Assembly: GCA_049317265.1 (NCBI GenBank)
Contig: JBMOIP010000012.1
Span: 4,612 to 68,611, forward strand
Direction of reading: 5' to 3'
DNA length: 64,000 bases
DNA from: Bacteroidales bacterium
GTDB taxonomy: Bacteria; Bacteroidota; Bacteroidia; Bacteroidales; FEN-979
The translations under genes were made by a program, and so were the position numbers. Below, in pieces: positions 1 to 64,000 of this stretch. The stretch's first letter is position 1; each line of letters starts with the position of its first letter. The notes under the pieces are model-generated. The model worked only from the letters and a program-made list of their open reading frames with translations. It was not told where the DNA came from and ran no database searches.

Positions 1-455
1 CGTGCAACCTCTACAAGTTCCCAACGGGCGCTATAGCTCAATGCAAGAATGAGGGTAAGACCTGAGTTTTTTTCGGTTTCGCTGATCGACTTCATCAGTT
101 CCCTGTAGCTTTTTGCGGGGAGACTTTTCAAATCGCCGATTGCCTGAAGCCTGACATTGTTTTTCATCAGTGTCTTCATCTCCTTGTGAAGCGAATTAAC
201 CAGGATGCGCATCAGGGCATCAATCTCATATTTCGGGCGATTCCAGTTTTCCGTGGAAAATGCATACATAGTGAGATATTGCACACCAAGTTCAGCAGCG
301 GCTTCCACAGTATTGCGCACCGCATCCACACCCTTTTCATGACCTATTGTCCGGATAAAACCACGTCTTTTAGCCCAACGACCGTTCCCATCCATGATCA
401 CAGCAATGTGAACCGGCAACTTTTTCTTATCAATTTGATCTTTGATATCCATCAT
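1..455 (-). CDS. uppS: Isoprenyl transferase (undecaprenyl diphosphate synthase), 5' part; runs off window start
   Basis: Absent from the ORF track. Manual translation from ATG at 455 gives MMDIKDQIDKKKLPVHIAVIMDGNGRWAK...YAFSTENWNRP, with the hallmark HIAxIMDGNGRWA and FSTENW motifs. Confidence 0.97.
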   Translation of the reverse strand, partial: MMDIKDQIDKKKLPVHIAVIMDGNGRWAKRRGFIRTIGHEKGVDAVRNTVEAAAELGVQYLTMYAFSTENWNRPKYEIDALMRILVNSLHKEMKTLMKNNVRLQAIGDLKSLPAKSYRELMKSISETEKNSGLTLILALSYSARWELVEVA

Positions 456-470
456 ACTATAAATCGAAAA

Positions 471-1277
471 TCAATGGTGCAGATCCCGGCATTTTTTTGA
501 TGACAACAGATTGAATTTATAGGTAAACGCAATGTTCACAAAGGCAAACCAATCTTTATTTGAAGCATTTCCCCGTTGCATGCCCGGTTGATGATTCAAG
601 GTCGGATCTGACGCCACAGCAGCCTCGTCATTTGATGAAAGCAAACGGCTATCAAGATAATATGTCGTGCTCACATCATCGAGATAGTCTGTAAAAGTCT
701 TGTGCATTTCCCAGGAAACCTGTAAACCCACGCGTTTTGCAAGGCTCACCTTTAAACCCAGTCCAAACGGGATTGAAACCCCCATTGAACCGTAAGGAGA
801 CCGTCCTTCATATCCGAGATTCTGCCCCTCTGTCCCTAATCCACGCAATGAAACGCCATTGTTTTCGGGGTTAAAGAAGAAGACAGAAATGCCGCCGTAA
901 ATATACGGCGATATTACGTTCATTCGGCTGCCGGTAAAGTATGGCAGAAAATTAAATTCCACTACGGCTGCTATGTCAGTCAAATCACTTGTAAACGATA
1001 ATCCGCGGTCGGGAAGAAACTCAGAGTCTGATGCACTTCCCTTGATTTTACCTCTAACGGCGCTGACTTTAACCGCCCAGCGCCAATCAAGATTAACCCT
1101 GGCCACTGCCCCATAGGAAAACTGGGTATTCAGAAAGTGCCCCCCGGGGTTCAGATCGCCCAGGTAGTAGCATCCGCCTCCTGTAAATCCAACCTCAAGA
1201 TCCTGTGATTTAACCGATGAGAACATGGAGATGAAAAGTACGACCAAAAACAGGATTTTCCCGGCACCGCTTTGCAT
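471..1277 (-). CDS. DUF6089 / PorG-like outer-membrane beta-barrel protein
   Basis: Signal peptide, then GGxxYxGDLN, GTEGQ and TFTDYLDDVS motifs; conserved position directly upstream of uppS in Bacteroidota. Start trimmed from 1319 to the Met before the signal peptide. Confidence 0.75.
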   Translation of the reverse strand: MQSGAGKILFLVVLFISMFSSVKSQDLEVGFTGGGCYYLGDLNPGGHFLNTQFSYGAVARVNLDWRWAVKVSAVRGKIKGSASDSEFLPDRGLSFTSDLTDIAAVVEFNFLPYFTGSRMNVISPYIYGGISVFFFNPENNGVSLRGLGTEGQNLGYEGRSPYGSMGVSIPFGLGLKVSLAKRVGLQVSWEMHKTFTDYLDDVSTTYYLDSRLLSSNDEAAVASDPTLNHQPGMQRGNASNKDWFAFVNIAFTYKFNLLSSKKCRDLHH

Positions 1278-1379
1278 GCTTTTTTCGTGTTCTATGTGAA
1301 TCTTCTTTTTCAACAACATTTATTAACGGACAGATCTCATTTTTATTGGATGAACCGGCTCCATGACTGATCTTTTTTA

Positions 1380-2258
1380 CTAATTCCGGTTATCGAGTCC
1401 CCAGTTCAGTTTTTCACGTATCGTCTGGAAAAAATTTTTATCGGTCAACCTCATCAGGTTGATCTTGAACGAGGCTTTCCGAATGATCAGTTCAACCGAG
1501 TGATCCACTTTTTCGGTCCTTGAATCCAGGCTTACCAGGAATTCGGAGTTCTTTCCTTCAACACGTATCCTTATCTCGCTGTCGTCCCTGATAATGATCG
1601 GCCTGACAGTAAGGTTATGGCTGGCAATGGGCGTGATCAGCAAATTTTCGGAATCGGGTGTAATGATGGGGCCCGTGCAACTAAGTGAGTAGGCTGTTGA
1701 ACCGGTTGGCGTGGCCACGATCAGCCCATCAGCCCAATAAGCATTGAGAAATTCACCATTGATCCATGTCTTGATTGTAAGGATCGACATTACATCTGGT
1801 TTTGACACGGTGAGATCATTCAAGGCATGATTGGATGATCCGAACAACATTTCCGGTGCATCCAGCCGGAGCAGGGTTCTTTTTTCAATTTTATAATTAC
1901 CGTTCTGGATCTCATGGATTGCAGGGATGATCCTCTCTTTTGAAATGCTTGAAAGGAATCCCAGCCTCCCCAGGTTTATTCCGGCAACTGGAATCCCTGA
2001 ATTACCAATCAGGCCAACTGCATCCAGGATGGTTCCGTCTCCACCGATTGAAAAAAGGAAATCGACCCTGTTTTCAAGTTCAACCTGCATGGAATAGAGC
2101 AGAGGCTCCTTCTGAAAATTGATTCTGCTGCGTAAACTTGCATAAAAAGGCTGGTAAATGAAGATAACTCCGTTGAGATTGCCGAGGGCATCTACCAATT
2201 CCTGGATGAATGGGAGTACTGCTTCTGTTACAGTTTTACCAAACAAGGCAATGTTCAT
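1380..2258 (-). CDS. nadK: NAD kinase
   Basis: GGDGT, GRLGFL, DGLIVATPTGSTAYSLS motifs. Confidence 0.97.
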   Translation of the reverse strand: MNIALFGKTVTEAVLPFIQELVDALGNLNGVIFIYQPFYASLRSRINFQKEPLLYSMQVELENRVDFLFSIGGDGTILDAVGLIGNSGIPVAGINLGRLGFLSSISKERIIPAIHEIQNGNYKIEKRTLLRLDAPEMLFGSSNHALNDLTVSKPDVMSILTIKTWINGEFLNAYWADGLIVATPTGSTAYSLSCTGPIITPDSENLLITPIASHNLTVRPIIIRDDSEIRIRVEGKNSEFLVSLDSRTEKVDHSVELIIRKASFKINLMRLTDKNFFQTIREKLNWGLDNRN

Positions 2259-2287
2259 GGTGTTTCAGGCTTTTTTAAATCAGCGTG

Positions 2288-2295
2288 CAAAGGTA
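2288..2295 (-). promoter_or_regulatory. Bacteroidota housekeeping -7 promoter element for nadK
   Basis: TACCTTTG (TAnnTTTG) on the minus strand, 30 bp upstream of the nadK start. Confidence 0.65.
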
Positions 2296-2327
2296 CAGCT
2301 ATTTTTCTTTGAGGAGATGCAATCCGT

Positions 2328-3743
2328 TCATATTGCTGCGATAAAATGCAAATAGACCCCTGGTTGATTCAGCCGGTTCATGGAACCTTCCAGGCGGATC
2401 ACAATATCATAGTAGGTCGTAAAATCAACACCAAGTCCGTAACCCATTAAAAAACTGTTTTCAAGTTTGTTACCGGAAGTAATTCTTCCATGATCATTGG
2501 CGGGATACCGATAGACATAACCAAGGTCGATGAAAGCATTCAGGTAGAGTGCCAACGGAATTGTATTGAACTTGGTTGTATGGATAAATCCCAGTTTTGT
2601 GACCTGCCGGGGTACCAGGGCAAATTTGAGGTTGTTTTTTAACAGGGCGAAATGCTGGCCATCGATCACATAATACTCATATCCCCGGACATAATCACGA
2701 CCATATCCGAAACCTTTCTGAAGATAATATGGTTGTGCTTTTTCAAAACTTAATTTGCCCGTAAATCCAGAAGCACAATACCATCGGCTCCCAATCTGGC
2801 GGTAAATCCGCAGGTTTGACTTCAGGTAACTATTGTGGGCAGTCATATAAGGCACGGCATGGTTAACTTCAGCATCGATGCAATAACCTGTCAACGGGTA
2901 ATATTGCACATCGCGGTGATCAATTTTTAAAAGGTAAGTGAAGCTGGCAAATTGCTGAACATCCTCTTCTACCATTGAAAAACCGGGTGTAACACGTATC
3001 GCAGAGTCGAAATCATAATGCGACCAGGCAATCCGCAGTGTATGGATTGTAAAAAAATCAGGCCTGAGGATACACTCCCCGAAAGCATAAATCAGCTTTT
3101 TCAGGTAAGCTGAATCGTTCCGGACATACACTGGTTCGTTATTCAGGGTTGACACCGCCAGTTCGCGGTTCAGCATGACTGAAGCGCCAAATCCTATGCC
3201 TGCGGTCTGCCGTGCATTGACATAGGGAATTTTATAGGTAAATCCGAAATTCTGGTTGAAGCCGAAATGCGCCAGGATCTTCAGGGTTTCATTCCGCCCC
3301 CTGACGTTGAAAAAGGTCAGATCGACCCCATAGGTGAGTCTGTTGAAGTCGCGGGTCTCCCACCAGACATTGAAGTTACGGTCCGAAATTTCAAGATAGG
3401 GAACAGGCCAGATATACCAGCGTTCGACCACCGCAACATACACATCAACAATAAGATGATCAACACTATAGGCGGTATCAATGGTTACAAAGTTGAAGAG
3501 TCGCGTGTTGAAAATATTCTGCCGGCTGCTGATAAGCCGTTCAGCAAACCGTGCACATGAAACTGTGTCATGTTCTTTAAAATCAAGTTCACGGGAGATG
3601 ATTCCAGGTTTTGTAGCCAGGTTTCCGGTAATGGTGATGGAACGAATAATGACGGTTGAATCGGGGATTTGTGCAGATTGAGCCTGGCCTCGCGACCGGT
3701 TTGAATAAAAAACAATGAACAGGATGGTCAAACGGAAAAGCAT
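2328..3743 (-). CDS. Omp85/TamA-like outer membrane protein with one POTRA domain
   Basis: POTRA-like IxITGNxxTKxxIIxREL...FN, VVERWYIWP, beta-barrel with VRGYE motif. Start could be 3779. Confidence 0.8.
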   Translation of the reverse strand: MLFRLTILFIVFYSNRSRGQAQSAQIPDSTVIIRSITITGNLATKPGIISRELDFKEHDTVSCARFAERLISSRQNIFNTRLFNFVTIDTAYSVDHLIVDVYVAVVERWYIWPVPYLEISDRNFNVWWETRDFNRLTYGVDLTFFNVRGRNETLKILAHFGFNQNFGFTYKIPYVNARQTAGIGFGASVMLNRELAVSTLNNEPVYVRNDSAYLKKLIYAFGECILRPDFFTIHTLRIAWSHYDFDSAIRVTPGFSMVEEDVQQFASFTYLLKIDHRDVQYYPLTGYCIDAEVNHAVPYMTAHNSYLKSNLRIYRQIGSRWYCASGFTGKLSFEKAQPYYLQKGFGYGRDYVRGYEYYVIDGQHFALLKNNLKFALVPRQVTKLGFIHTTKFNTIPLALYLNAFIDLGYVYRYPANDHGRITSGNKLENSFLMGYGLGVDFTTYYDIVIRLEGSMNRLNQPGVYLHFIAAI

Positions 3744-3781
3744 GGAGAGGTTGCACCTGTGGGCACAGAAGCGGATCATCC

Positions 3782-4447
3782 TTAGATATTCAGATAGTTC
3801 ATCAATGCATCAAAGCGATCCTGAAGCCCTTCGTGAAAGGAGTCTTCCTTCGACCATGAAGCTGTGACCAGGTAGTTCAGCCGGAAAAACGACTGGAGCA
3901 GCGGACCAATCTCCATACGGTTAACCTTGATGGTAACCTCCAGCTTGGTGGAATCAGGCATGGATTGAACAAAGCAGCTGAGGATTTTGGCATCATTGGT
4001 TTCAACAACCTGGATCAGATCGGCCAGGTGGAGATCCTTCTCGCCTATTTCCAACACGATTACACCTCCGGGTTCGTTCAAGCCTATCAATCCGGTCAGT
4101 TTTTCAACCACGGTCGAAAGGATGATGGCTCCCATATACTGCATTTTCTCGTTAACAACCGGCAGCATGGTGAGCCCCAGTGATGAAAAAAGTTCAAGAG
4201 CTTTGTAAAGATGCTGATCTTCATGAATGAACGCGCCTGGCAGCGTTAAATTATAGTGGCCGATTTCATCTTCCTGTTCATCCAACACCTGGATCTCCCT
4301 TTCAGAGATCACCCCTATGAAATTCGCGCCGTCAACAATCGGGAGATGGGACAAGCGTGCTTCTTCCATCTGAAGGAGGGCAAAAAGACCAGTATCAGTG
4401 GGTTTAAGCGGAATTACATGGCCGGTAACGAGTTGTTTAGCTATCAT
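3782..4447 (-). CDS. CBS domain-containing protein
   Basis: Two CBS repeats (SHLPIVD...GVIS; MLPVVN...GAI) plus ACT-like C-terminus; start MIAKQL overlaps the rsgA stop. Confidence 0.85.
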   Translation of the reverse strand: MIAKQLVTGHVIPLKPTDTGLFALLQMEEARLSHLPIVDGANFIGVISEREIQVLDEQEDEIGHYNLTLPGAFIHEDQHLYKALELFSSLGLTMLPVVNEKMQYMGAIILSTVVEKLTGLIGLNEPGGVIVLEIGEKDLHLADLIQVVETNDAKILSCFVQSMPDSTKLEVTIKVNRMEIGPLLQSFFRLNYLVTASWSKEDSFHEGLQDRFDALMNYLNI

Positions 4448-5345
4448 GGAGAATGCTAAGATAGGAATTATATCGTAAAACACTAACCGAACCGTTTTCA
4501 ACCCCCTCTTTTACCTCACACCCGGGTTCATGTGTATGCGTACAGTTTTTATATTGACAGAAAGGCAATAACCGGTCCATCTCAGGAAAACACCTGTGAA
4601 TTTCGGTTTTCTCAAAATCAATCAATCCAAACTCCTTGATTCCCGGTGTGTCTACGATGAATCCATGGAAGGCAATCTCGTACATTTCTGCGAATGTCGT
4701 GGTATGCATTCCCTTCTGATGCATGGCAGATATGACGCCGACCCTGGGGTTCTGGGTGGGATCTATTGCCTTGATCAATGCCGATTTTCCGGCACCGGAG
4801 TGGCCCGAAAAGAGGCTTACTTTATCCCTTAAAAGCTCCCTGATTACCTCCACCCCATCGCCTCTGGTTGCAGAAGTGCGATAGCAGCGATAACCTGCAT
4901 TTTCATAAATGCCGGTCAGGTCGTCAAGTACTGCGAGAAGTTCAGGATCACAGAGGTCGATTTTGTTGAATATGATGCTTGCCGGGATGTGATATGCGGC
5001 AGCCGTAACAAGGAAACGGTCAATGAATCCATTGGAGGTGCGGGGTTGCGCAAGTGTTGCAACCAGGTATGCATGATCAAGGTTGGCGGCAATGATATGA
5101 GAAACTTTGGAGAGTTTTGTCGCCTTCCTGATGATATAATTTTCGCGTTTTTGAATCCGGGTGATCATGCCATGACTGTCACCCTGAGTGAGTTCCACGG
5201 TAACATGGTCACCAATGGCCACCGGGTTGGTGTGCTTGATGTCCTGCATGCGGAACTGACCCTTCAGCTTGCAATCAAGCCTGGTTCCGTCGTGCAAACG
5301 CACGATGATCCAACTTCCGGTCGACTTTACAACGATGCCTTCCAA
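4437..5345 (-). CDS. rsgA: Ribosome small subunit-dependent GTPase A
   Basis: Circularly permuted GTPase motifs NKID, GHSGAGKS, HTTT, DTPG; C-terminal CxxxxCxHxxEPGC zinc site; TTG start. Confidence 0.97.
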   Translation of the reverse strand: MEGIVVKSTGSWIIVRLHDGTRLDCKLKGQFRMQDIKHTNPVAIGDHVTVELTQGDSHGMITRIQKRENYIIRKATKLSKVSHIIAANLDHAYLVATLAQPRTSNGFIDRFLVTAAAYHIPASIIFNKIDLCDPELLAVLDDLTGIYENAGYRCYRTSATRGDGVEVIRELLRDKVSLFSGHSGAGKSALIKAIDPTQNPRVGVISAMHQKGMHTTTFAEMYEIAFHGFIVDTPGIKEFGLIDFEKTEIHRCFPEMDRLLPFCQYKNCTHTHEPGCEVKEGVENGSVSVLRYNSYLSILHDS

Positions 5346-5414
5346 CTCACAGATTTAATGATGTGTTTCAATCTGTAAAAGTATAAAATTATTATGGTTG
5401 AGAGGGATTCCGGT

Positions 5415-6527
5415 TTACACCAATGAGTAAACTTTTCCGGGCGAACAATGTACCACACCTTCAAATTCAAGATTCAGCAAGGCGGCTGACACTTTACTCA
5501 TGGCACTTTCAGCCTGGCTGCAAATTTCATCAATACCCAGCTGCCCGTTGGCCTGCAGTAAGCCGACGATTTTCTCTTCGTCCTCCGTCATTTCAATAAA
5601 AATCCTTCGCTGCACCGGCTTTGGAGCCCCATTCTGCTCCTTCCACCCCAACAGGTATTCTATATCATCGGGTTTCTGGACCAACGCTGCCTTGTTTGTC
5701 CGGATAAGGTAGTTGGTTCCGTCAGAATAGGGATCTGTCACTCTTCCGGGAACAGCAAACACATCCCTGTTGTATGAGTTGGCAATATCGGCAGTGATCA
5801 GGGCGCCACCTTTCCTGCCAGCCTCCACAACAATAATTGCATCGCACATGCCTGCAATGATCCTGTTTCTCCTGGGGAAGTTGCACTTGTCGGGTTTTGA
5901 CTGGCTTAAAAACTCGGTTATGAGTCCACCCTGCGTAACCATTCTTTCGGCAAGCGACCTGTGAATCCAGGGATAAACCGTATCAAGCCCATGACCCAGA
6001 ACCCCTATGGTATTCAGACCGAAATCGAGTGCAAAGCGATGGGCATGGCTGTCGATGCCGTAAGCCAGTCCGCTGACGACCATTATCCGCTGGTGCAGGA
6101 GCCCTTCAATAATTTCATGTGTGACACTTTTACCATAGTCGGTGGCTTTCCTGGTTCCAACCATTCCAACTACACGGGCACCATTCAAATCAGCCACCCC
6201 TTTGTAGAACAGAAGGACAGGGCTATCGAGGCATTGTTTAAGACGCTCAGGATACTCTTTATCAGTAAAAAACAGCGGGGTAATCCTGTACCTTTCAATG
6301 AATGAAATCTCCTTTTCCGATCTTAACAGGATTTCGCTGGTTCTTGTCGCTGCAGCCAGCGCTTCACCAATCCTGGGCATCTTCCGGAGTATATGCCTGG
6401 GTTCACGGAATACGGCCTCTGCGCTGCCGCACATGGTGACCAGCTTTCTTGCGAGCACATCGCCAACACCGGGTATAAGTGTCAGTCCGATCTGGTATAA
6501 CAACTTTACTTCAGGCATCTTTGTCAT
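5415..6527 (-). CDS. dprA: DNA-processing protein DprA
   Basis: VGTR, VSGLAYGID, FPRRNRIIAG, GGALITA, FAVPG motifs and winged-helix tail. The ORF-track start (6728) overlaps the divergent gene, so it is trimmed to MTKMPE. Confidence 0.95.
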   Translation of the reverse strand: MTKMPEVKLLYQIGLTLIPGVGDVLARKLVTMCGSAEAVFREPRHILRKMPRIGEALAAATRTSEILLRSEKEISFIERYRITPLFFTDKEYPERLKQCLDSPVLLFYKGVADLNGARVVGMVGTRKATDYGKSVTHEIIEGLLHQRIMVVSGLAYGIDSHAHRFALDFGLNTIGVLGHGLDTVYPWIHRSLAERMVTQGGLITEFLSQSKPDKCNFPRRNRIIAGMCDAIIVVEAGRKGGALITADIANSYNRDVFAVPGRVTDPYSDGTNYLIRTNKAALVQKPDDIEYLLGWKEQNGAPKPVQRRIFIEMTEDEEKIVGLLQANGQLGIDEICSQAESAMSKVSAALLNLEFEGVVHCSPGKVYSLV

Positions 6528-6639
6528 TTTCTGACAGTTTAATCGGTTTCGTTCATAAAAGGTGAAACAGTGTGAATAACTTTTCTTCCACCTCCATGCG
6601 ATTTTAATATAAATTTGATCTAAATAAGTACTGAATGCT

Positions 6640-7725
6640 ATGGCAGGGAAAAAGAGAGTGCTCATCTGTCCTTTAGATTGGGGAATAGGCCATGCAACCC
6701 GCTGTGTTCCCGTTATTTCACAATTCAAAGCCCTCGGTTACGAAGTCTTTGTGGCAGCAAGCGGACGGCCACTTGAATTCATCAGGAGAGAGTATCCCGA
6801 GATAACCTGTATTGATTTCCCCGGAGTTATCGTCAACTATCCCAGGAACAACCGGGTAGCCATGAAGATGCTTGAACTTTCACCCCGGTTACTCTATGGC
6901 ATCTGGAAAGAGCACCGGACATTGAAAAAAATCATCGATCAAACACAGCCAACGCTGATTTTCTCCGATAACAGGTATGGTTGCTGGCATAAGGCAATCC
7001 CATCCATTTTCATGACCCACCAGTTGAGTATCCAGGTACCCGGGAAATTAAAATTTCTGAAGGGCGTCCTTAACTCAATAAATTACAGGTTTATCAGGAA
7101 ATATAGTGCTTGCTGGATCCCCGATTTTGAAGCACACCGTGGATTGGCAGGCTCCTTGTCACATCCGGACCGACTTCCGCAGAATGCTCATTACGTGGGA
7201 ATACTCTCACGTTTTTCACCGCTTCCCCAGCAACATCCCCGGGTTTCATCTCCTGGTTTTGATTTGCTGATCATGCTTTCGGGGCCTGAACCACAACGAA
7301 CCATCCTGGAGGAGAATATCCTGCGCCAGCTTGTCAGCCTCAACATGCAGGTCGCCATGGTAAGGGGCATGCCTGAATCGGATGAAGCCTATGTTCTTGA
7401 CAACCGGATTCATGTCTTTGCCCACCTCGATTCTGTCAGGATGAATGAGCTGATCGACAGGTCGGCGCTGGTCATCTGCCGCTCAGGGTACTCCAGTATC
7501 ATGGATATTGTGACCCTTGGCAAGCGGGCCATATTCATCCCCACTCCCGGCCAAACCGAACAGGAATACCTCGCAAGGTACCTGATGGATAAAAAGATCT
7601 ATTTTTCCATGGATCAGGAGGACTTCAACCTTCTGTATGCAATCGAGATGTCGAAAAACTTCCCGGGGATGTTTATCCGGAACGACTACCGGGAGATCAG
7701 GGAACTTATCGGGCAGCTAGCCTGA
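6640..7725 (+). CDS. GT-B fold glycosyltransferase (GT28-C / MurG-like)
   Basis: PLDWGIGHATR N-terminal motif, SGPEPQR, RSGYSSIMD, PTPGQTEQ. Confidence 0.85.
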   Translation: MAGKKRVLICPLDWGIGHATRCVPVISQFKALGYEVFVAASGRPLEFIRREYPEITCIDFPGVIVNYPRNNRVAMKMLELSPRLLYGIWKEHRTLKKIIDQTQPTLIFSDNRYGCWHKAIPSIFMTHQLSIQVPGKLKFLKGVLNSINYRFIRKYSACWIPDFEAHRGLAGSLSHPDRLPQNAHYVGILSRFSPLPQQHPRVSSPGFDLLIMLSGPEPQRTILEENILRQLVSLNMQVAMVRGMPESDEAYVLDNRIHVFAHLDSVRMNELIDRSALVICRSGYSSIMDIVTLGKRAIFIPTPGQTEQEYLARYLMDKKIYFSMDQEDFNLLYAIEMSKNFPGMFIRNDYREIRELIGQLA

Positions 7726-8526
7726 CTTTTCCGCTTTTCGCGAAGAGAGATAGATGAAAGTGATTCCAGCAATGACAAACGGAATCGAAAGGATCTGTCC
7801 CATGTTAAGGTAAAGCCCGCTTTCGAATCCCACCTGGGGCTCCTTGATAAATTCAACCACGAACCGAAGACCGAAAACCAGGATCATGAAAAGACCAAAA
7901 AGGAATCCAGGGGCAGGTTTTCCATCCTTTTTATAATAATACCACCACAAGATCAGAAAGATGCAAAGGTATGAAAGGCCTTCGTAAATCTGGGTTGGAT
8001 GCCTGGCAACTAAACCGTCGGATGGAGTTGTTGAACGCGGAAAGAAAAATCCCCATGGAAGCGTGGTTGGCAAACCATATATCTCTGAATTCATCAGGTT
8101 TCCCATGCGGATCATGAACCCGGACAGTGCGACCACCACTACGATGCGGTCAATCACCCAGAGGAACGGTTTTTTACGGATATAGGAGAATATCAAAATG
8201 GAAGTGATGATCCCGATGGCAGCGCCATGGCTGGCCAGCCCCCCTTCCCAAACCTTGAAGATCTTAATCGGATGGGCCAGGTAATATTCGGGTTCATAAA
8301 AAAAGACGTGTCCGAGCCGTGCACCCACAATCGTTCCGATGATCATGTATGTGGTCAGTTCATCGAGTAATTTTTCGGGGACCCCCTCCTTTTTAAAGAA
8401 CTTCAGCATGATCAGGTATCCAAAAAAGAAGGAGAGGGCAAAGAACAGCCCATACCAGCGAATGGCAAAACCGCCGAATTCGAAAATTTCAGGACTGGGA
8501 TTCCAGAATATGGAAAGGAGGTGCAT
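7717..8526 (-). CDS. lgt: Prolipoprotein diacylglyceryl transferase
   Basis: IRWYG, GARLGH, EGGLASHG, RMGNLMNSE, HPTQIYE, RFVVEF motifs. Confidence 0.97.
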   Translation of the reverse strand: MHLLSIFWNPSPEIFEFGGFAIRWYGLFFALSFFFGYLIMLKFFKKEGVPEKLLDELTTYMIIGTIVGARLGHVFFYEPEYYLAHPIKIFKVWEGGLASHGAAIGIITSILIFSYIRKKPFLWVIDRIVVVVALSGFMIRMGNLMNSEIYGLPTTLPWGFFFPRSTTPSDGLVARHPTQIYEGLSYLCIFLILWWYYYKKDGKPAPGFLFGLFMILVFGLRFVVEFIKEPQVGFESGLYLNMGQILSIPFVIAGITFIYLSSRKAEKSG

Positions 8527-8537
8527 GGCTACATCGA

Positions 8538-11500
8538 TTATTTAAACCCCTTGATCTTCATATTAAACAATGTGTCAATTTTTGCAGCAAGCTGCGGCTG
8601 ATGGTTTTCGGAAGCCACCATTGACATTCGTTTCATAATACCAAGAGATGTCTGGACATCCTGTTCAAAATACTGGGAACTTTCAGGCCCATATGAATTG
8701 TAATAGTCAAGATTCTGGCTGCATATTTCAGCCACCCTTTCGATCAGTTTGTTTGCTTTCTCGGGAGCGCCGGCCTTATAGTAGGTTTCTGCATAAGGCA
8801 GCATATACATGTCATAAGGCACTTTCGAATCCGGAAAATACTTGATGTAGGTATCCAGCATTTCAATGGCTTCCTTATTCTTTCCCATCTCCTGTAAACA
8901 TTGAGCAACACGCATGAAGTTGGTTTTTGGCCTGACGGAATTATTCAGGCTTTCTGGATCAACGTACACATGCGGGTCATTCAGGTTGCCCCATGCACAC
9001 TTATTCTTAAGGATATCGTAGGAAGTGATGGCATCAACACCACCCATTCCCTGGATATAGTCAGCAGGATCAGCCTTTACCGGCATAAATTTATAGACCC
9101 AGCCCTGCACCATGCAGAATGAGTCGATGGCCACACAGTGGTTTACACTTGATGGCGCTGCAAAGTAGATCGGCCGTTCCCATTTGTTGGAGGCGAGAAG
9201 GTCGAGCAACATCAGGTCGTTTTTATAGAGCTGGTTCGACTTGATCGTCCAGCAGATGGAATCCACCATCTTCCCCTGGAGATATTTTGGCACGATACCA
9301 TATTTAACGCATGCCGCAGAATCGACGGTGATCTTCACCTTTTTAGAGGGGAAAAACTTCATCCTTTCTCCATTCTGCAAGGTAAGGAATGACTGGGGAT
9401 CATCGCTCTTGATGAAGTCGATCATGTCCTTTAACTCAACATAACCTGTTAAACCGATATCATAGAACGGAAGAATGTCATTTGTTCCCTGCCTGTATTG
9501 CTCCTGGTTCAGCGTTAACGGGATTGGATCGGAAGTGTAGGCTTTTTTATACAATTGATTGATGTACCAGGGGCCGGATGCAAGCATCAGGTTCACCACG
9601 CGCACATCAGTACCGATTCCCTCCACCTCCTGGTCATACCAAAGGGGGAAGGTGTCGTTGTCGCCGTTTGTAAATAAAATTCCCTGGGGTTCACACGATT
9701 TGAGGTAGTTGGCAGCAAAATCGCGGCAAGCGAATTTACCGGAGCGGTCATGATCATCCCAATTTTCCTTTGCCATGATCCCAGGGACCAGTAAAAGGCA
9801 TAACGCAAAAACGATGGCAATCGAGATATTTTCACCCATTTTTTTCCTAAGGAAATTGATTAATGGGATGACCCCCAACCCGATCCATATGGCAAATGCA
9901 TAAAAAGATGCGGCATAGGCATAATCCCTTTCACGGGGTTCATAAGGCTGCTGATTCAGGTAGACCAGGATTGCCAGGCCGGTCATGATAAAGAGCAGTG
10001 AAATGATCATGGTGCCTTTATAGTCCTTCCCAAGGTGGAAAAAGAAGCCGATAAGCCCGAGAATCAGCGGGAGGAAATAATATTTGTTGGATGCCCTGTT
10101 TTTCTTGCTGTCGGGAAGGTCGGTCTGGTCGTTGCCAAGCCTTGATTTATCGAGAAAGGGGATTCCGCTGATCCAGTTTCCATCCTCCTTGCTGCCTCCG
10201 AATCCCTGTACATCATTCTGCCGGCCGACGAAATTCCACATAAAGTAACGGACATACATATGCCCGATCTGGTAGGTGAAAAAATATTTAAGGTTTTCGC
10301 CGAAGGTAGGGCGATTCAGCGTACCGGGTTTACCATCCTGGGTGGTGACTTCGATGGGAATCCCCTCCCCGCCCCAGTTTTTATAAAACTCACCGGCTCC
10401 CCTGCGCTGGTTGCTCCACATACGTGGGAAGACCGTGGTAAACTTCGGATCCCACACAGGTACGGTTCCTTTTCGTTCATCGATCACGATGTATTTGCCC
10501 GATTTCACATCCTTCTGGTAAACAGGGTTTCCGTCGGCATAATCAACGATGGGCGCATTGTAGTATTGACCATAGGCAATCGGAAAATCGCCGTATTGCT
10601 CGCGATTCAGGTACGATAAAAGGCTTACGGCATCCTGCGGCGCATTCTCATTGATAGGAGTATCTGCGTTGGCCCGGATCACCAGCATGATGAAGGAAGA
10701 GTACCCGATCAGGATGAAAGCGAAGGCCAGGATAATGGTGTTGAGGATGGTCTTTCCTTTTTTGCGGGTGAAGTGAAGTCCCCACACAATCAACCCGATC
10801 AGCAGGAAGAAATAGATGAGTGTTCCGGTGTTGAAAGGCATTCCCAGGCCATTGACGAAAATGAGTTCGAATTTTCCGGAGAGTTGAACCATTCCCGGGA
10901 TAATGAGGAACATTACAAATGCCAGGATGAGGATCGACAGGATGAAGGTAACCAGCATTCCCAATTTGGTAGGCTTTGGAAACTTCTTATAATAATAGAC
11001 CATGCAGGTAGCCGGAATGACCAACAGGTTCAGCAAGTGAACTCCAATGGCCAGGCCCATGAGGAAGGCAATCAGCACCAGCCAGCGGTAGGAGTGCTTT
11101 TCATCTGCCACATCCTCCCACTTCAGGATGGCCCAGAAAGAGATGGCGGTGAAAGCGGAAGACATTGCATACACCTCGCCTTCCACAGCGGAGAACCAGA
11201 AGGTATCACTGAAAGTATAGGCCATTGACCCGATGAAAGCGGCGGCAAAAACTGTGAACATCCCACCCTGGGTCAGCTCGCCTTTGGGGGCGACAATCTT
11301 TTTTGCAAACAGCACAATGCTCCAGAAGAGGAACAGGATGGTAAAGCCGCTCGAGATGCCCGACATCATGTTCACCATCATGGCAACATGCGACACATCA
11401 CCGAAAGCAAACAACGAGAAAAACCGTCCGATCATCTGGAACAGCGGGGCACCGGGAGGGTGTCCAACCTGCAGTTTAAAAGCTGTGGCAATATACTCGC

Positions 11501-11609
11501 CACAATCCCACCAACTGGCAGTAGGCTCAATGGTAAGCAGGTAAACCGTTGATGCAATGATAAAAGTGACCCAACCGAAAATGTTGTTCAGTTTCTGGAA
11601 ATTCTTCAT
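8538..11609 (-). CDS. DUF2723 / GT117 (TMEM260-like) GT-C membrane glycosyltransferase
   Basis: WDCGEY...VGHPPGAPLF, EGEVYA, RERDY, GDNDTFPLWY motifs, many TM helices, helical C-terminus. Start MKNFQK lies downstream of a -7 promoter element. Confidence 0.88.
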   Translation of the reverse strand: MKNFQKLNNIFGWVTFIIASTVYLLTIEPTASWWDCGEYIATAFKLQVGHPPGAPLFQMIGRFFSLFAFGDVSHVAMMVNMMSGISSGFTILFLFWSIVLFAKKIVAPKGELTQGGMFTVFAAAFIGSMAYTFSDTFWFSAVEGEVYAMSSAFTAISFWAILKWEDVADEKHSYRWLVLIAFLMGLAIGVHLLNLLVIPATCMVYYYKKFPKPTKLGMLVTFILSILILAFVMFLIIPGMVQLSGKFELIFVNGLGMPFNTGTLIYFFLLIGLIVWGLHFTRKKGKTILNTIILAFAFILIGYSSFIMLVIRANADTPINENAPQDAVSLLSYLNREQYGDFPIAYGQYYNAPIVDYADGNPVYQKDVKSGKYIVIDERKGTVPVWDPKFTTVFPRMWSNQRRGAGEFYKNWGGEGIPIEVTTQDGKPGTLNRPTFGENLKYFFTYQIGHMYVRYFMWNFVGRQNDVQGFGGSKEDGNWISGIPFLDKSRLGNDQTDLPDSKKNRASNKYYFLPLILGLIGFFFHLGKDYKGTMIISLLFIMTGLAILVYLNQQPYEPRERDYAYAASFYAFAIWIGLGVIPLINFLRKKMGENISIAIVFALCLLLVPGIMAKENWDDHDRSGKFACRDFAANYLKSCEPQGILFTNGDNDTFPLWYDQEVEGIGTDVRVVNLMLASGPWYINQLYKKAYTSDPIPLTLNQEQYRQGTNDILPFYDIGLTGYVELKDMIDFIKSDDPQSFLTLQNGERMKFFPSKKVKITVDSAACVKYGIVPKYLQGKMVDSICWTIKSNQLYKNDLMLLDLLASNKWERPIYFAAPSSVNHCVAIDSFCMVQGWVYKFMPVKADPADYIQGMGGVDAITSYDILKNKCAWGNLNDPHVYVDPESLNNSVRPKTNFMRVAQCLQEMGKNKEAIEMLDTYIKYFPDSKVPYDMYMLPYAETYYKAGAPEKANKLIERVAEICSQNLDYYNSYGPESSQYFEQDVQTSLGIMKRMSMVASENHQPQLAAKIDTLFNMKIKGFK

Positions 11610-11637
11610 AGAATTGTATTTAGCTGGAATTGCGCGG

Positions 11638-11723
11638 CAAAAGTACAAATTTACCCGCAAACAGAAGCCAGGAATTTTTTTCCATGCAACGCGACAGCCA
11701 AAAGAAAATATTTTCTACCTTTG
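11638..11723. promoter_or_regulatory. Divergent -7 promoter elements for DUF2723-lgt (minus) and tRNA-Gln (plus)
   Basis: TACTTTTG on minus strand at 11638-11645; TACCTTTG on plus strand at 11716-11723. Confidence 0.7.
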
Positions 11724-11750
11724 CACCCTCGATTTAAAACACGATTTTTC

Positions 11751-11783
11751 AATCTTCAATCGTAAATCGTACAATCGTCAATC
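11751..11783. repeat. Heptameric tandem repeat (AATCGTN)n in the tRNA leader
   Basis: AATCTTC AATCGTA AATCGTAC AATCGTC AATC read directly. Confidence 0.75.
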
Positions 11784-11787
11784 ATCC

Positions 11788-11858
11788 TGACCCATGGTGT
11801 AACGGCAGCACTAGTGATTTTGGTTCACTTAGCCCAGGTTCGAATCCTGGTGGGTCAA
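11788..11858 (+). tRNA. tRNA-Gln (anticodon TTG)
   Basis: Acceptor stem TGACCCA/TGGGTCA, D-arm TGGTGTAACGGCAGCA, anticodon arm AGTGA-TT TTG GT-TCACT, T-arm CCAGG-TTCGAAT-CCTGG; no encoded CCA. Confidence 0.97.
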
Positions 11859-11864
11859 CAAATC

Positions 11865-11930
11865 AAATGCGAAATGTGATGGCGGATCCTCCGCCTTTTT
11901 CATTTCGCATTTCGCATTTCATATTTCGCA
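11865..11930. terminator. Bidirectional terminator embedded in inverted heptamer repeats
   Basis: GGCGGA-TCC-TCCGCC-TTTTT (11881-11900), flanked by AAATGCGAAATG and (CATTTCG)n; lies between the convergent tRNA and DUF1566 gene. Confidence 0.8.
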
Positions 11931-11956
11931 AGGAAGAAAGACCAAAGAAACGTTTT

Positions 11957-12691
11957 TTAAAATGCCCTTACAGCCCGTACATAGGTTGCAGTGGTCTTAC
12001 TGGCCTGGCCATACTGGAAGCCATCCTGGAAGAGTTCGAACCATGCGGTTAGTGAAGTACTCTCGGAGGAACTCCAATAATACGTAAGAATAAAGCCACC
12101 AATTGCAGCTTTTTGCAGGTACATTTGATGAAGCTCGTCTTTAGATGGTAAAAACCAGTCGCTGTAACCGTTCAGCACGAGCTCATCACAAATCCTGGCT
12201 GCAGTCCCGGCTGTGCTGCATCCATTCACAAAAAGCGTGGTATTGGCCTGTCCTGAACCCAGGCTGGTGGACGTTCCGATGGTGGTTCCGTTGCAGCCCC
12301 ATATAGCTCCTGTGCTTTGGTCGCCGGGAGCTGAAATCAACCCGTGCTGCCCTGTGCCATCGATGTAAAAAATAATGCCTCCCATACGGTTTTGGCCAAT
12401 GGCATATCCAAATTCAACCAGCGTGTTATCCATCTTGCGCCATACGGTACCATCGTGATACACAAAGTACTTCCCGGTAGTATTGAAAACAAGCAAGCCT
12501 TCAACAGGAGATTGAATCATGCCGATCTGGGTCAGGTCCATCCGGGGAGGAAGAAATCCCTTCGTGGTAGATTTCACTTCCAGCATCGCCGCATTGCTTG
12601 GCGGGGTATTGTCTGTGCTGATACTCACCTGGGCGGACAATGCGCTGCCAAGCAGCAGTACGAGGACAAATATCAGGGGAATGTTCTTCAT
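11957..12691 (-). CDS. Secreted DUF1566 (Lcl C-terminal, C-type-lectin-like) domain protein
   Basis: Signal peptide; AMLEVKSTTKGFLPPRM module; GGIIFYID, DWFLPSKDEL, YWSSSE, VRAVRAF terminal motifs. Confidence 0.8.
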   Translation of the reverse strand: MKNIPLIFVLVLLLGSALSAQVSISTDNTPPSNAAMLEVKSTTKGFLPPRMDLTQIGMIQSPVEGLLVFNTTGKYFVYHDGTVWRKMDNTLVEFGYAIGQNRMGGIIFYIDGTGQHGLISAPGDQSTGAIWGCNGTTIGTSTSLGSGQANTTLFVNGCSTAGTAARICDELVLNGYSDWFLPSKDELHQMYLQKAAIGGFILTYYWSSSESTSLTAWFELFQDGFQYGQASKTTATYVRAVRAF

Positions 12692-12838
12692 TGAATCACT
12701 ATTAGAATGGGTTGGAGGTTGAGATTTTCGGTGAAGGCGAATATATAAGCAAAGTTAAAACATTAACAATAACAATTGCCCCGAAGTGATATTCCAATTT
12801 CGTATTTTTGTTTTATTATTGTTTAAATTCATACAGTC

Positions 12839-14060
12839 ATGAGAACAATCAAACTTGTTGTATTCATTTTTATATTTTCATATTTTGGCGGTCAGGCTCA
12901 GATCAACCTTGTGGGCGCCGCTATCAATCCCAGTACCAGCCATATTGATATTTTAAAATGGCAGGCATTTGATTCTGCGTCGGTTACTCCGTATCCAACC
13001 GTGTTTGCAGGATATTATCTTTCATCTTCACTATTCGATGCCTATAACAGCAATTATTACCTTACCGGCATTACCCCCGATTCAAGCGCGCTGCTTTCAT
13101 TCAATACAATTTCAACAAACACAGACCTGCATCCGTTCAGTTCCTATTCCAACATATCGGAGATCGACATGAGTACAGGGAAAATTTACACCCTCAGATC
13201 AGATTCGATCGGGTACATCAGTGTGAATGAATACGACATCCCGACAGGAACGGACAGTTTGCTGGGTGTGATCAGCGAACCCGGTCTGTATGGCATCGTG
13301 GTAGATGCCATCGGGTTCGATTCAAACCACGGAATCATCTACTATGCAGGGCCCGACGGCAGTTCAACCGATTGCCTGTTCAGCATCCCGGTGAGAAATC
13401 CTGTGTTTTCCTGGGCAAAAAAAACACTGCTTACGACTGCCCCCGGTAACAATTTTTACAGTGTAAATTATGACAATGTCAACAACTATTCTCTACGCTT
13501 TAAATGCCGAGCGTGATTCCGCCAATAATTATATCGGCAACAAGGTGGTTGAAATTGATTATCTCACCGCTGAGGTAATTTCAAGGGGGCTGCTGGCCGG
13601 ATTCCCCGCGTTCCAGGTGGGATCTTCATCGTTCGACCAGAATTCAGGAAGTTTGTTACTGGTGGGCCTTGACACAAATTCTGTAAAACAGATGATCATT
13701 TTCGACACCCATACCAATACCTGGGAAACAGGATTTGTTCCCGAAACTGTTTCAGAAATCGCCTGTGATAATTACGCATTTGCGCAAAACACATACGGAA
13801 CAGCGTCGATTGAAGAAAAGGAACCGGCCGACCTGTTCATTTATCCCAACCCGGCAACAACCGGATTCACGCTGAAAATGCACAGCCCTGCAAGCAAATT
13901 TGCCTTAAAAATAAGCGATGTGAACGGCACGGAATGCTTCTCCGGGGAAATACAAAACCCTGAAACTGAATTTTCAACTCAATTCCTTGCCAAAGGGGTC
14001 TATTTTATTACCATTCAGAACCGGAAGAGCACACATACAAAAAAGCTTATTATTCAATAG
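12839..14060 (+). pseudogene. T9SS type A sorting domain beta-propeller-like protein split by a +1 frameshift (pseudogene or sequencing error)
   Basis: ORF1 has the signal peptide; ORF2 has the IYPNP...KGVYFI...KKLIIQ CTD. Removing one base near 13484-13487 gives ...YDNVNNILYALNAE..., about 406 aa. Confidence 0.75.
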
Positions 14061-14706
14061 CATCCGTTACCTGGTAAAACCTCACCTTCATGCCGTCCTT
14101 TGCCGGATTGCACATTTCATTTTCTTGTAGCGAAAGTAGCCATTATGTGGTGACCCACTTTTTTACGGCTGAAAAGCAGGATCAGATTGGTCTGAACATT
14201 CCGGTTTTAAATTGTTTTTGTGAAAACCTACTTGTTGGTTACTATAATCGAAAATTATCCCGGAATGATGAAGGAGTTAAAGGACTATATAAGAAGGATT
14301 ACTTTTCCCTATGCACAATCCCATTTAAAACTAACCAAGACAAATCAAATGTTATTGATAATCAGGATTCAAAATGGGATTCAAGGATTGTAAAAAAACA
14401 TTAAATCGTCATTTGGAAATTTATAATAATCGAAATGAGAATTATGTTCTAAACAGTTGAAACAATAAAGAAAGTCCCAGTTAAAAATGGTACAATTAGA
14501 AATTCTGATAATTCAGAAACTGCTTAAATGTTGCAAATTGTTTGAAAATTCCAGCATTTGTTAATTAATTCATATATAAATGATGACATATTTTCTTGAC
14601 TAGCGTTTATTTCTGTTTTAATTTTACTGTCGGAAATTGCTATATTTTTTTTATCTGAATCAGCCCGCATCGAAATTCAACCATCCAAACAACAAAAATC
14701 ACAACA

Positions 14707-16179
14707 ATGAAATTATTATTGACAAACGACGTAAAATGTCAGCTCTCTGTCCGAATGGCAACATGGGTTTCTATTTTCATCTTGCTTGTTATTTCTTTTA
14801 CCGGATATTCACAGGTAAGCATCAACAATGATGGAAGCGTTCCGGATGCATCTGCCATGCTGGAAGTGAAATCAACCAACCGCGGATTTCTTCTCCCCCG
14901 CATGACCCTGGCCAACAGGCCAGTCTCACCAGCCCTGGGACTTGCCATCTACCAGATCGACAATAGCCCCGGCTTCTATTTTTATGACGGGAGCGCCTGG
15001 CAGAGGATGAGCCTTGCAGCTTATGATTTCTGGAATCCGAATGGATCGGACATATATTTTACATCGGGTCGTGTTGGCATTGGGACCACCAATTCCGACA
15101 ATAATGGACTCTATGTAAAAAACTATTTTATCGGAAGGGCAGCCATTAAGGGAACCAATGAAGCTAATTCAAACGTCTATGCTGCCGGCTACCTTGGGGT
15201 TCTTGATCCCTCACCCCTAGGAGTTCCGACAGGCTCCTCAGTTTATAACATTGGCGTTTTAGGCATAAAACCTAACCTAGGTAATGATGGCGCTGCAGTT
15301 TACGGGTGGAACAATCAGAATGGCAGTAACAATTATTCCGGGTTGTTTTACGCAGATGGGGCAAACACATCGACCGGAACCAATTATGGCATCTATAGTG
15401 TTGCCAGAAAAGCAAGAAACAACTATGCCGGGTATTTCCTGGGAAGGGTGACTGTTGATGGCAACAGTTCAAATACGTCGGGGAGTGATACAGTGTCTAA
15501 TGTTTTCACCGTCAATGTCAACCACAACCAGAATTACAATACATACGCCATTTCCGGCAATGCCTATCCGGCACCGGGCTATGGCGTCGGTACTTACGGA
15601 ATGGGAGGATCCAAGGGTGTCTACGGAAACGGAACCGGACTTGACTATACAGGTTCGGTATACGGAGTGTACGGTCTTGCTTCGGGTACTGCCGGAACAA
15701 GGATCGGTGTTTACGGATATGCATTCGGGGGTACCACCAACTGGGCAAGCTATTTCCTTGGTTCTAATTACATGAGTACCGACCTGCGCATTGGCACTAC
15801 ACTGGCGGCTACCGGTTATGCACTCTCCATCAATGGAAAGATTGCATGTGAAGAAGTGCTGATACAGGATATAGCATCATGGCCCGACTATGTTTTCAGG
15901 AAAGACTACAATCTCATGAGTCTTGAAAACCTGGAAGAAAGTATCAGGGAAAACGGGCACCTTCCCGGTTTTCCGTCATACGGTGAAATTGAGAAAAATG
16001 GCCTGCACCTTGGAACCATGCAAAAACAGGTGGTTGAGAAAGTGGAGGAACTCACGTTGTATACAATTGAACAGGGAAAAGTGCTGAAGGAACTGAAAGC
16101 ATACATCGATGTACTTAAAACAGACATTGACGCATTGAAAGCAGAAAATACCTTACTCAGAAAAGAAATAAAAAAGTAG
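14707..16179 (+). CDS. Secreted tail-fibre-like protein with GVYG beta-repeats and a C-terminal chaperone-like/coiled-coil domain
   Basis: Signal peptide, SAMLEVKSTNRGFLLPRM module, GRVGIGT, repeated GVYG, WPDYVF...HLPG...EKVEELTLY, then coiled coil. Confidence 0.7.
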   Translation: MKLLLTNDVKCQLSVRMATWVSIFILLVISFTGYSQVSINNDGSVPDASAMLEVKSTNRGFLLPRMTLANRPVSPALGLAIYQIDNSPGFYFYDGSAWQRMSLAAYDFWNPNGSDIYFTSGRVGIGTTNSDNNGLYVKNYFIGRAAIKGTNEANSNVYAAGYLGVLDPSPLGVPTGSSVYNIGVLGIKPNLGNDGAAVYGWNNQNGSNNYSGLFYADGANTSTGTNYGIYSVARKARNNYAGYFLGRVTVDGNSSNTSGSDTVSNVFTVNVNHNQNYNTYAISGNAYPAPGYGVGTYGMGGSKGVYGNGTGLDYTGSVYGVYGLASGTAGTRIGVYGYAFGGTTNWASYFLGSNYMSTDLRIGTTLAATGYALSINGKIACEEVLIQDIASWPDYVFRKDYNLMSLENLEESIRENGHLPGFPSYGEIEKNGLHLGTMQKQVVEKVEELTLYTIEQGKVLKELKAYIDVLKTDIDALKAENTLLRKEIKK

Positions 16180-16262
16180 TTCAGCTGTATTGTGAATACA
16201 GGTATTTGAATATTCACCTGTGTATACAAATTTGAATTTGCAGCATTGAGATAATTTCCCAT

Positions 16263-19127
16263 ATGAAAAATATTTGTTCATTCATCTTGTTTTTCGTCCT
16301 GGTTTCTGCAATACCCCCTGTGGGATTGGGACAACAAATACAAATACAGGTTCCCCTCGACGGAACAGAAACCTTCAGGCAGATCGTTGAAAAAAACCGG
16401 AACTACCTGAAAACCCTGCCCGATGATGCTGAAAAACTGCGGTATGAGAAGCACTTTGCGCGGTGGGCCTGGTATACCTCCTTGCACCTGGGACCAGCTG
16501 GCGAATTTGTCAACGTTCCCCAAAAAACACTTGACGCTTATAATCAATTAAACAGCTATGATGCACCACTCACCTCCGCAAACGGCTCCTGGAGTTTTGT
16601 GGGCCCTGCTTCAGACGTACTGGGGAACCCGAGTGCCGGATTAATGGGTCATGGTCGTGTTGACCGCATTGCATTTCATCCAACCGATGGAAATATTATT
16701 TATGTGGGAACACCGGCAGGAGGATTATGGCGAACAACCAATGCAGGCACTTCATGGACCGCCATTAGCAGTTATATTCCCTCGTTGGGGATTTCAGGGA
16801 TTGTGGTTGATCACAATGATCCCAATACACTTTATGTCCTCACAGGTGATGGTGATTCCTTTGAAGGGGGTTTTGTAAGCGCATTTGGTTATATCAGGAA
16901 ATCTATCGGGGTCATGGTTTCGCATGATGCCGGTGTAACCTGGCAAACCACCGGCCCCCTGTCGTCGATTGATTACTGTGGCAGCAAACTGATACAACAC
17001 CCCACAAACTCCAGTATTCTTATTGCAGCAACCACGGATGGAGTTTACAGAACAACCAATGGAGGCACCACCTGGACCCAGGTGACACCCGGAAGGTATT
17101 ATGATGTGGAGTTCAAGCCTGGAAGCCCGTCAACCGTTTATGCTTCTGGCAGAGGGTATTTCAGATATTCAACAAACACCGGTTCAACCTGGTTGTCAAG
17201 TACCTTTGATTATAATCTTTGTATTGGCAGGTCACAACTGGCCGTTACCCCAAATTCACCCGGCAAAGTTTACCTGCTGGCCGGACCGGCCACCAACGGG
17301 GATTTTACGTTTTGCGGATTCTATGTATCAACCAACAGCGGAGTATCATTTACCCGATTAACAACGGCTCCTAACATTCTTGGAAACGAAACCGGCTTTC
17401 AGGGTGATCAATCGGGTTACGACATGGGGTTAGATGTTAACCCCACTGACAATCAGAAGGTGGTAGCCGCCGGGGTAATAATCTGGAAATCGGCTAATGG
17501 CGGATCTACCTTTACTTATGGAACCACTTACGGCGATGGTCCGCATTACATTCACCCCGATGTTCATGACGTAGCCTATAACCCGCTGAACAATATAGTT
17601 TATGCTGCAACTGATGGGGGACTTTATGGCAGTATTGATAATGGTGCTAGCTGGGGAAATCTCTCTGCAGGCATCAATACCACACAGTTTTACCACTTGG
17701 ATGACTATGATGCCGATCCCAACTTCCTGCTGGGCGGATGCCAGGATAACGGAGTTAAATACCGGTACTACAACACCTCCGCATTTTCGCACCTTATAGG
17801 CGCCGACGGATTTGACGGCGCCATTGACTACACCAACGGGCTGATCGGCTACAGTACCTCCAACACAACCATCCTTCATTTCAGCAATTTTATCCTGACA
17901 TCACCAACACAGGTAGCAAAACCTGATGACTACTTTTTTCCACAGGTGGAGTTGAACACCAGCAACCCCGATGTGCTGTACTTCAGTTACAATACCATTT
18001 CAAAATATGTATTTTCAACTGGTACGACAACAGCCCTTGGATCCGGTTCCATTCTTGGTGCCTGGGTGCTCCGTACATGCCCCAGCAACAGCAACAGAAT
18101 TTATGCAGCCGGTGGATTGGATCCCTGGAGTTCAACCGGTTCTCTTTTTGAATCAGCCGACGGAGGATCAACCTGGACAACGTTGTCGGACAATACAGGC
18201 TTCCCTGCAACATTTCCTAGGATTTCGGACATCGGCGTCAGGCCTAACAATTCAGGGCTGGTCTATGTCTGTTTCAGCGGCTATACCGACGGATTGAAAG
18301 TGCTCTATTCAACCAACACCGGCAACACCTGGACCAATATCAGCTATGATCTGCCCAATATCCCGATCAACAGCATTGTGGTGGATCAAAACAACAACGT
18401 ATATGCAGGAGGCGACCTGGGTGTTTATTACCATGCATCGGGCAGCACAAACTGGGAACCGTTTTACAATAACATCCCCAATGTTCCGGTTACCCAGCTT
18501 TGCATCAATGAAAACAACGACCAGCTTCTCGCCGCAACATTCGGCAGGGGTGTCTGGAAAAGTACGCTCAGGGCGGCATGCCCTGCAGATGTTACCCTTG
18601 CCGGCAACCTGACCGGCAACTATTTCCGGTCGGCCTCCAATTCCATCACAGCCAGTGGCAATGTGATTGGAAGCACAGGCAATTCTGTGGTATTGCGGTC
18701 AAACAATTATGTTAAACTAACCTCCGGCTTCCAGGCTAGTTCTGATATTGGAAACAAGTTTCTGGGAACCCTGGGACCCTGCGACTCGGGCATGCCCCCG
18801 GCATTTTCTACCACACAGGAACAGGGACCTGTCTTTCCTGCCGAACTGAATGCCTACACAGTGGCGATAACCCGGCATGATGGAACCCTGGAAGTGGTTA
18901 CCGGTACCAATGGGCAGAAAGAGGTGCTGCTCCGGCAGTTCGCGCCCGGTACGGTAAAGATCATACTGGCCACACCCGGTGGACAGGTCATCCGCAATGT
19001 GGCTGATTTTACCGGCGAAAAAGGTAGTTCAACGTTTAACCTTGGGGCAGATACCGCCCCAGGCAATTACTACCTCTATCTTGTTGTGAACGGTAAGGTG
19101 ATGCATTTGCAGGAAGTAACCTTGTAA
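16263..19127 (+). CDS. Secreted BNR/Asp-box (VPS10/sialidase-like) beta-propeller protein
   Basis: Many SxD/NxGxTW Asp-boxes, HPDVH, GGCQDNG, GADGF, ATFGRGVW; C-terminal beta-stack module and degenerate CTD. Confidence 0.8.
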   Translation: MKNICSFILFFVLVSAIPPVGLGQQIQIQVPLDGTETFRQIVEKNRNYLKTLPDDAEKLRYEKHFARWAWYTSLHLGPAGEFVNVPQKTLDAYNQLNSYDAPLTSANGSWSFVGPASDVLGNPSAGLMGHGRVDRIAFHPTDGNIIYVGTPAGGLWRTTNAGTSWTAISSYIPSLGISGIVVDHNDPNTLYVLTGDGDSFEGGFVSAFGYIRKSIGVMVSHDAGVTWQTTGPLSSIDYCGSKLIQHPTNSSILIAATTDGVYRTTNGGTTWTQVTPGRYYDVEFKPGSPSTVYASGRGYFRYSTNTGSTWLSSTFDYNLCIGRSQLAVTPNSPGKVYLLAGPATNGDFTFCGFYVSTNSGVSFTRLTTAPNILGNETGFQGDQSGYDMGLDVNPTDNQKVVAAGVIIWKSANGGSTFTYGTTYGDGPHYIHPDVHDVAYNPLNNIVYAATDGGLYGSIDNGASWGNLSAGINTTQFYHLDDYDADPNFLLGGCQDNGVKYRYYNTSAFSHLIGADGFDGAIDYTNGLIGYSTSNTTILHFSNFILTSPTQVAKPDDYFFPQVELNTSNPDVLYFSYNTISKYVFSTGTTTALGSGSILGAWVLRTCPSNSNRIYAAGGLDPWSSTGSLFESADGGSTWTTLSDNTGFPATFPRISDIGVRPNNSGLVYVCFSGYTDGLKVLYSTNTGNTWTNISYDLPNIPINSIVVDQNNNVYAGGDLGVYYHASGSTNWEPFYNNIPNVPVTQLCINENNDQLLAATFGRGVWKSTLRAACPADVTLAGNLTGNYFRSASNSITASGNVIGSTGNSVVLRSNNYVKLTSGFQASSDIGNKFLGTLGPCDSGMPPAFSTTQEQGPVFPAELNAYTVAITRHDGTLEVVTGTNGQKEVLLRQFAPGTVKIILATPGGQVIRNVADFTGEKGSSTFNLGADTAPGNYYLYLVVNGKVMHLQEVTL

Positions 19128-19156
19128 GCCTTCCGGGAGGTCAATACAAAGTCCTC

Positions 19157-19194
19157 ATATCCAATGTAAGTAAGAAGTTCATATTGGATATTTT
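19157..19194. terminator. Inverted repeat, likely terminator after the 954-aa gene
   Basis: ATATCCAATGT...ATATTGGATAT followed by TTT. Confidence 0.45.
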
Positions 19195-19204
19195 CATTCG
19201 GCAT

Positions 19205-19296
19205 TCAATGAATGTATTTCTTTATCATTTCAAGTAACCCCTCTTTATTAATTGGTTTTGAGAATTAATCGTTGCACCCCGGTTCCAGGGCTTTCC
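19205..19296 (-). pseudogene. Remnant 3' end of a hybrid histidine kinase receiver domain
   Basis: Translates KALEPGCND*FSKPINKEGLLEMIKKYIH*, versus KALEAGCTDYISKPINKEGLLELIKKY at 28058-28141; 68/84 nt identical by manual alignment. Confidence 0.85.
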
Positions 19297-19816
19297 CAGT
19301 TTATAGCTTGAACTCTTTTTTCCTCCTTCTTTATTTCTACAGAAGTCCTGCATTTTTGAGGATTTTGGATGGCTTTGGCTGGTGTTCGGCAAACGCGCGA
19401 AGAGCATTAAGGGTTCCCAGGTGTTCCCGTTTCATGGGGACCAGGGAAAGTTTTCGGTTGCAGAAGGCCAAGCCGAATATGCTTACGACCATGTCGGAAC
19501 AATTACATCCAGGAATCCCTTGAAATTAATGACACTGCAAATGAATCTTCATTTGTTTTAAATCTTTTCTTCACCAAGTTTGGAAAATAAATATGCCATT
19601 TTCCGCCTTGTTAATTTCTGCAAATATTACATTAATTTTATTTTAAATATTTATAACATGAATGTTCAGTTTGCGTAGGTAAAAGGTCATGAAATTCCAC
19701 CCCGGCTGCAAGATAAAATGATGATTGCATTTGGTATTAATCTAAGGTCGTGGGACATAGAACATTCATTAGCATATTGACAACCAAGCCATTGTGATTT
19801 GATTAACAAGCCAGAG

Positions 19817-19878
19817 GTTAAATTACCATTAACTTTGGCTTAGGCGCTTGTATCCACAATCCGGCCAACATACTTTTG
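19817..19878 (+). promoter_or_regulatory. Promoter of the giant phosphatase gene with upstream 11-bp-spaced repeats
   Basis: -33 TTG (19848-19850), 20-bp spacer, -7 TACTTTTG (19871-19878); TTAA/TTAA/TTAG at 19818, 19829 and 19840. Confidence 0.6.
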
Positions 19879-19954
19879 TGCCATGTTCCTCTCCCCGGAG
19901 TCGGAAATGAGATAATTATATTATATCCATCATTCATTAACCAAACTTTTACCT

Positions 19955-22900
19955 ATGAGAAGATTTCTAGCTTTATTAATGCTTGTCGCGACCTTTTGGC
20001 CATGGTCCGGCAGAATGGAGGCTCAAACACCCTACACCACCGGTAACCTGGTGGTCTTAAGGGTCGGAGACGGCATTGCTGCACTCAGCAGTTCCTCCAC
20101 CGCCATATTCCTGGATGAATATTCCTCTACCGGAACCTGGGTCCAGGCACATCCCCTCCCCACATCCGGGGCCAATGTGTTTTCCAACTCAGGGAGTGCA
20201 ACGTCGGAAGGACAGATCACACTATCCCCTGACTCATACTATCTGCTCCTTGCCGGTTACAATACAGGGCCTGGATTAGCCAGCATCGCCAACACTTCCA
20301 GCGTTACCGTCAACCGTAAACTCCTGAGAGTCGACAACAGTGACGGTTATACTTTACAAACATCTTCCACCGCATTTAATGCCAATAATATACGCGGCGG
20401 GGTAACCAACGGAACCGATTTCTGGGCAGCTGGAACATCGGGGACTGCAGGCGCCAACGGTATACAGTACTTTGGAACCGGCACGCCCGTCCAGGTTAGT
20501 TCAACCATTACTAACACGCGCGTGGTCAATATTTTCAACAGTCAACTTTACTTCAGCACGGGGTCTGCTCCTGTCGGAATCTACGCAGTAGGCAGCGGAT
20601 TACCTGTTACTACTGGCAATGTCAGCTCCCTCGTTATAGCAGGTACCGGCACGTCCCCTTCTCCTTATGGTTTTTCATTCAACGCTGCAACCGACATCTG
20701 TTACATAGCAGATGACCGCACCGCTGCAAATGGCGGCGGAATCCAGAAATTCACTAAAACAGCAGGGATCTGGTCGCTTCAGTACACCCTTTCGGTGGGT
20801 ACTGTCGGAGCCCGGGGGCTGACCGTTGACTGGACAGGCGCTAACCCTGTTATTTATGCCACTTCAGCAGAAGGAAGTGCCAACCGCATTGTCAAGATCA
20901 CCGACACCGGCGCCGGTTCTATCTATTCCACGCTGGCCACCTCTGCAACCAACACAATTTTCAGGGGCATTGCCTTCGCACCGGTTCCAATGCCTTCACC
21001 AACAACCGCCACTCTTGCAGCCTCGTTGGTGGAAAGCACCTCTGCAACGCTGAATGGCACGGTCAATGCAAACAATGTTTCGACCACAGTGAGTTTTGAA
21101 TACGGTCTGACCGATGCTTACGGTACCACCGTAGCAGGTGTTCCTTCGCCTGTCACCGGCTCCTCCACTGTTTCCGTTTCAGCATCCATCATGGGCCTTA
21201 CCCCCGGCACCACTTACCATTTCCGTGTAACCGGCATCAGCGCCGGCGGTACTTCTTATGGAAGTGACCTTACCTTCACCACCATCGCGGCTTATACCGG
21301 CCCCACATCTTCTGCAACTCCCTATATCATTCCGCAGTCAGCCGGTGTCACCACCACATCCTTGCTGACTGTTCCGGATGCAATCGGCCCGTTTACCATG
21401 TGCGGAGTACCCGACGGCCTTGGCGCTTTCGATAACAACGACGGAACGTTCACCCTTCTCATGAACCATGAACTCGGGAACAACCTGGGTGCGGTTCGTT
21501 CACATGGCTCAATTGGCTCCTTTGTTTCAAAATGGATTATTAACAAGACAACACTAGCCGTTCAGAGCGGCAGTGACCTGATGGTCAACGTGAACCTTTG
21601 GGACCCCTTCACATCGACCTATACAACCTATAATTCTTCCAACCCCTCAATTCTTGCCCGTTTCGGCAGGTTCTGTTCCGCCGATCTTCCGGCTCCTTCA
21701 GCATTCCACAATAGTGGTGCGGGTGTAGGCACACCGGAACGCATCTTCATGACTGGCGAAGAGGTTAATGACGAAAGCAGGGGCATGGCCCATATCGCTA
21801 CCGGTCCAAACGCCGGAACCTCCTGGGAACTTCCCGCTTTGGGTAAAGGCGCCTGGGAAAATGAAGTCGCCTGTCCTGCTTCCGGGAACCGCACAGTTGT
21901 TGCACTGCTCAATGACGGCACCGATGGTCAGGTCTATTTCTATATAGGTCAGAAGACAGCTACCGGGAATGAAATCGAAAGAGCAGGTCTGACCAACGGT
22001 CATCCCTGGGGATTAATTGTTTCCGGCTTCCCTGTTGAACGCGTCAATGGCACTACGATCAATACTCCTCCATCTCCGGGTACAGCTTTTACACTCGTCG
22101 ATCTGGGAGATGTCCGTACCCTAACGGGTGCAGCCCTCAACACCCTTAGCAACACCAACGGAGTAACCAAATTCTCGCGTCCGGAAGACGGCGCATGGGA
22201 TCCGCAACACCCGAATGATTTTTATTTCAACACGACAGACCAGTTCGCAAACGGGTATAGTCGCCTGTGGAAACTGCACTTTACCGATATTCTGAACCCG
22301 CAACTCGGTGGGACCATAACCGCCGTTCTTGATGGAACGGAAGGTCAGAAGATGCTGGATAATCTCGCAATAGATCAGTACGGCCATATCATTCTTCAGG
22401 AAGATGTTGGCAGCAATGCACATAACGGTAAAATGTGGCAATATACCATCGCCACCGATAACCTGAAATTGGTGGCTGCCCATGATCCCTCCCGTTTCGG
22501 TGATATCGGGGTACCTGCTACTGCCCCATTTAACCAGGACGAGGAATCGTCGGGCATTATCGACGTACAGTCGATCCTTGGCCCGGGCAAATTCCTTACC
22601 TCTGACCAGGCACATTATTCAGTGCCTTTACCGGCAGTAGAAGGCGGACAATTATTGATGTTCTTCAACCCCGACACTTATGCCTCGAACCTGTGTGCTA
22701 CAACCTCCACAACCACGGTCAACACCTATACGAGCTATAGCTGGAATGGCAATACCTATACAACACCCGGTACCTACACCTACCATACCACCAATGTGGC
22801 AGGTTGCGACAGTACTGCCACTTTGATCCTGAACTTTGTCAATTTCCCGTTGCAGATCCTGCACGGATCGGATTTTGAAGCATCTACCGATGAAGTATCT

Positions 22901-25900
22901 TCGGCTCCTCGTTTTGCCGCAATTGTTGACTCGCTGGAGAACACCTATCCGAATTCAATCACCCTTGCATCAGGCGATAATTTCATCCCGGGACCTTTCT
23001 CTTTCTCAGGTGAGGATCCGCGCATGGTGCTGCCCTACAGGAACGCCTATGCCAGTTACTATAACAACCCGCTCAATCCTCCGTATGATCTTCGCGCCGG
23101 TATTGCAAGAGCTGATATCTCTATCATGAACTTCATCGGGGTTGAAGCATCTGTACTTGGAAACCATGACTTTGACTTTGGAACTCCCGAGCTTCGCAAC
23201 ATTATTGGCGGGAATATTTCAGGTTCAAGCGTACGCTGGTTTGGCGCCCAGTTCCCTTACCTGAGCTCAAACCTGAATTTCATGGCCGATCCCAATTTAA
23301 GTCCGGTGTTTACACCAATCCGCCAGGCCAACACAAATTTCATGTGCAGCCCGGCGAATACCCCGGCCCAGATTGCAGCGAAAAAGAAGCTCGCTCCCTA
23401 TTGTGTCATCATGAAGAACGGTGAAAAGATTGGAGTCGTTGGCGTTACCACCCCAATGCTCGAATCCATCTCCTCTCCCGGCACTACTACCGTGAAAAAT
23501 CCGGGAGCTGGAACGAATGATATGACCCTCCTGGCTACAATTGTTCAGCCTTATATCGATACCTTAATCAACATTGAAGGCTGTAGCAAGATCATCCTCC
23601 TTTCACATCTGCAACAACTTGCTTTTGAAAAAGAGCTGGCAACCAAACTGCAGGGCGTGGATATCATCATCGCCGGTGGTTCACACACCCTGATGGCTGA
23701 TGCTACCGACCGTCTGCGGGCCGGGGATGTAGCAATCGAAACCTATCCGTATCTGACTTCCGGACTGGATGGGAAACCCACAGCCATTATCAACACCGAT
23801 GGAAGCTATAAGTATGTCGGCCGTTTGGTGGTTGATTTCACCCCGGCAGGAGATATTGTTCCCGCATCAATCAACCCGGCAGTATCTGGCGCTTATGCCA
23901 CCGACCAGCAGGGTCTTCAGGATGTGTGGGGCGCAAATACCCCGCTGGCTTTTGCTCCAGGAACCCGTGGGTACAGGGTGAAGTTGCTTTGCGACTCGAT
24001 CGGATCTGCGATCCTCGCCAAAGATGGCAATCTTTTTGGTAAAACCAGCGTATTCCTCGAAGGACGTCGTAATTTCGTACGGACCGAAGAGACCAACCTG
24101 GGTAATCTTTCCGCCGAAGCCAATCTTTGGATGGCCAAATTCTATGATCCCTCCACTGTTATATCTATTAAAAATGGTGGCGGTATCCGTTCCATTATTG
24201 GGTATATCAACGCCTATGGTGACACTGTAATCTATCAGCCGCCCATCGCCAACCCGGCGGCAGGCAAACTGCAGGGAGATGTTTCCCAACTCGATATTGA
24301 GAATTCACTCCGCTTCAACAATCTTCTTTCATTGCTTACAGTTGATGCAGCCGGCCTCAGAAGAACGCTTGAACACGGCGTTTCCGCTACAGCGCCAGGT
24401 GCAACCCCGGGCCAGTTTCCTCAGGTTGCAGGTGTAAGGTTCAGTTACAACCCAACACTTCCGGTTTACAACCCAACGACCAATACAGGCGGACGTATTT
24501 TAACCGCAGTGATCACCAACGATTCCGGAACCGTTGTCCTGGATACACTCATCATGAATGGTGCGCTGTATGGCAATCCTTCCCGTACCTTTCGTCTTGC
24601 CACACTGAACTTCATGGCAGGCGGTGGTGACAACTATCCCTTCCCGATCATTGGAAGCAACAGGATCGACATCAACACGCTGCCGGTTCCCCCGGCCGTT
24701 CCAGGTGTAGCATCATTTGCAATTCCCGGTTCCGAACAGGATGCCTTTGCTGAATACATGAAAAGCCTGCATTCAACCTCACCATACAACAAGAGCGATC
24801 GTCCTGTCACCCAGGATTACCGTATCGAGAATGTTACGTTGCGCACAGACAGTGTACTTCCACGAAGTGTTTCCCTGTCAGTTTCATCAGGAACCGGAAA
24901 TGAGGCGAATCAGACCGTTATAACAGTTACTGCAGTATCTTCATTGCCTGTTCTTGGAAATCAAACCGTTACCGTTGCTGTTTCGGGAACAAATATCACG
25001 GCAGGTGATTATACGCTAAGCAATAACATCATTACCATACTGAATGGTCAGACCACCGGATCCGTCACATTTACGGTTACAAATGATGTATTGTTTGAAG
25101 GAACGGAAACAGCCGTGCTGACCATCAGCAATCCTTCAGCAGGACTGATCCCCGGCATCCCATTGTCGCAGAGCATATCCATCACAGACAATGATGCCAC
25201 CGTGGATCTTTTAACCTACGTCAGGATTGGCCGTTACGACCTCCCTGAACCCACGCGTACCGCTCCTCCGGCAAACAACCTGCTTGCCCAGGAAGCCTCA
25301 GCGGTTACCTATAATTGGGACACCCAAACTTTGTTTGTAGTTGGTGACGGCGGCACTTCAATTGTGCAGGTGACCAAAACAGGGCAACTGATCAACTCCA
25401 TGACACTGGCCCAGGGAAATAGTCCTCAGGGGACAGAATTTTATGATCCGGAAGGACTTACTTATATCGGAAATAACACTTTTGTAATGGTTGAAGAACG
25501 CGACCGTCAGACTGTAAAGTTCATTTACAATGCCGGCACCACTTTGACCAGGAGTATGGCCCAGACCGTCAAGTTAGGCACCTTTGTGGATAACATTGGG
25601 ATTGAAGGTTTATCATATGACCCCCAGACGGCAGGCTATATCTGTGTCAAGGAGAAGAGCCCTGAAGGAATTTTCCAGACAGGTATCGATTTCTCTGCAG
25701 GAACTGCAACGAATGGATCACCGACTACGGTAAATTCTGTCAACCTTTTTGATCCTGCACTGGCGAATCTGTCGGATTTGGCCGATGTCTTTGCACTGTG
25801 CAACCTGCCAGCGCTGACCGGACAGTCCAATTCAGGTAACCTGTTGTTATTGAGCCAGGAGTCTGTAAAGATTGAAAATATCGACCGGACTGGAGTCATC

Positions 25901-27961
25901 TCAAGTTCACTCACCATCGTCAATGATCCTGGTAATCCTTTATCAGCAGCAGAACATCAGCATGAAGGTATCACAATGGACAATGATGGCTTCATTTATA
26001 CGGTATGTGAGAATGGTGGAGGTGATTTTGATCATCCGCAAGTCTGGATCTACGCCCCTTCCACATTCATCTATGCAAACCAGGCTCCTCTTTCGGTGAG
26101 CATGGCAGCTTCTACCACAACATTAGCAGAAAACACCAGCACCGTGGCAAACATCAAACTTGGTTATATTGATATCAGCGACGACGGTATGGGCAGCAAT
26201 GACCTCAGTCTGAGCGGAGCCGATGCCGGTTATTTTGAGATCATCAATAACAATTTATATCTCAAAGCCGGTACTGTGCTGGATTACGAAACCAAGTCAA
26301 CCTATACAGTCACCGTTAATGTTAACGATGCGACCATTGGCAGCACTCCGGACGTCACTACGGTATTTACCCTCCATATCACGGATATTGTTGAAACCGC
26401 AACAGTCATTATCTCCGAGGTCACACCCTGGAGCAGCGGCAACAGCCCAATTGGCGCCGACTGGTTTGAAGTAACAAACACTGGAAACATCGCGGCAAAC
26501 ATTACCGGATGGAAAGTTGACGACAACTCAAACACCTTTGGTAACTCGTTAGCTTTGAATGGTATTACGAGTATTGCTCCGGGCGAATCTGTCATCTTCA
26601 TCGAAACTGCTAACCTGGCATCCACTTCAGCTACTTTCAGGAGCAACTGGTTCGGAGCAAATCCACCTTCAGGTTTGCAGATCGGAAACTATTCAGGAGC
26701 AGGAATTGGCCTCAGCACGGGTGGTGATGCAGTTAATCTTTACAACGCTTCAGGCGTTCTTCAGGCTAATGTTTCCTTCGGTACTTCTACAACAATAGCA
26801 CCTTACAGGAGCTTTGACAATGCTGCCGGTCTTAACAATGCTGTCATATCGCAGCTGAGTGCAGCGGGTGTTAACGGCGCATTTATTGCTGTGAACAGCT
26901 CCAACGAGATAGGTTCACCGGGAAGGATCTCTTGTCCTGTGGTTACACCAACCATTACGGGTGCTTTGACCTTCTGCGAGGGCAGTTCAACAGTGTTGGA
27001 TGCAGGTGCAGGCTATTCGAGTTACCTGTGGTCAACAACCGCGACAACTCAGACCATCACCGTCTCCTCTGCAGGCACATACACCGTCACTGTTACCACC
27101 GCAGCTATCTGCTACGGTACAGCTTCGGTCACTACCACTGTCAATCCTTCGTTACCGGTAAGTATTACCATTGTACCATCAGCGAACCCTGTCCTTACCG
27201 GCGCTTCTGTGACCTTCACAGCAACACCAGTTAATGGCGGGATCTCCCCTGCATACCAGTGGAATGTAAACGCTGCGATTGTATCTGGAGCGACAGACGT
27301 AACCTATACCTTTGTTCCCACTAATGGCGACGTGGTCAATTGCATCCTTACGTCAAATGCTGTGTGTGCGACCAACAACCCTGCGACATCCAACTTGGTG
27401 ACAATGATTGTCAGCACGATTCCCGCAATTACCGCAGTATCCGCTGATATCTCCAATGGACAAACAGAATGTTACAATGCAACGCAGACCATTACGGTTG
27501 GCGGCATCAACGGAACATTCAACATTCATAATGGCGGTAGCGCCACCATGATTGCAGGGGTGAATATTATATATGAACCCGGTACGGTTATTGAAGCTGG
27601 TGGTTACATGCACGGTTATATTGCTCCAGGAGGTCCGTGGTGCGGTGCCAAATCAGCCACTATTGTCACCACGGTTGATGAAGGTGAAACCAAATCACCG
27701 GCTTCATTTGAATCATCCTCCTTTGTGGTATACCCCAACCCCTCACATGGCGATTTCACAATCGAACAAAAAGGCAGTGAAATCTACAGCAACATCCACA
27801 TCAACATTTATGGAATGCAAGGGAACAAGGTCTACTCTAAGCAAAATCCCGGAAACCGCAGAACGGCATGCAGCCTCCAGGGCATTTCTGCAGGAATCTA
27901 TTACATCCAGGTCGTAGCCGATGGCAAAATCAGCAATCTCAAACTGGTTATAACCCGGTAG
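19955..27961 (+). CDS. Giant T9SS-secreted multidomain phosphatase (PhoX-like + 5'-nucleotidase + SdiA-regulated propeller + LTD + Calx-beta/cadherin/Ig)
   Basis: PhoX-type motifs NHE, FCS, GEE, WEN, RPED, DN, QED, ESSG. Metallophosphoesterase motifs SDFE, GDNF, GNHDFD, SH, GGSHT, plus 5'-NT C-domain (ETNLGNL, NGGGIR, FPQVAG). EASAVTYN...DPEGLTY; IISEV...DWFEVTN; VYPNP...AGIYYI CTD. Confidence 0.88.
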   Translation: MRRFLALLMLVATFWPWSGRMEAQTPYTTGNLVVLRVGDGIAALSSSSTAIFLDEYSSTGTWVQAHPLPTSGANVFSNSGSATSEGQITLSPDSYYLLLAGYNTGPGLASIANTSSVTVNRKLLRVDNSDGYTLQTSSTAFNANNIRGGVTNGTDFWAAGTSGTAGANGIQYFGTGTPVQVSSTITNTRVVNIFNSQLYFSTGSAPVGIYAVGSGLPVTTGNVSSLVIAGTGTSPSPYGFSFNAATDICYIADDRTAANGGGIQKFTKTAGIWSLQYTLSVGTVGARGLTVDWTGANPVIYATSAEGSANRIVKITDTGAGSIYSTLATSATNTIFRGIAFAPVPMPSPTTATLAASLVESTSATLNGTVNANNVSTTVSFEYGLTDAYGTTVAGVPSPVTGSSTVSVSASIMGLTPGTTYHFRVTGISAGGTSYGSDLTFTTIAAYTGPTSSATPYIIPQSAGVTTTSLLTVPDAIGPFTMCGVPDGLGAFDNNDGTFTLLMNHELGNNLGAVRSHGSIGSFVSKWIINKTTLAVQSGSDLMVNVNLWDPFTSTYTTYNSSNPSILARFGRFCSADLPAPSAFHNSGAGVGTPERIFMTGEEVNDESRGMAHIATGPNAGTSWELPALGKGAWENEVACPASGNRTVVALLNDGTDGQVYFYIGQKTATGNEIERAGLTNGHPWGLIVSGFPVERVNGTTINTPPSPGTAFTLVDLGDVRTLTGAALNTLSNTNGVTKFSRPEDGAWDPQHPNDFYFNTTDQFANGYSRLWKLHFTDILNPQLGGTITAVLDGTEGQKMLDNLAIDQYGHIILQEDVGSNAHNGKMWQYTIATDNLKLVAAHDPSRFGDIGVPATAPFNQDEESSGIIDVQSILGPGKFLTSDQAHYSVPLPAVEGGQLLMFFNPDTYASNLCATTSTTTVNTYTSYSWNGNTYTTPGTYTYHTTNVAGCDSTATLILNFVNFPLQILHGSDFEASTDEVSSAPRFAAIVDSLENTYPNSITLASGDNFIPGPFSFSGEDPRMVLPYRNAYASYYNNPLNPPYDLRAGIARADISIMNFIGVEASVLGNHDFDFGTPELRNIIGGNISGSSVRWFGAQFPYLSSNLNFMADPNLSPVFTPIRQANTNFMCSPANTPAQIAAKKKLAPYCVIMKNGEKIGVVGVTTPMLESISSPGTTTVKNPGAGTNDMTLLATIVQPYIDTLINIEGCSKIILLSHLQQLAFEKELATKLQGVDIIIAGGSHTLMADATDRLRAGDVAIETYPYLTSGLDGKPTAIINTDGSYKYVGRLVVDFTPAGDIVPASINPAVSGAYATDQQGLQDVWGANTPLAFAPGTRGYRVKLLCDSIGSAILAKDGNLFGKTSVFLEGRRNFVRTEETNLGNLSAEANLWMAKFYDPSTVISIKNGGGIRSIIGYINAYGDTVIYQPPIANPAAGKLQGDVSQLDIENSLRFNNLLSLLTVDAAGLRRTLEHGVSATAPGATPGQFPQVAGVRFSYNPTLPVYNPTTNTGGRILTAVITNDSGTVVLDTLIMNGALYGNPSRTFRLATLNFMAGGGDNYPFPIIGSNRIDINTLPVPPAVPGVASFAIPGSEQDAFAEYMKSLHSTSPYNKSDRPVTQDYRIENVTLRTDSVLPRSVSLSVSSGTGNEANQTVITVTAVSSLPVLGNQTVTVAVSGTNITAGDYTLSNNIITILNGQTTGSVTFTVTNDVLFEGTETAVLTISNPSAGLIPGIPLSQSISITDNDATVDLLTYVRIGRYDLPEPTRTAPPANNLLAQEASAVTYNWDTQTLFVVGDGGTSIVQVTKTGQLINSMTLAQGNSPQGTEFYDPEGLTYIGNNTFVMVEERDRQTVKFIYNAGTTLTRSMAQTVKLGTFVDNIGIEGLSYDPQTAGYICVKEKSPEGIFQTGIDFSAGTATNGSPTTVNSVNLFDPALANLSDLADVFALCNLPALTGQSNSGNLLLLSQESVKIENIDRTGVISSSLTIVNDPGNPLSAAEHQHEGITMDNDGFIYTVCENGGGDFDHPQVWIYAPSTFIYANQAPLSVSMAASTTTLAENTSTVANIKLGYIDISDDGMGSNDLSLSGADAGYFEIINNNLYLKAGTVLDYETKSTYTVTVNVNDATIGSTPDVTTVFTLHITDIVETATVIISEVTPWSSGNSPIGADWFEVTNTGNIAANITGWKVDDNSNTFGNSLALNGITSIAPGESVIFIETANLASTSATFRSNWFGANPPSGLQIGNYSGAGIGLSTGGDAVNLYNASGVLQANVSFGTSTTIAPYRSFDNAAGLNNAVISQLSAAGVNGAFIAVNSSNEIGSPGRISCPVVTPTITGALTFCEGSSTVLDAGAGYSSYLWSTTATTQTITVSSAGTYTVTVTTAAICYGTASVTTTVNPSLPVSITIVPSANPVLTGASVTFTATPVNGGISPAYQWNVNAAIVSGATDVTYTFVPTNGDVVNCILTSNAVCATNNPATSNLVTMIVSTIPAITAVSADISNGQTECYNATQTITVGGINGTFNIHNGGSATMIAGVNIIYEPGTVIEAGGYMHGYIAPGGPWCGAKSATIVTTVDEGETKSPASFESSSFVVYPNPSHGDFTIEQKGSEIYSNIHINIYGMQGNKVYSKQNPGNRRTACSLQGISAGIYYIQVVADGKISNLKLVITR

Positions 27962-28004
27962 CGATCACGCTCACTGTTTCTCTATTTCGCAGGGCTGCCT
28001 CCAT

Positions 28005-30394
28005 TCATTGAGGCGGCCCTGTTTTTTCGTGGCCGGGACCGGCGCAGTTGAAAGAATTGTACTTTTTAATTAATTCAAGCAATCCCTCTTTGTTGATCGG
28101 TTTTGAAATATAATCGGTGCACCCGGCTTCCAGGGCTTTCCGGCGGTCTCCGGTCATACCATATGCCGTGTGGGCAATGATGACAACGTTGCTGTTAAAC
28201 ATCCTGATTTGCCGGGTGGCCTCATGGCCATTCATCCCGGGCATCCTGATATCCATCAAAATAAGATCGGTGTCGGGGTTTGCCCTGCAGACTTCAATGG
28301 CTTCAACACCTGTTTTCACCTGGATAATCTCGCTTGACAACCCTTTTACAACAATCGTGATCAATTGCCTGGATATTTCATCGTCCTCCACAACCATGAT
28401 CTTTATTTTGCGGGTTACGGCATTTGAAGATCGTGTTTTAACCTCGTTTGGTTCATTGGTTACCGGAGTTAAATTACAAGGCACTTTTTTTGCAGGAAGG
28501 GTAAACAGGAAAGTAGAGCCAACACCTACTTCACTTACAACGGACACCTCTCCTCCCAGCATTTCAACATAGGCCTTGGTTATTCCAAGTCCAAGACCAG
28601 CTCCCTGCCGAGCCATCTTATCCCCGATATCTGCCTGGATAAATCGCTCGAAGATCGCTTCCATGCGGTCTTCAGGAATCCCGATGCCAGTATCAGTCAC
28701 GAAAAACTCGAGGTGGTCGCTTTTTTTATGGTAACCGATCGCGATCGACCCATGGTCAGTAAATTTTATCGCATTTTTTACCAGGTTGGTCAGGATGATA
28801 TAGAGTTTTTCAGGGTCGGTATTAATGGTGGCCTCGTATGCCGGTAAAGTACTGATTAATGACAACTTCAATCCTTTTGCTTCGGCTTCGGGTTTAAAAA
28901 ATGTATAGATGTATTCGAGTTGTTCGTTGATGTTCGACATGTTTTCACAAACCTTCATCACCCCCGATTCAATCTTCGCTATATCGATGATGTCGTTGAT
29001 AATATTGAGCATCCGGTGACCACTCTTCTCTATGATGTGGATATAGTTGAGATACTGGTCGCCCGTAAGATCAGGCTCCTTAAGCAGTTCGGCAAAACCG
29101 AGAATCCCGTTCATCGGGGTTCGGATCTCGTGGCTCATGTTGGCAAGGAAGGCAGATTTTAGGCGGTCGCTCTCTTCTGCTCTCTCCTTGGCTTTAATCA
29201 ATTCGGCCTCAACTTGCTTGATGTCGTCAATGTTGCGGACATTCACGACAATGGCATTAATATAGGGATTGTTCAGGAAATTCTGGGCGACGGCTTCAAA
29301 CCAAACATATCCCCTGGTTTTGTGGATATGTCTGTATTGAACCTTACCAATAAAGTTGTAATCCGTCAGTATCTGGCTGAATGAACTCAAAACATGCTCA
29401 AAATCATCAGGATGAATGACATTGTCTATTGGTCCAAGCAACTCCTCCACAGTATATCCTGTTTCCCGCTCTCCTGCATCGCTCACGAAGAACTGCTCGC
29501 CGCTTGCATTGATAAGAACAAAGGCATCATTAGAATTTTTGATCATCAACCGGAGTTTCTCCTCACTCACTTCAGCCCGCTCCTTTGCTGCAACCAGCTC
29601 ATTCTCCGCTGTTTTTCGTGAGTTGATATCAAGAACAAATCCGTCGATGAATACATCCTCCGAACCCGGAAGCGTTATCAGTTTAGCATGGATCGACACC
29701 CAAATAATCGTTGCGTCCTGCCTGATGTATTGGGCATGATGGTCATGAACCGAACCGTTTTTCTTCAACAAATTCAGATATTCATCTCTTTTTTCCGGAT
29801 ATAACCAGATTTGGGAGTCAGGCCGGTTGATAAACACAAATGCTTCATCCAATGTTTTAAATCCTAAAATCATTTGAAGTGAATGATTCATGTGGATTAC
29901 ATTCCCATCAAGGGTTGTCCGGAACATCCCTTCAATAGCGTTGTCAAAAAGGTACCGGTAGTTTGTTCGCTTTGCCTGAAGGCCGCTTCAGCCTGTTTTC
30001 TGTCATGAATGTTCCTGCCGCTGAAAATATATTGTTTGGTGCCACTGTTTGTATCCTCCTTCAATAATTGTCCAATGACATCATACCAATAGTAATCACC
30101 ATTTACCCCACGCATCCTGAATTCAATTTCTTTTCTGCATGCGTCTTTGACCATGGAGGCAAACTCATTCATGGCCACAGGAACATCCTCATGGTGAACA
30201 AGTTCAAAAACATTTTTGCCAATCAAGTCATGCGTGTTATATCCCAGCTGAATGACAGATTCTGAAGAATACGTTATTATGCCTGAAGTATCAGTAATGA
30301 CAATCGCATCAACCATATTGCGGGTAACATCCTGCAGGATCCGGTTGGTTTCACGAAGCATCAGCAGTTCATCCTGTAGATTATTCTCTGCCAT
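28005..30394 (-). pseudogene. Cytoplasmic 3xPAS hybrid histidine kinase with receiver domain, split by a 1-bp deletion (pseudogene or sequencing error)
   Basis: Adding one A to CAA-AC-TAC (T run at 29962-29964 on plus strand) joins the two ORFs as ...QSEQNYRYLFDNAIEGMFRT..., about 796 aa. H-box [14 protein letters not shown] boxes, REC with EDD and MDIRMP. Confidence 0.85.
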
Positions 30395-30433
30395 GAGGTT
30401 GCTCTTTAATTATATTGGGTCTGGCTCTCAGTT

Positions 30434-33094
30434 TTAAAAATATTTATGAATTAATGTCATCAGTTCATCTTTGTTGATAGGTTTGGTGATGTGATCATTG
30501 CAACCGGCATCAATTGACTGTTCGCGGTCGCATGACAAACCAAATGCAGTTTGAGCGATGATAACCACATCCCGGTTGAATTTACGGATCTCCTGGGTGG
30601 CTTCGTATCCATTCATCCCGGGCATCCTGATATCCATCAGTACCAGGTCAATATCGGGATTATTGCGGCAAAATTCAACAGCTTCAATTCCGGTCCTTGC
30701 ATTGAGAATCTGCCTGGCAAATGGTTTAATTTTGATGGTAATCAACATCTCCGAGACTTCATCGTCTTCGGCAATTAATATTTTCAAGTCCGGGAGGTAA
30801 CTACCACTCCTCTCTTGAACCACCTCAATTTCTGCTCTGTGCATTTCCGTTGGTTCATCAGGATATGGCATCGTGAAATAGAAAATTGAACCTGTGCCTT
30901 CTTCCCCTTCAACCCATATCTTTCCACCATGCAGCTCCACTATTTTTTTGCAGTGCGCCAGGCCAATTCCGAGTCCGGGGTAATCACTGCTTTTATGCAG
31001 GCGTTTGAAAATGACAAAAACCTTATCGCGGTTCCTGGAATCAATGCCAATTCCATTGTCAGTGACCGAAAAAAGCCACTCCTTCTCACGCATTTCTGCC
31101 GACAGCCTGATGTGGGGCTGTATATCCTTTTTGCGAAATTTAATTGCGTTAGCGATCAGGTTCTGGAACAACAGTCGCAACTCCGTTTCATGACACTTAA
31201 CCGCAGGCAGCTCACCAACGGTAATTATCGCATTGCTTTCCCTGGTTAAATCTATTAAGTCAGCAAGTACTTCATCAACAATTTTCCTGCAGGCAACAAC
31301 TTTGGTCTCAATTTCGCTCCCCAAAACTGAATACTTCAGCAATCCGGTGACGAGTTCCCTCATCCTGGAGGATGCCTTGTAAATAAAATCGATGTATCTG
31401 ATACCATCATCATCAATTTTATCTGAATACTCTTCCTTAAGAAGCTGTGTGAAGTTGGTTAGTGTACGCAAAGGTTCCTGCAGGTCGTGCGAGGTGATGT
31501 AGGTGAATTGTTCTATTTCGCTGTTATGAAACAAAAGTTCCTTGTTCGATGCTTCAAGCTGGGCTGTTCGCTCTGCAATGCTGTTTTCAAGGGATTCATT
31601 TAATTTGCGAATCTCCTTTTCCGCCTTTTTCCGACCGGTAATATCATGCGATGACCATAATAGGTAGGCACATGACCCGCCAATTCCTGGCACAGGGATG
31701 ATGCTGACATCGGCGAAATAGCGTCCCATGGGCGTATCAATGTCCTCTTCGTAAAAAACAGGCTTGCCTGTTTTGATTGGTTCGTGAAAAAGGAGCAGTG
31801 TTGATTCCAGCAGATTGTCGTTAAGCCCGAGAATCTCATGAAGCAAATATTCGATTGGCTGCCCTGAAACGTTTTCAGCCGAGATATTGTAACCAAATAA
31901 ATGTGCTGAATCCAGGTACTGTCTGTTAATGGCAGCAATACGGAGTTCGCCACCAGGCTCCACCTTCATGAGCAACTGCCTGTCGTGGTTGTTGTTGAAG
32001 ATCAATGACAGCCGGTTTTCGCTCAGCCTTAACAACTCCTCAGATTGCTTGTGAGCTGTGATGTCCCTTGCCAGAAACACAATTCCAATGACAACTCCCT
32101 TGCGGTCCCTCAACGGCGAGCTTGAAAAAATGACAGGGATGACTTTTCCGTTTTTCGCGACAAGTTCACCATCCCGGCTTGTAATAGTATCATTTCCGGT
32201 GATTTGTTCCAACAGATGCACCGTGTTTGTGTCTTCCTGAAAAAGAGCAGAAATGAATGATCCTTCCAGTTCACCTTGTTCATAAATCAGTTTTTCTGAG
32301 GTGGCATTATTTATTTTAAGGATTGTACCTCCAGGTGAAAGCAGGATTAAAAATTCATCCATCGCAGAGATGATACTCTCCGCTGCAACCATTGGCGTGA
32401 TGGATAAAAACCTGTACTTATAAATTGAGTATAACACTCCAACTGTAAAAAAACAGATCAGCAGGTTTGCAATTGGAGGAAAACTGTAGATACCTGCAGT
32501 TTGCAGTATAACATCTGTCAGAGTTCCTGCAAAAATTGACACACAGGATGATAAGACAAAAATTATTGCCTGTTTTTTCTCATTGAGAACGGGTGTTTGC
32601 CGGCCATAATTATACATGATCACCATTGAAGCCAGGCTGAATATCAAATAGTAAGCATAAAACAGGGATGTGGTGATGGAATTCGTCCAGTCGAATGACC
32701 ATCCGTATGGCTGCCGAACCGGGTTTACGGACAGATTGTTTGAAAACTGATTATACAGAAAAAACAAGGGTATTCCCAGGATTAAGAACAAAAACCAACG
32801 ATTTGCAACGAGTTTAGCATTTTTTGAAAAGACAAGAGAAAAACAGAGTACGGCACTGGCAAATCCAATCCAGCCAATCGAAGCGATGTTCTGCATCATT
32901 TTCACGGTGTCTTCCGTAATGGATATGTCGTGATTGTGGGCAATGATATCTCCAAAATTCCACAAGGCGAAGCAAAGCAACAGGATTGAACAGGTCCGGT
33001 TTAACAATGACCTCGCATTTAAAAAAATGACATATACTGTCAGGAACAGGCATATGATAAAGGCCAAAAAATGCAGAAAGGGAAGAAAAATCAT
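30434..33094 (-). CDS. 7TM (HisKA_7TM-like) PAS-PAS hybrid histidine kinase with receiver domain
   Basis: Seven hydrophobic helices, two PAS-like regions, SHDLQEPLR H-box, NLIANAIKF, DNGIG, GIGLA, C-terminal REC. Confidence 0.9.
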   Translation of the reverse strand: MIFLPFLHFLAFIICLFLTVYVIFLNARSLLNRTCSILLLCFALWNFGDIIAHNHDISITEDTVKMMQNIASIGWIGFASAVLCFSLVFSKNAKLVANRWFLFLILGIPLFFLYNQFSNNLSVNPVRQPYGWSFDWTNSITTSLFYAYYLIFSLASMVIMYNYGRQTPVLNEKKQAIIFVLSSCVSIFAGTLTDVILQTAGIYSFPPIANLLICFFTVGVLYSIYKYRFLSITPMVAAESIISAMDEFLILLSPGGTILKINNATSEKLIYEQGELEGSFISALFQEDTNTVHLLEQITGNDTITSRDGELVAKNGKVIPVIFSSSPLRDRKGVVIGIVFLARDITAHKQSEELLRLSENRLSLIFNNNHDRQLLMKVEPGGELRIAAINRQYLDSAHLFGYNISAENVSGQPIEYLLHEILGLNDNLLESTLLLFHEPIKTGKPVFYEEDIDTPMGRYFADVSIIPVPGIGGSCAYLLWSSHDITGRKKAEKEIRKLNESLENSIAERTAQLEASNKELLFHNSEIEQFTYITSHDLQEPLRTLTNFTQLLKEEYSDKIDDDGIRYIDFIYKASSRMRELVTGLLKYSVLGSEIETKVVACRKIVDEVLADLIDLTRESNAIITVGELPAVKCHETELRLLFQNLIANAIKFRKKDIQPHIRLSAEMREKEWLFSVTDNGIGIDSRNRDKVFVIFKRLHKSSDYPGLGIGLAHCKKIVELHGGKIWVEGEEGTGSIFYFTMPYPDEPTEMHRAEIEVVQERSGSYLPDLKILIAEDDEVSEMLITIKIKPFARQILNARTGIEAVEFCRNNPDIDLVLMDIRMPGMNGYEATQEIRKFNRDVVIIAQTAFGLSCDREQSIDAGCNDHITKPINKDELMTLIHKYF

Positions 33095-33140
33095 TATACC
33101 TTATCGTTTTGAATTTACATATAAGACAATCTGTATTTTA

Positions 33141-34454
33141 TTAACTCACAATTGGTTCTATATTGTATGGCAATGTGAAGTAGAAAACTGAACCTTTGCC
33201 CTCCTCGCTTTCAACCCAAATTGTACCGCCAAGCATCTCAACGTATGCTTTCGTGATCGACAGGCCCAATCCGGCTCCCTGCCGTGCCATTTTATCTGCA
33301 ATATCAACCTGGATAAAACGCTCAAATATGATATTCTTGTTCTCATTGGAAATGCCAATACCCGTGTCTTTAACATAAAATTGCAAAAACCATTTATGCT
33401 TATGATCAATAATTTCGTAGCCGATCTCTATTTCTCCGTGGTCTGTGAATTTTATTGCATTTTTAACCAGGTTGGTAAGGATGGCATAAACCTTTTCCTT
33501 GTCGGTCCTTATGACGGACTCATTGTGCGGCAACGTGACTTTCATTAAAAACCGGATCCCCCTGGCTTCAATTTCCGGTTTAAAAAAATGATAGATGTAT
33601 TCGAATTGTTCGTTTATATTCGATTCGGTGAGGGTAATTTTCATGAGCCCAGCTTCTATCCTCGAGATGTCAACAATATCGTTAATGATGTTCAGCATCC
33701 GGGCTCCGCTTTTCTCGATCATACCAACGTACAATTGCTGAAGGTCACCGCTAAGGTTAGGCTCTTTCAGCAACTCTGCAAAACCGAGAATCCCATTCAT
33801 CGGGGTCCTGATCTCATGCGACATATTGGCAAGGAATGCTGATTTCAGCTTGTCAGCAACCTGTGCCTTTTTATGTTCATTGATGTAGAATCGTAAAGCG
33901 ATATTGATCAGAAATATGCTGATGAAGAAATAGATGATCATCCCAATATAAAGATCAGAAAGCCGGGTAAAATCATTTGGATATTTCTCAATCATGCCTG
34001 GATTGTAATACTCTATTGCAAAGAGAACCGTGATATTGGCTAATAAAATACAAGATGCAATCAGTTGGATATAGCTTTTAAAGAACACAATGATAAATGA
34101 TTCCAGCACAATAAAAAGATAGAGTACCGGCCCTGTTGATCCGTAATTAATAAACCATTGGAAATTAACTATGAATACAGAGAATGCTATAAGGGCATAT
34201 TTAGAAACAACAAATCGGTTCCACATCCTGCTATAGATGTAACCAAGTAAAAAGAGAATGGTGGGAATGCCCGTTGAAATAGTCGTTGGCCAACCGAGAT
34301 TCAATGCATAATTGGTCAGTGTTGCAAAAAAACAAATCAATAAGTCAAGCAGTAAGAGAATCAGTACAAGATAGTTGTCGAATCCAATTTCATCTGGACT
34401 TTTAAAGAGGTATTGACTTATCCTTGTTTTCAAGCCGCGCTGGTTTAAGATCAC
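33141..34454 (-). CDS. Membrane-bound sensor histidine kinase
   Basis: About six TM helices, [32 protein letters not shown]; GTG start. Confidence 0.9.
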
Positions 34455-34678
34455 ATTAACCGGGAAAAACCGGAGTGAGTAGACACATTCCCAAGATGTT
34501 ATGCATCAAGGGTAACACATTTTTCCATAAAGATATATATAATGGTTTGATTCGCAAAAGATTTTTCGCATAAAACATGTACTTTTGCGTAACATTATAA
34601 AAATGTCCGGAAAACATCAATATGGACGCAGGGGAAGTGCGAAATCCAGCTCTTTGACAGCAGGAAAAACAAGTTGAG

Positions 34679-35623
34679 ATGCCTTTACCAGGAAAAAAAG
34701 AGGTTTCATCCGTCATGGTCATTATTGCCTTTGCCACAGTATACCTGGTTTGGGGCTCAACCTATTTTTTCATCCAGGTTGCAGTTCAGCATTTCCCCCC
34801 GATGATCCTTGGGGCCCTGCGTTTTTTAGCCGCCGGACTTCTGCTGTTGGGCTGGTGCCTGCTCAACGGAGAAGGTTTTGGCACATGGCGCCAGATCAAA
34901 CCTGCCATCATTTCAGGCCTGTTGCTGCTGCTGGTAGGCACCGGGGCAGTGATCTGGGCGGAGAAAACACTTCCCAGCTCATTGGTTGCAGTCCTGGTCT
35001 CAACATCACCCTTCTGGTTTGTGCTTCTCGACATTCCAAAATGGAGGGAAAACCTCACCAATCGCTCCATCATCACAGGATTGATATTTGGATTTGTCGG
35101 GGTTACCCTGATGTTCAGTGAGAAGATTTTTCACGCCATTTCCTCCGCCAACAATTTGGATGAAATTTTCGGACTGGCAATCCTGCTGATAGGGACGATT
35201 AGCTGGGCAGGTGGTTCGCTCTACTCAAAATATAATTCCTCCGGCTCGACCACTGTAAGTTCGGCATGGCAGATGCTTGCTGCCGGAACCGCCTTTTTAC
35301 TGGGCAGTTTTCTTTTAAATGAATGGAACGGTTTTGAATTGAGATCGGTAACAACAGGTTCATGGTTATCAGTCTTGTACCTTATTTTAATGGGATCACT
35401 GGCTGCCTACAGCGCCTATGTATGGCTCCTGAAAGTAAAATCCGCAACCCAGGTAAGCACCTATGCTTATGTAAACCCGGTTATTGCTGTATTGCTCGGC
35501 GTGTTTTTCGCAGGCGAACACCTGAGTTTCATGCAGGTAAGCGGCCTCGTGGTTATCCTGGTCAGTGTTTTACTGATCAATCTTGCAAAATACAGGAGCG
35601 AGCAAAAGCAGGTAAAAGGCTAA
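34679..35623 (+). CDS. EamA/DMT family transporter (YedA-like)
   Basis: VYLVWGSTY, ALRF, GSLAAYSAYVWLL, STYAYVNPVIAV; about 10 TM helices. Confidence 0.92.
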   Translation: MPLPGKKEVSSVMVIIAFATVYLVWGSTYFFIQVAVQHFPPMILGALRFLAAGLLLLGWCLLNGEGFGTWRQIKPAIISGLLLLLVGTGAVIWAEKTLPSSLVAVLVSTSPFWFVLLDIPKWRENLTNRSIITGLIFGFVGVTLMFSEKIFHAISSANNLDEIFGLAILLIGTISWAGGSLYSKYNSSGSTTVSSAWQMLAAGTAFLLGSFLLNEWNGFELRSVTTGSWLSVLYLILMGSLAAYSAYVWLLKVKSATQVSTYAYVNPVIAVLLGVFFAGEHLSFMQVSGLVVILVSVLLINLAKYRSEQKQVKG

Positions 35624-35680
35624 GATGCTACAATAATCCTGTTTTTTTTTACCTTTACATGGCATTTTCAATCCTGGCAC

Positions 35681-36595
35681 ATGCTACATAAAAATTACAG
35701 AACATCCCTTGTGTTCGTTCTTCTGATATTCATCACGGCTTCCTGCACCCGGAAATATATGGTGATCACCTCGCCTGAAAAGATGCCTCCGCCGCGACAA
35801 ATCGAACAACCGGTCAGGATAGCCCTGGTGCTGGGTGGAGGCGCCTTCAGGGGCATTGCCCACCTGGGCGTTCTGAAGGTACTTGAAGATGAGCATATCC
35901 CCTTCGATCTAATCATTGGGACGAGTGCAGGTAGTCTCGTCGGAGCGATCTATTCGAACAATCCGGATGCGGATTCGCTTTTCCCTCTGGTTAATCTGAC
36001 AACCAGGAAGGATGTTTTCGACTTCTCCATGTTCCGGTCGAAACTGGGCTATGTATACGGGAAACGGCTTCAGGAGTACATCACCAGGAATATAACGGTG
36101 ACCAATATTGAAGAGACAAAGATCCCGTTCATTGCGATGACCAGCGACATCATCCATGGCAAATCGATTGCAATTGAGTCGGGACCAATAGCTCCTGCTG
36201 TTAATGCCTCCTGTGCCATTCCCTATATTTTCGTCCCTGTAAAAATGTACGGTATGACCCTGGTAGATGGCGGGGTGCTGGACAATGTGGCTGCCGATGT
36301 GGCCAGGAGAAAAGGCGCAAAGATGATCATTGCGGTGGATGTGATGGCCGATTTCGATACAACCCCCAACCTTGCCAACAAAACCAAGGTGCATGAACGG
36401 TCATCCGCCATGGCCATGCGCAACCTGAACAAGGAGCGTATGAAAGAAGCAGATGTGTTGATTGTCCCTGATTTACAGGGAATACCGATGATGAGCGACA
36501 AGTATAATGCACGGATGTATGAAGCGGGGATGAAAGCTGCCCGGGATATGATGCCCCATATCCGGGAGATCCTCCGGATAAAGGGAATTAACTGA
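35681..36595 (+). CDS. Patatin-like phospholipase, probable lipoprotein
   Basis: LGGGAFRG, GTSAG nucleophile motif, DGG; lipobox-like ITASC. Confidence 0.92.
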   Translation: MLHKNYRTSLVFVLLIFITASCTRKYMVITSPEKMPPPRQIEQPVRIALVLGGGAFRGIAHLGVLKVLEDEHIPFDLIIGTSAGSLVGAIYSNNPDADSLFPLVNLTTRKDVFDFSMFRSKLGYVYGKRLQEYITRNITVTNIEETKIPFIAMTSDIIHGKSIAIESGPIAPAVNASCAIPYIFVPVKMYGMTLVDGGVLDNVAADVARRKGAKMIIAVDVMADFDTTPNLANKTKVHERSSAMAMRNLNKERMKEADVLIVPDLQGIPMMSDKYNARMYEAGMKAARDMMPHIREILRIKGIN

Positions 36596-36632
36596 TGTTC
36601 AGCCTTCACAATTTTTCAGGGCGATTAATTAA

Positions 36633-36713
36633 TTTGGTGGATATTAAATATTTCGTATCTTTGCACACGATTTAGTTAAGCACGATGCGGGGGGACGGAA
36701 AGTCCCCTCTTTT
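36633..36713 (+). promoter_or_regulatory. rimP operon promoter and rimP-leader attenuator-like hairpin
   Basis: TTTG (36633-36636), 19 bp, TATCTTTG (36656-36663); then GGGGGGAC-GGAAA-GTCCCCTC-TTTT (36689-36713). Confidence 0.75.
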
Positions 36714-36724
36714 ATTAATAACCT

Positions 36725-37183
36725 ATGATCACGGAAGCGAAAGTAGTCAAGCTGATTGAAGCACACCTTGCAGAAGGTGATTGTTTTCTCGTGGAGGTTG
36801 GCATCAGAACAGGAAACAGGATTACTGTATTCATCGATGGTGATCATGGGGTTAACATAGAAGTTTGCCGCGGATTAAATCACTTTCTCAATGAAACTCT
36901 TGACAGGGATGCTGAAGACTTCGATCTTACGGTTTCATCAGCCGGCGCCGACCGCCCTTTAAAACTACCACGGCAATACCGGAAGAATATCGGGAAATCA
37001 CTGGATGTGGTAACAAACACAGGAGAAAAACTGACCGGACTGGTTTTGAAGGCAGATGAAACCTGTGTGGAGCTTGAAATTGCCCCTTTAAAGAAGACAA
37101 AGAAGGATCAGGAAATAAAGATTATATCGCTGAAATTCAGCGACATAAAATCAGCAAAAGAAGTAATCACTTTTAAACAGTAG
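36725..37183 (+). CDS. rimP: Ribosome maturation factor RimP
   Basis: DFDLTVSSAG...PLK...QYRKNIG; first gene of the rimP-nusA-infB operon. Confidence 0.93.
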   Translation: MITEAKVVKLIEAHLAEGDCFLVEVGIRTGNRITVFIDGDHGVNIEVCRGLNHFLNETLDRDAEDFDLTVSSAGADRPLKLPRQYRKNIGKSLDVVTNTGEKLTGLVLKADETCVELEIAPLKKTKKDQEIKIISLKFSDIKSAKEVITFKQ

Positions 37184-37194
37184 AATTACCAACA

Positions 37195-38430
37195 ATGGAA
37201 CATCTGAATTTAGTCGAAACCTTTTCAGAATTCAAGGAATTCAAGAACATCGACAGGGAAACCATGATGCGCATCCTGGAAGATGTATTCAAACATATGC
37301 TGACGAAACGGTTTGGATCGGCCGACAATTTTGACATCATTGTAAATATTGACAAAGGCGACCTTGAAATTTTCCGCTCCCGGACCATTGTCGAAGATGG
37401 CGCCGTAGAGGATGAAAACACCCAGGTACCGCTATCTGAAGCCATTAAGGTCGAACCCGATTTTGAAGTTGGGGAAGAACTTTCGGAGGAGATCAAACTA
37501 GGTAGTTTTGGCCGGCGCGAAATCCTTGCCATCCGTCAAAACCTCATCTCGAAGATCCAGGAGTATGAGAAAAATAATGTCTATGCCAAATACCGTGAAA
37601 AAATCGGCGAGATCATCTCCGGTGAGGTTTACCAGGTATGGAAAAAAGAGATCCTTGTACTGGATGATGAAAGCATTGAATTGCTTCTTCCCAAATCGGA
37701 GCAGATCCCTTCTGATTTTTACAGAAAAGGGGATACCATCAGGGCGGTCGTCTCCAAGGTGGAGATGAAAAACAATAATCCGATCATCATCCTGTCCCGC
37801 ACTTCCGAGTCATTCCTGGAGCGGTTATTTGAATCCGAAGTCCCGGAAGTTTATGACGGACTGATCAATATTAAAAAAATCGTCAGGGTGCCCGGTGAAC
37901 GTGCCAAGATTGCTGTTGAATCCTATGACGACCGTATCGATCCTGTTGGCGCCTGCGTAGGGATGAAAGGAAGCCGTATTCATGGCATCGTACGTGAATT
38001 AAAAAATGAGAACATCGACGTAATCAACTATACATCAAATCCCTCTTTATTCATTCAACGGGCCCTCAGCCCCGCGAAAGTATCTTCGATCGTAATTATT
38101 GAAGAGGAAAAGAGAGCCGACGTGTACATGAAACCCGACCAGGTTTCACTGGCCATTGGTAAAGGCGGTTTCAACATTAAACTTGCCGGTAAGCTTACCG
38201 GGTATGAAATTGACGTGTACCGCGATACCGATGTTGACAATGAAGATGTTGATATCCAGGAGTTTTCCGATGAAATCGATCAGTGGATCATTGATGAACT
38301 GAAGTCCATCGGTTGTGACACGGCAAAGAGTGTGCTCGACATGGATGTTGAGGAATTGGTGAAGCGTACCGACCTTGAAGAGGAGACCATCAATGAAGTC
38401 GTCCGTATTTTAAGATCGGAATTTGAATAA
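37195..38430 (+). CDS. nusA: Transcription termination/antitermination factor NusA
   Basis: S1 and KH domains; RIDPVGACVGMKGSRI; SLAIGKGG. Confidence 0.98.
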   Translation: MEHLNLVETFSEFKEFKNIDRETMMRILEDVFKHMLTKRFGSADNFDIIVNIDKGDLEIFRSRTIVEDGAVEDENTQVPLSEAIKVEPDFEVGEELSEEIKLGSFGRREILAIRQNLISKIQEYEKNNVYAKYREKIGEIISGEVYQVWKKEILVLDDESIELLLPKSEQIPSDFYRKGDTIRAVVSKVEMKNNNPIIILSRTSESFLERLFESEVPEVYDGLINIKKIVRVPGERAKIAVESYDDRIDPVGACVGMKGSRIHGIVRELKNENIDVINYTSNPSLFIQRALSPAKVSSIVIIEEEKRADVYMKPDQVSLAIGKGGFNIKLAGKLTGYEIDVYRDTDVDNEDVDIQEFSDEIDQWIIDELKSIGCDTAKSVLDMDVEELVKRTDLEEETINEVVRILRSEFE

Positions 38431-38449
38431 AAAACCATAATTTTGCTGA

Positions 38450-41400
38450 ATGAGTGAAGGTATAACAACTACCAGGTTAAGCAAAGCTGCTCGGGAATTT
38501 AACATTGGGATCAAGACCGTAGTGGATTTCCTTGTTAAGAAGGGTTTCCCGATGGACATGGATCCCAACGCGAAATTATCTCCGGAGATGTACAGTCTCC
38601 TGATGAAGGAGTTTGCGTCGGAAAAACATGTTAAAGAAGAGGCAAAGAAGATTGGGCTGCAATTTGCCACCCATGAAACGATAACCATAGAAGACAAGAA
38701 AACGGCATTCAAGGATCGTGAGAAAGAACTTGATGACCTGTTTATCAAGAATGTCTCCATGGAGTTCGAGAAAAAGCAGCACGACGCTGCCCGGAAGCCA
38801 AAGGAAGTTATTGCCAAAGAACCCGTTAAAGAAGAGAAGAAAGTTGAAGTCATACCTCCACAGGAAATTCCATCACCCCCTGTAACCATCCCGGAGGAAA
38901 AGTTGCCGGAACCGGTGGTTGTTGAAACACCACCTGTAACTCAGGCCCCCGAACCACCACCTCCACCCGTCGTCGTCGTCGTAGCCGAACCGGTCATTGC
39001 CGAAGCTCCGAAGAGTGAGGCTCCTGTTGAGCAAACACCTGAGCCACCTCAACAACCTGTTGAGGCACAGGCAACCGAACCTGTCGTTGAACCTGAACAA
39101 AAACCGACAAATGACTTAAAGATTGTCGGCAAAATGGACCTGGCTGTTTTTGAGAAAAAATTATCCAAAAAAGTTAAAACCCAACCCCAGCCGGAATCAG
39201 AAGTTCAGTTAACTCCGCTTCCAACCCCGGAACCGGAAGCGGTTGTTGAAGCAAAGCTGCCGGAAGAGGTTGTTCCTGTAGCAGCTGTGGTCGAAACTAT
39301 TCCCGAAGAACCGGTAATCCAGAAACCGGCTGCCCCGGTGCAGGAGTCAAACTTTCTGCCTACCGAGCGGATCATTCTTGAAGGCCCGACCATCCTTGGT
39401 TCCATTATCCTTCCCGAACCTAAAAAATTCGAAAAGAAAAAACCACAACCCATTGCATCCTCCTCTGATGAGACCCTGAAGTCGAAAAAGAAGAAGCGTA
39501 AACGCATTAAACGCCAGGGCGAAGTTGGCACACCTTCCACCACAGCCAGTACGGATACTCCGCGGCTTGCGCTGCATAAGCCAACCCTTGCCAAGGATAA
39601 GAAATTCCATAAGGATATTCAGAAACCTGAAGTAACTTCAGAGGATATTGAAAAGCAGATCAAAGAAACCCTTGCACGGCTGAGTCCTTCTGGCAAATCA
39701 AAGGCATCGAAATACCGTAAAGCCAAGCGTGATGCCGTAAGCCACCAGATGCACCAGGAACAGGAGCGAATGGAAGAGGGCAAGCAGGTGATCAAGGTTA
39801 CTGAATTTGTTACCGCCAATGAACTTGCATCGATGTTGAATGTCCCCGTCACAGATGTTATCTCCACCTGTATGGCGCTGGGTATGTTCGTATCCATCAA
39901 TCAGCGTCTCGATGCTGAAACCCTCACCCTTGTTGCTGAAGAATTCGGACATAAAGTTGAATTCGTCAGTGTGGAAGTTCAGGAAGCCATCAAGCAGAAT
40001 GAACCCGACAAACCTGAAGACCTGGTTGACCGTCCGCCCATTGTCACCGTTATGGGACATGTGGACCACGGGAAAACCAAACTCCTCGATTTCATCAGGA
40101 GCACCAATGTGGTTGCAGGTGAAGCAGGGGGTATTACCCAGCACATCGGCGCTTATGAAGTACAGCGTGAAGACGGGAAAAAAATCACTTTCCTTGACAC
40201 CCCTGGTCACGAAGCCTTCACGGCCATGCGTGCCCGTGGTGCAGGTATTACCGACGTTGCAATTATCGTGATTGCTTCCGATGAAAATGTAATGCCCCAA
40301 ACCCGCGAGGCCATTAACCATGCCCTTGCAGCAGGAGTTCCAATTGTTTTCGCATTCAATAAAATGGATAAAGCGAATGCAAACCCTGAAAAGGTCCGCG
40401 AAGAGTTATCCAAGATGAATATCCTTGTTGAAGAGTGGGGCGGTAAATACCAGACCCAGGAGATCTCTGCTAAGGTTGGTACCAATGTGGAATTACTGCT
40501 GGAGAAGGTATTGCTTGAAGCAGAAATGCTCAGCCTGAAAGCCAATCCCAAGAGGCTCGCCACAGGAACGGTCATTGAATCATCCCTTGACAAGGGCCGT
40601 GGATACGTGGCAAAACTCCTGGTTCAAAACGGCACTTTGCGCGTTGGAGACATTGTTCTTGCCGGGGCAACCTATGGCAAAGTAAAGGCGATGTACAACG
40701 AGCGTAATATTCCTATCAAGGAAGCAGGTCCTTCACAACCCATGCTGATGCTTGGCCTGAACGGAGCTCCACAGGCTGGTGACGGTTTCAATGTCATGGC
40801 CGATGAAAAAGAGTCGAAACTCATTGCCACCAAGCGCTTGCAGCTGCAGCGTGAGCAGGGTTTGCGTACCCAGAAGCACATCACCCTGGATGAGATCGGA
40901 AGACGTATCGCCATTGGTGACTTCAAAGAACTCAACATCATTGTCAAGTGCGATGTGGACGGTTCTGTTGAAGCGCTTTCAGATTCACTGTTGAAATTAT
41001 CCAATGAGGAGGTAATGGTTAATGTGATCCACAAATCGGTTGGTGCCATTACTGAATCTGACGTCTTGCTGGCATCTGCTTCTAACGCGATTATTGTTGG
41101 ATTCCAGGTGCGCCCATCTGTGAATGCACGCAAACTTGCAGAAGCAGAACAGATCGACATCCGTCTCTATTCAATTATTTACCAGGCCATTGAAGAGATC
41201 AAGGCCGCTATCGAAGGTATGTTGTCCCCTGAAATCGAGGAGAAGATCCTATGCAACATTGAAGTCCGTGATGTGTTCAAAATCACCAAAGTGGGTTCTG
41301 TTGCCGGCTGTATGGTGCTCGACGGAAAAGTGACCAGGAATACCAAAATCAGGGTAATCCGCGATGGCATTGTGGTACATACCGGCATGCTGGGATCTCT

Positions 41401-41536
41401 CAAACGCTTCAAGGACGATGTGAAGGAAGTTCAAACCGGCTATGAATGCGGGTTAAATATTGACAACTTCAATGACATCAAAGTGGGAGATATCGTTGAA
41501 GGTTACGAGCTTACCGAAGTAAAAAGGAAACTTTAA
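38450..41536 (+). CDS. infB: Translation initiation factor IF-2
   Basis: [26 protein letters not shown]; Pro/Glu-rich N-terminal linker. Confidence 0.99.
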
Positions 41537-41544
41537 AAGGGAGA

Positions 41545-42834
41545 CTAGCGCTGCAGGGTCTGCATCCTGTCGGGGCCGATGGATATCGTATCAACCGGTA
41601 ATCCAACTTCACGCTCAACGTACTGTACATATTCCGCCAGGGCTTGCGGCATGTCATCAACCACCTTGCAGGTGTCCAGATTTGTATTCCATCCGGCCAT
41701 TTTTTTATACACAGGCTCTATGGTCTCATCACACAGGTCAAACGGAAAACCATCTATTATTTTATTGTCCCTCTGGTAGTCAGTACAGATATTGATGGAA
41801 GGAAACGGATTTAACACATCCCCCTTCATCATGATCAAACTGTCAACGCCATTCAGCATGATGGAATATCTAAGTGCGGGGAGGTCAAGCCAGCCACAAC
41901 GGCGCGGACGCCCGGTGGTAGATCCGAACTCATTTCCGCCAACCCGCAATTTTTCCCCGTCTGCATCATGCAATTCCGTGGGGAAAGGGCCGCTGCCAAC
42001 ACGGGTACAATAGGCTTTAAAAATACCATAGATCTTTCCAACCCGGTGAGGAGAAATACCCAGACCCGAACAAACACCGGCAGTGATTGTATTGGAGGAG
42101 GTAACAAACGGATAGGAGCCAAAATCCACATCAAGCATGGTACCCTGGGCGCCTTCTGCAAGCACCTTTTTGCCCTCATCGAGGCATTTATTCAGGAATA
42201 CTTCACTGTCTATGATCTTCAGGGCCCGCAGCCTTTCAATTGAATCAAACCATTTCTGCTCATAAGCCGCGAAACCGAGGCCGTCTAAAAGGTGTGCTGC
42301 ATCATCGAAACCCAGGTGCCTGATCGTATCCAGGTGAACTGATTTAAGTTGTTCATACTGGGCATGGAAGTTATGGTCATTGATGTTACCGACTCGCAAT
42401 CCATTCCGTCCGTATTTATCCGTATAGGTCGGGCCAATTCCTTTTAAGGTTGATCCGATTTTTGCGTTTCCTTTGTCTGACTCAAGCGCGGCATCCATGA
42501 GCCTGTGGGATGGCAGGATCAGGTGCGCCCGCCGTGACACAAGAAGATTATCCTCGGGCGTCATTCCCGCTTCCCGGAGTTTGTCAATCTCTTTGAACAG
42601 GATAAACGGATCAATAATGACCCCATTTCCAATCACATTAAGGGTTTGCTTGTGAAATATCCCGGATGGGATCGTATGAAGGACAAACTTATTACCGCCG
42701 AAAATAATGGTATGGCCAGCGTTGGGACCTCCCTGAAAACGTGCAATTACATCATAATTCGGTGTAAATACATCCACGATCTTACCTTTTCCTTCATCCC
42801 CCCATTGGAGTCCGAGGATCACATCAACCTTCAT
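41545..42834 (-). CDS. purA: Adenylosuccinate synthetase
   Basis: QWGDEGKGK, GGPNAGHT, GSTTGRPRRCGWLD. Confidence 0.99.
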   Translation of the reverse strand: MKVDVILGLQWGDEGKGKIVDVFTPNYDVIARFQGGPNAGHTIIFGGNKFVLHTIPSGIFHKQTLNVIGNGVIIDPFILFKEIDKLREAGMTPEDNLLVSRRAHLILPSHRLMDAALESDKGNAKIGSTLKGIGPTYTDKYGRNGLRVGNINDHNFHAQYEQLKSVHLDTIRHLGFDDAAHLLDGLGFAAYEQKWFDSIERLRALKIIDSEVFLNKCLDEGKKVLAEGAQGTMLDVDFGSYPFVTSSNTITAGVCSGLGISPHRVGKIYGIFKAYCTRVGSGPFPTELHDADGEKLRVGGNEFGSTTGRPRRCGWLDLPALRYSIMLNGVDSLIMMKGDVLNPFPSINICTDYQRDNKIIDGFPFDLCDETIEPVYKKMAGWNTNLDTCKVVDDMPQALAEYVQYVEREVGLPVDTISIGPDRMQTLQR

Positions 42835-42843
42835 AACAGAATA

Positions 42844-43296
42844 TTACTTCTTTGATTTTGAATTACCGTAAAATGTAAGTGCGTAATGGGTTATGTTTAC
42901 ATTAAACATCCCTTCAACATGGGCTTTCATCTCTTCGATACGGGGGTCATAAAATTCAATGACATCGCCTGAGTCTTCAAAAATGAAATGATCATGTTGT
43001 CTCAGCAACGTTGATTTTTCAAACTGGGCATAGTTGGTTCCAAACTGATGCTTTGTGACAAGGCCACAATCAAGAAGTAACTCAATTGTATTGTAAAGTG
43101 TTGCCCTGCTTACCCGGTATTTGTGATTTTTCATCCGGATGTACAGGGTCTCTATATCGAAATGTCCGTCAGTAGCAAAAATTTCCTTTAAAATTGTGTA
43201 ACGCTCGGGGGTTTTACGGTGTCCATGCCGTTCAAGGTAGTCGGTGAATAGGTTCCGGGCAGTTTCGATAATATCTTCCATAGGTTTTTTGATCAT
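42844..43296 (-). CDS. fur: Fur family transcriptional repressor
   Basis: [24 protein letters not shown] motif. Confidence 0.9.
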
Positions 43297-43369
43297 ATTG
43301 CAAAATTTGCCATAAAGGTAAACAATAATCAGTATTTAGAACGAATAAAAATAAATTTTTTTCGAAAAA

Positions 43370-45592
43370 TTAATTTATCCTGGTAACATGTGTAATACCT
43401 TCCACCAATTTCAGCTTGTTCAATGCATCGAAAAGGTTCGCTGTATTCTTGACATACAGTGCAATGGAGCCTTCGGTGAGCCCGTTAATTGCATCGATGT
43501 GAAATGATTTAATATTCAGGTTCAAATCATTGGATATAATTTGAGAGATCTCATTTGTAAGTCCCTGCCTGTCAATACCAATCACTTTAATTTCTGCCAG
43601 GAAAGAGATGGACTCATGATGAGCCCAGTTTACCCTGACCATCTTGTTGCCAAGAACGGTTATTTGTTCCTGTGCTTTTATACATTTAGTCCGGTGAATT
43701 TGCATCGGTTGGAAGTCAGAAACAACCAGGCCGATCACCTCATCACCCGGAATAGGATTACAACAGGGAGCAGCTACATAATCAATGGCCAGGGCTTTTA
43801 ACTTGATTTCCTGGTCAGGCATGCCAGATTTTATGCTTTCAGGTTCAACGCTCTCCTCGTCATCCCATCCGTTGCCCCTTGTGCCCCCCCGCGAGATGTA
43901 GCTTAACCAGCCATTGCGCACATTGGAAGCTGCAAAAAGCTTCACATCCTTCTCTCCTATCGTACCGTGAGAAACGGAATAATAGAGATCAACGATGCTG
44001 CTGAAGTTATTGGCCATCAGGAACTTCTTGATGTTGCCGTTGGAGAACTCAAGTCCATGGTGTTCAAACCAGTTCCCCAGATCCTCTTTTCCTGCCTTTG
44101 CATATTTTTTTTTCTCTGCCCTCACAGCCAGCTTAATACTTGATTTCGCCCTTGTGGTTACCACATAATTCAGCCACTCTTCCCTGGGCGCCTGCTTCAT
44201 CGAGGTAATTATCTCCACCTGCTGTCCGTTTGTCAGGACATGGGTGATGGGAACAAGCTTCTTATCAACTTTTGCCCCGATGCACGTATCGCCAAGTTCG
44301 CTGTGTATGGCATAGGCAAAATCGAGCACCGTGGAATTGGCAGGGAGGGAACGCAACTCGCCCTGGGGTGTAAAAACAGATATCTCGTCAAGAAAAAAGA
44401 ACCCTTTAACGTCATCAATAAACGACAATGCATCTGCATCCGGACTTTCGATCATCTCCTTGATCCGGTCAAGCCAGTTGTCGAGCCGGCTGTTGATGTG
44501 CATCGCCTCCTTGTACTTCCAGTGGGCAGCATAACCCTTCTCGGCAATGTCATCCATCCGTCGTGAGCGAATCTGGATCTCAACCCACTGGCCTGTATGG
44601 CTCATCACGGTGGTATGCAATGCCTCATAGCCGTTTGCCTTGGGGATCGATATCCAGTCACGCAACCTGTCCATATTCGGGCGATAAAAGTCCGTTATGG
44701 CTGAATAGACTTTCCAGCAATCCGATTTTTCAGTTTCAACAGGTGAGTCAATCACGATCCGGATGGCAAAAATATCATAGATCTCTTCAAATGGGACCTC
44801 CTTTTTCTGCATTTTCAGCCAGATTGCCGCTATAGATTTCTCCCGGTCATGGATTTCAAACACAAATCCCTTCTCCGCCAGCGCTTTTTTAATGGGGTAA
44901 ATGAACTTGTTGACGAAGCGTGACCGGCTTTTTGCAGATTCCTTCAGCTTGGTCGAGATTGTTTCAAAAACACCCGGTTCGGTATATTTAAGCGCAAGAT
45001 CTTCCAGTTCGCTTTTAATCGCATGCAAACCGAGGCGATGGGCCAGCGGTGCATAAAGGTAGATGGTTTCGGAAGCTATTTTCAGCTGCTTTTCATGCGA
45101 GAGCGCATCAAGCGTTCGCATATTGTGCAGTCTGTCGGCAAGTTTGATCAGGATGACCCTGACATCGTCGGAAAGCGTCAGAAGTATCTTCTTGAAATTC
45201 TCGGCAGGGATCGATGGCGTATGCTGGTTAAAGATCCCCTTGATCTTGGTAAGTCCGTCAATAATAGCTGCAACCTTGTCACCAAACAGGCCCCTGATAT
45301 CTTCAATGGTATACTCCGTGTCTTCAACCACATCGTGCAGCAAAGCACATATGATGGAAGTGGCACCCAGACCGATTTCACCGGCGGCAATCGTTGCAAC
45401 ACAAAGCGGGTGGTAAATGTAGGGTTCCCCGGTTTTCCTGCGCATATCCTTATGCGCTTCAAGGGCCATTTTAAAGGCCTTGTGGACAATCTTTTTATCA
45501 ACCGGATTTCTTGGTTTCCATAATCTCAGCAGGTTGCGGTAACGTTTGAGAATTTCACGTTTTTCAACTTCTGAATCCTGCTGATACTTCAT
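43370..45592 (-). CDS. relA: Bifunctional (p)ppGpp synthetase/hydrolase (Rel/SpoT)
   Basis: HD domain (LLHDVVED), ADRLHNMRT, synthetase DIFAIR/EIQIR, TGS and ACT domains. Start MKYQQ lies downstream of -7 element TATTTTTG at 45618-45625. Confidence 0.95.
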   Translation of the reverse strand: MKYQQDSEVEKREILKRYRNLLRLWKPRNPVDKKIVHKAFKMALEAHKDMRRKTGEPYIYHPLCVATIAAGEIGLGATSIICALLHDVVEDTEYTIEDIRGLFGDKVAAIIDGLTKIKGIFNQHTPSIPAENFKKILLTLSDDVRVILIKLADRLHNMRTLDALSHEKQLKIASETIYLYAPLAHRLGLHAIKSELEDLALKYTEPGVFETISTKLKESAKSRSRFVNKFIYPIKKALAEKGFVFEIHDREKSIAAIWLKMQKKEVPFEEIYDIFAIRIVIDSPVETEKSDCWKVYSAITDFYRPNMDRLRDWISIPKANGYEALHTTVMSHTGQWVEIQIRSRRMDDIAEKGYAAHWKYKEAMHINSRLDNWLDRIKEMIESPDADALSFIDDVKGFFFLDEISVFTPQGELRSLPANSTVLDFAYAIHSELGDTCIGAKVDKKLVPITHVLTNGQQVEIITSMKQAPREEWLNYVVTTRAKSSIKLAVRAEKKKYAKAGKEDLGNWFEHHGLEFSNGNIKKFLMANNFSSIVDLYYSVSHGTIGEKDVKLFAASNVRNGWLSYISRGGTRGNGWDDEESVEPESIKSGMPDQEIKLKALAIDYVAAPCCNPIPGDEVIGLVVSDFQPMQIHRTKCIKAQEQITVLGNKMVRVNWAHHESISFLAEIKVIGIDRQGLTNEISQIISNDLNLNIKSFHIDAINGLTEGSIALYVKNTANLFDALNKLKLVEGITHVTRIN

Positions 45593-45717
45593 TTGTGACC
45601 ATTTTCTTAATACCATGCAAAAATAGTTAAAATTTAGAATGAATTGAGATAATGTGCCCTTATCGGGGGGAGAAAATTATTACTTTTGACGATATATTCT
45701 GAAGCTACTTTCCCGAG

Positions 45718-48330
45718 ATGTTCAACCGACTGATAAAGCGTCTGCTGCTGGCTGTCCTGGTATTTTGCCTTGCCTTGCCTTCCATGGTTTTTGCCACCCA
45801 TCAGCGGGCTGCGGAGATAACCTTCAGGTATATCAAGGATTTAACCTACGAGATCACCCTGATCTCCTATACCTTTACACCTAGTCCTGCCAACGCATAC
45901 CGCGAATACCTTACTGTCAATTGGGGTGACGGAACAGCAACCGAAATCAAACGGGATACCATCAAATACCTGCCGGATGATATCACTTACAATCGTTATA
46001 GCGGACGTCATGATTTTCCTGCGTCGGCCACCTACACCATCTCCTGTGAGGACCCAAACCGCAATGGGGGGATTATCAACATCCCCAACTCCATAAACAC
46101 CCCGTTGTATATCTATTCCGAACTTACCATCAGCCCTTTTCTTGGGGGACAGGACAACTCCCCTGTCCTGCTGATGCCACCCATTGATAATGGTTGTGTT
46201 GACCAGGTTTTTTATCATAATCCCGGCGCCTATGACGTGGATGGCGACAGCCTCTCCTTTAAACTGGTTCCCTGCAGGGGCGCACTCGGGCAGGTCATCC
46301 CCGGATACACCTACCCGAAAGCATCCAACAGTTTGACATTGAATCCTGTAACCGGGGATTTGATCTGGGACAGCCCCCAGCAGCAGGGAGAATATAACAT
46401 CGCCATCCTTGTCGAAGAGTGGCGTAACGGGTACAAAATAGGTTCAGTCCTCCGCGACATGCAGATCATTGTGCTGGCATGCAACAATAAACCACCGGTA
46501 ATCGACTCCGTATATGACACCTGCGTTGAAGCTGGTAAAATTCTGAGATTTCCTGTTTCGGCTCATGACACCATCATTGACAAAATCACCCTGACTGGTA
46601 CAGGAGGGCCTTTGATCCTGAAAGAGAGCCCGGCAACGCTGGAACCGAATCCTGCTGTAGGGTATGGCTATGTGCAATCTGTTTTTCGCTGGAATACGGT
46701 GTGCAACCATGTGCAGAACCGCAACTACCAGGTTTTCTTCAAAGCAAAGGACAACTCAGTACCGGTGAGCCTAGTAGCCATCAAGTCTATTAATATCAAG
46801 GTGATAGGCCCGGCGCCTAAAAACCTGGCAACAAACCCAATGGGAAATACAGTCACCCTGAGCTGGGACAGCTACACCTGTCCCAATGCAAAAGGATACT
46901 ACATCTATCGCAAAGCCGACTCTACCGGTTACATTCCCGACTACTGCGAAACAGGGGTGCCTGCCTACCTCGGATACACTAAAATAGCCGTGGTGACTGA
47001 CATCAGCAGTGTTACTTTCCTGGATGACAATCATGGGGCCGGGCTTATGCGCGGACTGAAGTACTGCTACCTTGTGGTGGCCTATTATCCCGACAAGGCT
47101 GAAAGCTATGCTTCCAATGAAGCGTGTGCCTCCCTGAAGAAGGACCTTGCGGTGATAACCAATGCAAGCGTCCTCACCACAAACGGGGAGAGCGGGAAAG
47201 TTTATATAGCCTGGTCCAAGCCTACAGAGCTAGATACCATTCAGATACCGGGACCTTACAAATATCTCATCTCCCGTTCAAGGTCCGATCTTCCGGGACA
47301 GTTTGCACTTATTGACTCCATTACCAGCCTTGACGATACCACACTGACTGACAACCAGCTGAACACCACACTGTTTCACTACTCCTACCGGATCGATCTT
47401 TACAATGTAACACCCGGGAACCGGTTCCTGGTAGGCTCATCCCAGGCAGCAACAACCATGTTTCTTAATGCGGAACCTACCGACAGAATGATTAAGCTAA
47501 GCTGGAACAATGAAGTTCCCTGGATCAACCATGAATTTACAATTTACCGCAAAGATCCGGGAGGAGCCGGTTTTGACTCTGTGGGCTTCAGCACACTTCC
47601 CAGGTTTAATGACCAGGGGCTCATCAACGGATTGAACTATTGCTATAAAATTAAAAGCATCGGAAACTATTCTGCCCCGGGGTTTGTTGATCCCATCATT
47701 AATTTCTCACAAGAGACCTGCGCCACCCCCATCGACAATGTCCCCCCCTGTCCTCCGCTTCTGACCATCAATACCTTATGTGAAACATCCATGAATGTAT
47801 TGTCGTGGGCTAGACCGGGTGATACTTGTTCCGGCGACATTGCCAGGTATTACATTTACTTTAGTCCCAACCATCGACAGCCTGTTCTCATTGATTCTGT
47901 GAACGATCCTCACGACACCACATTCATACACATGCCGCCCGGATCCATAGCCGGCTGCTATGGTGTTTCAGCCATCGATTCTGTCGGAAACCTCAGTGAC
48001 ACCAGCAACATTATCTGTGTCGATATAACTTCTTGCCCCCAGTATACCCTGCCGAACATCTTCACGCCCAATGGCGACGGAACTAATGATTTTTTCATAC
48101 CCTTTCCGCTCTATACCTCCATCAGCGAAGTTCAGCTGAAAATGTATGACCGGTGGGGCAAACTTGTTTTTGAATCAAATAACCCTGGAATACAGTGGGA
48201 TGGCAAAGACAAAACAACAAACCAGCCATGCAGCGACGGGACATATTTCTACATCTGTGATGTTTATGAAATCACCCTCAATGGCATTGTCAAGCGAAAT
48301 CTTCATGGCACAGTGACAATCCTGCGGTAG
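45718..48330 (+). CDS. T9SS type B sorting domain (gliding-motility CTD) protein with FN3-like repeats
   Basis: Signal peptide, [12 protein letters not shown]-terminus, C-terminal [13 protein letters not shown]...DRWG...WDG...DGTYFY. Confidence 0.88.
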
Positions 48331-48349
48331 ATTTCATATCTTTGCACCC

Positions 48350-50140
48350 GTGAAAAATCTCCGTAATTTTTGTATAATTGCCCATATCGACCATGGCAAA
48401 TCAACATTGGCCGATCGTCTGTTGCAATGGACAGATACTGTCTCTGAAAGGGATTCCAGGGAACAGGTTCTTGATGATATGGACCTGGAACGTGAACGGG
48501 GCATTACCATCAAGAGCCACGCCATCCAGATGAACTTCCCTCACAACGGGGAAGAGTATGTGTTAAACCTTATCGACACCCCGGGCCACGTGGATTTCTC
48601 TTATGAAGTATCCCGGGCCATTGCTGCATGTGAAGGAGCCCTGCTGGTGGTAGATGCCACCCAGGGGATCCAGGCACAGACAATATCCAATCTTTATCTT
48701 GCCATTGACCACAATCTCACCATCATTCCTGTACTGAATAAAATCGACATGGATGCGGCCATGATTGAAGAGGTCAAGGACCAGATTGTCGACCTGCTGG
48801 GATGCGACCACGATGAGATCCTGGCAGTAAGTGCAAAAACAGGTATTGGCATCGACCAGGTGCTGGATGCCATTATTACCAGGATACCCTGCCCGAAAGG
48901 CGATCCTGAAGCACCCCTGCAGGCGTTGATTTTCGACTCGCTCTTCAATCCATTCAGGGGAGTTGTGGCCTATTTCAGGATTTTTAACGGATCCATCAAA
49001 AAAGGCGACCATGTGAAGTTTGTGGCCACCGGGATGGACTATCACGCAGATGAAGTCGGGATCCTTCGCATGAAACAGGAGATCAGAAATACGGTTTATG
49101 CCGGTGATGTGGGATACATCATCTCCGGAATTAAAAACAGCAAGGAGGTCCAGGTTGGTGATACCATCACCCATGTTAACCGGCCCTGCACTGAAATCAT
49201 TGAAGGCTTTATTGGGGTAAAACCGATGGTATTTGCCGGGATTTACCCCACAGATGCCGATGATTATGAAGTATTGCGTGATTCGCTGGAAAAACTCCGG
49301 CTGAATGATGCCGCCCTCTCCTTTGAACCTGAAGCTTCTGCGGCGCTTGGTTTTGGATTCCGCTGCGGATTCCTTGGATTGCTTCATATGGAGATCGTCC
49401 AGGAACGCCTCGACCGGGAATTCGACATGGATGTGATTACTACGGTTCCCAACGTCTCCTATAAGGTTTATACCACAAAGGGTGAGATGCTCGATGTTTA
49501 CAATCCGTCCGGATTGCCTGAACCCAACTACATCAATAAAATCGAGGAGCCGACCATTACCGCCAACATCATAACCAAGTCTGAATACATCGGCGCCATC
49601 ATGACCCTGTGCGTGGGTAAACGGGGAATCCTGAAAAATCAGGTTTACCTCACCACCGACCGCATTGAACTTACTGTTGAGTTACCTCTTGGAGAGATCG
49701 TGTTTGACTTCTACGACCGGCTGAAAAGTATCTCGAAAGGCTATGCCTCCTTCGATTATCATCCTTCGGGATGGCAAACCGCCGACCTGATCAAACTCGA
49801 CATCCTGCTCAACGGCGAAATCGTGGATGCGCTCTCAGCCCTGATCACCCGGAATAATGCCTACGATTTTGGACGCCGGTTCTGTGAAAAACTGAAGGAG
49901 TTCATCCCCCGTCAACAGTATGATGTTGCTATCCAGGCCGCAATCGGCGCAAAAGTGATCTCACGCGAAACTGTGAAAGCCCTCAGAAAGGATGTAACAG
50001 CCAAGTGCTATGGCGGCGACATCACCCGTAAGCGCAAACTCCTGGAGAAACAAAAGAAAGGGAAAAAGCGGATGCGCCAGATCGGAAATGTTGAAGTTCC
50101 TCAGAAAGCCTTCCTGGCCGTGCTCAAACTCGATTCCTGA
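48350..50140 (+). CDS. lepA: Translation elongation factor 4
   Basis: [47 protein letters not shown]; GTG start. Confidence 0.99.
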
Positions 50141-50156
50141 TTTATTATTCCAGCCC

Positions 50157-50182
50157 TGTAACATTTCGGGATTCGTTGCGTC
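50157..50182 (+). promoter_or_regulatory. Putative ECF sigma-factor promoter
   Basis: TGTAAC-N16-CGTC upstream of the beta-barrel gene; no TAnnTTTG element seen in this gap. Confidence 0.5.
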
Positions 50183-50218
50183 CTGTGTCCAGTAATGTCT
50201 AACCAAATCAATATCTAT

Positions 50219-51118
50219 ATGAAATCCATCATTAGAATATCTCTTATTTTTACTATCATAGCTTTTATAGCAGTCAATGCAACTGCGCAAACCGAGAAAA
50301 AACACCACGGGTTTAAACATGGTAAACACATGAGTGACAGCACCATGATGAAGGATTTTACCTGTGCCATCGAGAACTTCAACATGAGTGAATTTCCCTT
50401 TTGCAAAAATAACAGGAAATACAATGGTCATTGGGCAGGTGTTGACCTTGGAATCAGTGGTTATGTTACACCTGATTTCAACATGACCTTTACCCCTGCA
50501 AATCCTTACATGAACATGAACACAGCCAGGTCACTTACGGTGAACCTTAACCCTTTCGAACTGAATGTCAACCTCTATAAAAGTAAATTTGGGTTCACTT
50601 CAGGACTTGGTTTCCAGATCAGCAACTACTATTTTACCGAAAATTATGTGATGCTGCAGGACTCATCCGCACTGGTTGCCTACAAAGTCCAGGATCAGCA
50701 GGGGAATGCAGTTACAATGAAAGTGAACAAGCTGGTGGTTTCATACCTCACGCTGCCTCTCTTCTTTGAATACCAAACCAACCCATACCGCAGAATCAGC
50801 AGTTTCCATGCATCCATTGGCGTGATTGGCGGCTTACGGATCGGTTCATATACCAAGCAGACCTACGACAATAAAGGAGGCTCGTACAACCTGGTGGATG
50901 AACAAGGGAATAAAGTCGCAACTTTTGATGTGGAACATCATTCTGTAAATGACCGTGGCGCCTACCATCTGAGCCCGTTCAAACTGGATGCGTCTGTTCG
51001 GATCGGCTGGTCGCACATCAACTTGTTCGGCACCTATTCGCTGACAAAAATGTTTCAGAAAAACCAGGGACCGGAACTCTATCCATTCACGGTCGGCCTT
51101 ACGCTGTTAGGCTGGTAA
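50219..51118 (+). CDS. Outer membrane beta-barrel protein (PorT-like)
   Basis: Signal peptide, GHWAGVDLG, KLVVSYLTLPL, RIGW...FGTY, terminal aromatic residue. Start could be 50195. Confidence 0.75.
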   Translation: MKSIIRISLIFTIIAFIAVNATAQTEKKHHGFKHGKHMSDSTMMKDFTCAIENFNMSEFPFCKNNRKYNGHWAGVDLGISGYVTPDFNMTFTPANPYMNMNTARSLTVNLNPFELNVNLYKSKFGFTSGLGFQISNYYFTENYVMLQDSSALVAYKVQDQQGNAVTMKVNKLVVSYLTLPLFFEYQTNPYRRISSFHASIGVIGGLRIGSYTKQTYDNKGGSYNLVDEQGNKVATFDVEHHSVNDRGAYHLSPFKLDASVRIGWSHINLFGTYSLTKMFQKNQGPELYPFTVGLTLLGW

Positions 51119-51142
51119 CACTGATTTTCAAACGTCAGATTT

Positions 51143-51185
51143 CAAATGGCGTATGACCCTTGATACAATGGTCATACGCCATTTG
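51143..51185. terminator. Bidirectional terminator between convergent genes
   Basis: Perfect 16-bp inverted repeat CAAATGGCGTATGACC / GGTCATACGCCATTTG. Confidence 0.8.
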
Positions 51186-52616
51186 TCATTTAAAAAAGCG
51201 CTCTTCAAAATTGATCAGGTATAATTTTCTGGTCGCCCTGGTAACGGCGGTATAAAGCCATCTTTCAAATTCTGTGTTGAGCATCTTATCGTTGAGGTAT
51301 CCCTGGTCAATGAAAACTGTATCCCATTGGCCGCCTTGTGTCTTATGGCAGGTTAACGCATAGGCGAATTTTACCTGGAGTGCATTAAAATAAGGACTTG
51401 CCTTGACTTTTTCCATGCGTTCTCTGCGGTTCGGAACATCCTGGAAATCTGCCAGAACTGCCTGGAATAACCGATTATTGTCCTGTTGAGGCAGGGCTGC
51501 CGATTCCGACATGAGGGTATCCAGGATAATTTTAACATCCAGGTCCTTTTCGTCGGGATAATCAAGAAACCTGATCGTTACATCGGCAAACCTGAAACCG
51601 TACAACTCCTCAATGGTGCGGATCCTTATGAGTTCGACAATATCGCCGTTTGCAATAAATCCGGCAGTAGACTCTACGGGGAGCCAGTGATAATTATTTT
51701 TAACAACCATGAGGTAGTCCCCTGTCGATATCTCCTCTTCCATGAACAGAATCCTGTTACGGATCTCCCGGTTATAGATATTGGCCCGCTTATTCGACCT
51801 GCATATAACCACATTATTCTCTCTCCGGGATCCTGAATAGGCATGGTTTAACGCCTCTTCAAGAGACTGGCCATTTAACCTGGTGATATCTTTATACCCA
51901 TCGAGGGAGAAGACCGGAAACTCAAATTTCTGCACCTGGAGTTGCTGCCTGACCAGCGTTGCATTGACCAGGATACCCGATTCCCGGGCCTGCCTGACCA
52001 CCTCGGTCAGCTCAAAGTTATCAATACTGAGATGAAAGGCGCGCTTAAGAAATTCCTGGTCCAATGCCGGGCTGTGATCAAGCCCAACAGGAGGCAGCTG
52101 GGCTCCGTCGCCAATGAACAGCATGCGGCAGTTTTCACCGCTGTAAACAAACTGGAAAAGATCATCAAGGAGATTCCGCGAGGAGAACAGAGCTCCGTCA
52201 GCCGACATGGTGTGCTGTATCATGGAGGCTTCATCAACAATAAAGAGCGTATGCTTGTGGTAATTGACCTGGAGCTTAAGGTCAATCAGGCCATCCTTGT
52301 TGGTCCTGGCAAAATAGATTTTGCGATGAATGGTATTGGCCTCTTTTTTCGTGTAACTGGTCAGCACTTTTGCTGCACGGCCCGTCGGGGCGAGCAATGA
52401 AGTTTTCTTCCCTAATTGCGGCAGGGCATTCACCAGGGCTTTTACCACCGTGGTTTTTCCTGTTCCGGCATAACCTCTCAGGATGAACAGGGCATTTGGC
52501 TGATTCCAGGAGTGTGTCAGGAATTTAGCAAGTTCCACCAACAACTTGTCCTGACCCTCAGTAGGCTCATACGGGAACTCCTTACGCAGCATGGCGGTGA
52601 CCCCGGAAACATCCAT
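51186..52616 (-). CDS. RecD2-like SF1B ATP-dependent DNA helicase
   Basis: GYAGTGKT, APTGRAAK, VDEASM, GDxxQLPPV, YALTCHKTQG, YTAVTRA. Confidence 0.92.
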   Translation of the reverse strand: MDVSGVTAMLRKEFPYEPTEGQDKLLVELAKFLTHSWNQPNALFILRGYAGTGKTTVVKALVNALPQLGKKTSLLAPTGRAAKVLTSYTKKEANTIHRKIYFARTNKDGLIDLKLQVNYHKHTLFIVDEASMIQHTMSADGALFSSRNLLDDLFQFVYSGENCRMLFIGDGAQLPPVGLDHSPALDQEFLKRAFHLSIDNFELTEVVRQARESGILVNATLVRQQLQVQKFEFPVFSLDGYKDITRLNGQSLEEALNHAYSGSRRENNVVICRSNKRANIYNREIRNRILFMEEEISTGDYLMVVKNNYHWLPVESTAGFIANGDIVELIRIRTIEELYGFRFADVTIRFLDYPDEKDLDVKIILDTLMSESAALPQQDNNRLFQAVLADFQDVPNRRERMEKVKASPYFNALQVKFAYALTCHKTQGGQWDTVFIDQGYLNDKMLNTEFERWLYTAVTRATRKLYLINFEERFFK

Positions 52617-52623
52617 AAGGTAA

Positions 52624-53868
52624 CTATTCGTAGCGAAGTGATTCGATCGGGTCGAGGTTGGCAGCTTTCCGGGCAGGGATGATCCCGCTGATAAGGGCTA
52701 CGGCAAAGCAAAGCACCACCCCGGTAATAATCCATATCCATGGAACAATGAACGCGCTTCCGATGACAAGTGACATCACATTTCCAACCAGAATGCCCAG
52801 AAGGATACCCAGCATGCCACCCAGCTGTCCGATCACGATCGATTCGACCAGGAACTGGTTCCTGATCACACGTTTCGTGGCTCCGATGGCCTTTCGGATG
52901 CCTATCTCCCGGGTGCGCTCGGTAACGGAAACCAGCATGATGTTCATCAGCCCGATGGCTGCCCCAAGCAGTGTGATAGCTCCAATGATGGTTGCTGCCC
53001 AGGTAACATACTTGATATTTTCGATCAACATTTTGGCAATGTTGTCACTCTTGGTGATCTCAAAGGTGTCTTCAACACCAACCGGCACTTTCCTGATGTT
53101 CCGCAGGATGGCCGTAGCCTCCCCGGTGGCAGCATCCACCAACTCCGGCCGTTTGGCCATCACATTGATATTAAACGACATACTTGGGCGTGGGAAGTTG
53201 GTCCGCACATTTGTCACCGGGATAAAACAAGTACGGTCACCGCTGAACCCCATGCTGGAACCTTTTGATTTCAGCACGCCGATAATTTTAAATTTCCCCG
53301 GTCCAATCGAGATGATCTTCCCCAATGGATCCTCTTTGTTTTTAAACAGGTCGCTCACCAGGGAGGCGCCCAGGATGACCGAACTAAATCCGTAATAGAC
53401 CTCATTGGGAGTAAAGTTCCTGCCGAATTCAACCTCATCACCCGAGGTAATCAGGTAGTTTTCATCAGCACCAATAACTCCTACATTCGGGTTGGTTTTA
53501 TTGACGCCATATTTCACCGTGGCAATTCCTGTAGCACGGGTAAACACCGAGGTGAATGCCGGAAAATCGAACCGGTCCTTGAACTCCTGGGCCTGGTTGA
53601 ACGTGATGGGTTCGTAACGTTTTTCCTTCTGGTTGCTCCCTCCCATATGGATGTTCATCGAACGGTTCCGGATGGTGAGGGTGTTGGAACCCATCATGGA
53701 AAAATTCTGGGTCAGGTAATATTTAATGGAGTCGGTAGCAGTAAGGATTCCCACCAGCGCCATAATTCCGAACGAAATGATCAGGATGGTCAGAACAGTG
53801 CGCAACAGATGGCTTCGGATGGAAACCAGGGAAATATTGATATTCTCAAGAACCAGTGTGTTTTTCAT
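52624..53868 (-). CDS. MacB/FtsX-family ABC transporter permease
   Basis: MacB-type periplasmic domain; [23 protein letters not shown]; [17 protein letters not shown]. Confidence 0.93.
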
Positions 53869-53876
53869 AAAGTTGA

Positions 53877-54527
53877 TCAGTGTTTTTTCCCGTAAGCAAG
53901 GTCGCCGGCATCACCCAGGCCGGGAACAATGTATGACTGTGCAGTCATCTCATCATCCACCGCGCCAACCCATAGCGTGATGCCATCCCTTGAGATATGC
54001 TTTTTTACGTATTCTATTCCTTCAACATTGGCCACTGCAGCCACAATGTGCGTATGCAACGGCTTCCCGTGGGTGATCAGTTCCTTGTATGCCAAAACCA
54101 TGGATGAACCGGAGGCCAGCATGGTATCACATAAAATTACAACCTTGTTCTCTATTTCCGTAACGGATGAATACTCGATGTTGATCGAGAATGTCCCATC
54201 TTTGTGATGACGACGGAAGGCGGATATAAAAGCATTTTCCGACTTGTCAAAGAAATTGAGAAATCCCTGGTGAAATGGCAGTCCGGCCCGGAGGATGGTT
54301 GCCAGCACAGGATACTCAATCAGCATCGGAACATTAGCGATACCCAGCGGAGTCACAACTTCCCGTGTTTCGTACGACAATCCCCTGCTGATCTCATAGG
54401 CAAATATTTCACCTAACCGTTGCAGGTTAAGACGAAATCTTAAACTGTCTTTCTGAATGTCCGCATCCCTGAGTTCCGAGATAAACTGGTTCAGGATGGA
54501 ATTGCCTGCTGATAGAACATTGACCAT
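53877..54527 (-). CDS. upp: Uracil phosphoribosyltransferase
   Basis: [18 protein letters not shown] site, [11 protein letters not shown]; own -7 element TATTTTTG at 54551-54558. Confidence 0.97.
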
Positions 54528-54575
54528 GGTTACATTTTTTTACATTATCACAAAAATAGCCATTTTTCTCTATTT

Positions 54576-55505
54576 TCAGTTGTTGCGGATGAAATAAACC
54601 AATTTTTCAACCCACGAAGGAAACCTGCTGAGCCTCGTTGCAGGATAAGGAACTTCCATGGCGCCAAATCCTTTATAGAACCTTCCAAGGTTGAAATCAT
54701 TTCCCCCTTCAAAGTCGAGCACCAGGTTCGCCCCTGCATTGGTGGCAATAAAATGATCTATTAATAAAAACATGGCGCCATTTTCCCGGGCTTCAGGCGC
54801 GGAAGCGGCAAAAAGATAATATACCCTGTGGTGGTCAAACAGGAAAAATGCACCTGCAGATAATCCGCCGGTGCTGTTGTTAACGCCGAGGATAAACCCC
54901 TTCTGCCCGTCAAGGCACATGGATATCAGCCTTTGTAAATTATCATAATGACCCTCCTGAAGTTTCCCCTCCCGGTTCCCGAAATTCTCACGAAACAGGC
55001 CAATAAGTGCTGCAGGTCCGGTATTTTGAGTCAGGGAGAGTCCTGATTCCCTTGATTTCCGGATATTTCTGACAGTGTTTTTTGAATAGTTGGCAGAAAT
55101 CTGCTCATACCCGGCAGCCAGTGCCAACTCGTGGTTTTTCCTGGTGGTAATCTCAGCGATGGTGTCAGGACAATCATTCAGCGAATTCATCTGTATCTCA
55201 ACAAACCTGAACCTGGAAGGGATGGCACGCATAAAATCGGCTACCAATGACCCAGAGAGCGGATCCCTGGAAAAAACTCCGAGCTGCTGGGCGAAGAATG
55301 GCTGCGCGAGGTAGCGAAGAAACCACCTGCGTTTGTGTGTCAGCGGAAAAACAGCCTTGTAATCATCCAATACCAGCGCATCCCATGAAGGGCTCACCAG
55401 GTCGAGATACCACGAGAATGCATAAACCCTTCGATTGGCTGAACTGCTGATGCAGTCGTCCCAAAGGGTTTTGTCAATCTGTGGATGCCTGAGATACTTG
55501 ATCAT
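54576..55505 (-). CDS. GNAT-fold (FemAB-like) acyltransferase
   Basis: YAFSWYLD, QQLG, RNIRKS, DFEG, RFYKGFGA motifs. Confidence 0.75.
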   Translation of the reverse strand: MIKYLRHPQIDKTLWDDCISSSANRRVYAFSWYLDLVSPSWDALVLDDYKAVFPLTHKRRWFLRYLAQPFFAQQLGVFSRDPLSGSLVADFMRAIPSRFRFVEIQMNSLNDCPDTIAEITTRKNHELALAAGYEQISANYSKNTVRNIRKSRESGLSLTQNTGPAALIGLFRENFGNREGKLQEGHYDNLQRLISMCLDGQKGFILGVNNSTGGLSAGAFFLFDHHRVYYLFAASAPEARENGAMFLLIDHFIATNAGANLVLDFEGGNDFNLGRFYKGFGAMEVPYPATRLSRFPSWVEKLVYFIRNN

Positions 55506-55512
55506 ATAAAAA

Positions 55513-56820
55513 TCAGGATGAAGCCAGCTTTACCATCTCCTTGTATACACGCTGCCAGCCCTGCCACCGACCTGCATCGCCAAGACTTTCATTGTGCCAG
55601 AGACTCACGAATTCTCCGTTTACCGATTTGATGAGTTGAATCATTTTTTCAATTTTTTCAAGGCTTTCAACCGGGGTTAGACGAAGATAATCCTTCAGCG
55701 TTACATCCATGATTGAAACAGGGTGAATCATCATCGACGTCGCTTCATTCCTGGAGAGATCAAAAAAGGGAAAGGGCATGGCGATGCCGGCCCTGAATCC
55801 GGTATGGGAAGCATATCCCATCGAGAAATCATCCGTGATACCGAATTGCAGCAAACACCTGTAGGTTCTAGGAAGTGATAATTTAAGAAAATGCTGCCTG
55901 CTGATGGTCACATCACGGTCAAGCACTTCACATAAGCCGTCATATTCGTCTTCCAGTTTCAGCAGATGCCTGCCGGACGAAAGCGAAGGGTGAATTCCGA
56001 CACCTCCGTGCTGGTCAAGTTCCCTCAGGAGCTGGTGGAACTTTTTGGAAGTGATGGTTACATTGTTGTCATTCATGCCGTAGTCGGCAAAAAGAATGAA
56101 ATAGAGCGGAAAGTTGCCGGATGGTTCATGCACCGACCGGATAAAATTGTAGGTATCATAGGGATCGGGTGAGAACCCTGCAAGGACCTTTACCCGACCG
56201 ATCACATCGGCCAGGTTCCCCTTCAGCATCGACCTGCCAAATCCTCCCAGGGTCCGGGTGATGGTTCGTCCGCGAAAACACCAGGCATGGTCGACATCAA
56301 TGGTCGGCACAAATTGATACCTGCGGGGCGTGAAGGTCATTTCCGGGTAATGCCTCCTTAGTAAACGCTTCAGCATCTCTGCCCAGGCATGTACCACAGG
56401 GATTTCCAGAAATCCGCTCTTCCAGGCAATGCTCTCCGTTGCAGGGAACCGCCCGTAACTATCCCTTTTATGAGAATGATACTCCTCGTAACGGCTTACA
56501 AGATAAAAGCCTGCTGCAAACGGATCGAATGGCAATGCCGAAGATGGATGCACCGATTTGAATATCAATGGAGTCCCATCCAAAAAGGAGCACTGGATTT
56601 CATGGTATTTCACATCCTGTTCAAAGAGCAGACCGGCAGCTTCAATGGAAATTCCGTCTTCACTCACCTTCCTTGAATAGATTATTTTCGGTCCCGGAAA
56701 ATTGACAAACTCCTCCATTGATGTTGTTAAAAGGAATTCGGTTCCAAGCATCTCCTTCACCATCAGGGTAGCTATATAAACAATTCTGGCAGAAATGGAA
56801 TCTGTAAGGATAAGCAGCAT
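55513..56820 (-). CDS. Polysaccharide deacetylase-like protein (CE4-like)
   Basis: SRYEEY, PTIDVD, GIHPS, RQHFL, GFRAG, MDVTL, LWHN motifs; start MLLILTD. Confidence 0.75.
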   Translation of the reverse strand: MLLILTDSISARIVYIATLMVKEMLGTEFLLTTSMEEFVNFPGPKIIYSRKVSEDGISIEAAGLLFEQDVKYHEIQCSFLDGTPLIFKSVHPSSALPFDPFAAGFYLVSRYEEYHSHKRDSYGRFPATESIAWKSGFLEIPVVHAWAEMLKRLLRRHYPEMTFTPRRYQFVPTIDVDHAWCFRGRTITRTLGGFGRSMLKGNLADVIGRVKVLAGFSPDPYDTYNFIRSVHEPSGNFPLYFILFADYGMNDNNVTITSKKFHQLLRELDQHGGVGIHPSLSSGRHLLKLEDEYDGLCEVLDRDVTISRQHFLKLSLPRTYRCLLQFGITDDFSMGYASHTGFRAGIAMPFPFFDLSRNEATSMMIHPVSIMDVTLKDYLRLTPVESLEKIEKMIQLIKSVNGEFVSLWHNESLGDAGRWQGWQRVYKEMVKLASS

Positions 56821-56912
56821 AAAAACAGCGTCGATAGTTGCAGCCAAATTACACAAAAAACAAAAACTTTCGTACTTTTGAATAATATTTAGGAATAGAA
56901 ACGGACTCGTAA

Positions 56913-58724
56913 ATGGAGAATTTCATCGTATCGGCAAGGAAATACCGTCCACAGACTTTTGACACAGTGGTTGGCCAGAATTCCATCACCAACACCCTTA
57001 AAAATGCCATCAAAAACAACCAGCTGGCACAGGCTTTCCTCTTTTGCGGACCGAGGGGCGTGGGTAAAACTACCTGTGCCCGGATCCTGGCAAAGACCAT
57101 CAACTGCGGAAACCTCTCCTCCAACATGGAAGCGTGCGACGAATGTCCTTCCTGCGTCTCTTTCAATGAGAGTGCGTCGTTCAACATTTATGAGCTTGAC
57201 GGCGCTTCCAACAATTCGGTTGATGACATACGCAACCTTGTTGACCAGGTGCGCGTTCCTCCTCAGATGGGACGGTACAAGGTCTATATCATCGATGAAG
57301 TCCACATGCTCTCTGCCAATGCGTTCAATGCATTCCTTAAAACATTGGAAGAGCCTCCTCCCTATGCAAAATTCATCCTGGCAACAACAGAAAAACACAA
57401 AATCCTTCCAACGATCCTCTCAAGATGCCAGATATTTGATTTCAAACGGATTACAGTGGAGGATATTGCCGGACACCTCCACCATGTAGCTGACAAGGAA
57501 CATATCACGGCAGAGGATAATGCGCTGCATATTGTGGCGCAAAAGGCAGACGGTGCCATGCGAGATGCTTTGTCAATTTTTGACCAGCTCGTTAGTTTTG
57601 CAGGAAATACCCTGACATACAGCACGGTGCTGGAAAATCTGAATGTCCTCGACTATGAGTACTTTTTCAAAATAACCGATCAGATCCTGCAGGGCGATAT
57701 TTCGGGCCCGCTTCTCACCATCAACGACATCATTGGGAAGGGATTTGAAGGGCAGCATTTTCTTATCGGATTCGGCGAACACCTTCGCAATTTATTGGTC
57801 TGCAAGGATCCAGCCACAGCCGGTTTGCTGGAAACCGCACCATCCATACGAAACCATTATGTTGAACAATCCGGAAGATGCTCCGTTACCTTCCTGCTTA
57901 CCCTTCTCGACATCAACAACCGGTGTGACCTCAATTATAAAACGTCGAACAACAAACGGTTGCACCTGGAACTTTCGCTGATGCAGATGTGTGCCCCCAT
58001 GATCGCACAGGAGCGAACCAGCCCTCCTCAGGCACCCATTTCCCCTGCTCCTCCCAAATTAGTAACTCCTGCGGCTCCGGCGCCTGCAGCGATCCCTATT
58101 AAACCGACCCAGGTGATTCCTCCTGCAGCCACCAACCCTGAAGTTGCTTCTCCAATTCCAGCCCCAGTCGTTGAAGTTAAGCAGCCGGAATCACCGTCTG
58201 TTCATGATGAAATCCAACCTAAAAAAGTTTCTGAACCCTTTAAGATGAGGGATATGAAAGATGGCTACACGAGTACTACTTCCATTAAAAAGCCGATGCC
58301 TAAAACGGGGCATGAGGTTGATAACCCTGATGAGGATCTTTCCCGGTACGACGTTGCCACCCCATTTACGCAGACAGATCTCATTCTCCACTGGGATGAG
58401 TATGCTGATAATTTAAAAAACGACTTTCCTCATCTCTATTCCACCTTGCATAATTCCCGCCCTGAACTTCAGGACAACTGGAATATTACTTTTACCCTCG
58501 ACAATAAAGTGCTGGAAGATGAACTTACCCTTCGGAAAACCGAGATGATGGAGTTTCTCAGGGGGCGTCTGAACAATTATAAAATCCAGCTGAAAACCAC
58601 CATCGCCGATGTACAGAAAACCATGAAACCATATACGGATAAGGAGAAGTTTGAGATGATGGCCGGGAAAAATCCTGCCCTGCGAACGCTGAGAGAAGAG
58701 TTGGATCTGGAAATTGAGTATTGA
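56913..58724 (+). CDS. dnaX: DNA polymerase III subunit gamma/tau
   Basis: ARKYRPQTF, GPRGVGKT, Zn module, IDEVHML, SRCQ; -7 element TACTTTTG at 56873-56880. Confidence 0.98.
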   Translation: MENFIVSARKYRPQTFDTVVGQNSITNTLKNAIKNNQLAQAFLFCGPRGVGKTTCARILAKTINCGNLSSNMEACDECPSCVSFNESASFNIYELDGASNNSVDDIRNLVDQVRVPPQMGRYKVYIIDEVHMLSANAFNAFLKTLEEPPPYAKFILATTEKHKILPTILSRCQIFDFKRITVEDIAGHLHHVADKEHITAEDNALHIVAQKADGAMRDALSIFDQLVSFAGNTLTYSTVLENLNVLDYEYFFKITDQILQGDISGPLLTINDIIGKGFEGQHFLIGFGEHLRNLLVCKDPATAGLLETAPSIRNHYVEQSGRCSVTFLLTLLDINNRCDLNYKTSNNKRLHLELSLMQMCAPMIAQERTSPPQAPISPAPPKLVTPAAPAPAAIPIKPTQVIPPAATNPEVASPIPAPVVEVKQPESPSVHDEIQPKKVSEPFKMRDMKDGYTSTTSIKKPMPKTGHEVDNPDEDLSRYDVATPFTQTDLILHWDEYADNLKNDFPHLYSTLHNSRPELQDNWNITFTLDNKVLEDELTLRKTEMMEFLRGRLNNYKIQLKTTIADVQKTMKPYTDKEKFEMMAGKNPALRTLREELDLEIEY

Positions 58725-58743
58725 TTGCACTCTTTTCAACACG

Positions 58744-59670
58744 ATGATGACCGGACAAAGGATTTTTTGCATAGGGGAGACAGTACTCGACATCATTTTC
58801 AAAAACGACTTGCCCGTAACGGCAAATCCAGGTGGTTCAATGCTGAACACAGCAGTGTCGCTTGGCCGTGCCGGCCTGCCCGTTTTTTTTATCAGTGAAT
58901 ACGGTACCGACCATGCCGGAAACCTGATTGCTGAATTTTTAGAAAAAAACGGAGTCTCAACCGATTATGTCAATCGCTATTCCAACGGAAAAACCGCACT
59001 GGCACTGGCTTTTCTCGACCATGAACAAGATGCGGAATACTCATTTTACAAACTTTTTCCGGCAGAACGTCTGGAAGCACCATTCCCTGACGTGAACAAC
59101 AGGGATATTGTCCTTTTCGGATCCATTTATGCCATTGCTGATCCTGTTTATAAGGTAATCAGAGATTTTGTCAGGACCGCAAAATCCAGGGGCGCCTTTA
59201 TCATCTATGACCCTAACTTCAGGAACGCACACCTTGCTGAGCTGGAAACCCTGAAACCCAGGATAGTTGAAAATATCAGCTTGGCCAACCTGGTACGGGG
59301 TTCGGATGAGGACTTCCGGAATATTTTTAATGCGGCCGATTCGAGTGAGGCATTTCAGTTTGTTAACCAGGCAGGGTGTCCGTTTTTGATTTATACCCAA
59401 AGCAGTAATTTCGTACAGGTATATGCACATGGTTCATCACAATATTATGAAGTTCCCCGGGTTAATGTTTTGAGTACTGTTGGGGCGGGCGATGCATTCA
59501 ATGCAGGCGTGATCTATGAGTTGTTTTTCCGACCATGGTCTGAAAATTTCCCGGAGACCATCCAGGCAGGCCTGATTGGTTCCGGGATAAGGTTTTCTGC
59601 TGAGGTATGCGGGAGCATGGACAACTATATTTCAGTAGCATTTGGAGAAAAATTGAAAATTACGCCATGA
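58744..59670 (+). CDS. PfkB-family carbohydrate kinase (fructokinase-like)
   Basis: IGE, PGGS, YDPNFR, STVGAGDAF anion-hole motif. Confidence 0.9.
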   Translation: MMTGQRIFCIGETVLDIIFKNDLPVTANPGGSMLNTAVSLGRAGLPVFFISEYGTDHAGNLIAEFLEKNGVSTDYVNRYSNGKTALALAFLDHEQDAEYSFYKLFPAERLEAPFPDVNNRDIVLFGSIYAIADPVYKVIRDFVRTAKSRGAFIIYDPNFRNAHLAELETLKPRIVENISLANLVRGSDEDFRNIFNAADSSEAFQFVNQAGCPFLIYTQSSNFVQVYAHGSSQYYEVPRVNVLSTVGAGDAFNAGVIYELFFRPWSENFPETIQAGLIGSGIRFSAEVCGSMDNYISVAFGEKLKITP

Positions 59671-60038
59671 CCCGCGGAATTTATACCATCCTGCTGCTGA
59701 TCCTGTCCAATGCCTTTATGACACTGGCCTGGTACGGACATTTAAAATTCAGGGAAATGAACTGGTTTCAGAATCTCGGGCTGGTGAGTATCGTTTTGCT
59801 CAGTTGGGGAATTGCCCTGTTCGAATATTTCTTCCAGGTGCCGGCAAACCGGATTGGTTATCGTGAATTTGGGGGACCTTTTTCCCTGGTAGAACTGAAA
59901 GTGATCCAGGAGGTCATCACTTTGATTGTTTTCAGCATTTTTACGATCTTGTTTTTCAAGACTGAAACATTGCGAATCAACCATTTAATAGGATTTGTAT
60001 TTCTAATTCTGGCCGTTTATTTCATTTTCAAAAAATAA
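59667..60038 (+). CDS. Small DMT family membrane protein (DUF486-like)
   Basis: SNAFMTLAWYGHLK, SWGIALFEY, VPANRIG, LKVIQEVITL; ATGA overlap with the pfkB-like stop. Confidence 0.85.
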   Translation: MTRGIYTILLLILSNAFMTLAWYGHLKFREMNWFQNLGLVSIVLLSWGIALFEYFFQVPANRIGYREFGGPFSLVELKVIQEVITLIVFSIFTILFFKTETLRINHLIGFVFLILAVYFIFKK

Positions 60039-60041
60039 CAT

Positions 60042-60497
60042 ATGAAGGCAACCAAAGCATCCATCGACACTTTTCTCGCAATAAAGAAGATAGCCATTGC
60101 AGGTGTATCCAGGGATCCGAAAAAATTCGGATACCTTGTTTTCAAAACGCTCAGGGAGAAGGGATTTGAAGTTTATCCCATCAACCCGGGTACCGACAAC
60201 ATTGATGGCATTCCATGCTTCAGAAACGTGGGTGCGCTTCCACTCAATGTTCACAGCCTGTTAATCATCACCCCGAAAAAACTGACACGTGAGCTGATGG
60301 CGGCAGCGCTTGCCAAGGGCATTGACAACATCTGGATCCAGCAGATGTCAGAAACACCCGAAGCCATTGAATTAACGAAAGGACATGCCATCAACCTGAT
60401 AATCAAAGAGTGTATCCTCATGCATGTTGATCCGGTGAACGGAATCCACAAATTTCATCGAAACCTGAGGAAAATATTCGGGTTATTCCCAAGATAA
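60042..60497 (+). CDS. CoA-binding protein
   Basis: IAIAGVSRDPKKFG, VYPINP, IWIQQ, ECILM. Confidence 0.88.
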   Translation: MKATKASIDTFLAIKKIAIAGVSRDPKKFGYLVFKTLREKGFEVYPINPGTDNIDGIPCFRNVGALPLNVHSLLIITPKKLTRELMAAALAKGIDNIWIQQMSETPEAIELTKGHAINLIIKECILMHVDPVNGIHKFHRNLRKIFGLFPR

Positions 60498-60500
60498 AGA

Positions 60501-60600
60501 GATTTACGATTGGACGATTTACGATTTACGATTTTAGCTGCCTATGGCAGATTCTTGAATAGCACGGCAATCGTCAATCTAAAATCGTCCAATCGAAAAT
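60501..60600. repeat. Long inverted repeat built from heptamers (GATTTAC)n / (AATCGTC)n
   Basis: Arms 60502-60533 and 60569-60600 are complementary at 28/32 positions; inner hairpin CTGCC-TAT-GGCAG. Confidence 0.85.
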
Positions 60601-61767
60601 TTAGTTGATTTGGTGCGCCGAATAGTATTTCAGTGTCGTGGTCAGGAATAGTACCAGGCCGGCAAGGGATATTACCGAGCAGACGAGGAATGCTCCCGCT
60701 ATCGAAAAGTACTGGGAAATCACACCTACCAAAACCATTCCGAGCCCCATTCCTAAATCCACCGACATGAAAAGGGTCGAACTTGCCGCGCCCCTCCGGG
60801 TGGCAGGCACCATATTGTTTATCATTGTTTGAAAGGTTGGAAATACCACTCCGTTGCCAAAGCCGAGAATCAACGCGGCAATATAAAATCCAGCCTGGTC
60901 CTGCCACATTGCCAGGAGCGGAAATCCGATGATCAGCAGCGACAGGCAGATGATGATTATAGTGCGTGGCCCGTTCCTGTCCAGCGCTTTCCCAATGGCA
61001 AACCTTGAACTGATGATCCCAATGGCATAGATCAGGAAAAAACCTGAGGGATTTTCCATACCGGTCTCATGTCCGAAAAGCGCCACGAAAGAGATCAGTC
61101 CGCCATACGTAAGCATGATAATCAACACATTGACAGCAGGAATGATGGTTCGTGTTTCAACCAGGTTTTTCCAGTTGAAATCGAGACCAGGCCTGGGCGT
61201 GTAATATGACCTGTAACCTATCATCGAAGCAAGTCCAAGGCTAACCAGGCTGATCAGGCAACCGGCCACGAACATGGCTGTATATCCTCCATACTGAAAG
61301 ATGATTGTTCCAACCATTGGGCCAAGCGCCATCCCTGCGGTGGTTGAGACCCCAAAAAAGCCAAATCCCTGTCCCCGCTTGGTTTCCGGAATTATATCAC
61401 CTGCCACCGTAGAATTGGAGGTTGTGGTCAGCCCCCAGGTTAACCCGTGAATGAAACGAACCACAATCATCGCCAGGACCGTTGTCGCCATAAGATACCC
61501 GTTAAACGTAAGGGCATAAATGACAAGTGAGAGCAGGAAAAGTTTCTTTCTGCCATACTTGTCAAGGCTGAACCCGCAGAAAGGCCTGATCATGATGGCA
61601 GCAACAACATAACTTGCCATGACCAGCCCGACCAGGCTCTCCGGAGCCTTCATTACATTGGAAATATACAATGGCAGCGTCGAAATCAACGAATAGTATG
61701 CACAACACATTAAAAAATTAGAGAGGGTAAGCAGGGTAAAGTCCCTGTTCCATAGCTTGTTATTCAT
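60601..61767 (-). CDS. MFS transporter
   Basis: About 12 TM helices, DKYGRK motif A, RFIHG, PETKRGQG; start MNNKLW lies just downstream of -7 element at 61777-61784. Confidence 0.92.
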   Translation of the reverse strand: MNNKLWNRDFTLLTLSNFLMCCAYYSLISTLPLYISNVMKAPESLVGLVMASYVVAAIMIRPFCGFSLDKYGRKKLFLLSLVIYALTFNGYLMATTVLAMIVVRFIHGLTWGLTTTSNSTVAGDIIPETKRGQGFGFFGVSTTAGMALGPMVGTIIFQYGGYTAMFVAGCLISLVSLGLASMIGYRSYYTPRPGLDFNWKNLVETRTIIPAVNVLIIMLTYGGLISFVALFGHETGMENPSGFFLIYAIGIISSRFAIGKALDRNGPRTIIIICLSLLIIGFPLLAMWQDQAGFYIAALILGFGNGVVFPTFQTMINNMVPATRRGAASSTLFMSVDLGMGLGMVLVGVISQYFSIAGAFLVCSVISLAGLVLFLTTTLKYYSAHQIN

Positions 61768-61851
61768 AAGAGCAGTCAAAAGTAGCGTTGGAGTTTCCAC
61801 CAATAAACGAAAGCAAAATTAGACAATTAACAAATTTTTAACAGAATATTC

Positions 61852-61881
61852 TTGAAACTTGCTGCACTCCTGCTAATTTTG
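61852..61881 (+). promoter_or_regulatory. Housekeeping promoter of the leader-ORF / His-rich / CDF unit
   Basis: TTG (61852-61854), 19 bp, TAATTTTG (61874-61881); ATG follows after 7 bp. Confidence 0.65.
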
Positions 61882-61888
61882 CCATTCC

Positions 61889-62191
61889 ATGAAACAATTC
61901 AGAAAAGCCAATCTGAACCTTCTTCTAATCCTGTTTTCCATAGTTTGCCTGGGAATGAAGGTTTATGGCATGCCCGGGACCCATTTTCATTACGAGGGAA
62001 CCTCCACCGAAGCACCTGCCTCATGCCTCTCCTTCAATTCAGATATACACTCGGGGGATGATGACCAGGTTGTTTCAGTAATTACTTTCAGCTCAGCTTA
62101 CATCCAGGGAGTAGCGTTTTCAACAGCTATCTCTGCGGTTGAAACACCCGGCTTTACCTTCGCCTTTTGGCAGCCTCCAAAATCATCCTGA
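61889..62191 (+). CDS. Small exported leader-type protein ending in FWQPPK (candidate arrest peptide)
   Basis: Signal-like N-terminus, His/Cys/Asp residues (HFH, C, H, DDD), terminal FWQPPKSS; first ORF of a metal-transport unit. Confidence 0.65.
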   Translation: MKQFRKANLNLLLILFSIVCLGMKVYGMPGTHFHYEGTSTEAPASCLSFNSDIHSGDDDQVVSVITFSSAYIQGVAFSTAISAVETPGFTFAFWQPPKSS

Positions 62192-62300
62192 CATAGTCCG
62201 CAAAGTTTACCTGCTTTCATTATCAGACAACCTATGTTTGATATGTATGCAATTATTGCTATAAATTCATGCCGATTTCACCAATTTAATACTTTGTAAA

Positions 62301-62705
62301 ATGGGACATAAGGATTATTTTAAGTATAATGATAGTCACCACGGACATCGCGAGAGACAGCATTACCATGGTGACAGGGATTACCATGGTGACAGGGATT
62401 ACCATGGTGACAGGGACTACCATCATGCAGCCGGGGAGTACCATCAGCAAAGAGGTTCCTTTTCCGGATTTAACAGCCTGCCCCCATGGAATGTAATCCT
62501 GGATAAATTAAAAAACAATAAAAGACTCAGACTCATTGCTGTTTTTGGATCCATTGTTTTCCTGGTTCTCATTGTGAGCCTGCTGTTTATCCTGATGCCA
62601 TTGTTCATCAAACTGATAAACTATATAAATCATAATGGCTTACAAAGTTTGCCGGATGCAATACTTGCTTTTTTGAATAAAATCTGGAAAGGTTCCTCCA
62701 TCTAA
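62301..62705 (+). CDS. His-rich single-pass membrane protein
   Basis: N-terminal HHGH...(YHGDRD)3-YHH, one long hydrophobic segment, amphipathic tail. Confidence 0.7.
   Translation: MGHKDYFKYNDSHHGHRERQHYHGDRDYHGDRDYHGDRDYHHAAGEYHQQRGSFSGFNSLPPWNVILDKLKNNKRLRLIAVFGSIVFLVLIVSLLFILMPLFIKLINYINHNGLQSLPDAILAFLNKIWKGSSI
62362..62423 (+). repeat. In-frame 18-bp tandem repeat
   Basis: ATTACCATGGTGACAGGG x3 perfect, plus partial ACTACCAT. Confidence 0.95.
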
Positions 62706-62803
62706 ATGCTGGCGCGGCCGTTTGTCCCTGGAGGGGAAGAGAATGCCCTTCCGGGGATTAAAATAAAAACAGTTCAATCCATGGAAACAGGAAAGGAATA
62801 AGT

Positions 62804-63679
62804 ATGAAAAACAGGATGGAAATTGAAAAAAAAAGAGTAGCCGGCGTATCGGTGATCGCCGCTTTCTTTCTAACAGGGTTCAAACTGGCAATCGGGCTGA
62901 TCACAGGAAGCCTTGGACTGTTGTCAGAAGCGCTTCACTCGGGGCTGGACCTTGTCGCTGCGATAATTACCTGGTTCTCTGTCAGAATTTCTGACACCCC
63001 TCCAGATAAAAACCATCATTTCGGGCATGGGAAAATCGAAAATTTCTCAGCCTTGATTGAAACCTTCCTTTTGCTGATCACTTGTGCATGGATTATTTTT
63101 GAAGCGGTTCACAGACTGGTAAGCGGGAACACAAAAATTGAAGTATCCATTTTTAGTTACCTCGTGGTTCTCACCTCCATTGCAATTGATATTGCCAGGT
63201 CAAGGGCGCTGTACAAAGTCGCAAGAAAATACAACAGCCAGGCCCTGGAGGCCGATGCACTGCACTTTTCAACCGACATCTGGAGCTCGGCAGTTGTTTT
63301 GCTCGGACTGATCCTCGCGCAGTTTGGTTGGTTTTTTGCTGATTCTGTCGCAGCACTGGCTGTGGCATTCATTGTTTTGGGTGTATCCTGGAGGCTAGGA
63401 AAACGGGCCGCAGATGTGTTGCTCGACAGAAGTCCTGCACCCCTGGTGGCAATCATAGAATCGCTGCTCAATCAATCGCATGGAATAATACGGTATCACG
63501 ATCTTAAAGTAAGGACATCCGGGGCAGAGAACTTCATTGAAGTGACAGTTCACATGGAACCCGGACTTTCACTGGTTGCAGCCCATGAAATATCGAACCA
63601 GATCGAACAAAAAATAGCTGAGGTCCTGCCCCGATCCCATGTTCATATTCACCTTGAACCAGACAGGCACCAGTCCTGA
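62804..63679 (+). CDS. Cation diffusion facilitator (FieF/CzcD-like) metal exporter
   Basis: EALHSGLD (HxxxD) and ALHFSTD (HxxxD) site A, PDKNHHFGHGKIE, C-terminal dimer domain with HIHLEP. Confidence 0.93.
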   Translation: MKNRMEIEKKRVAGVSVIAAFFLTGFKLAIGLITGSLGLLSEALHSGLDLVAAIITWFSVRISDTPPDKNHHFGHGKIENFSALIETFLLLITCAWIIFEAVHRLVSGNTKIEVSIFSYLVVLTSIAIDIARSRALYKVARKYNSQALEADALHFSTDIWSSAVVLLGLILAQFGWFFADSVAALAVAFIVLGVSWRLGKRAADVLLDRSPAPLVAIIESLLNQSHGIIRYHDLKVRTSGAENFIEVTVHMEPGLSLVAAHEISNQIEQKIAEVLPRSHVHIHLEPDRHQS

Positions 63680-63698
63680 CCCGGAAGAAAAAAGCAAA

Positions 63699-64000
63699 CT
63701 ACCGCTTATAGGTATACATCCTGTGGCACCCCGGCGAACAGGAACCGCCACTGTCGGCCGGCAGGTAGTTAAGAGGCAAATCCCAGGATCCAAAAGGAGT
63801 CTTCTCAATGATAAGGTGCTTCCGTTTTGTTGCGTGAACATCGTGGCATATACTGCAGCTCCGCCCCTTTTCCCCATGCAGGTGAACATAATGAAGGTTC
63901 CGCTCCCCACTCCTGAAGGATGTTGAGGTTGAAGTCGTTTCGAGTTCCAGCAGGTCACTGTCATGACACTCCCAGCAAATGGCATAATTGTCTTTCTTAC
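63699..64000 (-). CDS. Multiheme c-type cytochrome, 3' end only
   Basis: Absent from the ORF track. Frame from 63998 reads KKDNYAICWECH...NLHYVHLHGEKGRSCSICHDVH...GGSCSPGCHRMYTYKR*: two CxxCH and one CxxxCH. Confidence 0.88.
   Translation of the reverse strand, partial: KKDNYAICWECHDSDLLELETTSTSTSFRSGERNLHYVHLHGEKGRSCSICHDVHATKRKHLIIEKTPFGSWDLPLNYLPADSGGSCSPGCHRMYTYKR

Follow-up and report, generated by a model that had tools for sequence, protein, structure and literature searches.

The question raised by this locus is what is made by a single gene that joins two phosphatase-type domains to a series of further modules and an export signal. The window, a stretch of 64,000 nucleotides from a Bacteroidales genome, carries on its forward strand an open reading frame (19955 to 27961) that encodes 2668 residues plus a stop codon and whose start context, CCTATGA, is kept in orthologs. 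All features described below lie on this strand. The single reading frame is real, as an earlier note on this DNA had claimed, and the domain order given there is borne out by Pfam and NCBIfam matches together with fold predictions, most of the weaker modules staying below the Pfam cut-offs. From the N-terminus, the protein is composed of a signal peptide, an unnamed six-bladed propeller, an FN3-like domain, a PhoX-like propeller, a variant 5'-nucleotidase and a Calx-beta-like domain, followed in the C-terminal part by a cassette of SdiA-regulated, cadherin-like and lamin-tail (LTD) domains, an Ig/PKD-like region and a type A T9SS C-terminal sorting domain (CTD). The positions proposed in the earlier note for the PhoX-like domain (about 21300 to 22680), the 5'-nucleotidase (about 22840 to 24855) and the SdiA-regulated propeller (about 25200 to 26060) lie within a few codons of our own boundaries. 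The source genome is that of a freshwater Bacteroidota.

A protein of this composition might be an assembly artefact joining genes from different organisms, given that the source genome is a metagenome-assembled genome (MAG) in 164 contigs and that the GC content of the 5' half of the gene (0.51 to 0.53) is above that of its flanks. However, four relatives of 2449 to 2817 residues share the same domain order at 78 to 85% identity, and at least two of these sit on contigs of separately named MAGs. Contigs from four runs, all of a single study that possibly covers the source sample too, match at 99 to 100% and span every domain junction, showing no joints or alternative forms. With the same architecture in independent MAGs and contigs bridging the junctions, we regard the gene as not chimeric and an artefact as extremely improbable.

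The protein starts with a Sec-type signal peptide, read from the sequence (MRRFLALLMLVATFWPWSGRMEA, residues 1 to 23, 19955 to 20023), which has no lipobox cysteine. The Tat consensus is RRxFLK, and the signal peptide falls outside it because FL comes straight after RR. The C-terminus (residues 2592 to 2668, 27728 to 27958) matches the Por_Secre_tail domain (Pfam ID PF18962) over residues 2592 to 2666 with 42.9 bits against a cut-off of 27, and the type A model TIGR04183 with 34.2 bits against a cut-off of 23. The protein thus combines a signal peptide and a type A CTD, the two marks of T9SS type A cargo, in a genome with at least 150 CTD matches, which encodes very many giant T9SS proteins. 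The predicted export route is Sec followed by the T9SS, not Tat, and the T9SS export proposed before is supported by the Sec-type signal and by both CTD models.

The PhoX-like propeller (residues 446 to 912, 21290 to 22690) was assigned with Pfam, AlphaFold2 (AF2), Foldseek and VIA. The PhoX family model (Pfam ID PF05787, cut-off 24) gives 18.7 bits for the whole protein and 27.5 bits when residues 446 to 912 are scanned alone, in a match that spans only profile positions 231 to 464 of 515, and a six-frame search of the genome with PF05787 yields no match. The AF2 model of the domain has a pLDDT of 94.1. Its best Foldseek match in the PDB is Pseudomonas fluorescens PhoX (PDB ID 4a9v, E-value 3.7e-15, TMq 0.66), with the next fold eight orders of magnitude behind at 5e-7. 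VIA superposes the model on PhoX with a Z score of 26.7 and an rmsd of 3.3 over 386 aligned residues; other propellers reach 25.4, so that the Z score hardly separates them, and the assignment of the fold rests on Foldseek and on the aligned length, which is longest for PhoX (386 to 388 of the 467 residues, compared with some 280 when other propellers are superposed). The model is predicted to have the fold of P. fluorescens PhoX (PF05787; PDB IDs 3zwu and 4a9v), a six-bladed propeller including the PhoX-specific additions.

In sequence, the domain is only 12 to 15% identical to the solved PhoX. HMMER searches of the PDB, with the single sequence and with a profile of 39 subfamily sequences, did not find PhoX and returned chance or CTD matches only, so the link to PhoX needed the fold comparison and an intermediate sequence. 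The hhalign probability between the subfamily and two canonical PhoX sequences is 48%, and the family profile does not match the longer PF05787-positive proteins found among the class relatives (L003 to L009). Using a canonical Tat-exported PhoX (L001) as an intermediate to the PDB sequence (3zwu/4amf numbering), the thiolate ligand C179 corresponds to C574, while D654 and R742 stand at the places of D292 and R385, two active-site residues of PhoX (PMC11098088). The E-E, H/W-E-N, D-N and E-D motifs of PhoX line up as well, giving C574, E602/E603, E635, D654, R742, E744, D802 and E816/D817 as the key residues of the domain. C574, D654, R742 and the aligned acidic motifs are invariant in all 39 subfamily sequences. 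The suggestion that motifs matching the PhoX metal ligands occur in order holds at the positions that could be anchored.

PhoX is an Fe3+ and Ca2+ enzyme, whose cofactor is normally loaded in the cytoplasm before export by Tat (PMC4223295). Whereas P. fluorescens PhoX is a stand-alone, Tat-exported protein, the PhoX-like domain lies inside a longer protein that has a Sec-type signal and ends in a T9SS CTD. The N-termini of two canonical PhoX proteins (L001 and L002) begin with SR(R/K)xFLK, and the stand-alone relatives of the PhoX-like domain carry Sec-type signals as well. Unlike canonical PhoX, the domain falls into a subfamily of its own, which is very large, centered on Bacteroidota and mostly annotated as hypothetical, and which includes more than 5000 stand-alone proteins of about 700 residues with a PhoX-like domain and a CTD.

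A short Thr/Tyr-rich, Cys-bounded linker domain without Pfam match (residues 913 to 962, 22691 to 22840) leads to the 5'-nucleotidase domain, as it does in relatives. The 5'-nucleotidase (residues 963 to 1642, 22841 to 24880) was identified through Pfam, NCBIfam and an alignment to the Thermus thermophilus 5'-nucleotidase (PDB ID 2z1a, E-value 1.7e-24). Its C-terminal half matches 5_nucleotid_C (Pfam ID PF02872) over residues 1363 to 1562 with 63.7 bits against a cut-off of 23.6, and its N-terminal half is matched by NCBIfam 5'-nucleotidase models over residues 1051 to 1305. The domain shares the two-domain layout of the 5'-nucleotidase/UshA family (2z1a and Escherichia coli UshA) and the motifs GD, GNH(E/D), SH, NGGGIR and NF..GGD; in comparison with 2z1a, GNH(D/E)FD, SH, NGGGIR and NF..GGD are kept, and they are fixed in all 67 related domains. 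R1372, R1376, R1412, F1454 and F1553, which we take to be nucleotide-binding from the roles of their counterparts in E. coli UshA, are kept in 66 or 67 of the 67. The domain differs from the family in that PF00149 is not detected on it and in its metal ligands. From the five metallophosphoesterase motifs (DxH, GD, GNH(E/D), H and GH), it has GD (G-D1008), GNHD (G-N1070-H1071-D) and H1218, whereas motif I reads DxE (D973-F-E975), with the glutamate present in 66 of the 67 domains, and the first histidine of motif V is a glycine (G1242-S-H1244) in all 67. A canonical 5'-nucleotidase paralog in the same genome (L010) retains DMH and GGHSH. Judged from these alignments, the ligand changes are a property of the entire large clade and not random decay. 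The search with the 5'-nucleotidase piece found 2521 relatives, some of them named alkaline phosphatase by JGI. The 5'-nucleotidase-type metallophosphoesterase of the earlier note therefore stands as regards the Pfam and NCBIfam matches, but its DxH motif and motif V histidine are altered.

The earlier note saw in the two phosphatases a means of hedging against metal scarcity, that is, the fusion would exist since the two need different metals and one could work when the metal of the other is scarce. Canonical 5'-nucleotidases have a dinuclear site different from that of PhoX, which would favor this explanation, as would the unrelated folds of the two domains. The iron and calcium requirement of PhoX (PMC4223295) points the same way. 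However, histidine ligands are replaced by glutamate and glycine in the 5'-nucleotidase clade, whose metal may be a hard cation like that of PhoX; because the ligand set is altered, it need not differ in kind from Fe3+ and Ca2+. Metal needs are already spread over separate genes of this genome, for PhoA, an NPP/PafA-like enzyme and the canonical 5'-nucleotidase, and hedging offers no explanation for relatives with copies of the same domain, namely three PhoX-like domains (P0016 and P0033) or two 5'-nucleotidase domains (P0021 and P0022). We consider metal hedging an unlikely reason for the fusion.

The propeller-like N-terminal domain claimed earlier is predicted to be a six-bladed beta-propeller (residues 24 to 345, 20024 to 20989) with an AF2 pLDDT of 94.5. 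The N-terminal 330 residues have no match in Pfam, although the family is large, with 3606 cluster representatives matching at an E-value of 1e-3 or below, and has invariant arginines where strands begin. The best structural match is a YWTD propeller (PDB ID 1npe_A, Z score 23.5, rmsd 2.9 over 249 residues), and the searches with Foldseek, VIA and the ESM Atlas yielded generic propellers or clusters of hypothetical proteins only, with no enzyme being prominent. The following FN3-like domain (residues 346 to 445, 20990 to 21289) scores 26.8 bits with fn3 when scanned alone, barely above the cut-off of 25, while Pur_ac_phosph_N and PhoD_N stay under theirs. Behind the 5'-nucleotidase lies a Calx-beta/LapA-like Ig-fold domain (residues 1643 to 1752, 24881 to 25210), for which the Pfam matches are below cut-off (Calx-beta 21.6 bits against 27) and which is present in repeats in relatives. 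The Ig/PKD-like spacer region between the cassette and the CTD (residues 2301 to 2591, 26855 to 27727) has weak matches to PKD_3 and PKD, the latter with 19.6 bits against a cut-off of 23.5.

The cassette starts with the SdiA-regulated, YjiK-like propeller (residues 1753 to 2040, 25211 to 26074), which matches PF06977 over residues 1777 to 2019 with 137.6 bits (cut-off 21; 143.7 bits for the isolated piece) and has many invariant acidic residues. Residues 31 to 270 of the piece align to the C-terminal domain of E. coli YjiK (PDB ID 3qqz_A, PF06977, E-value 1.3e-9), with the ERD, EGL, KEK and EG..D motifs in common. The invariant acidic residues may speak for the third hydrolase that the earlier note saw as possible in this propeller, but YjiK is the sole solved relative and has no known function, and judged by titles and abstracts no publication on the function of the SdiA-regulated domain was found in the literature searched. 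The ESM Atlas returns Phytase-like clusters (Pfam ID PF13449) only, at 0.90. The cadherin-like domain (residues 2041 to 2146, 26075 to 26392; PF00028 27.2 bits against 28.8) is followed by the lamin-tail domain (residues 2147 to 2300, 26393 to 26854), which matches PF00932 over residues 2148 to 2275 with 57.8 bits against a cut-off of 34.3, and with 64.6 bits when scanned alone. In contrast to YjiK, the propeller is here fixed within an invariant order, the cadherin-like domain standing between the SdiA-regulated and lamin-tail parts in all 97 cassettes. The cassettes of the 96 other proteins are 55 to 90% identical to this copy (median 65%), and 116 of 553 positions, many of them acidic, are essentially invariant. 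We tentatively suggest that the cassette might be a new functional unit of extracellular phosphorus acquisition, either a calcium-dependent phosphodiesterase or a device capturing polyanionic organophosphates such as DNA, with the N-terminal propeller as a second binder of phospho-ligands. If so, one polypeptide would form a complete extracellular line for capture, cutting and dephosphorylation.

The lamin-tail domain also brings up the possibility that the protein serves in foraging on extracellular DNA and RNA for nucleosides as a source of carbon and nitrogen, where the cassette would hold the polymer or oligonucleotides and the phosphatases would strip terminal and nucleotide phosphates. 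Lamin-tail domains are found in extracellular nucleases of DNA degraders (PMC8289736) and in Flavobacterium johnsoniae EndA2. Cassette relatives (P0040 and P0104) are fused to EEP nucleases and named ExeM/NucH, and the residues of the 5'-nucleotidase domain that probably bind nucleotides are retained. Unlike the ExeM/NucH nucleases with their lamin-tail domain, the 2668-residue protein has no nuclease domain detectable with Pfam. We found no published demonstration of DNA binding by bacterial lamin-tail domains, and PhoX enzymes are general monoesterases (PMC4223295). Nucleic acids as the main target thus seem improbable to us.

A non-catalytic role at the surface or in adhesion, in which the enzyme-like domains would have turned into binding modules, would fit three observations: adhesins typically contain domains such as the cadherin-like, Calx-beta-like, FN3 and Ig-like ones seen here, two metal ligands of the 5'-nucleotidase are altered, and giant T9SS proteins are very numerous in this genome. 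Against this, the active-site positions are invariant in 39 of 39 PhoX-like and 66 to 67 of 67 5'-nucleotidase domains across hundreds of millions of years of divergence, and the ligand changes of the latter are clade-wide. A purely adhesive role is accordingly very doubtful.

The protein is a member of a widespread, uncharacterized class of modular phosphoesterases, and its design is not rare. Among the matches listed, 97 of 119 relatives carry the same cassette, some of them in organisms named as cyanobacteria, Verrucomicrobiota, Planctomycetes or Proteobacteria. Cultured organisms named among the relatives are Prosthecobacter fusiformis, P. debontii, Calothrix sp. NIES-2098 and Cyanobium gracile, and a stand-alone PhoX-like protein is named from Niastella vici. 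The variant 5'-nucleotidase is present in 55 of these 97 proteins and the PhoX-like domain in 31, and many others have PhoD, choice-of-anchor I or EEP nuclease Pfam domains. Both phosphatase-type domains occur together with the cassette in 9 of the 119 relatives listed and without the full cassette in 4 more, so the earlier statement that such enzymes are usually separate proteins undersells the frequency of fusion. The architecture is common, then, as far as the earlier note asked whether it was common and characterized; no paper characterizing the multi-phosphatase or cassette class was found in the literature searched, including, judged by titles and abstracts, that on SdiA-regulated/PhoX and lamin tail/alkaline phosphatase combinations. 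For the protein itself, the analysis shows which domains it contains, how they fold, that its key residues are conserved, that it carries export signals and that its modules recur elsewhere. The PhoX-like, 5'-nucleotidase and N-terminal propeller modules also stand alone in other proteins.

Two known groups come closest in design. The choice-of-anchor I/5'-nucleotidase proteins of cyanobacteria and other organisms, of the atypical alkaline phosphatase type, include many proteins (PF22494 and PF02872, about 1200 to 1400 residues) that have a 5'-nucleotidase domain about 50% identical to this one, and some are named alkaline phosphatase by JGI, but neither the whole protein nor its pieces match PF22494, and the N-terminal part here consists of the unnamed propeller and the PhoX-like domain. 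Bacillus subtilis YfkN, a Pho-regulated multifunctional nucleotide phosphoesterase, likewise combines more than one phosphoesterase module in a single secreted protein of the cell surface, and its models (NF006937/NF006935) give the best NCBIfam match. In YfkN, two modules of the same family are fused, whereas unrelated folds are fused here, and with 110.2 bits against the NF006937 equivalog cut-off of 2554, the protein is not a member of that family.

The putative promoter region (19803 to 19878) is composed of the block TTAACA..GTTAAATnnnCATTAAYT (19803 to 19835) and TAnnTTTG (19871 to 19878), which we take to be the Bacteroidetes -7 element; both are identical or nearly so at two orthologous loci (L012 and L013). 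The whole genome has just two exact copies of GTTAAATnnnCATTAAYT. Allowing up to two mismatches gives 38 sites, of which only three others have an equally spaced TAnnTTTG and a nearby open reading frame, encoding a biotin carboxylase, an unrelated T9SS protein and a TPR histidine kinase. The block was not found at pstS or other phosphorus loci, three pstS-like genes showed no convincing motif common to the DNA upstream of them, and the NPP-like gene has only TTAAC(A/T)TTGGCT in common. No Pho genes were found among the neighbors of the gene, and the open reading frame listings of L012 and L013 show no obvious common neighbors. The ortholog at L012 is 88% identical but lacks the cassette. Neither the neighbors nor the upstream block support phosphate regulation, and the public runs listed as carrying this sequence include no RNA run. 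Phosphate depletion induces a distant PhoX-like protein and a nuclease with fn3 and lamin-tail domains in F. johnsoniae (PMC8115612).

We consider it probable that the protein is an exported multi-enzyme tool, either surface-attached or set free, which releases phosphate from extracellular organic phosphorus. From the features described, we infer its activities, metals, substrates, surface location and physiological role. The phosphatase assembly proposed in the earlier note is supported by two different phosphatase-type domains that keep conserved active-site positions, and by further modules with the potential to be catalysts, but both DxH and the motif V histidine are changed in the 5'-nucleotidase. 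After export by Sec and the T9SS, the PhoX-like propeller would act as a phosphomonoesterase with a PhoX-type metal center; since the protein does not leave by Tat, we propose that this center would be assembled after the cytoplasm is left behind. Nucleotides would be dephosphorylated by the variant 5'-nucleotidase at a dinuclear site that has glutamate in place of one histidine and lacks a second. As conserved accessory modules, the N-terminal propeller and the cassette could capture polyanions such as nucleic acids or carry out a further hydrolytic step, and a single CTD for all modules would lead to secretion and co-localization of the activities in a fixed proportion.

Models of how organic phosphorus is turned over in lakes, soils and oceans usually rely on PhoA, PhoX, PhoD and PafA. 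These markers miss the components of a very large set of secreted proteins to which this one belongs, namely the Sec/T9SS-exported PhoX-like clade, the 5'-nucleotidase clade with its altered metal site, the unnamed propeller and the extremely conserved cassette, and no studies of these parts were found in the literature searched. If the parts are active, phosphatase gene surveys would overlook a large part of what Bacteroidota are capable of, and a PhoX-type iron-calcium center would be assembled outside the cytoplasm, contrary to the current explanation for the Tat export of PhoX.

The giant protein is best read, from its sequence, as a T9SS-exported modular phosphoesterase that would scavenge phosphate, and probably also nucleosides, outside the cell, in which two plausible catalysts are joined to two conserved accessory modules. 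It is encoded in the window by a single ORF of 2,668 codons (19955..27961, + strand). Pfam and NCBIfam scans, run on the whole protein and on ten pieces, bear out the domain list of the earlier note. The strong matches are the SdiA-regulated domain (PF06977; aa 1777-2019, 137.6 bits), 5_nucleotid_C (PF02872; aa 1363-1562, 63.7 bits), the lamin tail domain (57.8 bits) and the type A T9SS sorting domain (PF18962, 42.9 bits; TIGR04183, 34.2 bits), and the N-terminal part of the 5'-nucleotidase (aa 1051-1305) is also covered by NCBIfam 5'-nucleotidase models. Weaker are PhoX, with 18.7 bits in the whole protein and 27.5 bits alone against a cut-off of 24 (profile positions 231-464 of 515), and fn3, Calx-beta/LapA, cadherin and PKD, which score at or under their cut-offs. 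Residues 1-352 have no Pfam or NCBIfam match. By its sequence, the N-terminus is a Sec-type signal peptide, having neither a lipobox cysteine nor a proper match to the twin-arginine consensus.

There is very little chance that the ORF is an assembly artefact. The same domain order is found in four relatives (2,449-2,817 aa, 78-85% identity), at least two of which sit on contigs of separately named MAGs, and contigs of four freshwater metagenome runs match at 99-100% and bridge every domain junction. No joints or alternative forms of the gene are found in the contigs of these runs, which all come from one study and possibly include the source sample. Each domain is single-copy in the 5.2-Mb genome (93.8% complete), and the nearest named records are uncultured Bacteroidales/Bacteroidota MAGs. 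The GC content of the 5' half of the gene (window 20001-24000) is 0.51-0.53 versus 0.42-0.46 in the flanks, which could be due to amino-acid composition or foreign origin.

A search with the PhoX-like domain by itself (aa 446-912) retrieves 5,141 proteins at E<=1e-3 among 8,000 scored candidates. The 120 matches listed share 51-68% identity, nearly all over 97-100% of the domain, and are mostly proteins of about 700 aa with a T9SS sorting domain, annotated as hypothetical; Sec-type signals are present at the N-terminus of all four relatives inspected. In the T9SS proteins P0016, P0033, P0095, P0105 and P0108, PhoX-like domains from the same subfamily stand in tandem, two or three per protein.

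The best Foldseek match for the AF2 model of the domain (pLDDT 94.1) is P. fluorescens PhoX (PDB ID 4a9v, E 3.7e-15, TMq 0.66; 3zwu, 1.3e-14), and the next fold follows at 5e-7. In VIA-align, PhoX superposes with a Z-score of 26.7 (rmsd 3.3, 386-388 residues); the scores of other six-bladed propellers are close behind (Z 25.4), but with only about 280 residues aligned. HMMER alone gives no link from the PhoX-like family to PDB PhoX, and canonical PhoX genes from genomes of the same phylum were therefore taken as intermediates. A PF05787 match occurs in 9 of the 121 genomes sampled, two of the proteins being full-length with the N-terminus SR(R/K)xFLK, and no canonical one is found in the source genome. 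Against these two, hhalign aligns the family over 315 columns (probability 48%, E 1.8e-4), and the bit scores of the family profile are 42.9 and 25.7. For one of the two there is an alignment to the PDB PhoX sequences, the cysteine of NCA(N/G)G being residue 179 by the 3zwu index, in agreement with the number of the thiolate-ligand cysteine of PhoX.

Chained alignments via canonical PhoX equate C179 of P. fluorescens PhoX with C574 of the giant protein, the following E-E with E602/E603, the Glu of KHEN with E635, D292 with D654, R385 (DRPE) with R742 (SRPE), the D-N / D-G motif with D802 and the E-D / T-D motif with E816/D817. All these residues of the giant protein are invariant in a 39-sequence alignment of the PhoX-like family. 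The PhoX literature counts D292 and R385 among the active-site residues (PMC11098088) and mentions a thiolate ligand (PMC4223295). The latter paper argues that PhoX is exported by Tat because its Fe-Ca cofactor is inserted in the cytoplasm; the PhoX-like clade of the giant protein has given up Tat.

The 5'-nucleotidase domain (aa 963-1642) aligns to the T. thermophilus 5'-nucleotidase (PDB ID 2z1a, E 1.7e-24) and CD73-type enzymes. In a local alignment of 67 related domains, GD, GNH(E/D)FD, both arginines of the (E/R)R..R motif, NGGGIR, the F of RFNN and the F of NF..GGD.Y are fixed in 66 to 67 sequences. Motif I is D-x-E, with Glu in 66 and Asp in one of the 67, its Asp column having 14 gaps in the alignment. 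In all 67, Gly takes the place of the first His of motif V, and two residues further on there is Asn (40 sequences) or His (27 sequences; H1244 in the giant protein). The canonical 5'-nucleotidase of the same genome (locus L010), in contrast, has DMH and GGHSH at these sites, and because of this difference the domain is assigned to a distinct clade with a predicted change in the metal site. The clade yields 2,521 matches among 7,999 scored candidates and includes free-standing proteins (about 710 aa) as well as numerous fusions to choice-of-anchor I domains; some members carry the JGI name "alkaline phosphatase".

The earlier note had proposed that two phosphatases with different metal cofactors are fused so that one keeps working when the metal of the other is scarce. 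We found no support for such metal hedging in this analysis and regard it as unlikely. Dosage, and the co-localisation of activities behind a single secretion signal, agree better with the altered 5'-nucleotidase site and with the tandem copies of one domain that relatives often carry.

The N-terminal propeller (aa 24-345) has 3,606 relatives at E<=1e-3 and 1,201 at E<=1e-30 in a full HMMER pass over 1.84 billion representatives. It occurs as stand-alone proteins of about 370 aa ending in PEP-CTERM or T9SS signals, as the head domain of many multidomain proteins, and in repeated copies (one copy in 123, two in 32 and three in 5 of 160 local hits). The AlphaFold2 model (pLDDT 94.5, from a 30-sequence alignment) is a six-bladed propeller of the YWTD/NHL/TolB kind, its top structural match being 1npe_A (Z 23.5, rmsd 2.9 over 249 residues). 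Foldseek TM-scores reach at most 0.59, no enzyme stands out among the structural matches, and all clusters obtained from the ESM Atlas are named "hypothetical protein". In domain numbering, R99, R125, R167 and R265 are invariant, with R315 almost so; all five lie at the start of a strand in the model, suggesting a putative anion-binding face.

The SdiA-regulated propeller, cadherin-like and lamin-tail domains form one unit (aa 1753-2300), here called the cassette. All three parts are present in 97 of 119 relatives listed, always contiguous and in the same order. In an alignment of these 97 sequences, which include the giant protein, the other 96 share 55-90% identity with it (median 65%), and conservation reaches at least 97% at 116 of 553 positions, many being Asp, Glu, Asn or Arg in the propeller. 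The propeller has the ERD, EGL, KEK and EG..D motifs in common with E. coli YjiK (PDB ID 3qqz, E 1.3e-9), a relative without known function, and the nearest named clusters to the SdiA-regulated domain by language-model features are Phytase-like (PF13449, 0.90). Source names of cassette proteins cover cyanobacteria, Verrucomicrobiota, Planctomycetes, Alpha- and Gammaproteobacteria and Bacteroidota.

The partner is the giant protein's 5'-nucleotidase clade in 55 of the 97 proteins, a PhoX-like domain in 31, both in 9 (P0002-P0005, P0007, P0032, P0038, P0040 and P0042) and neither in 20; these proteins were found by similarity to the query, and the counts describe the class, not its frequency. 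For many of the 97, precomputed annotation also shows PhoD, choice-of-anchor I or EEP nuclease domains. The 88%-identical ortholog P0006 (L012:1759-7218, 1,819 aa) keeps the N-terminal propeller, FN3, PhoX-like, 5'-nucleotidase and sorting domains and lacks the Calx-to-Ig region (Calx/SdiA/cadherin/LTD/Ig), so the cassette is gained or lost as a block.

The upstream neighbour of the gene encodes a 954-aa BNR/sortilin-Vps10-like protein (window 16263-19127, +). Downstream, three consecutive PAS/hybrid histidine kinase genes (28005-34454, -) converge on its 3' end, two of them hybrid with PAS and receiver domains, beside a small PAS-only ORF (29897-30394). No Pho genes are found among the neighbours. 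The upstream spacer (827 bp, 19128-19954) has no ORF of at least 100 aa, and within its final 160 nt lie blocks that are conserved at two orthologous loci, among them TAnnTTTG some 80 nt upstream of the start. The conserved block was not found at pstS or other P loci of the genome; TTAAC(A/T)TTGGCT is common to the spacer and the upstream region of an NPP-like gene on contig C58. Further away in the window are a 1,040-aa TMEM260-like O-mannosyltransferase with TPR repeats (8538-11660, -) and two overlapping ORFs of 225 and 196 aa (12839-14060, +), the second ending in a T9SS sorting domain, which could be either a single frameshifted gene or a pair of small cargo genes.

The phosphorus genes found elsewhere in the genome are one PhoA, one NPP/PafA-like gene and three PstS-like genes, and no PhoD was found in it. 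Contig C53 carries a canonical 5'-nucleotidase (7544-7921, +; 516-aa frame) and a PhoA-type alkaline phosphatase (11248-12345, -; 478-aa frame) at most about 4 kb apart, which may be a phosphorus-acquisition locus. At least 150 T9SS sorting-domain matches were scored out of 319 candidates, with open frames up to 4,019 aa, an unusually large cargo set for a 5.2-Mb genome.

Published work describes a distant PhoX-like lipoprotein and an fn3+LTD nuclease induced in F. johnsoniae upon phosphate depletion (PMC8115612), and LTD-bearing nucleases as a mark of DNA-degrading bacteria (PMC8289736); this context is consistent with phosphate scavenging by the giant protein. In the literature searched, we found no paper on its architecture or parts. 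The giant protein is a new variant among the types of secreted phosphatase already known and belongs to a large uncharacterised class; its main interest is as a way into the cassette, the Sec/T9SS PhoX-like clade and the DxE 5'-nucleotidase clade.

Follow-up and report, generated by a model that had tools for sequence, protein, structure and literature searches.

The stretch of DNA analysed here, referred to as the window, comprised 64,000 nucleotides of a Bacteroidales bacterium (GCA_049317265.1) and contained three adjacent genes on the plus strand. The first, ORF1 (61889..62191), was a 100-codon candidate leader with a signal-like helix, an acidic/His cluster and a WQPPK tail. The earlier note on this DNA had described a 100-aa ORF with a signal-like N-terminus, His, Cys and Asp residues and the ending FWQPPKSS, all of which were present. 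It had placed a His-rich membrane protein and then a CDF exporter downstream, and this order was recovered as ORF2 (62301..62705) and ORF3 (62804..63679). ORF2 encoded a protein of 134 aa with a His/Tyr/Asp-rich N-terminal part including three HGDRDY repeats, one hydrophobic span and a conserved C-terminal NG...W.G motif, making it a one-pass membrane protein by sequence. It belonged to no Pfam or NCBIfam family, a word-indexed protein search returned one relative, and the clusters nearest to it in the ESM Atlas carried no name. ORF3 was assigned to the CDF divalent-cation exporters of the FieF/YiiP type by its domains (Cation_efflux PF01545, 5e-44; ZT_dimer PF16916, 3e-18), by TIGR01297 (2e-70, 237 bits with a cut-off of 82) and by structure, FieF being the closest solved one (5e-38). 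No equivalog cut-off was reached for ORF3, and in the alignment with the FieF structure a His replaced the first Asp of the YiiP TM2 site.

A perfect TAnnTTTG sigma-A -7 box, TAATTTTG, was located at 61874..61881 on the plus strand. Since the Bacteroidota box spans -12 to -5 in the account of PMC9723704 used here, transcription was predicted to start at ~61886 with a 5' UTR of ~3 nt, in agreement with the earlier claim that ORF1 starts almost at the TSS. A perfect box also lay shortly upstream of the ATG in 18 of the 19 genus loci, and in 30 of 61 leader-like ORFs such a box ended 4-9 nt ahead of the first ATG. In B. thetaiotaomicron, 5' UTRs shorter than 10 nt make up 3.7% of the total (PMC7366714).

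The spacer between ORF1 and ORF2 contained a hairpin of 9 bp with a 5-nt loop and no U run behind it (62221..62243, plus strand), which both the MFE and the centroid fold reproduced exactly as first described; in relatives, hairpins of different sequence lay at comparable positions. The accompanying claim that there was no clear second promoter needed qualification: a perfect TAnnTTTG box did occur inside this hairpin (62233-62240), but no conserved one was found. The box was present in 1 of 12 genus intergenic regions, with 1.13 expected from shuffles, so it looked like a chance occurrence and was rejected as a conserved internal promoter. A second, G+C-rich hairpin of 13 bp separated ORF2 from the CDF gene (62724..62758, plus strand) and was followed by an A-rich rather than a U-rich stretch; the 111 nt around it (62700-62810) folded at -34.2 kcal/mol (z -2.51). 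Given this strong hairpin, co-transcription of the CDF gene with ORF2 is putative. An intrinsic terminator after ORF1 or ORF2 was also considered and rejected, as no U run followed either hairpin, and Rfam gave no match in 61700-63000 at E up to 1.

ORF1 and its C-terminal tail

The N-terminal part of ORF1 (residues 1-27, 61889..61969) consisted of a basic region, MKQFRK, then 17 hydrophobic residues and VYG, and is a candidate signal peptide or signal anchor. AlphaFold, run with an alignment of 25 sequences, predicted a helix at residues 2-26 (pLDDT 92-97) as the sole confident element, while residues 31-90 were coil with block-mean pLDDT of 43-52. Possible ligand residues were H32, H34, C46, D52, H54 and D57-D59. 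The only cysteines were C20, within the signal helix, and C46, and there was no CxxC motif. The cluster SDIHSGDDDQ (residues 51-60, 62039..62068) was conserved and is a candidate metal-binding site. We compared 25 sequences of the ORF1 subfamily (alignment A3), in which the signal-like N-terminal pattern was conserved. The anchor column of the acidic cluster was D, E or H in all 25, and it lay 34-37 residues ahead of the tail Trp in every sequence and exactly 34 in 17 of them. Thus, as the earlier note had supposed, this was a variant without CxxC; the subfamily carried instead an acidic/His cluster at a fixed spacing from the tail.

The tail itself, W94-Q95-P96-P97-K98 (62168..62182), is a candidate arrest motif and lay two codons ahead of the stop (W 62168-70, Q 62171-73, P 62174-76, P 62177-79, K 62180-82, stop 62189-91). 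The earlier note had made its reading depend on WQPP being kept among homologues, and in A3 the Trp and both prolines were found in 25 of 25 sequences and the Gln and Lys in 24. The variants WQPPN and WLPPK within the genus and WLPPD elsewhere in the order reduced the core to W-x-P-P. We scanned 401 genomes of the phylum with a degenerate DNA pattern for WQPPK-x-x-stop and obtained 61 occurrences, compared with 13 for the reversed control. All four Pro codons were in use at each of the two positions among these matches; such free variation indicated selection on the peptide.

Within stop-to-stop frames of at least 90 aa (2.7 million residues), the 5.2-Mb genome of the window contained six WQPP but only two WQPPK, both two codons ahead of the stop of ORFs of ~100 aa. 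The second of these leaders was of the DUF6660 type and preceded a czcA-like pump by 124 nt. WQPP without the Lys occurred inside three long ORFs, so the motif was not barred from ordinary proteins. The same ending, WQPPK plus two residues, was also found on unrelated DUF3108 proteins of ~137-212 aa (mostly 174 aa), so carrying the tail does not by itself make an ORF a leader; of the 12 DUF3108 copies found, 5 had a stop that overlapped or abutted the start of the next gene (gap -4 or 0).

Other Cys/His-rich leaders ended in the WQPPK tail as well. When A3 was compared by hhalign with 15 leaders of the DUF6660 type (alignment A4), only the last 22 residues aligned (probability 97.4%, E 1e-11), approximately the part of the chain that resides in the tunnel. 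Ahead of the tail we found the acidic/His module, the DUF6660 Cys module, a His-rich HQLFK...MHY module, a Cys-rich CCKK module and others. Judged by sequence, ORF1 is a member of a large, unnamed Bacteroidota group of putative leader peptides that have in common just an export signal and the Trp-Gln-Pro-Pro-Lys tail. Outside three short motifs, the relatives were only 13-35% identical to ORF1 in the wider family alignment, and this family was detected solely by six-frame genome searches and profiles. ORF1 matched no Pfam or NCBIfam family; with it as the query, a word-indexed search of 5.8 billion proteins returned only the query itself, and an exhaustive phmmer search of 1.84 billion representatives returned one other protein at E<=0.001. 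Our literature search found no paper on WQPPK, and its matches to WQPP and QPPK were unrelated.

Downstream genes and the spacer RNA

The conserved partner of the ORF1 subfamily was ORF2. Among 301 genomes of the order, 12 of 12 strong ORF2 homologues lay behind a W(Q/L)PP leader, while among the genus loci examined the CDF gene followed ORF2 only in the window's genome. Of the two downstream genes that the earlier note placed under the leader's control, ORF2 was thus the conserved associate, and the CDF gene was not conserved at that place. Tail-bearing leaders adjoined CDF genes in three other genomes, and they stood directly ahead of them at loci L020 and L023. Small leader-like ORFs accounted for 37 of the 61 matches in the 401 genomes, and their neighbours were 19 RND genes, 9 TonB receptors, 3 HMA, 2 DUF3347, 2 OEP and 2 ORF2-type genes. 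In line with the enrichment upstream of metal genes on which the earlier note's reading depended, 35 of the 37 directly preceded RND, TonB receptor, HMA, DUF3347 or OEP genes.

We also considered pairing between the tail codons and the start of the next gene. At the window's locus, the MFE fold of 62152-62325 weakly predicted a long-range duplex between a 5' arm at 62179..62206 and a 3' arm at 62291..62321, which spanned the ORF2 start codon (62301-62303). This duplex was lost when the fold started at 62165 (z -1.25, not significant), and the arms compared with shuffles gave p ~0.10. Opening the stall footprint lowered the opening energy of the ORF2 start by 2.3 kcal/mol (control footprint, -0.45). 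Across the superfamily, a freed footprint made the next start easier to open, reducing the energy needed by 2.1 kcal/mol on average, compared with 0.13 for a footprint placed 30 nt upstream (n=59, Wilcoxon p 4e-6, a value that overstates significance since the loci were related). Moreover, arms from the same locus paired at -7.55 kcal/mol versus -4.74 kcal/mol across loci (permutation p 1e-4), the window's own arm ranking 19th of 56. In a third of the loci the tail codons were predicted to pair with the region around the next start, and in eight close relatives the footprint effect was 0 to 0.8 kcal/mol. Such pairing is therefore supported across the superfamily and weak at the window's locus.

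For nine genus spacers, RNAalifold found no shared structure except a 4-bp UGGC/GCCA stem without covariation, encoded by the W and P codons themselves. Since Pro97 was often CCT, CCC or CCG across the phylum and this stem was not conserved, an RNA-level explanation of the motif was rejected.

Relation to known leader and arrest peptides

To our knowledge, metal-sensing leader peptides have been worked out in two Proteobacteria only, CutF and CruR, and both respond to copper via cysteines. ORF1 resembled CutF of Rhodobacter capsulatus (cutFOG, DUF2946) in being a small first cistron with a Sec-type signal, an exported ligand motif and a C-terminal Pro-Pro, separated by a short spacer from a putative metal-detoxification gene. 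The differences were equally clear: the tail was WQPPK, whereas that of CutF contains PPP; the ligand cluster was acidic/His and lacked the CxxxC of CutF; the targets were an unnamed His-rich membrane protein and a CDF exporter rather than a multicopper oxidase. Furthermore, initiation in the organism of ORF1 is not led by Shine-Dalgarno sequences, and the ORF1 mRNA was predicted to be near-leaderless. Stalling on CutF opens a stem over the cutO ribosome-binding site, according to the accounts drawn on here (PMC9973294; bioRxiv 10.1101/2025.02.05.636593), while the corresponding RNA stem at the ORF1 locus was weakly supported.

CutF-like proteins with a C-terminal PP have been counted in Bacteroidota (19% of 5,334 entries; Ozturk et al. 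2023, PMC9973294). The filter given there asks for fewer than 150 aa, a PP among the final 15 residues, a signal at the N-terminus and a neighbouring gene on the same strand no more than 1,000 nt away; ORF1 passed it, with 100 aa, PP at 96-97, a basic and hydrophobic N-terminus and ORF2 109 nt downstream. The earlier description of this system as plausibly undescribed was consequently too broad, as such proteins had already been counted, but the portions of that paper used here mentioned neither WQPP nor an acidic type, and neither a CDF nor a His-rich neighbour.

In comparison to CruR (Bp2923 of Bordetella pertussis, DUF2946/PF11162), ORF1 was likewise the first gene of a putative metal operon and predicted to be unstructured, with its motif two to three residues ahead of the stop and a long spacer to the next gene (109 nt; 162 nt in CruR). 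Its Pro-Pro was three to four residues ahead of the C-terminal residue and invariant in A3, though as WQPP, not as RAPP or PPP. The ligand-to-Pro-Pro spacing was kept in both, from CXXC to RAPP in CruR (as reported in PMC9426467) and from the acidic/His cluster to WQPP in the ORF1 subfamily. This spacing supported the earlier likening of ORF1 to DUF2946/CruR, but hmmscan against Pfam at E up to 1 gave no match of ORF1 to PF11162 (DUF2946/CruR/CutF). CruR also differed in other respects (PMC9426467; arrest in PMC12992588): its signal peptide is dispensable, and copper relieves its stalling, which leads to Rho-dependent termination ahead of an uptake receptor. The targets here looked like efflux or buffering genes, and the sign of control at the ORF1 locus is therefore probably opposite to that in CruR.

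The closest relatives by tail were small Cys-rich Bacteroidota proteins of the DUF6660 family (PF20365). They shared with ORF1 the C-terminal module (S/A)(I/V/F)WQPPK(I/L)(S/G), the size, the signal-like start, the near-leaderless promoter and the first-gene position ahead of metal genes. In contrast, PCxD and CSPFCxCxCC were invariant in the 15 A4 leaders, where the last Cys lay 37-42 residues ahead of the Trp, and both motifs were absent from ORF1 and A3, the similarity being confined to the 22-residue tail. Accordingly, the DUF6660 profile matched leaders L026, L027 and L033 at 1e-8 to 3e-12 and did not match ORF1 or leaders L031, L020, L022, L013, L019, L015 and L005. Our literature search found no paper mentioning DUF6660.

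A wider likeness was to the RAPP-like arrest peptides (SecM, ApdA, ApdP, ApcA and the RQH family), small exported proteins with an x-x-P-P core near the stop and an N-terminal sensor part that varies; they are encoded upstream of the gene presumed to be controlled. Their cores include RAPP, RGPP, RAPG and RAGP, with Q/H variants in the RQH family (as given in PMC12992588 and PMC10987492), and WQPP was not among these tested motifs. ORF1 differed in that its core opened with W-Q rather than with R, Q or H followed by A or G, in that its arrest is putative, and in that leaders of its type adjoined metal genes and not Sec/YidC components. Other clusters of Bacteroidota uORFs, as described in PMC10987492, end in Pro (NSP-stop, NAP-stop) ahead of secA or secDF, and not in WQPP.

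Interpretation and alternative explanations

We propose that ORF1 works in cis as a regulatory leader peptide of the CutF/CruR kind rather than as a structural protein, a reading to which we assign a probability of roughly 0.6. It would be a variant of that kind, set apart by its WQPPK tail and its acidic/His cluster, and it probably senses metal during its own synthesis through a putative stalling of the ribosome. Transcription would start ~3 nt ahead of the ATG, and the N-terminal signal would target the nascent chain to the membrane. On reaching W94-Q95-P96-P97 the ribosome would then pause, Pro96 probably occupying the P site and Pro97 the A site, the two sites in which the Pro codons lie in the CruR arrest according to PMC12992588. 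At this point, residues 51-60 would be ~37 residues from the peptidyl-transferase centre, just beyond the exit tunnel, where a divalent metal bound at the acidic/His cluster could alter the pull on the chain and hence how long the pause lasts.

The duration of the pause would set how strongly ORF2, and probably the CDF exporter, is expressed. By one route, the pause might open the RNA pairing around the ORF2 start; alternatively, a paused ribosome might keep Rho off the 109-nt spacer, and an involvement of Rho is only a possibility here. Because the targets looked like buffering or efflux genes, metal excess most likely lengthens the pause and switches them on. Both Rho and EF-P were encoded in the window's genome, and EF-P may resolve a pause that is due to Pro-Pro alone. 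The backing for ORF conservation, the modular tail, the spacing, the neighbourhoods, the promoter geometry, the missing fold and the superfamily pairing was computational, and it is from these that we infer export, pausing, metal binding, the identity of the metal, and the direction and route of control.

A broader and more tentative proposal, to which we give somewhat less than even chances, is that WQPPK-x-x-stop represents a Bacteroidota-specific, portable arrest module distinct from RAPP that has become joined to five or more unrelated exported ligand modules on near-leaderless mRNAs. Under this proposal, the acidic type would be the first nascent-chain sensor of a hard or borderline divalent cation (Zn, Mn or Ca, not Cu), controlling the His-rich membrane family together with CDF or P-type ATPase exporters. 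If the tail stalls ribosomes, it would constitute a new arrest motif open to direct testing. Nascent-chain sensing would then reach non-thiol ligands, and hence metals besides copper, and the working of such switches would become visible in a phylum without Shine-Dalgarno initiation, here on near-leaderless mRNAs. It would also provide the first functional handle on Pfam DUF6660 and on the unnamed ORF2 family of His-rich membrane proteins, as well as on many 'hypothetical' genes that open RND, TonB-receptor, HMA and CDF operons in Bacteroidota and that annotation pipelines leave blank.

Three other explanations were weighed. ORF1 might be a small protein that is exported or anchored in the membrane and binds metal, a chaperone or a CzcI-like sensor acting in trans, with WQPPK serving as a docking site, a degron or a processing site rather than as an arrest element. 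Its signal-like N-terminus, its conserved acidic/His residues, a frame held open at fixed length and the presence of the same tail on the DUF3108 family, clearly no leader, would all fit such a protein; moreover, CutF-like proteins without PP, for example CzcI, are discussed as metal-sensing regulators in PMC9973294. On the other hand, no fold was predicted beyond the signal helix, and little identity was retained outside the three short motifs. One 22-residue tail was combined with several unrelated N-terminal modules and with partners as different as RND, TonB receptor, HMA, CDF and ORF2, a pattern more readily explained by a universal machine, such as the ribosome, than by one particular docking partner. 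Variation in the final two residues argued against recognition of the C-terminus, and the base pairing predicted in a third of the loci between the tail codons and the start that follows also counted against a plain small protein. We consider this explanation unlikely.

A second possibility was that ORF1 is translated and that control does not involve metal-tuned arrest. A direct repeat, TTAACA-N5-TTAACA, was present at 61827..61843 on the plus strand, ~43-59 nt upstream of the predicted TSS, and is a candidate binding site for a transcription factor. It occupied the same position at 15 of 19 genus leader loci, and the genome contained 9 copies with 3.7 expected. The repeat suggests transcriptional control that could explain regulation without arrest, the Pro-Pro tail then being a constitutive slow finish that aids coupling or mRNA stability. 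A response regulator (LytTR-type by sequence reading) and a fragment of a sensor kinase just upstream in the relative L005 pointed in the same direction, as did the weak RNA-switch signal in the ORF1 subfamily. Such control would leave unexplained the cluster-to-tail spacing of 34-37 residues, the signal peptide and the recurrence of different ligand-rich modules ahead of one tail, and it can coexist with arrest; as a replacement for arrest we regard it as quite improbable.

Finally, the idea that ORF1 is a reading frame open by chance within a long 5' UTR, which the near-empty database searches might suggest, was already contradicted by the comparative data, since the frame was open in 18 genus homologues, 17 of them with exactly 100 codons despite heavy divergence, the tail was invariant as a peptide while its codons varied, and the promoter box stood directly ahead of the ATG. 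In the ESM Atlas, a cluster labelled DUF2946/DUF6769 appeared at rank 18 for ORF1 with just 105 features in common, which we treat as a lead only.

ORF1, its family and its promoter

The 100-residue leader ORF1 (61889-62191, +), defined by sequence and ORF translation, had a basic start followed by a 17-residue hydrophobic stretch, carried H32, H34, C46, D52, H54 and the run D57-D58-D59-Q60 in its mid-region, and ended in F-W-Q-P-P-K-S-S. No longer or better ORF was found over this stretch on either strand. A spacer of 109 nt, with a 9-bp hairpin (62221-62243) recovered in both MFE and centroid folds, led to ORF2 (62301-62705, +), a His-rich membrane protein of 134 aa in which HGDRDY was repeated three times, a single hydrophobic span was present and the C-terminal part was conserved; it had no family match in Pfam or NCBIfam. 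After a further 98 nt followed ORF3 (62804-63679, +), a CDF exporter according to Pfam and NCBIfam (Cation_efflux 5e-44, ZT_dimer 3e-18, TIGR01297 2e-70) whose nearest solved structure was FieF/YiiP (5e-38). A divergent MFS transporter was located upstream of ORF1. The arrangement that an earlier note had described (short ORF with a WQPP tail, hairpin, His-rich protein and CDF) was confirmed in the sequence, in the folds and by Pfam/NCBIfam.

A word-indexed protein search with ORF1 returned only ORF1 itself, and exhaustive phmmer added one protein (E 6e-4). Six-frame searches of relatives recovered homologues of about 100 aa that were 20-36% identical and all ended in (F/V)WQPPK plus two residues. 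At the order level 28 of 301 genomes had a profile match, and within the genus 16 of 40 did; 17 of the 18 genus copies of this acidic type had exactly 100 codons. In an alignment of 25 sequences, only M1, W94, P96 and P97 were invariant, with Q95 and K98 each present in 24, so that the tail proved to be conserved among homologues. Additionally, an acidic column was conserved, being D, E or H in all 25 sequences and standing 34-37 residues before the W (exactly 34 in 17 of them). AlphaFold with this alignment modelled a helix at residues 2-26 only and the remainder as coil, with block-mean pLDDT of 43-52 over residues 31-90. Across the phylum, all four Pro codons were used at both tail Pro positions, and a UGGC/GCCA stem arising from some codon choices was not retained, so that the tail was selected as a peptide and not as RNA.

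A perfect sigma-A box, TAnnTTTG, was found at 61874-61881 (+). Since this box lies at -12 to -5 in Bacteroidota (PMC9723704; the consensus is likewise given in PMC7366714), the predicted start site was at about 61886, leaving a 5' UTR of about 3 nt. A perfect box was closely upstream of the leader ATG at 18 of 19 genus loci and ended 4-9 nt ahead of the first ATG in 30 of the 61 distinct leader-like ORFs that we collected. Thus, a box set tight against the ATG was a trait of the leader family. 5' UTRs shorter than 10 nt have been put at about 3.7% in B. thetaiotaomicron (PMC7366714), and leaderless mRNAs at 5.5% in F. psychrophilum (PMC9723704).

Further upstream, the direct repeat TTAACA-N5-TTAACA (61827-61843, +), whose position was kept in 15 of 19 genus loci, was probably a transcription factor site. 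The genome had nine such repeats against 3.7 expected, and they may mark a small regulon. Oddly, all nine lay in the + orientation on their contigs, with the - strand carrying none. Besides the window copy, three preceded a TAnnTTTG box (contigs C1:311173, C20:3964 and C45:9133 of the same genome, G000), the first of them before an 81-aa exported Cys/Lys-rich protein. In two relatives, L005 (78-1378, +) and L003, a sensor-kinase fragment was located just upstream of the leader, and L005 also had a receiver-domain response regulator, judged from sequence to be of the LytTR type. These kinase fragments and the regulator were candidates for the TTAACA-binding factor.

The WQPPK tail outside the ORF1 family

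The order-level profile search also matched Cys-rich proteins that were assigned to DUF6660 by Pfam (1e-8 to 3e-12) and ended in IWQPPK plus two residues. When the profile of the acidic subfamily (25 sequences) was compared with a profile of DUF6660-type leaders (15 sequences), the last 22 residues alone aligned, with a probability of 97.4% (E 1e-11). Thus, the tail was a portable module. In the window's own genome, WQPPK occurred only twice in 2.7 million residues (frames of at least 90 aa), and WQPP without the K within three long ORFs. The second WQPPK copy, outside the window (G000 C22:48519-48845, -), was a DUF6660-type leader with PCxD and CSPFCICSCC that stood 124 nt ahead of a czcA-like RND pump (ACR_tran 7e-244).

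We searched 401 genomes of the phylum with a degenerate DNA pattern for W-Q-P-P-K-x-x-stop and obtained 61 matches in 51 genomes, compared to 13 for the reversed control pattern. Each of the 61 was inspected. Twelve matches were background-like, close to the control count, and 37 were small leader-like ORFs; a few of these lacked an ATG in their open frame and were assigned through frame length and neighbour. At least five kinds of ligand-rich N-terminal modules were present among these 37. The next gene encoded an RND pump (ACR_tran) in 19 cases, a TonB-dependent receptor in 9, an HMA-domain protein in 3, and DUF3347, OEP or an ORF2-type protein in 2 each, so that 35 of the 37 were followed by one of the first five types.

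The remaining 12 matches (L077-L091, e.g., L077:3055-3579, -) came from one unrelated family in other classes of the phylum, with proteins of about 137-212 aa, mostly 174, ending in WKRxxWQPPK plus two residues. In the one member scanned, DUF3108 covered residues 25-160 of 174, placing its tail beyond the domain; the other 11 were put in this DUF3108-like family by eye. The stop overlapped or abutted the start of the next gene (gap -4 or 0) in 5 of 12 copies, and this gene encoded a BadF/BcrAD-type ATPase in the one copy scanned; MgtC or MsrA came next in other copies. It was unlikely that this occurrence was due to chance, and it looked like a second, independent use of the tail. It showed that a WQPPK ending does not by itself identify a leader; the tail may generally cause pauses in translation or have a peptide-level role. 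This use, and the WQPP within long ORFs of the window's genome, counted against the arrest-leader reading.

ORF2 as the conserved target and its possible coupling to the leader

Among 301 genomes of the order, the ORF2 profile had 12 strong matches (E <1e-10), all with a W(Q/L)PP leader upstream on the same strand, adjacent in nine cases and separated by one to three genes in three. Of the 17 genus loci having downstream sequence, 14 had ORF2 immediately after the leader. Thus, ORF2 was the conserved target of the leader. The earlier note had proposed an efflux unit, and CDF genes were indeed associated with such units (in the window, directly behind the leader in L020 and L023, and just upstream of it in L111). 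However, among genus loci a CDF followed ORF2 only in the window's genome, so the exporter was genuinely associated with the system without forming its core. These units also contained P-type ATPases (Cation_ATPase_C domain), Zn_peptidase_2, VTT/DedA, a His-rich Zn-ribbon protein, DUF2231, rubrerythrin and a protein of about 145 aa with no Pfam match.

In the folds of many loci, the final codons and stop of the leader paired with the sequence just 5' of the next start codon, and inner hairpins lay between the two arms. Keeping a footprint that spanned -12 to +15 relative to the first Pro codon unpaired in 59 leader/next-gene pairs lowered the energy needed to open the next start region by a mean of 2.1 kcal/mol, compared to 0.13 for a footprint 30 nt upstream (Wilcoxon p 4e-6, overstated because the loci are related). 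Nineteen of 59 loci did better than 95% of shuffles. Moreover, arms from the same locus paired at -7.55 kcal/mol versus -4.74 for swapped arms (permutation p 1e-4), and the own partner was within the best three at 19 of 56 loci.

At the window locus, the signal was weak. In one fold, 62179-62206 paired with 62291-62321, enclosing the ORF2 AUG, with an effect of 2.3 kcal/mol; a fold begun 13 nt later gave a different structure (z -1.25). The duplex reached p of about 0.10 against shuffles, its own arm ranked 19th of 56, and the footprint effect in eight close relatives was 0 to 0.8 kcal/mol. RNAalifold found no common structure for nine genus spacers. The genus loci had a TTTTAATAC-like conserved element 12-20 nt before the ORF2 start (window 62283-62297; L118, L125, L128, L134 and others), in several relatives a recurring CCATTTG-AAAC-AAATGG-type hairpin upstream of it, and also a CNCAAGTT block that began 10-25 nt past the stop of the leader. 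These spacer elements and hairpins showed no covariation. In this subfamily, a pause might reach ORF2 through an RNA switch that is weak or shifted, or through protection from Rho. The genome encoded both Rho and EF-P.

In the ORF2-CDF spacer, fold computation gave a 13-bp G+C-rich hairpin (62724-62758) within a 111-nt stretch folding at -34.2 kcal/mol (z -2.51). The run after it was A-rich, not U-rich, and the hairpin could serve in processing, stability or partial termination. At the window end, an ORF that ran off without a closed end (63699-64000, -) had three CxxCH motifs in its translation and, judged from that, looked like a multihaem c-type cytochrome.

Relation to known leaders and proposed mechanism

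In the sources that we consulted, the only worked-out cases of such leaders were CruR and CutF, both DUF2946 (PMC9426467, PMC12992588, PMC9973294, bioRxiv 10.1101/2025.02.05.636593). ORF1 belonged with these systems as a distinct form. It had no DUF2946 match in Pfam, nor did it match DUF6660. Ozturk et al. (2023) listed 5,334 'CutF-like' proteins, filtered on their size, the presence of a signal and a PP motif at the C-terminus, of which 19% (40% normalised) were from Bacteroidota and whose neighbours included OEP, ACR_tran and TonB-like proteins (PMC9973294). These counts meant that the general idea was already published for the phylum, and the system was not undescribed to that extent. The text consulted contained no WQPP motif, DUF6660, acidic type or His-rich/CDF neighbour, and our literature search found no paper on DUF6660 or WQPPK. 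To this, the present analysis added a 22-residue module shared by different leader types, a sensor of the acidic type, the family of ORF2, promoters giving near-leaderless mRNAs and the test of matched arms.

The interpretation of the earlier note, a metal-sensing arrest leader, was partly supported, and we gave the arrest mechanism a probability of roughly 0.6. By analogy with CutF and CruR, ORF1 would act in cis as a sensor. The near-leaderless mRNA would couple its translation tightly to transcription, the nascent chain would be directed by its signal to the translocon, and translation would pause at WQPP; toeprinting of CruR located its two Pro codons at the ribosomal P and A sites (PMC12992588). 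During such a pause, some 37 residues would separate the acidic/His cluster from the catalytic centre, placing it at the tunnel mouth, where bound metal could change the pull on the chain. For efflux or buffering targets, the CutF logic seemed likelier, in which metal prolongs the stall (PMC9973294; bioRxiv 10.1101/2025.02.05.636593) and downstream genes would be switched on.

The candidate ligands of ORF1 were carboxylates and histidines, with no thiols. ORF3 had a His at the position of the first TM2-site Asp of YiiP, a replacement that goes with Zn/Cd/Co CDF transporters, ORF2 was His-rich, and Pfam domains placed the P-type ATPases of sister operons with the Ca/Mg kind. Zn was the favoured metal; Mn, Fe, Co and Ca were less likely candidates.

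The tails of the 18 genus copies were WQPPK in 16, WQPPN in one and WLPPK in one, with a single further WLPPD in the order outside the genus. Across these natural variants, the W and PP were constant while Q and K were replaceable. The variants WLPPD, WQPPN and WLPPK, together with a 99-aa ORF ending in WLPPKA (L103:2007-2306 (-), L128, L129 and L017), were ready-made mutants for assaying stalling.
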